DNA of 32,000 nucleotides, from contig CAYIXG010000005.1 of the NCBI GenBank assembly GCA_964367375.1, positions 1 through 32,000 of the forward strand, read 5' to 3'. Shown piece after piece: positions 1 to 32,000 of the stretch. Within the stretch, counting starts at the first letter, position 1; every line of letters starts with the position of its first letter. The stretch comes from Candidatus Woesearchaeota archaeon (GTDB lineage Archaea; Nanobdellota; Nanobdellia; SCGC-AAA011-G17; UBA489). The position numbers were made by a program, and so were the translations under genes. Under the pieces are notes generated by a model. The model saw nothing but the letters and a program-made list of their open reading frames with translations. It searched no databases and was not told where the DNA came from.

Positions 1-2
1 GC

Positions 3-1064
3 AACACCTTCCTTGTTGGAAACAGCAGCTCATTCCCCTTAGTTATTGACACCACTGCTCCCACAGTGAACGTTACCTTCTTCAATGCAGATGATTCCAA
101 TGCTATTGCCACTGACAAATTTGGTGCAACCACCAGAGTCAAAGTCAGATGCCAACGATATGATCAACTTTCAGGCATTAACGAAACTAAAGTGCTCTTC
201 CGAAGGCCTGGAGAATCTGCACTCACCCAACTCCTGCTTGACACGACTAATGTTGTTGCTGCAGGAACTAGTTTGCAATCTTTAGATATCATCCTTGAAA
301 GTGTAGAAACAAGTGACCTCGGAACTTACTTTGTCATGTGCCAAGTGCATGATCGCGCAGGAAATATTCAACTTGCAACCAACGCAACCTTTGATATTGT
401 CACCCGAGTTGAAACTGGCGATAGCCCATTTGCAATACCCGGATTCAGAGAACCTATCTCCAAAACTATTGTCGGCGCAGGATCCATTGTCCACCTTGGA
501 GCACTTACTGACGAAGGATTTGCACGACTCATCTCTGAAACAGGAGCAGTCACTCTCACCATCAACAACGAAGACCACACCTTTACCGTTACTGATATTA
601 CAGACACAGACATCACCCTCCGCGTCACATCAGAACCCTTTGATGTAACCATCGCTGAAGGAGAAACTAAGGAAGTTGATGTTGACGCTGACGGCACCAA
701 TGATGTATCTATTAACCTCAACCTCATCTTCAAGAGAAAAGCAGACCTTATATTTACCCCCATCGAAGCTGGGGCAGGTCTACCACCTACTACACCAGCA
801 CCTTCACCACCTCCCACACCTCCACCTCCATCCAAACAAAAGATCTCATTCCCGCTCGTAGGAATTCTTATCGGAGCTATCGTTGTTGTACTCCTCATTT
901 TCCTCATCCTCAGATTTGCACGAAAGAGAGGAGAACAAGGGGGATTCATAGACAAACAGAACATTCAATTCAGTAGAAAAGACCTTGGCCTCAACACCGG
1001 CAACCAACCCTTTGGCGGCGACATTGAAGTTCCTCAACAACAACCTGGAAAACCCTTCTACTAA
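3..1064 (+). CDS. Cell-surface protein, C-terminal part (5' end lies upstream of the window): beta-rich ectodomain, Pro/Thr stalk, single C-terminal TM anchor
   Basis: Frame 3 is open from nt 3, with no stop before the GTG at 66 used by the ORF track, so the gene enters from upstream. It has a 'VIDTTAPTVNV' Ig-like domain-boundary motif and a PPTTPAPSPPPTPPPPS linker. A hydrophobic helix FPLVGILIGAIVVVLLIFLIL follows, then RFARKR (positive-inside). Confidence 0.6.
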   Translation, partial: NTFLVGNSSSFPLVIDTTAPTVNVTFFNADDSNAIATDKFGATTRVKVRCQRYDQLSGINETKVLFRRPGESALTQLLLDTTNVVAAGTSLQSLDIILESVETSDLGTYFVMCQVHDRAGNIQLATNATFDIVTRVETGDSPFAIPGFREPISKTIVGAGSIVHLGALTDEGFARLISETGAVTLTINNEDHTFTVTDITDTDITLRVTSEPFDVTIAEGETKEVDVDADGTNDVSINLNLIFKRKADLIFTPIEAGAGLPPTTPAPSPPPTPPPPSKQKISFPLVGILIGAIVVVLLIFLILRFARKRGEQGGFIDKQNIQFSRKDLGLNTGNQPFGGDIEVPQQQPGKPFY

Positions 1065-1103
1065 CTGAAACCTTTTAATAATACTCTTTCTTCCTCTCTT
1101 CTT

Positions 1104-1940
1104 ATGGCAACGAACGTCACGACAGAATACCAGCTTGCAGAAGAAGACTACCGCAATGCCAGAACCATCCCTGCAAAACTCGTTGCACTCTCCAAGATGC
1201 TGCAACTCGTTCCCAAACACAAAGCAAGCGAAAAACTCCAACAACAAATAAAACAACGCATCTCCAAACTCAAAGCAGCACAAGAAAAAGAAGCACAAAA
1301 AAAGAAAGGAGGGCACTCTCTTTCCATCAAAAAAGAGGGAGCAGCACAAGTTGTTCTCATCGGAACAACAAACACCGGTAAAAGCACCCTTCTCCATACC
1401 CTTACCGGAGCACATGTTGAGATTGCAAGCTATCCTTACACCACCACCATCCCTGAAGTAGGCATCATGGACTATAAAGGAGTGAAAATACAAATCATTG
1501 AACTGCCCGCCATCATCCCCTGCTATGGAGACACAAAAAACGGACCCACTTTTCTAGCCATTGCCAAACAGGCAGATCTCCTTATCATCTTCTTTCATTC
1601 CCCCCAAGAGAAACAACTTATTGATCGAGAAATAGCAGACGTTCACATTCCCAGACTTATTTACAATAACCAAAACGACTTTTCTCGAATTATCTGGGAA
1701 CACCTCAACCTCATCAAAATCTTCACCAAACAACCTGGTAAACCCGCAGAAAAACTTCCCATTGCGTTCCCAAAACACAGCACTGTCAATGATGTTGCCA
1801 CTCGCGTCCATAAAGACTTTCTCCACCATTTCAGATTTGCTCGCATCTTTGGAAAAAGCGCGAAATTCCAGGGACAAACTGCCGGCTTAGATCATGTCCT
1901 TGCGGATGATGACATCGTTGAACTTCACCTCAAAAAATAA
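1104..1940 (+). CDS. DRG/Obg-like GTPase with TGS domain (shortened G domain)
   Basis: Walker A is GTTNTGKS. A DRG-type segment reads IASYPYTTTIPEVGIMDYKGVKIQIIELP. The C-terminal TGS-like region reads KIFTKQPGKP...VHKDF...FARIFGKSAKFQGQTAGLDHVLADDDIVELHLK. A TATA-like ttttaataata lies at 1073-1083. Confidence 0.8.
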   Translation: MATNVTTEYQLAEEDYRNARTIPAKLVALSKMLQLVPKHKASEKLQQQIKQRISKLKAAQEKEAQKKKGGHSLSIKKEGAAQVVLIGTTNTGKSTLLHTLTGAHVEIASYPYTTTIPEVGIMDYKGVKIQIIELPAIIPCYGDTKNGPTFLAIAKQADLLIIFFHSPQEKQLIDREIADVHIPRLIYNNQNDFSRIIWEHLNLIKIFTKQPGKPAEKLPIAFPKHSTVNDVATRVHKDFLHHFRFARIFGKSAKFQGQTAGLDHVLADDDIVELHLKK

Positions 1941-1954
1941 TCTTCCTCCAAACA

Positions 1955-1962
1955 TTTATATG
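1955..1962 (+). promoter_or_regulatory. TATA-box-like element upstream of 1986 gene
   Basis: tttatatg is centred about 27 nt upstream of the ATG at 1986. The same spacing recurs at many genes in this window, which fits short-leader or leaderless archaeal transcripts. Confidence 0.45.
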
Positions 1963-1985
1963 CTTCTGAAGCTTTCTTTTATTCT

Positions 1986-2537
1986 ATGAGGAGCATCCTT
2001 TTTTCCCTCCTTATTCTCATCCTCCTTGGATGTGAACCTCGAGAACAAGAAGATTCTCTTGAAAATAATACTCCCTCTTCTCCATCCTCATCACGCAACA
2101 TTACACGACCTCCTCCCCGTGAAAACACCACAACACCCTCTCAACCCTCCCAGGAAACCAAACGATTAGAAGCAATCGGCTTTGGCATTTTCAACTATTC
2201 AGAATTGACACCCAGCACTTGTGACCCTTTTTTTGCATCCTATCAAGACCGCATCATTCAAAAAAGGGAAGACATTGAACGGCTTGAAGATCGGAGCAAA
2301 GACCATGCGTATCGCGTTGAACAGGCTGCGGAAGAACTTGCAGAAGCGCAGGCAAGCGGCAATAATAATGCTATCGATAGAAAAGAACGAAACCTTGAGA
2401 ATGAAGAAGACGAGCTTGAAATAATTAATGAAGAAATAGAAGACGAAGAAGATACTCTCAAAAAACATATCATCATCAAAGAAACTATTGAAAAAGAATG
2501 CGTCAAGCTCAAAGTGAAAGTTGGAAAAATTGACTGA
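1986..2537 (+). CDS. Putative secreted lipoprotein with acidic coiled-coil region
   Basis: The N-terminus MRSILFSLLILILLGC looks like a signal peptide with a lipobox-like LLGC. An S/P/T-rich linker follows, then a Glu/Asp/Lys-rich helical region (EDELEIINEEIEDEEDTLKK). No family recognised. Confidence 0.5.
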   Translation: MRSILFSLLILILLGCEPREQEDSLENNTPSSPSSSRNITRPPPRENTTTPSQPSQETKRLEAIGFGIFNYSELTPSTCDPFFASYQDRIIQKREDIERLEDRSKDHAYRVEQAAEELAEAQASGNNNAIDRKERNLENEEDELEIINEEIEDEEDTLKKHIIIKETIEKECVKLKVKVGKID

Positions 2538-2555
2538 TTTTTATTCTAGCTCAAC

Positions 2556-2563
2556 TTATATAA
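2556..2563 (+). promoter_or_regulatory. TATA-box-like element upstream of ogg2-type gene
   Basis: ttatataa ends 26 nt before the ATG at 2589. Confidence 0.45.
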
Positions 2564-2588
2564 ACCCTTTTTTCCTTTCATCTTTTTG

Positions 2589-3188
2589 ATGACTCTTTAT
2601 ACACTCTATCACGCAAAAAAACATGCAATTACAAAAAGACTCAACCAATTTAAGAACGTTTCACCAGATGATTATTTTTATGAACTCTGCTTCTGCTTGC
2701 TCACACCTCAAAGCAACGGAAAACGATGCGATGAAGCAGTGCAAGCGTTGATTGAAAAAGACTTTAAACATGCTTCTTTTCCTCTTCTTCCAATCATTCA
2801 ACACAAAACACGATTCCACCACACCAAAGCAAAACATCTTCTCCAGATGAAGCATCAATACTCTTCTATTCATTCAGTTTTTCTCAATGAAAAAGATCCT
2901 GCCACTCTTCGCATGTGGCTTGTGCAGCATGTCAAAGGCATCGGCATGAAAGAAGCGAGCCACTTCCTCCGCAATATAGGATTTACTGGACTCGCCATTC
3001 TTGACAGACATATCCTCAAAAACTTGCAACGATATAAATGCATCCCGGCACTTCCAAGATCACTTACCCAAAAGAACTATCTCGAGATAGAAGAAAAATT
3101 TATTCAATTCAGCAAGAATGTAGGTATATCCATGGATGAGCTTGACTTGCTCTTCTGGAGCATGGAAACAGGAGAAGTGTTCAAATAA
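2589..3188 (+). CDS. ogg: 8-oxoguanine DNA glycosylase/AP lyase, archaeal Ogg2 type (HhH-GPD)
   Basis: Ogg2-like motifs are LLTPQSNGKRCDEAV, VKGIGMKEASHFLRNIG and AILDRHILK. Length is about 200 aa. The ATG at 2589 is preferred over the TTG at 2586. The stop overlaps the next start (TAATG at 3186-3190). Confidence 0.75.
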   Translation: MTLYTLYHAKKHAITKRLNQFKNVSPDDYFYELCFCLLTPQSNGKRCDEAVQALIEKDFKHASFPLLPIIQHKTRFHHTKAKHLLQMKHQYSSIHSVFLNEKDPATLRMWLVQHVKGIGMKEASHFLRNIGFTGLAILDRHILKNLQRYKCIPALPRSLTQKNYLEIEEKFIQFSKNVGISMDELDLLFWSMETGEVFK

Positions 3189-3847
3189 TGGTCACTCAAA
3201 AAAATATCGTGAAAGTTCTTGACACCCTTCTGAAACAGAAACACCTCTTTAAACACACTGCGCTCACTGAAGTTTCCACACATTACAACACTCCTTTTCA
3301 TGTCCTTATCTCTTGCATACTGAGCCTCCGCACCAAAGACCAAGTCACCGGACCAGCATCTTTACGCCTCTTTCAACTCGCTGACACTCCTCAGAACATT
3401 TTGAAATTACATTTACATCACATCGAAAAAGCAATCTACCCTGTCGGCTTTTATAAAACAAAGGCGAAAACCATCAAACGAATCTGCACAACCATCCTCG
3501 AGAAACACAACGGAAAAGTTCCAGACACTCTTGAAGAACTTTTAACCCTAAAAGGTGTGGGAAGAAAGACTGCGAATATTGTTATGGTGTATGGACATGG
3601 AAAAGAAGGAATGCCTGTTGACACCCACTGCCACCGATGGCCCAATCGAATGGGTTGGATAAAAACAAAGACTCCAGAACAGACTGAAATGCAATTACGA
3701 GCCCTTATTCCTAAGAAATATTGGAAGATTTTCAATGATCTTATTGTACAATTTGGACAACACGTCTGCACACCCATCAGCCCCCACTGCAGCAGTTGCC
3801 CTATTCAGAAATATTGTCTTCAAATTGGAGTTATTAGAAATAGATAA
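3188..3847 (+). CDS. nth: Endonuclease III (DNA glycosylase/AP lyase)
   Basis: HhH motif LLTLKGVGRKTANIVM and PVDTHCHRWPNRMGW are present. The C-terminal Fe-S loop is C-x6-C-x2-C-x5-C (CTPISPHCSSCPIQKYC). Confidence 0.9.
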   Translation: MVTQKNIVKVLDTLLKQKHLFKHTALTEVSTHYNTPFHVLISCILSLRTKDQVTGPASLRLFQLADTPQNILKLHLHHIEKAIYPVGFYKTKAKTIKRICTTILEKHNGKVPDTLEELLTLKGVGRKTANIVMVYGHGKEGMPVDTHCHRWPNRMGWIKTKTPEQTEMQLRALIPKKYWKIFNDLIVQFGQHVCTPISPHCSSCPIQKYCLQIGVIRNR

Positions 3848-3866
3848 TGAACTTATTTTTCGTTTC

Positions 3867-4328
3867 TTACACCATAATAACGTTGTTTGTCTCGATACTT
3901 TCTTGCACTGCGCCTCCAATGAGTGGCGTGTAAAAGGTTGGACCATTCGGATTCACGATAAAATCAGCGTAAATAGCCGTGCTTAACATTGTGGATGATG
4001 GAGTTGTCAATCCAAATATAAAAACTCCCCCTGGTTGAAGAGTAGGAACTGCTTGATATTGTGGATAAAAACCAGCAATACCACCAACACTGGTGAAACC
4101 AGCAGCAGTTGTTGGAAGCGCTGGACCTTTCCCTCTATTAGTAATCGTGACTACAACAAATTGACCAGAACGAATCGCAGACACTACCAATTCAGGGAGC
4201 GAATTCTCGAACACTTTTCCTGTCGGCGCCTTTACATTTGGAGGAGACACGAACAACGAAAATGCGAGAATGCCCCCTATTATAAGTACTATCATTGTGA
4301 TCGAAGAATCCTTCCTCTTTTCAACCAT
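3867..4328 (-). CDS. Membrane-anchored/secreted protein with CARDB-like domain
   Basis: Start moved to the internal ATG at 4328 (MVEKRKDSS...). On the minus strand, tttatatat lies about 22 nt upstream of it. An N-terminal TM helix (ITMIVLIIGGILAFSLFV) is followed by PTGKVF. CARDB-like strings are PELVVSAI...VVVTITNRGKGPA and FIVNPNG...ESIETNN. Confidence 0.5.
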   Translation of the reverse strand: MVEKRKDSSITMIVLIIGGILAFSLFVSPPNVKAPTGKVFENSLPELVVSAIRSGQFVVVTITNRGKGPALPTTAAGFTSVGGIAGFYPQYQAVPTLQPGGVFIFGLTTPSSTMLSTAIYADFIVNPNGPTFYTPLIGGAVQESIETNNVIMV

Positions 4329-4442
4329 CTTTAATTTCTTGTATATTATATATAAAAAGTTTATGATACCACGCATCCTCACCTATTCACAACCCTTATA
4401 AAGAAGTTCCTCTTCCCGCATCCTATCAGAAGGAGGTGGCGT

Positions 4443-4835
4443 ATGAGTGTTGTTACTTATAGCGGACTCAAAAAACTCGATGCCAATGACGCTTCACAAC
4501 TCAAAACTCTTGTTGAACACTACATGGAGAAAATAGAGCGCGTCTTCCCTTACTTTGACCTCCTTTTCCACACCAAAGTCCATAAGCCGGAAGGAAGAAT
4601 AAAATATTCCTTTCACGGCCGCATTGATGCACCAAGCGTTGTATTAACGAGCGAAGCGAGCGATTGGGACCTTGCACGTACAGTGCACAAAGTCATGAGG
4701 AAACTTGAAAATGAAGCACGAAAAAAATACAAAATTGGTGGCCAAAAACAGGAACGCTTCCACCCCAAAAAAGCAAAACGAGGCACGGATGTGCGGGTCA
4801 AACTCAAACTGCGCAGGCGAGCACAACTCCTATGA
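4443..4835 (+). CDS. Small alpha/beta protein resembling HPF/RaiA (S30AE) ribosome-associated factors, with a basic C-terminal tail
   Basis: A GGAGGTG Shine-Dalgarno-like sequence lies at 4431-4437. By eye the protein aligns to HPF: an N-terminal strand-helix VTYSGLKKLDANDASQLKTLVEHYMEKIER, and C-terminal SEASDWDLARTVHKVMRKLENEARKKYK (compare E. coli HPF ...AEGQDMYAAIDGLIDKLARQLTKHK). It is a paralogue of 24973-25269. Confidence 0.45.
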   Translation: MSVVTYSGLKKLDANDASQLKTLVEHYMEKIERVFPYFDLLFHTKVHKPEGRIKYSFHGRIDAPSVVLTSEASDWDLARTVHKVMRKLENEARKKYKIGGQKQERFHPKKAKRGTDVRVKLKLRRRAQLL

Positions 4836-5170
4836 AACAAGTCATTCTTGTCAGAAAAGACTTGAAAATGCCCAAGGGGAAACTCGCTGCCCAAGTTGCG
4901 CATGCAAGCGTCCATGCGGTTCTGAAGGCAGATAAAAAAGCATTGAATGCGTGGCTGCATGCCGGAGCAACCAAAATTGTGGTGTGGGTGCATGGGAAAG
5001 CAGATCTTTCTGTCCTCATTACAAAAGCGGACAAGCTCAAGTTGCCTACATCTCTCATCATGGATGCTGGCAAAACCTTCTTCAATAAACCGACAATGAC
5101 TTGCGGAGCAATAGGACCTGGAGATGACAAGCGCATTGACACGATCACTGGAAATCTTTCTTTACTCTAA
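4832..5170 (+). CDS. pth2: Peptidyl-tRNA hydrolase, archaeal/eukaryotic type
   Basis: Motifs are KMPKGKLAAQVAHASV and DAGKTFFNKPTMTCGAIGPGDDKRIDTITGNLSLL, on a 112-aa protein. The start overlaps the upstream stop (ATGA at 4832-4835). Confidence 0.92.
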   Translation: MKQVILVRKDLKMPKGKLAAQVAHASVHAVLKADKKALNAWLHAGATKIVVWVHGKADLSVLITKADKLKLPTSLIMDAGKTFFNKPTMTCGAIGPGDDKRIDTITGNLSLL

Positions 5171-5233
5171 TTTTTACCCCTTTTAAGTTACTAAAATAGG
5201 AAAGTTTATAAATTGTCATCTTTAACCCTTTTT

Positions 5234-6031
5234 ATGCCCTCTTACTCTCTTGAAACTGTTCGCAAAATGAGCACCGACCGGCTCACTGCATTGAACTCTG
5301 ATTTAGTTCGATATGCAGTTGAAGGCCAAGATGCTGCTCTTTATGGACTTCTCGTTGAGCGATTAGGATTATCTATTAATCACCCCCTTCTTTACGAACG
5401 CTTTCAAACAGATTTTGGCAACCATCACTCACGAACGCCCCTTCCCCAATCCTCAGTTCTCCCTTTTACAGCAACCCATCACCACAACTTTGGCATTACC
5501 CAAGCAAAAAACCTTGAAACTTCTCTTACTGAACAAGGATTGCGATGGTTCTTTTATGGCATCAGAAATGCACCTGACATTCCTGCAGGACTTCTTGATG
5601 TGTTGCACCCAAAAGCGGAAATTATTGACCTTTATATTGGTATATGGAAAAACAAATTCAGACACAAAGATACGGAAGAACCACGCACTTTCCCTCCTGA
5701 AACTTTTGTTATAGAAGCTGCACGCATTATTACCCTTGGAAACTCGTTCCAACACGAATACTTGAATGGAAATAACGCCCTCTCTGGCTTTGATGCATCA
5801 TCACTACATCCTTTACCAGCACGCCTTGCAACAGTTCCAGACAAAGATCAAGATCAATTCATGACAGCACTTGGAAGAAAAACTCTTCTCCCCATGTGGA
5901 GAGAAAAAGGAGAATGGCACGGCCATGGATTCATGGTATCTCCACGCAAAAAAGGACAATTTAATGCACACGCGTACGCACTTGCAATTTATAGACACTT
6001 CAAAGAGAAAGAAGAAAAACTTCTTCACTAA
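5234..6031 (+). CDS. Hypothetical cytoplasmic protein
   Basis: Long ORF with uniform coding look. The ATG at 5234 is preferred to the TTG at 5213 because tttataaa (5203-5210) lies about 25-30 nt upstream of it. No motif recognised. Confidence 0.55.
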   Translation: MPSYSLETVRKMSTDRLTALNSDLVRYAVEGQDAALYGLLVERLGLSINHPLLYERFQTDFGNHHSRTPLPQSSVLPFTATHHHNFGITQAKNLETSLTEQGLRWFFYGIRNAPDIPAGLLDVLHPKAEIIDLYIGIWKNKFRHKDTEEPRTFPPETFVIEAARIITLGNSFQHEYLNGNNALSGFDASSLHPLPARLATVPDKDQDQFMTALGRKTLLPMWREKGEWHGHGFMVSPRKKGQFNAHAYALAIYRHFKEKEEKLLH

Positions 6032-7188
6032 TCCTCATTCTTTCCTGTAGACTCAGCAACACACTTGCACATTCCTCCAACATTATTACAATTTGGTTTC
6101 TCTGGAGGACAAGGCCCATTACAGAAACCTCCTAGTCCTGGAGGATTTCCCTCACATGATGGAGCAGGAGGAGCAACACACACACAATTTTGACAAGTAT
6201 TTGGCGCTGTGCACAACTTTCCTAAATTATTAATACATGTTCCCTGTGCATTTCTTGTTCCACACTGCGCTCCTGGAGAACCCGGCGCAGGACCAGTTGC
6301 TCCTGCAGGGCTAAGCGTCCAGCCACCATATCCTGTTGGCGTAGGCGCCTTCCCTGTCTGTGTGACTTGCGTAAGACCTTGTTCTGTCAACGGATTTCCT
6401 GGAGGAAGCGTATTCCCACAGTGGCTATTTGTAATCGTCTGAATAATTAATGTATACAATCGCATAAACTCTTTTAGAATTTGATTCGTTGCACCCTTCA
6501 TAAATGTTGCATATTGTAACCTTTCTAATATTTCATTAAATTGTGGTAGCCACTCATTGATAAACACCAGATTTAAACTTGGAGGCAAACGATATCCTGG
6601 ACCACCTGGAAGATTCCAATACGCACCCTGCCCTCCAAATCCTGGAAGACTCATAATCCAACTCGCCAATTGCGGCGTTAACACAAAAAAATTCTGCCCA
6701 TTAAAATTCATCAACGCAGCTGCAAAAGGATCAACCAGCCTCCCACCTATCAAGCTATGTAACGCATTTTTATACTGATCACTTAAACTATTTAATTCGT
6801 TATTAATTGCATTTATCTGATTTTGCCAGTATCCAACATCATATGCAAGCATCACCATATATGGCTCGAACACATACAACACTAATTGTAGTGTTGTTGT
6901 TCCTGTACACCCTGTTGAGAACACTCCTGGAAGAATGATTAATTGTCCACCAAATGTTGTTGCAAATAAATTAAGTACACCCAATTGATCCAGAATGCCG
7001 TTTAACTGAGGAAAATTTCCTTCTGTTGGAAAGAAAGGACCATTTGGAGGTGCTGTTAAACTGTTTCCTGAAGCACTCAGAGCTACTTGTTTTCCCGTAT
7101 ATGAACTATCTAAAAAAATGATTCCTATCGCAACAGCGACAAAAATGCCTATAATAAGAATACTTTTTGTCTCACTCTTTTTTTCCAT
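6028..7188 (-). CDS. Secreted/anchored protein: N-terminal TM helix plus YTGKQV motif, and a C-terminal 78-aa 12-Cys domain
   Basis: N-terminus is MEKKSETKSILIIGIFVAVAIGIIFLDSSYTGKQV. The C-terminus CGTRNAQGTC...CNGPCPPEKPNCNNVGGMCKCVAESTGKNED is paralogous to the C-terminus of 8338-9852. A minus-strand TATA (tttttatac) lies about 30 nt upstream. Confidence 0.75.
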   Translation of the reverse strand: MEKKSETKSILIIGIFVAVAIGIIFLDSSYTGKQVALSASGNSLTAPPNGPFFPTEGNFPQLNGILDQLGVLNLFATTFGGQLIILPGVFSTGCTGTTTLQLVLYVFEPYMVMLAYDVGYWQNQINAINNELNSLSDQYKNALHSLIGGRLVDPFAAALMNFNGQNFFVLTPQLASWIMSLPGFGGQGAYWNLPGGPGYRLPPSLNLVFINEWLPQFNEILERLQYATFMKGATNQILKEFMRLYTLIIQTITNSHCGNTLPPGNPLTEQGLTQVTQTGKAPTPTGYGGWTLSPAGATGPAPGSPGAQCGTRNAQGTCINNLGKLCTAPNTCQNCVCVAPPAPSCEGNPPGLGGFCNGPCPPEKPNCNNVGGMCKCVAESTGKNED

Positions 7189-7344
7189 TCTTTTTTAGAG
7201 AGTTTTGCTTGTATAAAAACATATCTCCTTTTATTTGGATACTTTCATATACTTCTCTTCTTCATTTTGTTCTTATCATGAGGTGTGACTGACGTGCTTT
7301 TTTTTACCTAAAAGATTTCTTACACGCACATTCTTTTTTTTTGA

Positions 7345-7500
7345 ATGATCTTTCTTCTTCTTTCTTTGCCGTTGAGTGTGGCACAGCCAGGTGTGCTTGT
7401 ACCTCTTGTACCACAAACATGCCAAACAATAGGAACCACATGCCAATGCAAAGGCACCACCACATCCACCAAAGAAGCCAGAAAACAAGAAAACAGATAA
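7345..7500 (+). CDS. 51-aa mini-ORF (not in ORF track): signal-peptide-like N-terminus joined to the C-terminal C-x6-C-x-C tail of the 504-aa protein. Either a small secreted peptide or a deletion remnant.
   Basis: Hand translation gives MIFLLLSLPLSVAQPGVLVPLVPQTCQTIGTTCQCKGTTTSTKEARKQENR*. The N-terminal half matches the signal region of 8338-9852 (LLLSSVPFGVAQPGTLAPPV), with 19 of 23 nt identical around ccgtt..gtgtggc.ca.ccagg. The C-terminal half contains a 55-nt exact copy of 9765-9819. Confidence 0.4.
   Translation: MIFLLLSLPLSVAQPGVLVPLVPQTCQTIGTTCQCKGTTTSTKEARKQENR
7410..7464 (+). repeat. 55-nt exact direct repeat, copy 1 (partner 9765-9819)
   Basis: accacaaacatgccaaacaataggaaccacatgccaatgcaaaggcaccaccaca is identical at both sites. 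The next roughly 35 nt are similar but diverged. Confidence 0.95.
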
Positions 7501-7548
7501 CTATAAATACTTCTTTTCTGTTTCAATATAACTAAAAGGTGAAAAAAT

Positions 7549-8322
7549 TTGACTGTACAATCTCGTGTTTTACACTCACCACATCTTCGGCTTTTTTTCT
7601 TTGCGCTTTTCATAATTATAGGCGCTTTTTTAATCACCACTTTTAAGCCAGAACTTACTGGAAAGCAAGTCCTGAGCACAACACCTACTCTTGAAAGCAC
7701 GACATCTACAGTTACAGTTCCTGCAATAAGTTATGCAACATCAGCTACAGGAGATATCCTTCACCTTGAATTACAAACTGGAGAAGATTATGTTGCGTGC
7801 TCAGTCACGCCGCTCGGAGACCAGTCAAGCGTACCCTCAGTAACGCCACGATTACCTGATGGACGTGCATTACCCACATATTCTGAGGGCGGACCAAATT
7901 TCCAACACACTACAATTACCTTAATTCGCATCCTTGGAGAGTGCGAAAACGCGCTCGTTGCTCCAGAAGATCTCCTCAAAATTATTGATAACCCTTCTCG
8001 CCTTTCCCCAGTATCCTATGACCTCTTATTATCGCTTGAGGAAGTTGTGTGCCCACAACCAGCACCTACTGCTTCATATCAAAATATACCTGAAGTAATA
8101 GATGCGGCGTGGGAAGCATACGAAACCATGGATGGAGGAACAGCTATTTACAATATTTATTCCACTACATTATATGGCGCACTTGCCGCTCCAGGAAGCA
8201 CCTTGTTTGCTCAAGCAGCACAAAGCAAGAGCTGTATTGTTCCTGTTTATGTTGGATGGAAGTGTACTGCGACACAAAAAGTTCAACCCAACCAAGATTG
8301 TACTGTTCTCGCTGTCGACTAA
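7549..8322 (+). CDS. Secreted/anchored hypothetical protein (TM helix plus LTGKQV motif)
   Basis: TTG start is preceded by aaGGTGaa at 8-nt spacing. N-terminus is LFFFALFIIIGAFLITTFKPELTGKQV. The ectodomain is Ser/Thr-rich with 6 Cys. The next gene starts 15 nt downstream. Confidence 0.65.
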   Translation: MTVQSRVLHSPHLRLFFFALFIIIGAFLITTFKPELTGKQVLSTTPTLESTTSTVTVPAISYATSATGDILHLELQTGEDYVACSVTPLGDQSSVPSVTPRLPDGRALPTYSEGGPNFQHTTITLIRILGECENALVAPEDLLKIIDNPSRLSPVSYDLLLSLEEVVCPQPAPTASYQNIPEVIDAAWEAYETMDGGTAIYNIYSTTLYGALAAPGSTLFAQAAQSKSCIVPVYVGWKCTATQKVQPNQDCTVLAVD

Positions 8323-8337
8323 AAAAATAATAATCAC

Positions 8338-9852
8338 ATGCAAAACATGGTTACCCTTCACAAAATTAACGGCACCTTGGTTTTTTTACTTGTTTTGTTA
8401 CTATCGAGCGTTCCGTTTGGTGTGGCGCAACCAGGAACATTAGCACCTCCTGTTACTCCTTGGGGAGTTGCAGCAAATGGACAGCTGATACTTCAGCCTC
8501 CACTTCCCAACACTCAAACCTTGCCAGGCACTCGTGTTCCCCAATATGGCAGCGGACAACAACCCACACAACCTTCTTGGATGTCCTGGTGGGTGTGGTA
8601 TAATTTTATTAATAGCTTAACTCCTGTGCAAGCTCCTCTACCTCCTTCATCTAAACCCCAACCTACACCATCTTACACCACACCCATCGGAGGCAGTTTA
8701 CCAACACAACCCGGAACCGTTATTGGTATCAACATCCCCGGAACCTCAACTCCTGATTGGGAAGCAATAAATGATGCAATATTATCCTTTTTAGAAGTTC
8801 TTCCTTTTGATGCTTCTGTGTCTGTAGGAACAAATTCGCGCATTGATCAAACAACTGGTTCACAACTTTGCCAACAGCCTCCACCAAACGCAAATTTCAT
8901 CTACATGGGCCTTTACGTTCCTGCCACATCTTGTGCGAGTCTTTCTGCAGCATTAGCATCAGGAAAACAACCAGTACTCATTCCAGGTCTTTCATTACAA
9001 ACTGTTGGAGATTCGCATACTCCTTCTTGTCCTAATCCTACATGCAGTGGAAAGAATCCTTCAACAAACGCAGCTGCGCAAGGATCTTGTGTTCCCAAAA
9101 TTATTAGCAAAAACCCAGATGGATATTATCCTACACGCGGAACAATCGATGATATAGAAAGAGTTGTTGCTCGCATTCGAGCAACTCCCCGGTATTCTTC
9201 TACAATATCCTCTCAACACCTTAGTATATTACGACAGATTCTTATTGCAGCACTTCAAATACCTGGAACCCACCCGCTCTATAATTCCATTCAAGGCATC
9301 GCGAGCTATTTGAGTGCACTCCTCATTCCTGGAAGTGGAATGATGGGATGCACAATGATGTTTAAACTACACTTTGGCTGTTTTTGTTACTCTTCTCCTG
9401 GTGTTCGAATGATTCCTCTTGAAACTAAACAAGGCAATACTCCTCCATTTAACCGATTGTTCGGAAGAACTGGTGGCTCAATTGGTTCTGGACCTTCAGG
9501 AACAGGAGGAATCACAAGTAGTCAACCAAATCCTTTTGGTGGTCGTATTTTAGCGGCTATTTTGTCTGCGTTTGGGTTCACTGGTGGCGCACCTCAACAA
9601 CCTGGAGGGTTTGAATGCAGTGGTGATATTTCTGGGAAAACGTGTGTACCTGACAACACTAAGTGTGTTGCTCCAAAAATCTGCAGTGGCACATGCACGT
9701 GCATTACTCCTGCCACCCCGACGTGTGCTGGCAGCTATCCCGCATGCAACGGACCCTGCCCTGCACCACAAACATGCCAAACAATAGGAACCACATGCCA
9801 ATGCAAAGGCACCACCACACCCACTAAAGAGCCTGAAGAAAACAAAGACTGA
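8338..9852 (+). CDS. Secreted protein: Sec-type signal peptide, P/Q/T-rich region, and a C-terminal 78-aa 12-Cys domain
   Basis: The signal is GTLVFLLVLLLSSVPFGVA|QPG. The C-terminal CSGDISGKTC...CNGPCPAPQTCQTIGTTCQCKGTTTPTKEPEENKD has the same Cys spacing and the same 78-aa length as 6031-6264 on the minus strand. Confidence 0.8.
   Translation: MQNMVTLHKINGTLVFLLVLLLSSVPFGVAQPGTLAPPVTPWGVAANGQLILQPPLPNTQTLPGTRVPQYGSGQQPTQPSWMSWWVWYNFINSLTPVQAPLPPSSKPQPTPSYTTPIGGSLPTQPGTVIGINIPGTSTPDWEAINDAILSFLEVLPFDASVSVGTNSRIDQTTGSQLCQQPPPNANFIYMGLYVPATSCASLSAALASGKQPVLIPGLSLQTVGDSHTPSCPNPTCSGKNPSTNAAAQGSCVPKIISKNPDGYYPTRGTIDDIERVVARIRATPRYSSTISSQHLSILRQILIAALQIPGTHPLYNSIQGIASYLSALLIPGSGMMGCTMMFKLHFGCFCYSSPGVRMIPLETKQGNTPPFNRLFGRTGGSIGSGPSGTGGITSSQPNPFGGRILAAILSAFGFTGGAPQQPGGFECSGDISGKTCVPDNTKCVAPKICSGTCTCITPATPTCAGSYPACNGPCPAPQTCQTIGTTCQCKGTTTPTKEPEENKD
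9765..9819 (+). repeat. 55-nt exact direct repeat, copy 2 (partner 7410-7464)
   Basis: See copy 1. This copy lies inside the 3' end of the 504-aa gene. Confidence 0.95.
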
Positions 9853-9878
9853 TAATACTCACCTTTTTCCTTTGTTGT

Positions 9879-10532
9879 TCATGCAGAAGCAAACTGAAGG
9901 CTAAAATGATACGCAACTCCACAGAAAGGAGCATACAAACTTGCGTCAGGATCTTTTCTTTCTCCCACTTTACACCCCTCAGGACCACACATTGATGCCT
10001 GGCTCACTTGTATCAATCTTGTTGTTGGAATCATTGACGGCACTCCTAGTCCTAATTCAATTCTCCTTCCCCGAATGTTAATATCACCCAACCTTTTCCA
10101 TTCCTCTAATTGTCTGCTATATCTTCCCATCATCCGCAACAACTCTCCCCTGTTCATATCTGCAAGACTTACTTCTCCAAAAACCCCTGTTAGCCATCCT
10201 TGTATTCTTCCTCTTTCTCTTTCACTTTCCTCTCTTGAGCATCCCATTCCTTTTCTCACGCTCCAGAACCTTCCTTCATCCAACTTTCCTACTGTCGTTA
10301 ACACTTCTGCTAAATCTCCCCCAGAAACACTTACCTCTTCATTGCTCTTACTTGGAAAAAAAATCCCAATAGGCAACCTGTCCTGTGAACTTACTGGCTG
10401 CTCATAAAAATGATGAAACACTTTGTCTGACAAATCATCTGCCAACACTACCTGAGGCTCCTGTGGATTTTCCGGATTTCTTGCTACCCACCCTTGCACG
10501 TACATATTCCTCGTTGTTATCACAGAAACCAT
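9879..10532 (-). CDS. Hypothetical cytoplasmic protein
   Basis: 217-aa ORF with no TM or signal and a charged central region (SREESERERGRIQGW). It is convergent with 8338-9852. No family recognised. Confidence 0.5.
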   Translation of the reverse strand: MVSVITTRNMYVQGWVARNPENPQEPQVVLADDLSDKVFHHFYEQPVSSQDRLPIGIFFPSKSNEEVSVSGGDLAEVLTTVGKLDEGRFWSVRKGMGCSREESERERGRIQGWLTGVFGEVSLADMNRGELLRMMGRYSRQLEEWKRLGDINIRGRRIELGLGVPSMIPTTRLIQVSQASMCGPEGCKVGERKDPDASLYAPFCGVAYHFSLQFASA

Positions 10533-10734
10533 ATGTTACTATTATTAAGTAATGCTTTTTAAAGGTTTCTGTATCTCTTTTCTAACCCATACCCTTTACT
10601 CATTCACGTTTTCCTTTTCATCCATTAATACTCTCCAGATAGATCTCGTGTTCAAAGAATATTCATCAGTTATACAAAAATAAAAACTTTATGAAATGTT
10701 CGCCTCTTTTGATTCCTCATTTTTTTCCCACAAG

Positions 10735-10743
10735 TTATATAAA
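10735..10743 (+). promoter_or_regulatory. TATA-box-like element upstream of 10769 gene
   Basis: ttatataaa is centred about 30 nt upstream of the ATG at 10769. This argues against the longer ORF-track start at 10691. Confidence 0.45.
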
Positions 10744-10768
10744 TTACTGGAAACCCTTTTGTTTGCTC

Positions 10769-11461
10769 ATGGAATCAAAAATTATTATCCTCATATTCCT
10801 TATTCTTTTTCTTGCTGTTTTTGTTCCTCAATACACTGGTCGTCAAGTACTTCAAACTGCGTTTTGTGGCGATGGTGTTATCCAGCCTCCAGAAACCTGC
10901 GATCCGGGAAGCCCATCAACTTTGGTTTGTCCTCCATACTCTTATTGCCATCCAACCCAATGCCAATGTGTTTCCCAGTCTATCCCTTACTGGTGGCGCC
11001 CCACTTACTCAGGACCTAACGAAGAACCAGCACCTCCTTATCCTCCTAGTTTACCAGGAATACCTCTTGGAAAAGCTGGCTCCTTAGTCGGAAACCTCCC
11101 TGTAGTAGACACTTGCACAAGCATTACTCTCCCATCAGGCATCACGCCAGGACATGCAGGAACCTTATGCAAGACTGGGATTTGCAGCATCGGCCCCTAT
11201 GAAGGGGAATGCATGTTCAACGGAGAAGGCTGCGAATGCAGGTTTAGTCTTTCTATTTTATCTGGAATTGGTGGCTCATCACCTACTTTATGTGAACACG
11301 CTACTTTAGATCCTGACAATCCAACACCTGCAATCACCTGCGCCTACCACTATTGTCCCCAAGGACTGGGATGTGAGGTTACTAGTGACGGCAAACGTTG
11401 CGAATGCAGACCACTTCCTGTCATTTCTTTACCTGAAGAAGATGCTTCCTCTGAGTATTAA
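10769..11461 (+). CDS. Secreted Cys-rich protein (TM helix plus YTGRQV motif, a CGDG...ETCD repeat, and C-x-C-terminated modules)
   Basis: N-terminus is MESKIIILIFLILFLAVFVPQYTGRQVLQTAFCGDGVIQPPETCDPG. Modules are CPPYSYCHPTQCQC, CKTGICSIGPYEGECMFNGEGCEC and CAYHYCPQGLGCEVTSDGKRCEC. The tail is acidic. Confidence 0.7.
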   Translation: MESKIIILIFLILFLAVFVPQYTGRQVLQTAFCGDGVIQPPETCDPGSPSTLVCPPYSYCHPTQCQCVSQSIPYWWRPTYSGPNEEPAPPYPPSLPGIPLGKAGSLVGNLPVVDTCTSITLPSGITPGHAGTLCKTGICSIGPYEGECMFNGEGCECRFSLSILSGIGGSSPTLCEHATLDPDNPTPAITCAYHYCPQGLGCEVTSDGKRCECRPLPVISLPEEDASSEY

Positions 11462-11476
11462 CCTTCTTCCGCAAAC

Positions 11477-11485
11477 TTTTTATAC
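11477..11485 (+). promoter_or_regulatory. TATA-box-like element of the 5S rRNA gene
   Basis: tttttatac is centred about 28 nt upstream of the predicted 5S 5' end. Confidence 0.5.
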
Positions 11486-11507
11486 TCTTCCTCGGAAAGG
11501 AATTCTT

Positions 11508-11620
11508 AGACGGCCATAGCGGCTTGGTTCCACTGGCTCTCATCTCGAACGCCAACGTTAAACAAGCCCGCGTTCTGGGTTGTACTGCACTTTGCTGCGG
11601 GAACCCCAGATCGTCGTCGC
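11508..11620 (+). rRNA. rrf: 5S ribosomal RNA (stand-alone, ends +/- a few nt)
   Basis: Sequence reads GACGGCCAUAGCGG...CCAC...CAUCUCGAAC...GUUAAAC...GUACUG...GGGAAC...GUCGUC. The 5' GACGGC pairs with the 3' GUCGUC (helix I). An oligo-T (cttttcc) follows. Confidence 0.9.
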
Positions 11621-11632
11621 CTTTTCCTGACC

Positions 11633-12424
11633 TTACTTAAATATTCCTTCCACTTCAAAACCCTGTCTTTTCAGCTCGTCCCTTATTATTCTTGGATCTT
11701 TTCTTTCATATTGAAAACGCTGCGTCATTGTTGGGACAAATGGTTTTATTTCAATAGGACAATGTTTCTTCACTGCTGCGAGGTTTGTGCGCACAACCAA
11801 ACTGTAATAATCTAAGGGGGAATAGAAAAATCGCGTTTTGTTTTCATCAGTCCCTACAACCTGATGCAACTTCGGAATTTCCTGATAGGAATACAATAAA
11901 TCATCAAGCTCACTCTGTGCAAATGACGCATACGTTATCGTTTCATTAAAAAAGAAGGCTGCCTCAAGCACATCCTCTGCTTCCCGACAACTAAATCCTT
12001 GCTCATCAATTACGATTCCCCTATCGTCAAACTCTCGCCCTAAATGATAATACCATTGCGATGTCAACATCATCTTCCGGATGTCAATAAATAACAACAA
12101 TGCTTCTATATGTGGAGACTTTGATCTTTTATCGAGAGTATCCTCAAACTTCTTCAACTCATCAAGCATCGGCTTAATGTTCTCTTTTTTCACCGTTGTC
12201 TTGTTTAGCTTCTCGTCATGAAACGAGGCATTAAAATTTATATCAATATCCTGCAGTTCTTTAAACCCCTCTTCAAAAGTGAACTCTTTCTTGTCATACT
12301 TGTTTAGAACAATAGACAATCCTATTAAGAGAATAAGAATACACAAACCTATTATTATCCACTTGTACTTTTCCCTTGAAAGAAAGCTTTTTTTCTCTTT
12401 CATAACCTTTTTTTCACACCGCAC
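11633..12424 (-). CDS. Hypothetical membrane-anchored protein (single N-terminal TM)
   Basis: N-terminal helix is KWIIIGLCILILLIGLSIVL, followed by a soluble Lys/Glu/Asp-rich domain. The true start may be the internal Met (MKEKKSF). No family recognised. Confidence 0.55.
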   Translation of the reverse strand: MRCEKKVMKEKKSFLSREKYKWIIIGLCILILLIGLSIVLNKYDKKEFTFEEGFKELQDIDINFNASFHDEKLNKTTVKKENIKPMLDELKKFEDTLDKRSKSPHIEALLLFIDIRKMMLTSQWYYHLGREFDDRGIVIDEQGFSCREAEDVLEAAFFFNETITYASFAQSELDDLLYSYQEIPKLHQVVGTDENKTRFFYSPLDYYSLVVRTNLAAVKKHCPIEIKPFVPTMTQRFQYERKDPRIIRDELKRQGFEVEGIFK

Positions 12425-12457
12425 CTTTTTTATAGATTCCTCTCCTCAAATATCACC

Positions 12458-12757
12458 ATGCCACCAGATAAAATAAGCGCACTCAAACGCATTCACACCC
12501 TTTTCCACGAGGCAGGACTTGCATTCTCCACACACCCTGCACGCAGCCATAGATATGTGTATTTAGCACGAAAAATTGCCATGAAAATGAACATTTCCAT
12601 TCCCCGATCACTGAAAAGACATTATTGTTCTTCTTGTTATTATTACCTTTTTCCCGGATTAAATGCACGCGCCCGCACTGTCAAGGGAAAACTGAGCATT
12701 TATTGTAGTCATTGCCGCCATTACACCCGGATTCCCTTACGACCACCACGACCATAA
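12458..12757 (+). CDS. rnp4: RNase P protein component 4 (Rpp21/Rpr2 family)
   Basis: Motifs are RYVYLARKIAMKMNISIPRSLKRHYCSSCYYYLFPGLNARARTVKGKLSIYCSHCRHYTRIP, with a Zn ribbon (CxxC...CxxC). TATA ttttttataga lies about 25 nt upstream. Confidence 0.88.
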   Translation: MPPDKISALKRIHTLFHEAGLAFSTHPARSHRYVYLARKIAMKMNISIPRSLKRHYCSSCYYYLFPGLNARARTVKGKLSIYCSHCRHYTRIPLRPPRP

Positions 12758-13183
12758 ATTCCTTCTTTTTCTGATGACACTCTTCTCAGGCACATGCTCC
12801 TTGTAAATCATTGGCCACTCTTCTTTAAACCACTTTTTCTCGTTCTTCAGCGCATATCGAAAGCCGCGCTGCATCAGCTCCTTATCCACAATCCCACCTT
12901 GATGCGGATGCTTAAACTGCTTTGGCAAATGCGAATGAAAGCCGTGCATGTAATGAATAATCTCGTGGGCAATTGTGACCTTAATAATATCCTCTGGAAC
13001 TTTTACATCCTGAAAGAGGGTGTTAATTGCAATCTCTGAACCTCTCTTTGTTGTCTTGATGTGTCCAAACTTATTCTTCCAGCGACCCTTCCAGCGAATA
13101 AACACGTTTTTTTTCTCCACCTCAGGAAAGAACACTTCCCACAACTGCTGAAAACGCGTCTCTAACCACTCTTGATCCCGCAT
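12737..13183 (-). CDS. SprT-like zinc metalloprotease domain protein
   Basis: HExxH lies in VTIAHEIIHYMHGFHS. The N-terminal pattern LETRFQQLWEVFF...FIRWKGRWKNKFGHI...EIAINTLF is typical of the SprT-like family. Its 3' end overlaps rnp4 by 21 nt (convergent). Confidence 0.6.
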   Translation of the reverse strand: MRDQEWLETRFQQLWEVFFPEVEKKNVFIRWKGRWKNKFGHIKTTKRGSEIAINTLFQDVKVPEDIIKVTIAHEIIHYMHGFHSHLPKQFKHPHQGGIVDKELMQRGFRYALKNEKKWFKEEWPMIYKEHVPEKSVIRKRRNLWSWWS

Positions 13184-13215
13184 ATGCTGAGAAACAAAAA
13201 TCCTGTATAAAAAAC

Positions 13216-13413
13216 TTATGCTTTCCTAAACCGCGCAGCCACATCAATCAAATCGACATGACCGAGAAAGACAGCCCTGCAACAAAACCGCTTCAATCCC
13301 AGATCATCCAAGACTTTCTTTGCAGGCTCCTCTTTTTTCACCCTATTTTGATACTCTTCCCAGAGATGACCAATAGGCTTTCCACAGCTCATACATCTCA
13401 CAGGAATGAACAT
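13216..13413 (-). CDS. rpoN: DNA-directed RNA polymerase subunit N (Rpo10)
   Basis: MFIPVRCMSCGKPIGHLWEEY...LGLKRFCCRAVFLGHVDLID on a 65-aa protein. A minus-strand TATA (gtttaaaaagg) lies about 25-30 nt upstream. Confidence 0.92.
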   Translation of the reverse strand: MFIPVRCMSCGKPIGHLWEEYQNRVKKEEPAKKVLDDLGLKRFCCRAVFLGHVDLIDVAARFRKA

Positions 13414-13488
13414 ACCAACACTTTTTCCTGCTTCCTTTTTAAACGTTTCGGGAAGAAGAAAACCACCTCTTTTCCTTTACGGGTTTTG

Positions 13489-13860
13489 TTAGCTAAACAC
13501 TTGCGTGCCTAACCACTTCTCCATCGTAACAAACCGTGACGTACATCCTAAAGGACCAGATTTGTACCATCTTCCCCTTTCATACCCTGGATCGAAAAAT
13601 GGAACAAGACGTCTCATACCAAAGACAGCTCCACCTTGCAGGATCTCTGCCTTCCATGGCCTTCCTGTAGTGTCAAACTGGATTGCGTATGAGCACCGCC
13701 CTGTTTCCCAGGAAAGGGTTGTTGTGCCATCAGTTTGTTCTTGACGAGCCTCGATCCCCTTGGTTGCCAAGAGGTCCGTTACCTCTTCGAGTTTTGTTGT
13801 CATTGTGATGCCTCCATCATTTTTTCCTTTTATCTCCCAAAAAATGGGATATATTACCAT
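13489..13860 (-). CDS. Hypothetical protein
   Basis: 123-aa ORF. The minus strand has AAGGAG 6 nt before the ATG at 13860, with an A/T-rich box further upstream. No family recognised. Confidence 0.5.
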   Translation of the reverse strand: MVIYPIFWEIKGKNDGGITMTTKLEEVTDLLATKGIEARQEQTDGTTTLSWETGRCSYAIQFDTTGRPWKAEILQGGAVFGMRRLVPFFDPGYERGRWYKSGPLGCTSRFVTMEKWLGTQVFS

Positions 13861-13954
13861 TATAGCTCCTTATTTAAATAAATATTCCAAAGAACATTGT
13901 AAAAAATGCAAAAAATAGGAAGTTTTATATACAAAATGGTTCATATGTTCCACT

Positions 13955-14407
13955 ATGGAAACCTTCATGGATGACAAAGACACAAAGATTCTTGCACTCC
14001 TGAAAGAGCACGCAGACTACACTACGCGCCAAATAGCCAAAAAAATATTGATTCCCCAGACTACCATCCACAACAGAATCCGAAAACTCACCCAGGAGGG
14101 AGTGATTACACGATTTACTATTGACGTTCATCCTGAAAAAGTGGGAAAGGCATTCGCTGCGTATGTCTTGATATCTGCAAACTTACAACTCCTCAAAGAA
14201 AAGAAAAAGACACAATACGACCTTGCAGAGGAAATTAGGAGATGCCCTTTTGTCGAGCGAGTGGATATCGTGTCAGGAGGCACAGACCTCGTCGCTTTCA
14301 TTCGGGTCAAAGACGTCACTGAGTTTGATCATGTCCTGCTGGGAAAATTGCAACTCTTTGAAGGAATTGACAAAACACAATCCCTCATTGTCATTCATCC
14401 TAGTTAA
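13955..14407 (+). CDS. Lrp/AsnC family transcriptional regulator
   Basis: The N-terminal HTH is KILALLKEHADYTTRQIAKKILIPQTTIHNRIRKLTQEGVI. A C-terminal RAM-like domain is present (AYVLI...VERVDIVSGGTDLVAFIRVKD). TATA ttttatatac lies about 25 nt upstream. Confidence 0.88.
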   Translation: METFMDDKDTKILALLKEHADYTTRQIAKKILIPQTTIHNRIRKLTQEGVITRFTIDVHPEKVGKAFAAYVLISANLQLLKEKKKTQYDLAEEIRRCPFVERVDIVSGGTDLVAFIRVKDVTEFDHVLLGKLQLFEGIDKTQSLIVIHPS

Positions 14408-14679
14408 GTCCTTTCTTTTGGTATCCTAAGCATCTCCCGTGAGAGGATAATATATTTGTCATTCACCTCCTTCACTATTGGGAGTTCTTGATCATTCCAT
14501 TTCTCAAGCTTTATCCTGATTGTGTGCCACATGCTTTCACCTCCATTCTTCCTCTTTTCCTTGCATTGTTTATAACTGGTGTGCGTGCCTTTGCATTATG
14601 AAGAGTGTTTTCTTTCCAATCCTCATTTGTATTTACTAAATAGTAGTTAAAATAGAAAGATTTAAATAGGAGTTCATCA

Positions 14680-15111
14680 ATGCCTTTGATTATGACTAAT
14701 ATTCTCTCCTATCTCAAGGACATGGGAACGCCAATCTTTTCTCTTGAGCATATCAGCCATGTCGCTTTCAACGCTGATGGAAGAACATTGCACCTCTTTC
14801 GATCACCCAAAGATTTATGCACCACAGACTCTGCATCACCCGCACTCGGCCTTGAAGAGGTTGCTGCTGATCTTCGCTCCGCTCTTACCGAACTTCATTT
14901 CATCACCACTCCCCTTGGATCTCAAGATATGATTGAAGATGCTTTTATCCATACTATTGATCCCTACAGAGAAATCTTCAAGATATATGATGCATCCTCT
15001 GGAGAAATTGTCATTACCCCTCAAACAACAACACTTGATGGACATTCCACCAGAGATCTTCTCGAACTCTATCGACTTAATTTAGATTTCCATAAAACAC
15101 TTAATCCATAA
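14680..15111 (+). CDS. Hypothetical protein
   Basis: 143-aa ORF preceded by a taGGAG motif and an A/T-rich box. No motif recognised. Confidence 0.45.
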   Translation: MPLIMTNILSYLKDMGTPIFSLEHISHVAFNADGRTLHLFRSPKDLCTTDSASPALGLEEVAADLRSALTELHFITTPLGSQDMIEDAFIHTIDPYREIFKIYDASSGEIVITPQTTTLDGHSTRDLLELYRLNLDFHKTLNP

Positions 15112-15137
15112 ATCTCAAACTATTGATCTTTGAAAAT

Positions 15138-15797
15138 ATGAGAATTGCATTTGATTTAGATGGAACATTGTATGATGCCTTTCCGATAATCTTCGCTGTG
15201 AACCAGCACATTCGGGAAATTCTTGGTTATCCTCCAATGACTGCAGAGGACTACATTAGAAACTTCCAAACCCGAGATTGGACACTCTTGTATAAAAGTT
15301 TAGGAATATCAGAATGTGACATAGAAAAAGTGATTGCTCTTTTTACTCAAGAATTCGCTCAAACAGATCCTCCACAATTAATTCCTCATGGAAAAGAAGC
15401 TATTATTAAAGCTTTCACTGCCCTTGGTTTGGAACATGTTTTTTTCATCACAAACGATCCCATGAATAGAGTCAGAAAACGATTCCAAAGGGATGATTTA
15501 GAACAGCTCTTACTTCGAGTAAAAACCCCTTTCCAAGGAAAATCACAAGAACTCTTCACTCTTGCATCTCAAGAATCATCTGCACCATTTGTCTATATTG
15601 GAGATCTCGTATCTGATGGAGAAGACTGCGCAGAAGCTCGACACATGGGAGCGCACAATGTCTTTTTCTATGGAATGACACATCCCTATGCAATGAATCA
15701 TCCTGATGCAATGGAGAGGTTTGTATCACAGCATCCTTCTTTTGCAAAAACATTAAAAACGATTGAAGCTATCGATACCCTATGGAACCAATCATAA
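15138..15797 (+). CDS. HAD-superfamily phosphatase (phosphoglycolate phosphatase-like, subfamily IA)
   Basis: Motif I is IAFDLDGTLYD, motif II FFITND, motif III GKS, and motif IV YIGDLVSDGED. The ATG at 15138 is preferred to the TTG at 15123. Confidence 0.8.
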   Translation: MRIAFDLDGTLYDAFPIIFAVNQHIREILGYPPMTAEDYIRNFQTRDWTLLYKSLGISECDIEKVIALFTQEFAQTDPPQLIPHGKEAIIKAFTALGLEHVFFITNDPMNRVRKRFQRDDLEQLLLRVKTPFQGKSQELFTLASQESSAPFVYIGDLVSDGEDCAEARHMGAHNVFFYGMTHPYAMNHPDAMERFVSQHPSFAKTLKTIEAIDTLWNQS

Positions 15798-16408
15798 TCG
15801 CAGTCATTGGCGCACCAGGCGTTGGAAAGACGTTTCTCGTCAAGAAATTAGCACACTATCTCAAAGCAGAAACCATACTTGAAAATGTTGACGAAATGCC
15901 CACTCAGATTATAGAAAATTTCAAAGAAAATATTAGGCAAATGGAAACCATTCTTTGGTTTAGAAACAAATGTATCAAAGACATTGAAGAAGCACTCAAA
16001 CTCAAATCACAAGGCAAGATTGTTGTTATGGATACTTATCTCATTTCTAACGAATTGCATATCACAACAATGACTGCAGGCTTTGAACAAGAAATTTTAT
16101 TAGAACAAGCACATTTTGATAGGAAATACATTCCAAAACCAGATGTCGTACTCTTTTTGGATGCTTCGGAAAGCAAGATAAAAGAACTTACTCTCCAAAG
16201 AGGGAGAGATTTTGACACAACTGAAAAGTTTATCCAAAGGAACCTTTCCATAAGGAAAGCCCATCAGGACTACTATCATAAAAACAAAAATTCTCTCATC
16301 TACATCAATCGAGATACTATGGACTTTGAAAACCTAGAGGATATAAAACACATTGTGGATGAAATAAAAAAATTTCTTGAGAAATTTACAATCGAGGAGG
16401 GGAACTAA
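15782..16408 (+). CDS. P-loop kinase of the deoxynucleoside kinase (dNK) family
   Basis: Walker A is IGAPGVGKTF. The lid region LFLDASESKIKELTLQRGRDFDTTEKFIQRNLSIRKAHQDYY matches the dNK 'RGRxxE...Y' pattern. It overlaps the HAD gene by 16 nt. Confidence 0.6.
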   Translation: MEPIIIAVIGAPGVGKTFLVKKLAHYLKAETILENVDEMPTQIIENFKENIRQMETILWFRNKCIKDIEEALKLKSQGKIVVMDTYLISNELHITTMTAGFEQEILLEQAHFDRKYIPKPDVVLFLDASESKIKELTLQRGRDFDTTEKFIQRNLSIRKAHQDYYHKNKNSLIYINRDTMDFENLEDIKHIVDEIKKFLEKFTIEEGN

Positions 16409-16409
16409 C

Positions 16410-16712
16410 ATGAAAAAGTGTTCAGAATGTAATGGAATCATGCACGAGTTAACAGCTCAAACACCCGAGAATATCGAATACTCCTATTACAAATGCAAAA
16501 AATGCGGAGAAGAAGTTGTCGATATGAAGCAATTACACCATGTGGCAGATCAGTATAGGATTTTGAAGAAATATCAAGTACGACTTTCAAAATGGGGTTT
16601 AAGTTTAGGATTGAGGATTCCCAAAGAATTAGTTGAGAAATACCATCTTAAGGATGAAGGAGAAGTAGCAATTATACCTGAGAAAAAAGGAATTCGAATA
16701 ATCCCCTCCTAA
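16410..16712 (+). CDS. Zn-ribbon (MqsA/YgiT-like) fused to an AbrB/MazE/SpoVT-type DNA-binding domain
   Basis: GAGGAGGGG lies 5-8 nt before the ATG at 16410, which starts 2 nt after the kinase stop. The Zn ribbon is CSECNG...YYKCKKCGEE. The swapped-hairpin region is LSKWGLSLGLRIPKELVEKYHLKDEGEVAIIPEKKGIRIIP. Confidence 0.7.
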   Translation: MKKCSECNGIMHELTAQTPENIEYSYYKCKKCGEEVVDMKQLHHVADQYRILKKYQVRLSKWGLSLGLRIPKELVEKYHLKDEGEVAIIPEKKGIRIIPS

Positions 16713-16818
16713 TATCAGAGACATTAAATACTTTTTTTGAATACATAAAACTTAAATCATTCTTTGAGAAATAAAGTTCTAAACTATCTATTTAATAATT
16801 CTTGCAAGATTTTTCGTT

Positions 16819-18258
16819 TCATTTTCTATTACAACCAATCAATCTTTTATAACCAAGATGTAGCAAGTGATGTTCCCTCCTTACTCTTTTTACTACAGAA
16901 TTACTAACACCTAATTTATTTGTAATCTCAGAAACTTTTATAATTGGCTTTTCTTTATACAGCTGGATTATCTGTTGAATTTTTTCTTCTGGAATCTTAC
17001 AGTTCGCTTTATGACCTCTCCTCACGCCGTATCTTTGGCACGTTCTCCGTACAATATTTTCATCGATATCATACTTTTGAGCAATTTTTTTCTGGGATAG
17101 GTAAGGATTATTTGCTGCAAGGGTTGCTATTTCTTCACGTAACCATTCTTGAGTTTTTATTTTTCTTTTCCCAAGATTATTGTCCTTTAAAACGCGTTGA
17201 ACTTTCAGTCTTCCTATAAAAACTCTTTCTGCTAGTTCTCGCGTGTTCGTGATCCCCTTCTTGTAAAGTTCTAGAATCTTATCAACCTTCTCTTGAGATG
17301 TCTTGTTCCATACATTTACTCCTCTCTTTTTGAAATAGTCTGTTTCATTCTTTATATTAAGATACCGTTGCATCATTTTCAAGAATTTTGCATATTTTTG
17401 TCTATGCAATGTCATCAGTCTTTGGTTGAGAAGATGGACGAGGTTTTCTTTTCTTGAAATAATGATGTCTTTATAATTTTTGTAAACTTTTGAAATAATT
17501 TTTAATCTTATTAGGCATCTTTGAATAATCAACCTTTCTTCTTCTTTTACTGCTGATATATGAACTCTAAACTTTTTATATTTATTATCCGATTCTACAC
17601 ATGCTTCACCAGCAATCATTCCTTGTAGAAACCCTCTAATTAACTCTTCTTCAAAAGTAGGCATTTCATTAACAATGTCTTTAATGAACTTCTTAAAAGC
17701 TTGACTCAATAAATTATTTTTAACAGTTATCGTTAATGCTCCTTCATTTTTGGGAATAATATTGTTTGTTTTATTTCTGTAAAGTAACGTTTTTGGATGT
17801 TTTTTATCAAAATCTAAATCTAATTGCATACACCACCATTCTGCTAATGAATCACGCAATTCTATTCTGAGTTCTTCATTTTCTGGTTCTCTTAAATTAA
17901 TCGTAATATTCCAACTCCATGATTTTCTTGAAATATCAAACTCATTCTCAAACCATTTTATCACCATTTTCAGTAATCTTGGATCACTATTACAGAAAAC
18001 GATAGCACCATTGTTTGTTTTACTCATTTCCGCTTGTAATAAACCTATAACCTGGAACGACTCTTTGGTTTTAGAAACGAATCTTGGTATTATCTCTGTA
18101 TATTCTTGTACACGTACTATACCATTTTTATCCGGATCATTTACCTTATAACAAAGGGTTATATGATCTTGTTCGATTCTTGCAGCTAAATCATGTTCTT
18201 TTTCTTCACCTGAAATTATTTTCTTTGGTAAGTATTCTACTAAATCTATTTTGTCCAT
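16819..18258 (-). CDS. Free-standing LAGLIDADG-type homing-endonuclease-like protein with three C-terminal HTH repeats
   Basis: There are two LAGLIDADG-like motifs with typical followers: FQVIGLLQAEMSK..GAIVFCNSDPRLLKMVIKWF and IRGFLQGMIAGEACVES...ISAVKEEERLIIQRCLIRLKI. Three helix-turn-helix-like repeats follow (KILELYKKGITNTRELAERV..., LSQKKIAQKYDIDENIVRR..., KVSEITNKLGVSNSVVKRV...). The gene is much more AT-rich than its flanks. Confidence 0.6.
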   Translation of the reverse strand: MDKIDLVEYLPKKIISGEEKEHDLAARIEQDHITLCYKVNDPDKNGIVRVQEYTEIIPRFVSKTKESFQVIGLLQAEMSKTNNGAIVFCNSDPRLLKMVIKWFENEFDISRKSWSWNITINLREPENEELRIELRDSLAEWWCMQLDLDFDKKHPKTLLYRNKTNNIIPKNEGALTITVKNNLLSQAFKKFIKDIVNEMPTFEEELIRGFLQGMIAGEACVESDNKYKKFRVHISAVKEEERLIIQRCLIRLKIISKVYKNYKDIIISRKENLVHLLNQRLMTLHRQKYAKFLKMMQRYLNIKNETDYFKKRGVNVWNKTSQEKVDKILELYKKGITNTRELAERVFIGRLKVQRVLKDNNLGKRKIKTQEWLREEIATLAANNPYLSQKKIAQKYDIDENIVRRTCQRYGVRRGHKANCKIPEEKIQQIIQLYKEKPIIKVSEITNKLGVSNSVVKRVRREHHLLHLGYKRLIGCNRK

Positions 18259-18379
18259 TTATTTTACCCAAAAGAATTAAATATTTTTCTGAATAAATAG
18301 AGTACGCCCCTGTTTGAGAAGTGAATTTTGTTTGTGAATTATATATTTGAGTTATGCGATATCTGGTTTGTCTTTCCCT

Positions 18380-18411
18380 TCAAAAATTAATGAATCTAGC
18401 CTTATCAGGCT
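18380..18411 (-). terminator. Possible terminator after rps9 (short hairpin plus T-run)
   Basis: On the minus strand, AGCCU-GAUA-AGGCU (18398-18411) lies 15 nt after the S9 stop. It is followed by ...aauuuuu. Confidence 0.3.
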
Positions 18412-18425
18412 TAAATCTTCTTGCA

Positions 18426-18827
18426 TCAACGATACGATTTCTGTCGTTTTTTTCTCGGCTTAGAATCGTTCGGTTTATGAGGTTCATTGCGACGCACATC
18501 GGCCGTGACTAGGTTCCAATCATAGTCCAAGAAATCCTGACGCAGCTGCTTGCTCTTCGCAAATTGTACAAGCCCTTTCGCAATCGCCAAGCGCGCAGCC
18601 TCAGCCTGACTCTGAATACCGCCACCCCTCACATTCACATCAATATTCACCTTGCTTGCGTGATCCTGCGCAATCATCAATGGCTCTTCAATTCGCATGC
18701 GGCACATCTTCGGCTCGTACACATCCAATAATTGCTTATTGATGCGCACAATCCCCTTTCCTTCGCGCACTGTCGCGCGCGCTATTGCGCGCTTTCTCTT
18801 TCCTGATGTGTGCACGATCTTTTGCAT
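18426..18827 (-). CDS. rps9: 30S ribosomal protein S9 (uS9)
   Basis: GKRKRAIARATVREGKGIVRINK is present and the protein ends ...RKKRQKSYR. Confidence 0.95.
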   Translation of the reverse strand: MQKIVHTSGKRKRAIARATVREGKGIVRINKQLLDVYEPKMCRMRIEEPLMIAQDHASKVNIDVNVRGGGIQSQAEAARLAIAKGLVQFAKSKQLRQDFLDYDWNLVTADVRRNEPHKPNDSKPRKKRQKSYR

Positions 18828-18828
18828 G

Positions 18829-19242
18829 TTATTCCTTCCTTCCTATTGCATTGCAAATTTCTTTCACAGTCACATATTTAAGACTTTTTGTCTTTCCTGT
18901 CGGAACCTCGATCATTTCCTGCTTCTTTTCCTTCATTTCCTCAGGAACACCAATAAAACATTTAATCCTTTTATATGCTACTTTTCCCCGCTCTCTATCC
19001 CATGGCAACATTCCCCGTATGGACCGCTTGACAAACATATCCTCTCTTCTGTACACAAAAGGACCCTTATATGGATGGCCCCGATGCAGCTTATGCTTGT
19101 ACTTTGCAAGGATATTCTCCCAACTTCCCGTCACAATCGCTTGATCTGCATTGACAATCATTATCTCCTCACCTTGCAATGCTTTCTTTGCAGCAAGCGT
19201 TCCCAACCTTCCCAGAATAACATTCTTTGCGTCAATGATCAT
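18829..19242 (-). CDS. rpl13: 50S ribosomal protein L13 (uL13)
   Basis: MIIDAKNVILGRLGTLAAKKALQGEEIMIVNADQAIVTG is present. It sits immediately upstream of rps9 with a 1-nt gap. Confidence 0.95.
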   Translation of the reverse strand: MIIDAKNVILGRLGTLAAKKALQGEEIMIVNADQAIVTGSWENILAKYKHKLHRGHPYKGPFVYRREDMFVKRSIRGMLPWDRERGKVAYKRIKCFIGVPEEMKEKKQEMIEVPTGKTKSLKYVTVKEICNAIGRKE

Positions 19243-19502
19243 CTTATAGCCCTGTACGAAATATTTCCATTTTCACCATTCTTTTCAACTAAACCAATTT
19301 GTTGTGCATATTGCAGCCCTCTCAATAGTTGTATACTCGTTGCGTCATCTGGTCCATAGCCTCTCATTTGCGTCAACACATCTCTTATCTGCATTTCTCC
19401 TCCATTCCTATCCAACACTTCTAACGCAAGATTCGCCAAATCATCTATTGTTCTCTGATCTGTTGGTTCATTCATCCTCTGCAACATGTGATGATGCCCC
19501 AT
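19239..19502 (-). CDS. Small hypothetical protein (possible winged-helix) inserted between rpl18e and rpl13
   Basis: 87-aa ORF that exactly fills the gap. Its start overlaps the L18e stop (TAATG) and its stop overlaps the L13 start by 4 nt. The helical N-terminus plus LLRGLQYAQQIGLVEKNGENGNISYRAI resembles a wHTH recognition helix and wing. Confidence 0.55.
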   Translation of the reverse strand: MGHHHMLQRMNEPTDQRTIDDLANLALEVLDRNGGEMQIRDVLTQMRGYGPDDATSIQLLRGLQYAQQIGLVEKNGENGNISYRAIR

Positions 19503-19852
19503 TATCCCAGTATCCTCACATTCTTTCCCTTTGGATTTTCCTTCATGAGATCGCGAATAGACATTGTTACCACCTTTTTCTTCGCTGACTGAGAAAAACT
19601 CATTGCAGCAACCTTCACCTTTTTCTTCACTTCTCCACTTCCCAACACTTTTCCAGGCACAACAATAGTCTCGCCATCATTCGCATATCTTTCAATCTTG
19701 TATGTGTTCACTTCACGCCTCTCGCGCGTTGGCTTTTCCAAATCCTCTGCAACCCTTTTCCAGATTCCTACCTTATTTTCAGCGCTTACCTTCTTTAAGT
19801 CTTTGATTAATTCCTGTATTCCCTGATTTGTCGGACCTGTTGGTTTTCCCAT
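19502..19852 (-). CDS. rpl18e: 50S ribosomal protein L18e (eL18)
   Basis: Motifs are GPTNQGIQELIKDLKK...IWKRVAEDLEKPTRERREVN...VVPGKVLGSGEV...KENPKGKNVRILG. Confidence 0.92.
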   Translation of the reverse strand: MGKPTGPTNQGIQELIKDLKKVSAENKVGIWKRVAEDLEKPTRERREVNTYKIERYANDGETIVVPGKVLGSGEVKKKVKVAAMSFSQSAKKKVVTMSIRDLMKENPKGKNVRILG

Positions 19853-20009
19853 CTATTATTCCTCAACATCCTGCAAGAACACGGTCATTCCTACTTGACG
19901 CTTTCGCTCGCAGGATAGTTCATCAAGAAAAACAACTCTTCTTAAACCTTTTGGTTACTCTCTTATCAGAAACACAAACCTTATAATCTTCTTTTCTTTC
20001 TTTTCACTT

Positions 20010-20345
20010 ATGAAAGGAGGTATCATTCATCTTCACCGCAGAAAGAGGATTCACCAACACCACGAGAAATATCCCCACCCCAACAAGAACATACGCCTCC
20101 TTGATACTATTGTGAACATCACATCCGTTGTTGCACCATTGACAACCATCCCTCAACTGTACACCATCTGGATTGCACACAATGCTGCAGGCATATCAAC
20201 CCTCACGTGGCTCCTCTATTCACTCTTTACCATCCCTCTCCTCGTGTATAGCATCGTGCACAAAGCAAAACCCCTCATTATTATGTACACACTCTGGCTC
20301 TTCGTGAACAGCAGCGTTATGATCGGAACACTTCTTTATGCCTAA
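20010..20345 (+). CDS. SemiSWEET / PQ-loop family membrane protein with His-rich N-terminal tail
   Basis: Three predicted TM helices, with a PQ motif in the first (VVAPLTTIPQLYTIW). By eye it aligns with bacterial SemiSWEETs. The N-terminus reads HLHRRKRIHQHHEKYPHP. TATA cttataat lies about 24 nt upstream. Confidence 0.6.
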   Translation: MKGGIIHLHRRKRIHQHHEKYPHPNKNIRLLDTIVNITSVVAPLTTIPQLYTIWIAHNAAGISTLTWLLYSLFTIPLLVYSIVHKAKPLIIMYTLWLFVNSSVMIGTLLYA

Positions 20346-20422
20346 TCCTTTGTTGAATACACACATCTTCTTTTCTATTCTTTTAATGATTTAGTGCACT
20401 ACGCATAAGAACTTAGGGTAAC

Positions 20423-20508
20423 TGCGGGGGACAGGATTTGAACCTGCGTATCCACTAAGGAACTAGCCCCTCAAGCTAGCGCACTTGACCAGACTATGCG
20501 ACCCCCGC
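20423..20508 (-). tRNA. tRNA-Leu(GAG): tRNA-Leu (anticodon GAG), no intron, no encoded CCA
   Basis: Hand-folded. The acceptor is GCGGGGG/CCCCCGC and the D stem GCAU/GUGC. The anticodon stem is CUAGC/GCUAG with loop UUGAGGG. The variable arm is 15 nt long, the T arm is GCAGG-UUCAAAU-CCUGU, and the discriminator is A. Confidence 0.93.
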
Positions 20509-20533
20509 ATACAAGAAAAAACTACCACCTTCT

Positions 20534-21310
20534 TTATTTAAGCTTTTTGAACTCTTTTGTAAACACATCAAGCTTTTCATCAAACGCTTTCACCGCTTCA
20601 GTCATCATTTCTTTTGGAGACAATTGACCCCACGATTCCACAGTAAACAAAAACTTCTCCTCTGACGCAGACACTTCAATTCCATTCTTCTCACACACCT
20701 CTTCAATCGCATCTGTCCATTTCGTAATATCCTTAATGTCCATCTTCTCGCCTTTCTCCACAAGATTATCATTCGACGCTTCGATGCATTTCTTCACACC
20801 TGTCTTCTTCACCACTTTTAACATTGGATATCCGCGATAATACACCAAGCCCGGAGCAAACTTTATATGCCGTTTCCCGACATCCAAAACTGCGGTTGCA
20901 ATTAATTTCACCTCTTGATTGTCCAATAATTTCACCAGAGGAATCTTTTCATATATTGGCTGCACTTCAGGATCTGCACTCTTTAAGTCAGATGCGTACA
21001 CTATTCCCGGCCCTTTCACCTCTAACGTGAACGTTAGCGTGCACTGCGCACATCCTTTTCCTTCACACTTACACTCTTCCTTTCTCTTATACGACTTCAA
21101 ATCCGTCTTTAACGGCACCAAGCCAAGACGCAGGGCGAGCACTTCATCAAACAATGCAGAATTATTCTTCTCAAACTCGACCTCTTCAATCGCGAGCGTT
21201 GGCACATCATCAATCGCGTACCGGCGCATCATGTTTGCAACTGCAGGATTAATACCCTCAATCACAAACACAACCCTATTTTCTTCCTTCTCTACTACTT
21301 TCAAGTTCAT
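20534..21310 (-). CDS. rpoD: DNA-directed RNA polymerase subunit D (Rpo3)
   Basis: FVIEGINPAVANMMRRYAIDDVPTLAIEEVEFEKNNSALFDEVLALRLGLVPLK is present, with a Cys cluster CKCEGKGCAQC in the insertion domain. Confidence 0.92.
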   Translation of the reverse strand: MNLKVVEKEENRVVFVIEGINPAVANMMRRYAIDDVPTLAIEEVEFEKNNSALFDEVLALRLGLVPLKTDLKSYKRKEECKCEGKGCAQCTLTFTLEVKGPGIVYASDLKSADPEVQPIYEKIPLVKLLDNQEVKLIATAVLDVGKRHIKFAPGLVYYRGYPMLKVVKKTGVKKCIEASNDNLVEKGEKMDIKDITKWTDAIEEVCEKNGIEVSASEEKFLFTVESWGQLSPKEMMTEAVKAFDEKLDVFTKEFKKLK

Positions 21311-21352
21311 TTTCTCCTAGCACGACCCTTAGATCGTTTATAAAGCTTCCCC

Positions 21353-22096
21353 CTACTTTATTCGATGCAACTGAATATCCCGCAACACGAGGCGCGCAGC
21401 GCGCTCCACATCTGGAATGCCCTGCTTCTTCAACACATGCTTTTTCCTCGCGATATCTTCCAATGTCTTTTCCTTATCATCATTCACATCCACCTTATAA
21501 AAACGCTCAATCATTCCCTTATTCTTTGTCATAATTTCCATCACTACTATATCAGGATCCGTCACCCGATCAAACATCTTTGAACCTAGCTGTATCAGCT
21601 CTATTATTTTCCTTTCGCCCTTCGGAAGAACTCCCGGCGTATCCATCAACATCACCCTTTGACTAATTCGTATCAATTGCATCCCCTTTGTAAAACCAGC
21701 AATACTTGAGGTGGGCGCAGACTTCTTCCCTCTTAATGCATTAATGACTGAACTCTTTCCCACATTCGGATAGCCAATCACTCCCACAATCACATTCTCC
21801 TTTTTCCTCTTGTTTGCTTCAATCATAATTCTCTGTCGCAACATTTGAATCCCGCGCTTCTGCTTTGTCGACACAAAAATTACTGGATGCATCTTCGCAT
21901 TCTCCACTCTCCTCACTAAATCAATCTTGTTCACCACAAATACCAACCTTTTCCCACTTCTTCTCACTAATGATTCAACTTGCGCATTCCTACTTTCTAC
22001 AACCATACGCGCATCAAGAATTTCGAGAACAATATCTGCCTCGTTAATAACCTTCTTCACAATATCACTATACTTCTTTTTCATCCCTCTTTTCAC
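21353..22096 (-). CDS. Circularly permuted GTPase of the YlqF/RbgA (YawG) ribosome-biogenesis family
   Basis: The G-motif order is permuted: G4 VVNKIDL, then G1 GYPNVGKSSVINAL, then G3 MDTPGV. Length is 247 aa. Confidence 0.82.
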   Translation of the reverse strand: MKRGMKKKYSDIVKKVINEADIVLEILDARMVVESRNAQVESLVRRSGKRLVFVVNKIDLVRRVENAKMHPVIFVSTKQKRGIQMLRQRIMIEANKRKKENVIVGVIGYPNVGKSSVINALRGKKSAPTSSIAGFTKGMQLIRISQRVMLMDTPGVLPKGERKIIELIQLGSKMFDRVTDPDIVVMEIMTKNKGMIERFYKVDVNDDKEKTLEDIARKKHVLKKQGIPDVERAARLVLRDIQLHRIK

Positions 22097-22152
22097 TCAC
22101 CACCCTCTTATATGGATTCCTCTTCCAGAACACAAACACTTTCTCAAGAAAT

Positions 22153-22572
22153 TTATACTCTTCTTCCTCTTCGACCGTGCGGCTTTCGACAACTGTCAGT
22201 TGGAGTGGCAGTCACATCCTCAATCATCCCAATTCGCAATCCTGAACGCGACAACGCGCGCACCGCAGCCTGCGCACCTGGACCTGGAGAATTCGGACCT
22301 GCATGGCCCCCTGGTGCACGAATCTTCACATGAATCGCATTAATACCCTTATCCCTTGCCTGCTCCGCAACCTGCTTCGCAGCATTCATCGCGGCAGTCG
22401 GAGACGCTTCCAATCGGTGCGCCTTCACCATCATCCCACCCGATGCGCGCGCAATCGTCTCAGAACCGGTAATGTCAGTAATGTGCACAATTGTGTTGTT
22501 ATAACTTGAATAAATATACGCAACTCCCCACCTCGACTCTTTCGGCTTCCCGTCTTTTTCCGCTTCTTTCAT
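22153..22572 (-). CDS. rps11: 30S ribosomal protein S11 (uS11)
   Basis: [33 protein letters not shown]...[14 protein letters not shown] is present. Confidence 0.95.
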
Positions 22573-23195
22573 TATCTCTTATCTCCCTGCCTTCTTTTTT
22601 TACCCCACTTCATCCTCCTCTTATCAACCCTTCCACCACCCTGCCTCATTGGCGTCACTTCCCTCTTTTTCTCCTTTTTCTCCAGAAGCACCCGCTCGGG
22701 ATGCTCAGGATTCGCAACCTTTGCATTCGGATCAAATGTGATCACTCTTTCTTCAGCCCTCTTCACCAAATATGAGGGACTGTCCACTTTTCTCTCGCCC
22801 ACCATCACTTGCCGATGCACAATAAACTGTCTTGCCTGCAACGGCGTGCGCGCAAGCCTTTGATTCACAAGCTGCGTTTGCAATCTCCTGTCGAGCACTG
22901 CATCAATCTCCAAATCAAGCAGGTTATCTAATGCAGCATTCTCCGGCACCAATCCTAAAGAATATGCCCTTTGAAGAAGGGCCTGCTTTTCCTTTTGACC
23001 CTGCTCGTCCTGCCGCGTCAATAACTCCTTTGCCTGACGCTTCATCTTCTTCAACACAAAATCCATCTTCCAAATCTCATACTTCCTTCGCAACCCATAC
23101 TTCTTTTGCAACTCGCTTTCCCTCTCCATGCGCACCGCTTGCCAAGGATGAGAAGGAGTTTCGTACTTTCTTCGCTGCTTCTTTGGATCCCCCAT
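22572..23195 (-). CDS. rps4: 30S ribosomal protein S4 (uS4) with extended basic C-terminus
   Basis: [18 protein letters not shown], then [40 protein letters not shown], then a tail ...[35 protein letters not shown]. Confidence 0.93.
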
Positions 23196-23659
23196 TACTC
23201 CTTCCCTCCACTCTTTGCCTGCGCTTGCTGCATCTTCTTCTTCTGCACTCCTACAGATGCTCCAGTCCTGAAGTGACTCTTTGTCTTTTGTCCGCGCACC
23301 GGCTGCCCTGCTGAATGTCGCATACCCTTGTATGTCTTCAACTTCTTCATCAACCGAATATCAAACTCTTGCTGCAACTTCAAATCAGCACTCACCAGGT
23401 GCCTATCCTTTCCTGACTCCTGATCACGCCTCCTGTTATACATCCACGAAGGTATTTTTTCCAGCGTCTTAATTTCCTGCTCAATCGTCTGGATCTCCTC
23501 ATCAGTTAACTCGCCAATCTTCTTCCGCTTATCAATGCTTAAAATCTGACAGATTGCGTTCGCAAACGAGAATCCGATGCCCTTCACCTTTGCCAAGGCG
23601 ACATGCATTTGCTTTTTCCCATCTATATCAGCATTTGCAATTCGTACCAGTTCTTTCAT
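23195..23659 (-). CDS. rps13: 30S ribosomal protein S13 (uS13)
   Basis: RIANADIDGKKQMHVALAKVKGIGFSFANAICQ and GMRHSAGQPVRGQKTKSH are present. A minus-strand TATA (cgtttttaaag) and GGTGGTGA lie upstream. Confidence 0.94.
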   Translation of the reverse strand: MKELVRIANADIDGKKQMHVALAKVKGIGFSFANAICQILSIDKRKKIGELTDEEIQTIEQEIKTLEKIPSWMYNRRRDQESGKDRHLVSADLKLQQEFDIRLMKKLKTYKGMRHSAGQPVRGQKTKSHFRTGASVGVQKKKMQQAQAKSGGKE

Positions 23660-23728
23660 TCACCACCCACGAGAAAGAGGCTTTAAAAACGTATCGCTTC
23701 TTTTGCACTTTCCTGCCACGAAAACTGC

Positions 23729-24289
23729 TTAATGCCCTACAAAAATCCTGTGCTTATCCTCTTCCTTCATCTCCATGATGATCCTGCGTACAATCGCATT
23801 TTCCGGATTCGGCATCAACTTTACCCGCACTCGCAAATCCTCAAACGACTCAAATGTCTTCTTCTCCCGCTCTTCCAAAATCTCTTGCATGTGCTTCTTT
23901 CCCACGCCTGGAAGTAATTCCAGCTGGTGGCGACGCATGTTAATCGGGGCAGCCTTGTTAAAAAACTCCACAAACTTCAGCTCATTCTGCGTCACCATAT
24001 CTCGTATCAATGTTTCCACACCCAACTTTGCAGTCTGGGTTAACTTGTCAAAAGGAATCCTGCCTGCAATGTGATGAATCTTCTCCCTCTTCCCCTCTCC
24101 CATGTACACTTCCTCATTTAACTGGAGAAACACTTCTTTTTTTGGCACTAACTCAAGCAGAATAAAATGTTCCTTTCCCAACGCCTGTGCTATCGGCGTC
24201 TTCATGTGCAGAGGGCGCTTGTCGAATGGATATCCATTTGGCAAAAAGTCCAGAATAATCGCTCGTTCTTCCTTTATCCTCGGCACCAT
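23729..24289 (-). CDS. DUF655 (COG1491) predicted nucleic-acid-binding protein
   Basis: AIILDFLPNGYP, FVEFFNKAAPINMRRHQLELLPGVGKKHMQEILEERE and FESFEDL are present. The archaeal synteny L21e-RpoF-DUF655 is conserved here. Confidence 0.85.
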   Translation of the reverse strand: MVPRIKEERAIILDFLPNGYPFDKRPLHMKTPIAQALGKEHFILLELVPKKEVFLQLNEEVYMGEGKREKIHHIAGRIPFDKLTQTAKLGVETLIRDMVTQNELKFVEFFNKAAPINMRRHQLELLPGVGKKHMQEILEEREKKTFESFEDLRVRVKLMPNPENAIVRRIIMEMKEEDKHRIFVGH

Positions 24290-24304
24290 GTTTCATAATC
24301 CTCA

Positions 24305-24643
24305 TCACTTCAAACATTCTATAATACTATTTAGCTCTTCCTGCTTCAATGTGACATTCTCACCCACAAGCAAGGCTTTCAATTCCTCAGCATCACTCGG
24401 GTTCATGTCGATAATCTTCACCATCTGCTTCTCCTTCAACCGCAGAATGTTCAGCTCCTGCAACTTCTTTTTTATTTCTTCCACTTCATTTCCCTTCCGC
24501 TTCACAAAATTCTTCAAGTATTCCAACGTTCGTGTTGCTCGGAAGCTCAACTCCGCATCCTTCTCCATCCCTTCAAGCAACTCCTTCAACACCGCTGTTG
24601 GCAACGGCTTCTCATTCACTACTTCAAGCTCTCCCATGCTCAA
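24305..24643 (-). CDS. rpoF: DNA-directed RNA polymerase subunit F (Rpo4)
   Basis: About 110 aa and helical. TRTLEYLKNFVK..., EEIKKKLQEL... and KIIDMNPSDAEELKALL resemble Rpo4. It sits between rpl21e and the DUF655 gene. Confidence 0.78.
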   Translation of the reverse strand: MSMGELEVVNEKPLPTAVLKELLEGMEKDAELSFRATRTLEYLKNFVKRKGNEVEEIKKKLQELNILRLKEKQMVKIIDMNPSDAEELKALLVGENVTLKQEELNSIIECLK

Positions 24644-24929
24644 TCCTCCTCATATGGACTGGATGCACCACCAGAATCTTCCGCTTCTTTCCATCTTGAA
24701 TCTCCACATCATAACACTTTCCTCTTGCATCCACAATTATTCCTGTCTTCCCGTGAAAGCGCGGATAAAACATTCCCTTATGCACACTTGGCTCTATCTT
24801 CAGCAACACCTGATCCCCTGTTTTCAAGACCTGCAAGTACCTTGTGATGCTTATCTTCCCCTTCATTTCCGGAGACTTTCTAAGCTTTGAGCGCGTCTTT
24901 CGCCGCATTCCACCCATTCGCTTTACCAT
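24624..24929 (-). CDS. rpl21e: 50S ribosomal protein L21e (eL21)
   Basis: GMRRKTRSKL...GDQVLLKIEPSVHKGMFYPRFHGKTGIIVDARGKCYDVEIQDGKKRKILVVHPVHM is present. A TATA (aatttatatag, minus strand) lies about 20 nt upstream. Confidence 0.93.
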   Translation of the reverse strand: MVKRMGGMRRKTRSKLRKSPEMKGKISITRYLQVLKTGDQVLLKIEPSVHKGMFYPRFHGKTGIIVDARGKCYDVEIQDGKKRKILVVHPVHMRRIEHGRA

Positions 24930-24972
24930 TTCATCTTCCAGGGAATGCCCTCTATATAAATTTACCTCTCCT

Positions 24973-25269
24973 TCACCCTCTTACCCCCTTCATTTCAGCC
25001 ATTACCTTTGCCAAGGCACTGTCAATTGTAAAGAACAAGTTTGATCCTGATGCATCTGCATTCCACTGCTTTGCACCTGTCACCTGCGCACGCAACCCAA
25101 ATTGTTTCTCACTTTCTTGATGCAACTCCAATACCAACTCTTTATACTCCCCACTCTCTTCCTTCATCCGCTTCGCATAATTTCCCACAATCTTTTTCAC
25201 CACAACTAATGATGCAGCGTCTACCTCATTAAAACCGCTTAACTTAATATTACCGCCGAGCTCAATCAT
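24973..25269 (-). CDS. Second HPF/RaiA-like small alpha/beta protein (paralogue of 4443-4835)
   Basis: IKLSGFNEVDAASLVVVKKIVGNYAKRMKE...LRAQVTGAKQWNADASGSNLFFTIDSALAKVMAEMKG parallels the HPF pattern ...G..lt.al..yv..K..kl...ASAEG.DMYAAID...DKL..QL. It is the first gene of the minus-strand translation block. Confidence 0.45.
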   Translation of the reverse strand: MIELGGNIKLSGFNEVDAASLVVVKKIVGNYAKRMKEESGEYKELVLELHQESEKQFGLRAQVTGAKQWNADASGSNLFFTIDSALAKVMAEMKGVRG

Positions 25270-25373
25270 TTTTTCATTTCCTATCCTCTCACTATATACC
25301 TGCCATTCATTTATATATACTTTTCGTTCCTCTTTTCCATATCTTTAAAAATAAGCATACTCTTCTTTTTCTT

Positions 25374-26216
25374 ATGAAGCATTCCCTTCGCATCACCCTT
25401 CTTCTCACTCTTCTTTTTTTCGCCAGTCAACTGATCGGCCTTTTCATTATCAATGATTATCTCACTATCACTACAACAATCGTCGATGGCAAAACCTATC
25501 GCAACGCCACCTGGAGCGAACTCCCTTATGACATTCAACGACCAGCATTCGAAGAAGATACCAGCTTTATCCCGCTCATCCTCATTGTTCTCATCGCAAC
25601 AGGAGCAGTCCTCCTTATTGTCCGCTTTGGCCTCGCACGGCTCTGGAAACTCTGGTTTTTCTTGAGCGTCTGGTTTTGCCTTCTTCTCGCATTCAATAGC
25701 TTTATCCCCCGAACAGCGTCTCTCCTTATTTCCCTACTTCTTGCAGCACTCAAAATATTGAAACCCCATGTGCTTCTGCACAACCTCACTGAACTCTTCA
25801 TCTATGGAGGACTTGCAACAGTCTTTGTTCCTGTGCTTAACGTGATGAGCATTCTCATTCTCCTTGCACTCATCAGCGTGTATGACATGTATGCAGTGTG
25901 GAAAAGCAAACACATGATTGCACTCGCAACCTACCAGACACAGATGAAAGTGTTTGCAGGTTTACTTATTCCTTATCAGAAAAAAACTGCAGTCCTCGGA
26001 GGAGGAGACATAGGATTTCCGCTGCTCTTCGCAGGAGTTCTTCTGAAAACATATGGACCTCTTCCTGCACTCCTTGTTGCCCTTACCGCTACTCTTAGCT
26101 TGCTCATCCTCCTCTTTTTCAGCAAAAAGAATACCTATTACCCCGCGATGCCCTTTCTTACTCTTGGGTGCGTTGCAGGATATCTTCTTAGTTTGGCCCT
26201 TTCACTTCAGGCGTAA
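25374..26216 (+). CDS. Presenilin / signal-peptide-peptidase family (A22) intramembrane aspartyl protease
   Basis: Polytopic membrane protein with the family triad in order: YD (LISVYDMYAV), GxGD (VLGGGDIGFPLLF) and PAL (YGPLPALLVAL). TATA tttaaaaata lies about 25 nt upstream. Confidence 0.82.
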   Translation: MKHSLRITLLLTLLFFASQLIGLFIINDYLTITTTIVDGKTYRNATWSELPYDIQRPAFEEDTSFIPLILIVLIATGAVLLIVRFGLARLWKLWFFLSVWFCLLLAFNSFIPRTASLLISLLLAALKILKPHVLLHNLTELFIYGGLATVFVPVLNVMSILILLALISVYDMYAVWKSKHMIALATYQTQMKVFAGLLIPYQKKTAVLGGGDIGFPLLFAGVLLKTYGPLPALLVALTATLSLLILLFFSKKNTYYPAMPFLTLGCVAGYLLSLALSLQA

Positions 26217-26310
26217 ATTCCTTCCCCTGACAGAAACACACTAATGATTGGGGAATGTTCTCAGTGCCAGAAGTAAAGATTGCGCCACAACTGATACATT
26301 TCACTTCCAT
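26188..26310 (-). CDS. Possible 40-aa Cys-containing micro-protein (not in ORF track)
   Basis: Hand translation gives MEVKCISCGAIFTSGTENIPQSLVCFCQGKEFTPEVKGPN*. On the minus strand, GGTGG lies 7-11 nt upstream and a tatatata block further upstream. It overlaps the 3' end of the protease gene by 29 nt (convergent). Confidence 0.3.
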   Translation of the reverse strand: MEVKCISCGAIFTSGTENIPQSLVCFCQGKEFTPEVKGPN

Positions 26311-26397
26311 TCTTTGAACCACCATATACTGTATATATACTATATGGATATGAATGGATACCCTCTATATAAAGATGCTGGTTTCTTCACTACCCCT

Positions 26398-29300
26398 TTA
26401 CGGCTCAAATAATCTCGTTAACCAACCCACAAAGGACTGCCAGACTGATAGACTTCCAGAGCCAGAACCTGCAGGAACTGTACCTCCCTCCTTCCCAGAT
26501 ACGCCTACAGTTAGATCAGGCGCACTTACTGGCTCTCCTGTTGCCGCATCAGGATCTGTTGGAGGAGTTACCTTCCCTTTTATCATACATTGACAATCAG
26601 AACCTCCTAATTGTTCACACGTTTCCCCTGCAACTGGACACCCACCACCACACACCGGAGCCTTTCCTGCTGGAGTTGTTCCTGGCGGATGCAATAAATC
26701 TCGACACGGTCCTGACCCTGTTCCTGTGGATACACATCCACTACCCGCATCCCCACAATTCACCCCACCACCTGCGGGGCCACCTGCACTTGCTGGACAA
26801 CTTGGCCACACAATCGGACCCCACTGACAATTTGACTCACATGTCACTGTTCCACATAAAATAGTTCCATCAGGACAAATTGCACATCCCCCTGGTGCAG
26901 TTATACCTGGAGGATCGCAGCCCTCACCTGGATCAAGCACCCCATTCCCACACAAATTGAGAGGCATGCAATCACAATGATCTCCATGCGTTTGACACAA
27001 TGGCGCTTCCGGGGGACAACTACCTCCACAGACTAATACATTTCCACATGTTGGACACGTTGCAATAGGAGCACACCCTCCACCCCCTCCTGGACCTCCA
27101 TGACCTATTGGAGGAGATGATGGCAATGGAGGAGGCATTGGACCAGTACAACTTGTTGTCTCAAGTGTACATTCTCCGATAGCTCCCGGTGCCTTACACC
27201 CTAATGTCCCTCCAGTAAATCCAAAGTCATTACACGTCATCCCATTGAAATCAGGACCATCACACTGCTCTGTTATCAAATCATAATTCACCTGCTCACC
27301 ACTCGCAAGCGTCACCCAATTGTTCACCACATTATCCCCGCATGTTGGCCACATACACCCTGAAGGATATGTCATTCCATACACATCACACAATGGCGTT
27401 CCCGGAGGGCAAGAGCATGTTGCACCAGACGTTCCTGGCGCACGATTACAACTATCTGGCACATACGCAAGACAAATATTCCCCCGGTCACAATCCTCAT
27501 ACGGTGGATTTACTAGATTATTCCCGCATAATACTTGCGGCGCAGGTATACAACTATCAGTGTTCAACGTGCAATTTGGATTGCAACTCAATGTCCCTCC
27601 ACCCAAATAACCTACTGTTGCACACGTTTCTCCCTGCAAATCAGGACCATCACACTCTTCAAACTCTCCGTTATTGTTCGGCCATTGCGCTACCCCATCA
27701 CCACAGAAAGATCCTGGACACGTCTCTCCACAATATCGTGTTCCATCAACAAACACCTTTGTATAATGCGTTTGCACCATACTATCAGACAATGCAGTGT
27801 CATATACCACCACACCCTCCACAAATCCTGAAAATTCCGTCCACGGACTTAATGTAATAGGAACTGCCCCTACTGGAGATCCAATTCCAAAAATCCCGTC
27901 AGACGCAATGCTTCCTGTTGCATCATCAATCACAATAGGTGTTGGCGTGCCATCAACATACAAGCGCATAATCTTACTTCCTGCTGAAGTGTGCAAGCGC
28001 ACAAACACTATATGATGCCACTGCCCATCTCCAATGTCTAAGGGCCACTCAATACTTATAGACACCAAATTTACATCCGTGAGCAAGGCACCAATCCTAT
28101 TAATAGGATTTCCCGTGTACCCCACAACATATACTTCTCTTGGCCAATTAAATCCGTACTTTCCCACAATCAACGGATTTTGATTTGTGGTTGTTGACTT
28201 TACTAAGAATTCCACACTAAAGTCGTCATCAGCACCAAAATTCAACGGGCTTGCCGCAAGAATATTCTTTCCCAGAAATGCAGGCGTTCCTGTAAACTCA
28301 ATTGACCCGCACACCGCACCCGGCTGTCCGAAGTTGATCACTCCAGATCCTACTTTGTCTAAATCATTACTCCCTTTGCTATCCACTGCCGTTACTGGAC
28401 CAGCATCATCCAAATTCCACTGCGCCACCCTGTTATTCACACACTCATTCTTCGGCACACATGTCCCTGCTTCGCATTCCATATTTGGATACCCAGTACA
28501 CTCATAATCAAACGAACAAAAGGGTGTTATACACAAACAATTCAGGCACACTAATCCTCCAGCACATCCTGGAGTTCCTGGATCACCACACTGCTCACCA
28601 GGATTGAACACACCATTTCCACACGCTTCTGTTTGACACAATTCATTACATCCGTCTCCTGGAATTGTATTCCCATCATCACATTGTTCTGGAACACCAT
28701 CATAATTCACCAAGCTTCCCCCTGATGTCGATGCAATATTATTCACTATTCCATCCCCGCATGTCGGCCAACGACAGCCTTGAAACGTGCTAATACTTTC
28801 CCCTGTTCCTGCCAATGGACCTATGGAAATGGGAGGCACACCACTTGTGCACGCTACGTCATCCTCATCACACGCACATCCCGAGCCACCAATTATCCCT
28901 GGGGGATTATTCAAGTCGCCTAAATCACATTCCTCTCCTGATTGAATAGTATCATCACCACACCCTGTTTTTTCGCACGCACCAGACACACACGTGTGTC
29001 CTGGCGGACAATTTGCATTTGTTGTACACAAACATTCACATGCATTCACACTTTCCGCTGCACCACACACTACAATTGGAGGAAATTGCGGCGGCGCTTT
29101 TGCTAATGGACATATTCCTCCATCAGCACCATCACACTGCTCAAAGCCTTCTCGCAAATTATTCCCACATAAAATAACAATAATCACATTGCCTGCGTTA
29201 AACAACCTAACTTCGTGCAGACCTTCACTTGCCGGCCAATCACCCTGCATCTGCATCGGCATCCTCCAATGCATGACACCACCTTTCCACCCAATCTGCA

Positions 29301-29577
29301 AGTCACTTCCAACCACATCCGCCCACTCGATACCTGAAGGATTATTAATCACAATCGTTTTTGACGATCCCTCACCCAATGAGATCAACTGATTCACACC
29401 GGTTACTGTTGTCTCTGCATTCTGATCAAGACTTGACTCTCGCGAACCTTCCAAGCGCGACGTTGACAAGAAAAATAAAGGAATAATTAGGATGAACATC
29501 ACACCCATAAGAACAATTGTCTCCAGCGAGGACTGCGACTTCGCAACTCCCTCTTTTACTTTTTTTCTCATCACCAC
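26398..29577 (-). CDS. Giant (1,059 aa) Cys-rich surface protein: class III (type IV pilin-like) signal peptide, CGDG...ExCD cysteine repeats, LamG/ConA-like lectin domain, C-x-C-terminated modules
   Basis: The N-terminus KKVKEGVAKS|QSSLETIVLMGVMFILIIPLFFL has the same Q+1/E+5 pattern as the adjacent pilin. Repeats are of the type CGDGIVNN...EQCDDGNTIPGDGCNELCQTEACGNGVFNPGEQCGD (Myxococcus-type cysteine-rich repeat). The LamG_3-like core reads DDFSVEFLVK...GQWHHIVFVRL...MRLYVDGT...FSGFVEGVVVYDTALS. C-terminal modules are CGGSCPPEAPLCQTHGDHCDC and CGGGCPVAGETCEQLGGSDCQC. Confidence 0.85.
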   Translation of the reverse strand: MVMRKKVKEGVAKSQSSLETIVLMGVMFILIIPLFFLSTSRLEGSRESSLDQNAETTVTGVNQLISLGEGSSKTIVINNPSGIEWADVVGSDLQIGWKGGVMHWRMPMQMQGDWPASEGLHEVRLFNAGNVIIVILCGNNLREGFEQCDGADGGICPLAKAPPQFPPIVVCGAAESVNACECLCTTNANCPPGHTCVSGACEKTGCGDDTIQSGEECDLGDLNNPPGIIGGSGCACDEDDVACTSGVPPISIGPLAGTGESISTFQGCRWPTCGDGIVNNIASTSGGSLVNYDGVPEQCDDGNTIPGDGCNELCQTEACGNGVFNPGEQCGDPGTPGCAGGLVCLNCLCITPFCSFDYECTGYPNMECEAGTCVPKNECVNNRVAQWNLDDAGPVTAVDSKGSNDLDKVGSGVINFGQPGAVCGSIEFTGTPAFLGKNILAASPLNFGADDDFSVEFLVKSTTTNQNPLIVGKYGFNWPREVYVVGYTGNPINRIGALLTDVNLVSISIEWPLDIGDGQWHHIVFVRLHTSAGSKIMRLYVDGTPTPIVIDDATGSIASDGIFGIGSPVGAVPITLSPWTEFSGFVEGVVVYDTALSDSMVQTHYTKVFVDGTRYCGETCPGSFCGDGVAQWPNNNGEFEECDGPDLQGETCATVGYLGGGTLSCNPNCTLNTDSCIPAPQVLCGNNLVNPPYEDCDRGNICLAYVPDSCNRAPGTSGATCSCPPGTPLCDVYGMTYPSGCMWPTCGDNVVNNWVTLASGEQVNYDLITEQCDGPDFNGMTCNDFGFTGGTLGCKAPGAIGECTLETTSCTGPMPPPLPSSPPIGHGGPGGGGGCAPIATCPTCGNVLVCGGSCPPEAPLCQTHGDHCDCMPLNLCGNGVLDPGEGCDPPGITAPGGCAICPDGTILCGTVTCESNCQWGPIVWPSCPASAGGPAGGGVNCGDAGSGCVSTGTGSGPCRDLLHPPGTTPAGKAPVCGGGCPVAGETCEQLGGSDCQCMIKGKVTPPTDPDAATGEPVSAPDLTVGVSGKEGGTVPAGSGSGSLSVWQSFVGWLTRLFEP

Positions 29578-29767
29578 TTTTTTTAACCTCTTGTAGATGC
29601 ACTTCTCTTCTCTTTAAATAATTTTTTATACACTTTCTTTTCATTCTTTTTTCTTTTTATCTGTAGAGTGGTGAACAGAAGCAGATACATTTATATACAA
29701 GCACACCCTTACAAAACGCGTCAGACTTTAATCCAATAGTCCAAAAAAACGGAGAGGTGAATCAACC

Positions 29768-30289
29768 ATGATGAAAAGAGGTCAAGCCGCCATGGAGTTC
29801 TTAATGACCTATGGGTGGGCATTACTTGTTGTTCTTGTTGCCATCGGAGCACTCGCATTCTTTGGAGTGTTAAATCCCGGACAATTCTTACCTGATCAAT
29901 GTGTGTTCTTTGCAGGACTCACCTGCCAGAACGCGTATGCAGACGCGGATGATAACAATGCTGCAGTAGGTGGAAACTCTGTCATTGTTTTCGACGCACA
30001 AAATGGCCTTGGATACACCATGACAGGCTTTGATATTCCATTATTACAAGTTAGTATTTCTGGAACAGGTGGTGCTCTTTCAGTTACTGGTACTCCTATA
30101 CAATGTGATGGAACAGCAAACCTTGTTGATGGAACCACAACAAAATGTACCATCAACTTTGGCCCACCCACACCAGGCGGATTTAATGTTGGAGAGAAAG
30201 TTAAAGGAACCATTTCCCTAAGCTGGGATGATGCAGCAGGACAATCACACACCAGAACAGGAACCTTATCCTTAACAGCAGAAGGTTAA
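29768..30289 (+). CDS. Archaeal type IV pilin-like protein (class III signal peptide)
   Basis: MMKRG|QAAMEFLMTYGWALLVVLVAIGALAFFG is a classical archaeal prepilin N-terminus: a basic residue, Gly, Q+1, E+5, then a hydrophobic helix. GGAGAGGTGA lies before the ATG and tttatatac about 70 nt upstream. The beta-rich body has 4 Cys. Confidence 0.8.
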   Translation: MMKRGQAAMEFLMTYGWALLVVLVAIGALAFFGVLNPGQFLPDQCVFFAGLTCQNAYADADDNNAAVGGNSVIVFDAQNGLGYTMTGFDIPLLQVSISGTGGALSVTGTPIQCDGTANLVDGTTTKCTINFGPPTPGGFNVGEKVKGTISLSWDDAAGQSHTRTGTLSLTAEG

Positions 30290-30359
30290 TCATAACCTTC
30301 TTTTTCTCTTTTCTTTTTCTTCCATTATCTTTATTAATAGAGTTCACTCTTTCTCTTTC

Positions 30360-31148
30360 ATGATCACCCGAAAAGCCATTGCAGCAAGCACGTACTACTC
30401 TGCAGACTTCAACATCCTCAACAAACAACTTGCTTACAGCTTTCTTGCACCACCTGGACCCGGATCATTTCCCCTTCATAGAAATGCAAAACCCCCAGTT
30501 CATGGAGTGATTGTTCCCTTCGGAAGATATGACGATGTAGGATGCATTGCTGCGTGGGCATACAAAGACATCGGCGAACATGCGTTTCCAGAACTCTTCA
30601 TCATCCTCAGCAACAGCACCATCGGAGGACCCCACCAATTCTCAACCACACTCTTCGCTGACTGGGAAACACCCCTCTTCACCGCGAAGATCGCAAAAGA
30701 ACAAGGAAAAAAATTGCTCAACAGCTTTCCCGAACTCCGCAACGAAACGAGCATGCACGACACTGAACCAGCCATCGAAACACAACTTCCTCTTCTCCAA
30801 TGTGTCAACAAAGACCATCTCCATGATATTACCATCCTTCCTCTTATCATCAATACCTCATCTTATGAAGCATGCACATCCTTCGGCACCGCACTCGGTG
30901 ACTTTAGTGAACACATATCCAGCACCATCATCTGCAGCCATAATCTTACAGGCACACCTCTTGACACCCACCTTCTTGACGCAATCAAACGCATTGACCC
31001 ACACTCTTTTTTTACCCATGCGCACCAAGCCTCTCATTATCCCTTTGGCGCAGCCCTCGTCTTCCTCCACGCAATGAAACAACGATTCGCAAACAAGACC
31101 CTATTGCACCACTACTCCGCAGGATACGCAGCACTCACCTTCACATGA
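30360..31148 (+). CDS. Memo-like (AmmeMemoRadiSam system protein B family) protein with substituted signature residues
   Basis: It aligns by eye with archaeal Memo homologues: GVIVPFGRYDDVGCIAAWAYKDI (family: ..PHAGY.YSG..AA.AY), DWETPL, and HDTEPAIETQLPLLQ (family: H..EHS.E.QLPFLQ). Confidence 0.65.
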   Translation: MITRKAIAASTYYSADFNILNKQLAYSFLAPPGPGSFPLHRNAKPPVHGVIVPFGRYDDVGCIAAWAYKDIGEHAFPELFIILSNSTIGGPHQFSTTLFADWETPLFTAKIAKEQGKKLLNSFPELRNETSMHDTEPAIETQLPLLQCVNKDHLHDITILPLIINTSSYEACTSFGTALGDFSEHISSTIICSHNLTGTPLDTHLLDAIKRIDPHSFFTHAHQASHYPFGAALVFLHAMKQRFANKTLLHHYSAGYAALTFT

Positions 31149-31507
31149 CACACGCACTCATCCTTCACCACAAGAAACACCTCTTCACCTGCACTGTTTG
31201 CGACACTTCATTTGCACAATTCAGAGGATTCATGTTCTCTGCAAAACCAGAACCACATCACGGACTCCTTTTTCCCTTACATGCATCATCATCTACCTCC
31301 TTTCACAACCTCTTTGTTTTCTTCAGCATTGATTTTCTTGTCCTCACTCATACAGGAGCTGTTGCTGCAATCAAACGCAATATTCAACCATTCACCCTCC
31401 ATATCATGAGCGTTCCTGCACATCACACCGTCATCGAATTGCCTGCAGGAAGCGCAGACTCTCTTGCTGTTGGCGACACATTAACCATTAAGCTTAAAAA
31501 CAATTAG
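31145..31507 (+). CDS. DUF192 (COG1430) domain protein
   Basis: RGFMFSAKPEPHHGLLFPL, FFSIDFLVLTHTGAVAAI and TVIELPAGSADSLAVGDTLTI match the DUF192 pattern. The start overlaps the Memo-like stop (ATGA). Confidence 0.6.
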   Translation: MTHALILHHKKHLFTCTVCDTSFAQFRGFMFSAKPEPHHGLLFPLHASSSTSFHNLFVFFSIDFLVLTHTGAVAAIKRNIQPFTLHIMSVPAHHTVIELPAGSADSLAVGDTLTIKLKNN

Positions 31508-31521
31508 CACCTCTTTCTCCT

Positions 31522-32000
31522 ATGATCTTGCTTAAAATAAGAGGTGTCACCAAACAGTTCAACACAACCGTTGTTCTCGACAACGTCTCCCTTGACATCC
31601 TCGAAGGAGAAATATTTGGCATCATCGGAATAAACGGAAGCGGAAAAACCACACTCCTCAAACTCATTGTTGGCTATTACAAACCCACAAAAGGAAGCAT
31701 TTCTTACTTCGACACCGACATCCAAAAACTCCCCCTCCGCGCAAAACGCACCATCGGATTCACCACTCAAGACAACAGTTTTTACCCAAGACTCACTGTC
31801 GAAGAAAACATCCGCTACTTTGCATCCTTATATGGATTAAATAATAACGAAATCAACCACCACACCGAACGCGTCCTCGCACTCCTTGACATCCTCGAAG
31901 TCAGACACATGATCTCAGAACACCTCTCTGGAGGAATGCAGCGAAGACTTGACATGGCATGTAGTTTAGTTCATGACCCAAAACTTCTCATCCTCGACGA
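31522..32000 (+). CDS. ABC transporter ATP-binding protein (3' end beyond window)
   Basis: Not in the ORF track because no stop lies in the window. Translation gives MILLKIRGVTKQFNTTVVLDNVSLDILEGEIFGIIGINGSGKTTLLK (Walker A), LSGGMQRRL (signature) and LLILD (Walker B). Confidence 0.9.
   Translation, partial: MILLKIRGVTKQFNTTVVLDNVSLDILEGEIFGIIGINGSGKTTLLKLIVGYYKPTKGSISYFDTDIQKLPLRAKRTIGFTTQDNSFYPRLTVEENIRYFASLYGLNNNEINHHTERVLALLDILEVRHMISEHLSGGMQRRLDMACSLVHDPKLLILD

Follow-up and report, generated by a model that had tools for sequence, protein, structure and literature searches.

The window, by which is meant the whole 32-kb stretch of DNA analysed here, belongs to a Woesearchaeota-like DPANN archaeon from the 0.1-um fraction of Hainich groundwater, well H51, which we take to draw on the oxic lower aquifer. 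Archaeal housekeeping genes such as PTH2, Rpr2, RpoD and ribosomal proteins lie nearby on the host contig and the best relatives of the PTH2 are found in Candidatus Woesearchaeota MAGs (52-55% identity), with no close relative in the searched collections, where the top PTH2 identity was 55%. A cluster of 5.4 kb within the window probably comprises, as judged from the sequence, four orphan exported proteins (A, C, D and E) and one decayed gene copy (B). The coordinates of A-E and of ORF X in an earlier note on this DNA all agree with the ORF list, and the intergenic gaps of 48 nt (B-C) and 15 nt (C-D) were verified. The features referred to in the text are as follows.

3867..4382, minus strand: Cys-free protein (153/171 aa) outside the cluster, whose N-terminal hydrophobic segment precedes APTGKVF, a relaxed version of the motif
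6028..7188, minus strand: gene A (386 aa), N-terminal signal/anchor, orphan centre, C-terminal 12-Cys domain
6031..6264, minus strand: residues 309-386 of A, divergent first 6-Cys unit, Pro-rich linker, canonical 6-Cys module at 345-376
7084..7188, minus strand: residues 1-35 of A, n-region MEKKSETKS, 17-aa hydrophobic stretch, DSSYTGKQV
7345..7500, plus strand: mini-ORF B (51 aa), signal-peptide end joined to the last three Cys of the domain
7410..7464, plus strand: 55-nt exact repeat, copy 1, within B
7549..8322, plus strand: gene C (257 aa, TTG start), signal/anchor carrying KPELTGKQV, orphan body containing 6 Cys, no Cys domain at the C-terminus
8338..9852, plus strand: gene D (504 aa), classical signal peptide ...VPFGVA/QPG (cleavage at the slash), P/T/Q-rich orphan centre, C-terminal 12-Cys domain
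9616..9849, plus strand: residues 427-504 of D, 78-aa, 12-Cys domain, canonical module at 463-489
9765..9819, plus strand: 55-nt exact repeat, copy 2, within the 3' end of D, encoding PQTCQTIGTTCQCKGTTT
9879..10532, minus strand: ORF X (217 aa), embedded gene without signal or TM segment, no detectable relatives
10769..11461, plus strand: gene E (230 aa), signal carrying PQYTGRQV, followed by 18 Cys in three 6-Cys units, each with CxC as its end
26398..29577, minus strand: 1057-aa protein outside the cluster, pilin-like (class III) signal KSQSSLE, LamG, DUF4215/myxo_disulf repeats

For A-E, Pfam and NCBIfam gave nothing at or near the threshold, and there was no match at all among PHROGs, PADLOC and the PDB sequences. 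A and D are orphans with no homologues outside their own genome, each matching only itself among 5.8 billion clustered proteins; the orphan status of C and E is less secure, resting on the family and PDB searches and, for C, on its being a singleton in the 90% clustering. The central regions are mutually unrelated, as had been claimed earlier (pairwise Smith-Waterman z-scores all below 2), and X, with neither signal nor TM segment, was confirmed as an unrelated cytoplasmic ORF interleaved in the cluster and outside the family. TATA-like boxes were located upstream of A (TATAAAAA in plus-strand letters, 7212-7219, 24-31 nt before the ATG), of C (TATAAATA, 7502-7509, followed by the SD element GGTGA at 7538-7542) and of E (TTATATAAAT, 10735-10744, which fits the ATG at 10769 and thus the 230-aa start).

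Both A and D end, as the earlier note had described, in a 12-Cys domain which measures 78 aa from its first Cys to the C-terminus, and the two copies are similar in sequence (BLASTP 52 bits, E=1e-11, 38% identity across 96 aa). The domain consists of two small 6-Cys units in tandem, each predicted to close with a CxC beta-hairpin, and its second half is an undescribed 6-Cys module of about 30 aa with the signature C-x(5-18)-C-x3-C-P-x(4-6)-C-x(5-8)-C-x-C. In the AF2 model of A the second unit reaches a pLDDT of 73-87, and there is a beta-hairpin at each CxC end. When 1.84 billion representatives were searched exhaustively with HMMER, the module turned up only in A, in D, in the 1057-aa protein and in three proteins with tandem modules, the last three being unrelated metagenomic proteins whose modules align cleanly. 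An HMM built from these three external proteins only and run on 414 ORF segments of the window matched D (E=4.9e-6), the 1057-aa protein (2e-4), A (2e-4; residues 345-376, aligned at 347-378 of the 388-aa ORF segment) and B, and no other segment. Two modules are present in the 1057-aa protein, at 26968-27075 and 26587-26706 (A/D profile E=6e-14). Parts of the Cys pattern had also been assigned to B and E; the assignment stands for B, which has the last three Cys and the HMM match, and falls for E, where only the terminal 'G..CxC' looks alike. Kinship of the three 6-Cys units of E with the A/D module was considered and rejected (hhalign probability 4%; no match of the module HMM to E).

Among known repeats, TIGR02232 (myxo_disulf_rpt) and DUF4215 are likewise short Cys-rich repeats of exported proteins, both occur in the 1057-aa protein, and E opens with a similar-looking CGDG...ETCD stretch; however, A, D and E match neither model even at E<=1, and the C-x3-C-P ... 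C-x-C signature of the A/D module is without the acidic CDDGN core. EGF, furin-like and TNFR repeats resemble the module in being tandem, extracellular six-Cys units of about 30-40 aa with a CxC beta-hairpin, and proteins with repeats of these types form about half of a Foldseek list in which every entry is non-significant. Foldseek, which the earlier note had proposed, found no structure that matched significantly (lowest E 2.7 in PDB and 0.5 in BFVD), nor is there a sequence match of such repeats to the A/D domain; moreover, CxC is the last Cys pair in the A/D module, whereas in EGF it is formed by Cys 4-5. The 6-Cys module has probably spread across exported proteins via duplication and domain shuffling.

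The 55-nt exact repeat exists, although its copies lie inside B and the 3' end of D and not between two members of the cluster as had been thought. It forms the exact core of a 94-nt match of 85% identity between B (7407-7500) and D (9762-9855), and the exactness of this 55-nt core points to recent gene conversion. A second resemblance, between B (7369-7391) and the signal-peptide end of D (8413-8435), covers 19 of 23 nt and is only suggestive (z about 2.4). B is uncalled as a gene in every public assembly, and no TATA or SD element stands out upstream of it. It is probably the internally deleted remnant of a D-like gene, left over from a duplication. The claim of five extracytoplasmic products can accordingly be kept for A, C, D and E, which are very probably exported, and not for B, which is not a credible product.

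At the N-terminal end, the presence of TG[KR]QV after a hydrophobic segment in three proteins (A, C and E) was confirmed. Translated in all six frames, the window contains the motif exactly three times, each time in one of these proteins, against 0.055 expected (maximum 1) in composition-preserving shuffles. Its codons differ synonymously between A, C and E, so that it is conserved at the protein level and is no recent DNA copy, which shows that selection acts on the protein. Looser forms follow the N-terminal hydrophobic segment of the Cys-free protein at 3867-4382 and those of secreted proteins in two Woesearchaeota MAGs (SYMGNVIL, KSVGNAIL, RISGKAT). These occurrences outside the cluster and in distant Woesearchaeota point to a general export or cleavage signal, and the motif looks like such a signal and not like a family-specific module, judging from about seven N-termini. 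It would form the end of a Sec-type signal composed of an n-region, a hydrophobic core of 15-18 aa and a c-region of 5-6 residues, often with Pro, and most likely represents the preferred processing site or mature N-terminus of the lineage, the alternative being a signal anchor that stays uncleaved and has the motif at its membrane-proximal end. The Sec signals of archaeal signal peptidase I are similar in their n-region with Lys/Arg, hydrophobic core of 12-18 aa, short c-region often with Pro and small final residue, which is Ala in D and Gly in the other three. Not typical of them are the Tyr at -3 in A and E and a conservation that extends three residues beyond the putative site. Tyr at -3 is atypical for a signal peptidase I site under the -3/-1 rule, and cleavage after TG is therefore uncertain.

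The same features could belong to a dedicated N-terminal signal for sorting or processing, whose reader would be a particular membrane protease or transpeptidase. In three proteins with no other kinship, the five residues are exactly conserved on both sides of wherever cleavage might plausibly fall, their codons vary synonymously, the Tyr suits signal peptidase I poorly and the hydrophobic cores of A and C (17-18 aa) are of anchor-capable length. However, no candidate enzyme is tied to the cluster, an SPP-type protease at 25374-26216 belonging to a ubiquitous family and sitting 14 kb off; D pairs the C-terminal domain of A with an ordinary signal peptide; and the looser TGKV, GN.IL and SGKA behind unrelated signals, here and in distant relatives, suit a general signal better. 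We regard a dedicated signal as unlikely. It would be an N-terminal counterpart of the C-terminal sorting signals, with A, C and E anchored or released under regulation.

That the products of A, C, D and E are extracytoplasmic is very probable in view of their signal-like N-termini, Cys-rich ends and depletion of N-glycosylation sequons, and the exported set also shows even Cys counts in the terminal domains and P/T/G-rich linkers. This depletion is specific to the exported proteins: the cluster proteins have one sequon against 9.35 expected (P=0.0002) and the 1057-aa protein one against 7.4 (P=0.004), as compared to 18 against 15.9 in a cytoplasmic control set of the same window. Taken together, we favour, with some confidence, a reading of the cluster as lineage-specific, disulfide-rich surface or secreted proteins, in which the shared N- and C-terminal ends have two separate causes and B is a remnant. 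Once exported, the modules may fold as disulfide-locked knobs at the end of the P/T/G-rich linkers and would equip unrelated surface or secreted proteins with the same stable element for docking or contact, whose target is probably the cell envelope or another (host) cell. A surface role is plausible since the 6-Cys module is common to the pilin-like LamG protein of 1057 aa, which adjoins another pilin-like gene (29768-30289). The sequence features, the kinship of the A and D domains, the module family, the orphan status of A and D and the depletion of sequons are shown directly, whereas we infer export, cleavage, disulfide formation and the role in adhesion or docking, the last from context, as the central regions are without a known fold (mean pLDDT 46.7 for AF2 on A). 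Large surface adhesins of DPANN archaea, carrying LamG or other binding domains, are thought to mediate host attachment. The cluster is comparable in its DPANN host, its exported orphans and the module in common with a pilin-like LamG protein; in contrast, A, C, D and E are short, at 230-504 aa, and lack any recognisable binding domain, and host contact is presumed. The shared export motif and the Cys module are real, yet fairly ordinary for such organisms.

Quite unlikely, in our estimate, is that the adjacency of these genes is incidental, the products being unrelated secreted effectors or structural proteins of the envelope that share no function, and the module a result only of promiscuous domain shuffling. 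The central regions are indeed unrelated, C has only the signal motif in common with the others, the Cys units of E are of a different kind and a cytoplasmic ORF is interleaved; Cys-rich secreted proteins near PTH2 in distant Woesearchaeota also suggest that such genes are simply abundant. Against this stand four exported orphans and a remnant within 5.4 kb, the B/D duplication and the common A/D domain, which indicate at least a common local origin and turnover. Incidental adjacency overlaps for the most part with the explanation favoured above, differing only on the shared role.

The earlier note had favoured a diversifying surface family, with constant end modules around variable middles. 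On this reading B would act as a partial donor resembling a silent cassette. The 55-nt exact run within the 85%-identical match, as a sign of recent B/D gene conversion or recombination, the direct repeats 2355 nt apart, which could drive deletion or duplication, and the clustering of genes that are all orphans speak for it. However, the middles are unrelated sequences and not diverged variants, and no two proteins have both ends in common: both ends are shared in A, only the C-terminal domain in D and only the N-terminal motif in C and E. Nor are the shared features confined to the cluster, the looser TGK following the signal at 3867-4382 and the Cys module occurring twice at 26398-29577. The locus also resembles the silent-cassette variation of Neisseria pilE/pilS and Borrelia vlsE in having a promoter-poor partial copy, B, with an exact stretch in common with a nearby full-length gene; it differs in that there is one partial copy and no array, that B spans the conserved C-terminal end and not the variable region, and that the locus does not vary between the two assemblies which cover it. 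The cluster is identical in the second, independent assembly, L002, which shows only three differences (19491-19520), at its contig end. A scan of window ORFs revealed no mobility gene, reverse transcriptase (diversity-generating retroelement), recombinase, invertase or cassette array among those covered. A diversifying family is thus distinctly improbable.

Binding of metal (Fe-S/Zn) by the Cys modules in place of disulfides, making the proteins extracellular or membrane-associated redox or metal-handling factors, is very improbable: the Cys density is high and the only PDB sequence matches of the module profile are to the P-x-C-D-G-S-H of CDGSH iron-sulfur proteins, but these are non-significant (E 0.56-0.69), cover 12-14 residues and have a spacing to the preceding CxC unlike the CDGSH motif, the module is without a His ligand, its even Cys counts and beta-hairpin units look like disulfide-rich extracellular repeats, several EGF, furin-like and TNFR-type repeats appear in the non-significant Foldseek list, and the aquifer is presumably oxic.

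The GC and GC3 of the cluster are in line with the remaining genome. The codon-usage scores of the annotated frames of the cluster genes are all under the housekeeping mean, probably owing to their odd amino-acid composition, and the score does not separate the frames for D and E.

As judged from sequence, the genes at positions 6028-11461 form an island, specific to the lineage of one DPANN archaeon, that encodes Sec-exported and probably disulfide-rich proteins; the N-terminus shared among its members is a putative export-signal feature and the shared C-terminus a predicted tandem of small Cys units, among them an undescribed module. The coordinates of the ORFs, listed below, agree with their placement in the earlier note.

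ORF A, 6028-7188, minus strand, putatively exported protein of 386 aa
ORF B, 7345-7500, plus strand, mini-ORF of 51 aa
ORF C, 7549-8322, plus strand, putatively exported protein of 257 aa
ORF D, 8338-9852, plus strand, putatively exported protein of 504 aa
ORF X, 9879-10532, minus strand, embedded unrelated ORF of 217 aa
ORF E, 10691/10769-11461, plus strand, putatively exported protein of 256/230 aa with two possible starts

TATA-like boxes and SD sequences, called by consensus resemblance only, were observed for three of these ORFs: in A a box 24-31 nt upstream of the ATG, in C TATAAATA at 7502-7509 together with the SD GGTGA 6 nt before the TTG start, and in E TTATATAAAT at 10735-10744, 25-34 nt 5' of the ATG at 10769, a position which supports the 230-aa form of E. 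B has neither a TATA-like box nor an SD upstream.

The C-terminal domains of A and D are homologous, with 38% identity over a 96-residue alignment (52 bits, E=1e-11), and in each protein the stretch from the first Cys to the C-terminus spans 78 residues with 12 Cys, which bears out the claim that two of the proteins end in a shared domain of equal length. An exhaustive search of 1.84 billion representative proteins with a HMMER profile of this domain returned six proteins, namely A, D, a 1057-aa protein encoded outside the cluster (26398-29577, minus strand) and three short metagenomic proteins (P0004, P0005 and P0006), all on contigs of 1-1.5 kb. The last three are otherwise unrelated proteins carrying tandem arrays of two to six copies of a ~30-aa unit with the signature C-x(5-18)-C-x3-C-P-x(4-6)-C-x(5-8)-C-x-C. 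In these arrays a Pro-rich linker leads from the CxC of each unit into the next, and a junction of this kind also connects the halves of the A/D domain; the 12-Cys domain thus consists of one unit of divergent sequence followed by a canonical one. When an HMM derived solely from the three external proteins was run against 414 ORF segments of the window, it matched D (4.9e-6), A (2e-4), the 1057-aa protein (2e-4) and the B fragment (0.013) and no other segment; the first half-units of A and D were missed by the module HMM. The six proteins constitute a new 6-Cys module family, with no match for the module in Pfam, NCBIfam or PDB sequences and no description of it, or of the N-terminal motif TG(K/R)QV, in literature searches.

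No relative was obtained in a scan of genome contigs with the A+D domain, a word-seeded search of 5.8 billion proteins with the A/D domain alignment yielded no protein besides the query, scans of viral contigs with C, E and the A/D domain gave no match, and the module was not found in ~140 kb of loci from distant relatives and other organisms. In the search of 1.84 billion representatives only tandem arrays are detectable and a single 30-aa unit falls below significance in so large a library, and the distribution of the module is therefore probably broader than six proteins. The Arg/Ala-rich N-terminus of one of the three metagenomic proteins suggests a high-GC bacterium as its source, and the module thus appears to cross the boundary between bacteria and archaea.

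The AF2 model of the domain (13-row alignment) is moderately confident, with a mean pLDDT of 66.9 and values of 73-87 in the second unit, and predicts a beta-hairpin at both CxC ends. Foldseek searches of PDB and BFVD with this model gave no significant match (best PDB hit E=2.7, TM 0.25). About half of the hits in the non-significant PDB list are to repeats of the EGF, furin-like and TNFR types or to small disulfide-rich toxins; the A/D module itself has no significant sequence or fold match to EGF-like, furin-like or TNFR repeats, the PDB sequence searches being empty. The acidic repeat DUF4215/TIGR02232 does not match A, B, C, D or E at E<=1, whereas the 1057-aa protein scores 29.7 bits with TIGR02232 (cut-off 20.8) and 23.3 bits with DUF4215, below the cut-off of 27. 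The CDGSH iron-sulfur signature, C-X-C-X2-(S/T)-X3-P-X-C-D-G-(S/A/T)-H, provides three Cys and one His as ligands. The module contains the P-x-C-[DN]-G portion alone (E=0.56-0.69) and no His, and the gap to the preceding CxC is ~13-17 residues as against 8 in CDGSH; with non-significant matches, a missing His and a different spacing, a CDGSH identity was rejected.

The Cys pattern of this domain had also been attributed in part to E and B. The three 6-Cys units of E, each ending in CxC, show no detectable relation to the A/D module (BLASTP not significant, hhalign probability 4%, no match to the module HMM). B does carry part of the Cys end of D, to the 3' end of which it is 85% identical over 94 nt with a 55-nt exact core (7410-7464 = 9765-9819), but it is probably a gene remnant rather than a gene, and no public assembly calls it. 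Towards its 5' end B is similar to the end of the D signal peptide (LSVAQPG against FGVAQPG, 19/23 nt), a similarity that at z ~2.4 is only suggestive. Owing to this similarity to both ends of D, B looks like a D-like duplicate from which ~1.3 kb has been lost internally. The flanks of the core are ~15-25% diverged, so that 55 identical bases in a row are unexpected and point to recent gene conversion between B and D.

The motif TG[KR]QV occurs exactly three times in the six frames of the 32 kb, against 0.055 occurrences expected from shuffling; the three copies are in A, C and E, each directly behind the hydrophobic segment at the N-terminus. Its codons vary between the three genes (ACG/ACT, GGA/GGT, AAA/AAG/CGT, GTA/GTC), and such synonymous differences indicate that the motif is maintained by protein-level selection rather than as copied DNA. 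A similar design is found in a Cys-free protein encoded outside the cluster (3867-4382, minus strand), with MVEKRKDSS, a hydrophobic core and then ...APTGKVF, and three secreted proteins in two Woesearchaeota MAG loci have SYMGNVIL, KSVGNAIL or RISGKAT at the equivalent site. D has the A-type C-terminal domain but an ordinary signal peptide (...VPFGVA|QPG). In view of the variants outside the cluster and the ordinary signal of D, TG(K/R)QV is read as belonging to a general export signal of the lineage, in which it could represent either the region of cleavage or the beginning of the mature protein. A, C, D and E each have n-, h- and c-regions, with Gly or Ala at -1. Cleaved Sec signal peptides are expected to have small residues at -1 and -3; position -3 of the putative site is Leu in C, Gly in D and Tyr in A and E, and the Tyr makes cleavage after the Gly of the motif uncertain. 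Archaeal class III (type IV pilin-like) signals carry a [KR]-[GA] cleavage motif ahead of the hydrophobic stretch, in many cases with Q..(S/A)..E after it, and this motif is absent in A, C, D and E.

Export of A, C, D and E is further supported by the strong depletion of N-x-S/T sequons (one observed against 9.35 expected, P=0.0002), as selection on sequons is sensible only for proteins that meet the extramembrane glycosylation machinery. Sequons are likewise depleted in the 1057-aa protein (one against 7.4, P=0.004), enriched in a neighbouring membrane protein at 11633-12424 (4 against 0.7) and neutral in a set of 22 cytoplasmic proteins from the window (18 against 15.9). Sequon avoidance may serve as a sequence-only marker for one class of exported proteins.

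The window is archaeal, with a housekeeping gene set that includes PTH2, RNase P Rpr2, RpoD, RpoN and the ribosomal proteins S9, L13, S11, S4 and S13; a DRG-type GTPase, Ogg and EndoIII glycosylases and a presenilin-type signal-peptide peptidase are also encoded. The same DNA is present in a 112,548-bp ENA contig (Hain_H51_01um_R2), a 19.5-kb contig of replicate R3 and a Logan assembly, and the H51 0.1-um contigs identify the source as groundwater of Hainich well H51, 0.1-um fraction; metatranscriptomes are available for these wells (PMC12960796). The nearest PTH2 sequences among 185,579 species genomes belong to Candidatus Woesearchaeota MAGs (52-55% identity), none in the JGI metagenomes being closer, and PTH2-anchored genome and metagenome scans gave distant relatives only (<=55% identity) with different downstream genes. 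Within the collections searched, this DPANN archaeon has no close sequenced relative. GC and GC3 of the cluster agree with the genome, and 9 kb of further source-contig sequence outside the window contains no additional members of the cluster type.

The earlier note regarded the cluster as a diversifying surface or host-interaction family with constant ends and variable middles. The central regions are, as it held, mutually unrelated, all pairwise local alignments being within shuffle expectation (z<2); P[DN]G..PT.G, a candidate for a motif common to the central parts of A, C and D, was rejected with alignment scores not exceeding those of shuffles. The 55-nt exact repeat is real, but it is the sole support for diversification. 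Diversification systems are characterised by several partial donor copies, or a reverse transcriptase and a template repeat, in addition to variability of the target. The cluster contains one partial copy (B), the scan of window ORFs revealed neither a reverse transcriptase nor a recombinase or transposase, and no pair of proteins has both the N- and the C-terminal features in common. The R3 contig shows zero differences across the cluster, its only three mismatches lying at its own end, and the Logan contig, 100% identical, stops short of the cluster and overlaps the window at 25497-32000 only; the cluster is thus invariant between the R2 and R3 assemblies, the two that cover it. Judged by the scanned ORFs and these two assemblies, the cluster does not have the make-up of a cassette-based or DGR-type diversification system, and a lineage-specific island of exported proteins is preferred.

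A and D are orphans, and C and E probably are as well. A word-seeded search of 5.8 billion clusters with A and D returned only themselves, C, E and X were singletons or self-variants in a 90% cluster look-up, and a metagenome scan with X gave no relative. None of A-E and X had a Pfam or NCBIfam match at or near threshold, A, C, D, E and X had none in PHROGs or PADLOC, and A, C, D and E none among PDB sequences. The AF2 model of full-length A (mean pLDDT 46.7) was too poor for a fold search.

As the module is also present in a pilin-like LamG protein, a role in cell-surface docking or contact is inferred as the most likely function of the shared C-terminus. DPANN archaea are thought to need physical contact with a host cell, and their contact proteins are mostly orphans. 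Taken together, the cluster is much like the orphan Cys-rich surface proteins that genomes of this kind commonly encode, and what is new in it is the module and the motif. It is conceivable, though improbable, that TG(K/R)QV, or more loosely G-[KRN]-x-[VI] directly behind the N-terminal hydrophobic segment, marks an undescribed step in the processing or sorting of surface proteins in Woesearchaeota-like DPANN archaea and that the 12-Cys domain is a new disulfide-knot docking fold, together forming a lineage-specific host-contact toolkit; if so, the domain would dock otherwise unrelated proteins to one shared partner, for instance the pilin-like LamG adhesin or some component of the host envelope. 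Current understanding is not overturned by these observations. Their value lies in annotation, where a ~30-aa 6-Cys module absent from Pfam and NCBIfam ties small secreted proteins to a pilin-like LamG adhesin and the post-signal motif could define the export or processing signal of the lineage and improve secretome prediction, and in a start for surface proteomics of groundwater DPANN archaea.

The 1057-aa protein combines a pilin-like class III signal (KSQSSLE), LamG, DUF4215/myxo_disulf repeats and two copies of the A/D 6-Cys module. Its gene is divergent from that of a 173-aa pilin-like protein at 29768-30289 on the plus strand (MMKRGQAAMEFL..., RGQAAMEFL), and the two may form a pilus-associated adhesin pair. 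A 183-aa protein at 1986-2537 (plus strand), with a lipobox-like MRSILFSLLILILLGC at its start and then a long Pro/Ser/Thr-rich stretch, may be an archaeal lipoprotein.

The cluster is flanked by PTH2 on one side and by a lone 5S rRNA gene and Rpr2 on the other; the 5S gene (11506-11622, plus strand, Rfam 71.7 bits), 44 nt 3' of E, is the sole rRNA gene of the window. Cys-rich secreted proteins (22 and 17 Cys), from which the A/D module is absent, are encoded within two genes of PTH2 in loci of distant Woesearchaeota relatives, as follows.

Locus L004, 367-1515, Cys-rich secreted protein
Locus L005, 7322-8473, Cys-rich secreted protein
Locus L007, ~3573-4247, minus strand, Cys-rich secreted protein

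Such relatives also keep an S30AE-like protein paired with PTH2. An archaeal/eukaryotic-type PTH2 with 46% identity to that of the window was also observed in a gammaproteobacterium-binned contig (JAUSLJ010000045.1, Agitococcus sp. MAG; locus L006), which could reflect a binning error or horizontal transfer. A 479-aa ORF at 16819-18258 (minus strand) with LAGLIDADG and several HTH domains lies in a low-GC stretch (31-32% against ~42%) between a deoxynucleoside-kinase-like gene and the S9/L13 ribosomal genes, and may be a free-standing mobile gene of the homing-endonuclease type. GC skew is negative (C>G on the plus strand) in all 1-kb bins of the window regardless of gene orientation, reaching -0.45.

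Follow-up and report, generated by a model that had tools for sequence, protein, structure and literature searches.

Organization of the locus

The window analyzed here (the whole stretch of 32,000 nucleotides) contains a large reading frame on the reverse strand that is divergent to the gene for a small pilin. We refer to its product as the modular pilin. The reading frame and all motifs listed in a preliminary description of this DNA were recovered in place, and the features of the locus are as follows.

26398–29577 (−): modular-pilin gene, whole; 1059-aa ORF with a GTG start
29536–29577 (−): basic leader peptide MVMRKKVKEGVAKS, aa 1–14; register matches the family consensus, predicted cut after Ser14
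29464–29535 (−): mature start QSSLE and hydrophobic helix, aa 15–38; from hydropathy and a continuous helix in the AlphaFold model
29170–29535 (−): pilin module, aa 15–136, with a long N-terminal helix ahead of a β head of seven strands; from profile and AlphaFold
28429–29169 (−): Cys-rich block 1, aa 137–383, beginning with CGNNLREGFEQCDG directly after the last pilin strand; from regular expression and TIGR02232
27775–28251 (−): LamG/concanavalin-A-like lectin domain, aa 443–601; from PF13385
27145–27732 (−): Cys-rich block 2, aa 616–811, with units paralleling block 1; from regular expression and by eye
27076–27141 (−): Pro/Gly hinge PMPPPLPSSPPIGHGGPGGGGG, aa 813–834; from sequence
26968–27030 (−): CGGSCPPEAPLCQTHGDHCDC module, aa 850–870; from the C-x3-C pattern
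26587–26652 (−): CGGGCPVAGETCEQLGGSDCQC module, aa 976–997; from the C-x3-C pattern
29578–29767 (no strand): 190-nt AT-rich divergent intergenic region between modular pilin and partner pilin
29768–30289 (+): partner pilin, 173 aa, processing motif RG/QAAMEFLMTYGWALLVV; the N terminus reads MMKRG/QAAMEFLMTYGWALLVV (slash, cleavage site)

Public gene calls start the modular pilin at the ATG at 29571, two codons downstream of the GTG, which yields 1057 residues, and this ATG is the more likely start. A protein of that length (P0001, from a 112,548-bp contig) is 100% identical, and the gene has been called in independent assemblies. The modular pilin contains 78 cysteines (7.4% of all residues).

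The cargo behind the pilin module consists of ∼920 residues and combines Cys-rich repeats with a lectin domain. Six units of the type CG[DN]x...[EQ][EQ]C[DG] are found at residues 137, 206, 273, 319, 625, and 746, and a further CGNN...EDCD unit at residue 684 was missed by the regular expression. Both TIGR02232 and DUF4215 had been suggested for these repeats; TIGR02232 (myxo_disulf_rpt) exceeds its cutoff of 20.8 bits with a score of 29.7, whereas DUF4215 stays below its Pfam cutoff of 27 with 23.3 bits. The parallel between the two Cys-rich blocks was seen by eye, and self-BLAST gave no internal match between them. The lectin-like core, placed earlier at nt 27763–28425 (aa 385–605), is confirmed by Laminin_G_3 (PF13385), which matches residues 443–601 with 39.3 bits (cutoff 27.6). 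The small C-x3-C module also occurs near the C terminus of the proteins encoded at 6028–7188 (−) and 8338–9852 (+). It is only approximate in the protein encoded at 10691–11461 (+). A C-terminal anchor was set aside as a candidate feature, the tail SLSVWQSFVGWLTRLFEP not being kept in relatives.

The N-terminal pilin module

The N terminus of the modular pilin reads MVMRKKVKEGVAKS/QSSLETIVLMGVMFILIIPLFFLSTS. Following Lys-Ser, the sequence QSSLETIVL is an exact match to QXSXEXXXL, with Gln in position +1 and Glu in position +5; this is the substrate motif of the prepilin peptidase EppA (PMC2910488, PMC4371748). The Q(+1)...E(+5) architecture noted in the preliminary description is thus present, and it is shared with the divergent pilin gene 190 nt away. 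The Kyte–Doolittle 19-residue mean peaks at 2.65 over residues 20–39, a stretch of ∼20 hydrophobic residues. The consensus of the family around the cut is Lys or Arg at −2, Gly, Ala, or Ser at −1, Gln at +1, and Glu or Asp at +5. The modular pilin has the Lys at −2 and a Ser at −1, whereas experimentally validated EppA sites carry Gly or Ala at −1, Ser not being among them (PMC4371748).

A regular expression for class III-type signals ([KR][GAS]Q...[ED] and then ≥17 hydrophobic or small residues, within the first 60 residues) matched only the modular pilin and the partner pilin among the 142 ORFs of at least 60 residues in the window; after shuffling of the N termini, it matched 0.0 on average. 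The Pfam model for class III signals (PF04021, just 27 positions long, gathering threshold 23.7 bits) found no match in the whole protein or in its first 144 residues, even at E ≤ 10, and Pfam and NCBIfam together detected LamG and Cys repeats only and nothing at the N terminus. Three stand-alone homologues (P0169, P0172, and P0212) score above the PF04021 threshold with 24.3, 27.4, and 24.9 bits, respectively. Sub-threshold N-terminal matches to DUF7262 (E 0.088) and HpsJ (E ∼0.01) were discarded.

The class III signal is followed by a full pilin module homologous to small archaeal pilins. A profile built exclusively from 38 stand-alone archaeal pilins of ∼130 residues matches residues 11–132 with 67.5 bits (E 6e-17). 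An exhaustive HMMER search with the N-terminal profile retrieved 842 representatives at E ≤ 1e-3 (108 at E ≤ 1e-10), and hundreds of small archaeal pilins are homologous over ∼125 residues, their N termini having the form [KR][GAS]/Q...E. Among the best 148 members, 48 have at most 160 residues and 67 exceed 300 residues. In 141 of these 148, position −1 is Gly (72), Ala (55), or Ser (14), position +1 is Gln, and position +5 is mostly Glu (114) or Asp (22); Lys or Arg is found at −2 in 103. Ser at −1 is accordingly seen in 10% (14 of 141), including the stand-alone members P0184, P0231, and P0248. Helix and processing motif are retained in all closer relatives, and the possibility raised earlier that orthologues lack the N-terminal helix was thereby decided in favor of the pilin assignment.

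Other searches were less sensitive to this module. With the full-length protein, mostly bacterial DUF4215 proteins were found in which the repeats alone matched, and the N terminus was common to P0015, P0032, and P0052 only. N-terminal profiles used in word-indexed searches yielded no more than a few unnamed proteins. The N-terminal alignment of the family is devoid of a conserved stretch of 7–10 columns. The family has neither a Pfam model nor a database name.

AlphaFold predicts for the pilin module a helix plus a β head (pLDDT 93.8, pTM 0.74), with the helix spanning residues 10–65 (55 residues) and followed by seven strands; an earlier model agrees. Helix and head are pilin-like in prediction; Foldseek found no significant match in the PDB for either of two models, pilins included. 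Together, profile homology and the predicted fold indicate that residues 1–136 represent a genuine type IV pilin module, which is more than a membrane anchor.

Gene neighborhoods and cargo of the pilin family

Searching GTDB genomes with the partner pilin identified at least 573 related loci, nearly all titled Woesearchaeota, Nanoarchaeota, or Nanoarchaeia, with “uncultured Methanosarcinales” or “archaeon” as the title of the remaining few. The loci compared here are thus anchored on the partner pilin and come from GTDB representatives only, among which the source genome is not included (best identity 51%). Small pilins of the partner type often occur in 1–4 tandem copies beside pilus operons, and their N-terminal helix is almost invariant across loci. 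In 26 of 80 related loci from Woesearchaeota and Nanoarchaeota, a member of the modular-pilin family is divergent to the conserved small pilin; the closest small-pilin copy is 64–170 nt away in most of them.

At no fewer than 10 loci (L012, L020, L023, L041, L050, L053, L069, L074, L076, and L083), the divergent family member also heads an operon. Behind it lie three more pilin-like genes, an ATPase gene, and two TadC-like genes; at L023, Pfam confirmed the ATPase (T2SSE) and both platform proteins (T2SSF). The proteins at the head of these operons comprise 131 to 517 residues, the bare pilin versions among them 131–143. Downstream of the modular-pilin gene itself lies a convergent presenilin-like gene and no pilus operon. 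Across the window and 7.5 kb beyond it (∼40 kb), no gene for an ATPase, a platform protein, an extra minor pilin, or an A24 peptidase was detected. Likewise, no EppA/A24 prepilin peptidase was found at the 80 related loci, where a search for a GxGD motif with at least four transmembrane segments gave presenilin-type genes only. The presenilin/SPP neighbor was rejected as a functional partner: it occurs at 5 of 80 loci, four of which form one clade with shared synteny, and ∼1 occurrence is expected by chance in 1.08 Mb, so the count is not significant.

The same divergent pairing is found with other cargo, namely NHL (L009, 1013 aa), LamG (L010, 600 aa), and PKD (L002, 582 aa), and further long family members carry LamG, NHL, or MopE cargo. 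Overall, the smallest pilin-family proteins have 131 residues and the largest over 1,000, and several paralogues at times occur in tandem.

Probable function of the modular pilin and relation to known adhesins

A genuine pilin module joined to ∼920 residues of Cys-repeat and lectin cargo makes the 1,059-residue protein most likely a pilus-displayed adhesin. The pilin module, the kept processing motif, the conserved divergent pairing, and the relatives that head pilus operons make a minor or tip pilin with adhesive cargo, as put forward in the preliminary description, the best reading. We assign a probability of roughly 0.7 to the proposal that a groundwater archaeon of the DPANN group (Woesearchaeota-like) produces a modular type IV pilin that acts as a tip adhesin in the following way. 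The class III signal peptide would direct the precursor into the membrane. A prepilin peptidase that accepts Gln at +1, such as EppA, would cut the basic leader of 12–14 residues after Ser14, exposing the Gln. The 122-residue pilin module (hydrophobic helix and small β head) could then dock into a type IV pilus. For this pilus, the divergently encoded 173-residue pilin is inferred to be the major subunit and would supply most of the filament; assembly would depend on an ATPase and two platform proteins presumably encoded elsewhere in the genome. Because no linker separates the ∼920-residue cargo from the last pilin strand, the tip of the filament is the position that fits the modular pilin best, and there it would serve as a priming or tip minor pilin. 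Disulfide-stabilized Cys-repeat stalks and the LamG lectin domain would be exposed at this site. The surface ligand that they might bind is probably a glycan, carried by a host cell or a substrate.

The protein could also be processed like a pilin but enter a short pseudopilus or raft at the cell surface, comparable to what has been proposed for the Sulfolobus bindosome, with the cargo serving as a cell-proximal adhesin or in ligand capture. The separation of the gene from a machinery operon, here and at L002, L009, L010, and L015, is in line with such an arrangement, and a cargo of 920 residues would be hard to move through a filament assembly site. However, the tight pairing with a pilin of conserved helix sequence recurs in 26 of 80 loci, and the family also takes the first place in complete pilus operons, bare versions of 131–143 residues among them, which points to a genuine filament subunit. 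A bindosome-like link to ABC transporters was not found either; the ABC genes at L001 (5604–8050) belong to the ABC2 export type, and three genes lie between them and the modular pilin. We consider a pseudopilus unlikely.

Even less probable is an uncleaved signal anchor, in which case the protein would be a type II membrane-anchored surface adhesin whose likeness to pilins is ancestral and whose pilin function is lost. The Ser at −1 (neither Gly nor Ala), the missing match to the Pfam Class_IIIsignal model, the lack of peptidase or machinery genes within ∼40 kb, and the Foldseek result, with no significant match to a solved structure, would all suit an anchor. Yet the Ser is also found at −1 in the stand-alone members P0184, P0231, and P0248, and the gene is still paired divergently with the small pilin. 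Moreover, stand-alone pilins (E 6e-17) and all closer relatives share the Gln at +1, the Glu at +5, and the 120-residue head in full, and such conservation is not expected of a relic.

For the tip adhesin, the closest counterparts are bacterial. The preliminary description knew of no characterized protein with this architecture, but bacterial modular pilins have been described (PMC8179133, PMC9934059). [quoted passage not shown] Like the modular pilin, they bear a bulky adhesive module C-terminal to a class III signal and pilin module, are encoded alongside major pilins, and are predicted at the tip, in their case because of a steric clash in the filament body. Whereas their pilin module is bacterial (N-methylation motif, IPR012902), that of the modular pilin is of the archaeal Gln+1/QXSXEXXXL type. 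PilC has a mass of 52.8 kDa, and the modular pilin is about twice that size; disulfide repeats account for ∼450 of its additional residues, beside the Pro/Gly hinge and the two small Cys modules. The function of PilB and PilC has been demonstrated experimentally; the modular pilin is known here from sequence and prediction. It combines a pilin module with non-pilus domains (Laminin_G_3 and Cys repeats), which is how Raynaud et al. 2021 define a modular pilin (PMC8179133), but it would escape their bacterial census because that is based on IPR012902 and the archaeal motif differs. Tip-located minor pilins with extra C-terminal domains that mediate adhesion or adaptor binding are also represented by CofB of ETEC and TcpB of Vibrio cholerae. 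As far as that paper describes them, they are bacterial type IVb proteins, trimeric and much smaller, and the extra domains it mentions are neither LamG nor Cys repeats (PMC8179133). The design of a lectin-bearing pilin is thus already known in bacteria and uncharacterized in archaea.

Among archaeal systems, the Epd pilins of Methanococcus maripaludis (DUF361/EppA substrates; PMC2910488, PMC4371748, PMC3875500) share the QXSXEXXXL motif with the modular pilin, including its Gln (+1) and Glu (+5). In contrast to it, the Epd minor pilins and the ∼70-residue major pilin are small, and the leader of EppA substrates ends in [KR][GA], so that the Ser at −1 lies outside the validated sites. Their pilus system uses one ATPase and two platform genes, the “system 1” reported from methanogens and DPANN archaea (bioRxiv 10.64898/2026.04.22.720090), a layout also seen in the operons of the relatives. 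Large DUF2341 adhesin-like proteins occur in archaeal pilus loci (PMC4858521). At least one predicted large archaeal pilus adhesin has a class III signal peptide, and a tip location was proposed as for the modular pilin; these adhesins, known from prediction only, carry DUF2341 or galactose-binding domains instead of Laminin_G_3 and Cys repeats, and the Pfam model of DUF2341 gave no score on the modular pilin at E ≤ 1. The sugar-binding proteins of the Sulfolobus bindosome likewise place a large extracellular ligand-binding domain on an archaeal prepilin-type N terminus. However, they possess only the signal peptide and helix, to which the modular pilin adds a pilin head of ∼120 residues, and they are linked to ABC transporters, rely on dedicated bindosome machinery, and serve solute capture instead of adhesion.

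Most DPANN archaea are thought to be attached to other cells, and to our knowledge almost none of the molecules that make this contact are known. With its variable adhesive cargo and its synteny with a conserved pilus operon, the pilin family provides a concrete candidate that can be tracked by sequence, and it would extend the modular-pilin principle, so far bacterial, to archaea. The profile (842 representatives) allows candidates for host recognition to be cataloged across metagenomes. More tentatively, the minor-pilin position of Woesearchaeota and Nanoarchaeota, which heads the operon and diverges from the major-pilin gene, might be a cargo-swapping platform, in which a pilin module of ∼125 residues is combined with interchangeable LamG, NHL propeller, PKD/Ig, MopE, or Cys-repeat cargo and tip pilins determine host or substrate recognition in the ultra-small cells of DPANN archaea. 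If so, tip pilins would be analogous to the receptor-binding proteins of phages, their cargo repertoire would predict host range, and the protein described here would be among the largest adhesins of this kind.

The large LamG protein and its modules

The gene at 26398..29577(-) is a real ORF that encodes 1059 amino acids from a GTG start, or 1057 from an ATG two codons downstream. Public assemblies call the 1057-residue form: P0001, encoded on a contig of 112,548 bp, is 100% identical. Hainich groundwater assemblies of the 0.1-µm filter fraction also contain the sequence of the window. The gene content of the window is archaeal (ribosomal proteins S13, S4, S11, L18e, L13, and S9; RNA polymerase subunit D). 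All features of the large protein listed in the preliminary description were found at their positions.

Modules of the large protein, 26398..29577(-)
N terminus: MVMRKKVKEGVAKS|QSSLETIVLMGVMFILIIPLFFLSTS (bar, predicted cleavage site)
CG[DN]x...[EQ][EQ]C[DG] units: six, by regular expression
Extra CGNN...EDCD unit: aa 684, overlooked by the regular expression
Laminin_G_3: aa 443-601, 39.3 bits versus a cutoff of 27.6 (Pfam)
Pro/Gly hinge: aa 813-834
Two C-x3-C-...-C-x-C modules: aa 850-870 and aa 976-997

Of the two Cys-repeat models proposed for this protein, TIGR02232 scores above its cutoff, whereas Pfam DUF4215 stays below. The C-x3-C-...-C-x-C module also lies near the C termini of the proteins encoded at 6028-7188(-) and 8338-9852(+). 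A short module of the form C[GN]GxCPx(4-6)Cx(3)Gx(1-3)CxC, which matches no family model, occurs twice in the large protein, near the C termini of these otherwise unrelated secreted proteins (aa 356-376 and aa 470-489, respectively), and in the homologue P0015 (L007 2931-5249).

Elsewhere in the window, 16819-18258(-), near the ribosomal protein cluster, encodes a protein of 479 aa in which several HTH motifs accompany a LAGLIDADG_3 domain; the surrounding GC content (16000-18000) is 0.31-0.32 versus about 0.38-0.49 in the rest of the window, and this is probably a mobile homing-endonuclease gene. Four predicted secreted proteins share an N-terminal transmembrane helix followed by a TG[KR][QV] motif: 3867-4382(-), YTGKQV; 6028-7188(-), LTGKQV; 7549-8322(+), YTGRQV; and 10691-11461(+), PTGKVF. 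The pattern recurs in only 1 of 1,763 ORFs across 80 related loci and may denote a genome-specific paralogue family or an unfamiliar processing site.

The N-terminal pilin module

A class-III-type regular expression matches 2 of the 142 ORFs in the window, the large protein gene and the divergent gene of a 173-aa pilin 190 nt away (29768..30289(+); N terminus RG|QAAMEFLMTYGW...), and yields zero matches after shuffling. Because the 27-position Pfam model Class_IIIsignal gives no score on the large protein, we tested homology. The first ∼135 residues are common to three full-length relatives (P0032, P0015, and P0052) and several fragments. In these, the motif that the preliminary description had read as a class III signal is kept as [S/A/G]|QS[ST]x[ED]xxxL, and the pilin-like N terminus leads directly into CGNN...EQCDG.

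An exhaustive HMMER search with the N-terminal profile returned 842 cluster representatives at E ≤ 1e-3 (108 at E ≤ 1e-10). Among the best 148 of these 842, 48 are ≤160 aa long, the size of a stand-alone pilin, and 67 exceed 300 aa. The motif is present in 141 of the 148: position −1 is G in 72, A in 55, and S in 14; position +1 is Q throughout; position +5 is E in 114 and D in 22; and position −2 is K or R in 103. Some stand-alone members, several in number, exceed the Class_IIIsignal threshold. A profile built from 38 stand-alone members only still matches residues 11-132 of the large protein (67.5 bits; E 6e-17, calculated for a million-sequence database), and the pilin inference is therefore not circular.

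AlphaFold, supplied with a 40-sequence alignment, models the N-terminal module (pLDDT 93.8, pTM 0.74) as a head of seven strands preceded by a single helix over residues 10-65; in general outline, this is the shape of a type IV pilin. Against PDB sequences, the best match of the family profile is chain 9v96_A of an archaeal "Flagellin" filament, and it is marginal (E 0.0038).

Pairing with the small pilin and exchange of cargo

The family of the 173-aa pilin comprises at least 573 loci among GTDB species representatives, nearly all titled Woesearchaeota, Nanoarchaeota, or Nanoarchaeia, with a minority of "uncultured Methanosarcinales" or "archaeon." The best GTDB match is 51% identical; the genome of the window is therefore not among these representatives. 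In 26 of 80 retrieved loci, a member of the pilin-module family is divergent to the small pilin, mostly with 64-170 nt to its nearest copy. In at least 10 loci, the family member is gene 1 of an operon in which three more pilin-like genes, genes for two further membrane proteins, an ATPase gene, and a pair of platform genes follow (T2SSE and two T2SSF confirmed by Pfam in L023). These operons match "system 1," described for methanogens and DPANN as having a single ATPase gene with two platform genes (bioRxiv 10.64898/2026.04.22.720090). In a layout without machinery, found in the window and its closest relatives, L009 and L010, the pilin pair adjoins a presenilin-type gene.

The family members that head operons extend from bare pilins of 131-143 aa to cargo carriers of 200-517 aa; those in detached pairs reach 600-1059 aa. 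Relatives with the same divergent pairing carry an NHL propeller (L009), LamG (L010, as in the window), or PKD (L002), and LamG, NHL, or MopE motifs occur in other long members. BLAST identity to relatives extends over the pilin module of the large protein and its first Cys block, beyond which it ends.

Further features of the loci
25374-26216(+), window: presenilin/signal-peptide-peptidase homologue (PF06550, 38.9 bits; YD and GGGD motifs)
L008 734-1564; L009 1421-2320; L010 6-509; L013 3176-4015; L087 4381-5172: presenilin-like gene in relatives
L010 4938-9345(-); L021 2371-6517; L041 8299-9844(-): tandem pilin-module paralogues
L023 4054-5868(-); L069 5203-5955(-); L076 6710-7396(-): Lys-rich membrane protein

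The presenilin-like gene flanks the pilin pair in the window and four close relatives and adjoins the pilus ATPase operon in L087. Its product is the sole GxGD polytopic protein type in 1.08 Mb of pilin-anchored loci, in which no A24 prepilin peptidase was seen. The association with the pilins is statistically unconvincing, because the four cases represent one clade. The interval between this gene and the small pilin differs in content: the window (25374-30289), L009, and L010 each have between one and three modular pilin genes there, L008 (734-2182) has no large modular pilin and the small pilin follows directly, and L013 (3176-5565) has ∼1 kb without a pilin-family gene. The interval behaves like a variable adhesin islet. 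In some loci, two or three pilin-module paralogues of unequal length (e.g. 652, 191, and 600 aa) lie side by side, which suggests alternative exchangeable subunits. The Lys-rich membrane protein of the relatives' pilus operons varies widely in length (228-604 aa), conserves a C-terminal motif (LDxLYELV...AEEW..ILE...L..I.YP..G), has no Pfam match, and may be an uncharacterised accessory component.

A modular minor pilin as the best-supported reading

Homology, a conserved motif, the predicted fold, synteny, and modularity are observed, and the best-supported reading of the large protein is a modular minor pilin. A prepilin peptidase would cut after Ser-14, the pilin module would enter a filament built mainly of the 173-aa pilin, and the ∼920-residue cargo (disulfide-stabilised stalks and the LamG lectin) would be exposed for adhesion to a putative ligand. 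The cargo directly follows the last pilin strand, and the tip is therefore a sterically plausible position, by analogy with the tip placement modelled for Streptococcus sanguinis PilB and PilC (PMC8179133, PMC9934059).

The main rivals are that the N terminus is an uncleaved anchor and that the protein is displayed at the surface in the manner of a bindosome, with no long filament. As to cleavage, QSSLETIVL of the large protein is an exact instance of QXSXEXXXL, the mark of euryarchaeal DUF361 proteins, in which the dedicated peptidase EppA cuts on the N-terminal side of Gln (PMC2910488, PMC4371748); Ser at −1 is a minority state in the family and not a validated EppA site. As to the filament, the paired pilin and the operons of relatives are consistent with a pilus; genes for an ATPase, a platform protein, a further minor pilin, or an A24 peptidase are absent from the window and 7.5 kb beyond. 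Among large archaeal class III proteins, bindosome binding proteins are known and a galactose-binding one is predicted, and large adhesin-like DUF2341-domain proteins are predicted at methanococcal pilus loci (PMC4858521, bioRxiv 10.64898/2026.04.22.720090).

The architecture of a modular minor pilin, for which the preliminary description knew no characterised protein, has bacterial precedents: an InterPro survey of pilins with the N-methylation motif (IPR012902) counted 264 architectures among >1,200 modular pilins, and S. sanguinis PilC carries a glycan-binding concanavalin-A-like lectin module (PMC8179133, PMC9934059). New are the archaeal pilin-module family itself, previously unnamed and without a Pfam model (the few source names returned are all "hypothetical protein"), the conserved pairing of its members with a major-type pilin, and its role as a carrier of swappable cargo in DPANN archaea. 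The large protein ranks among the largest members of this family and offers a testable handle on DPANN attachment.
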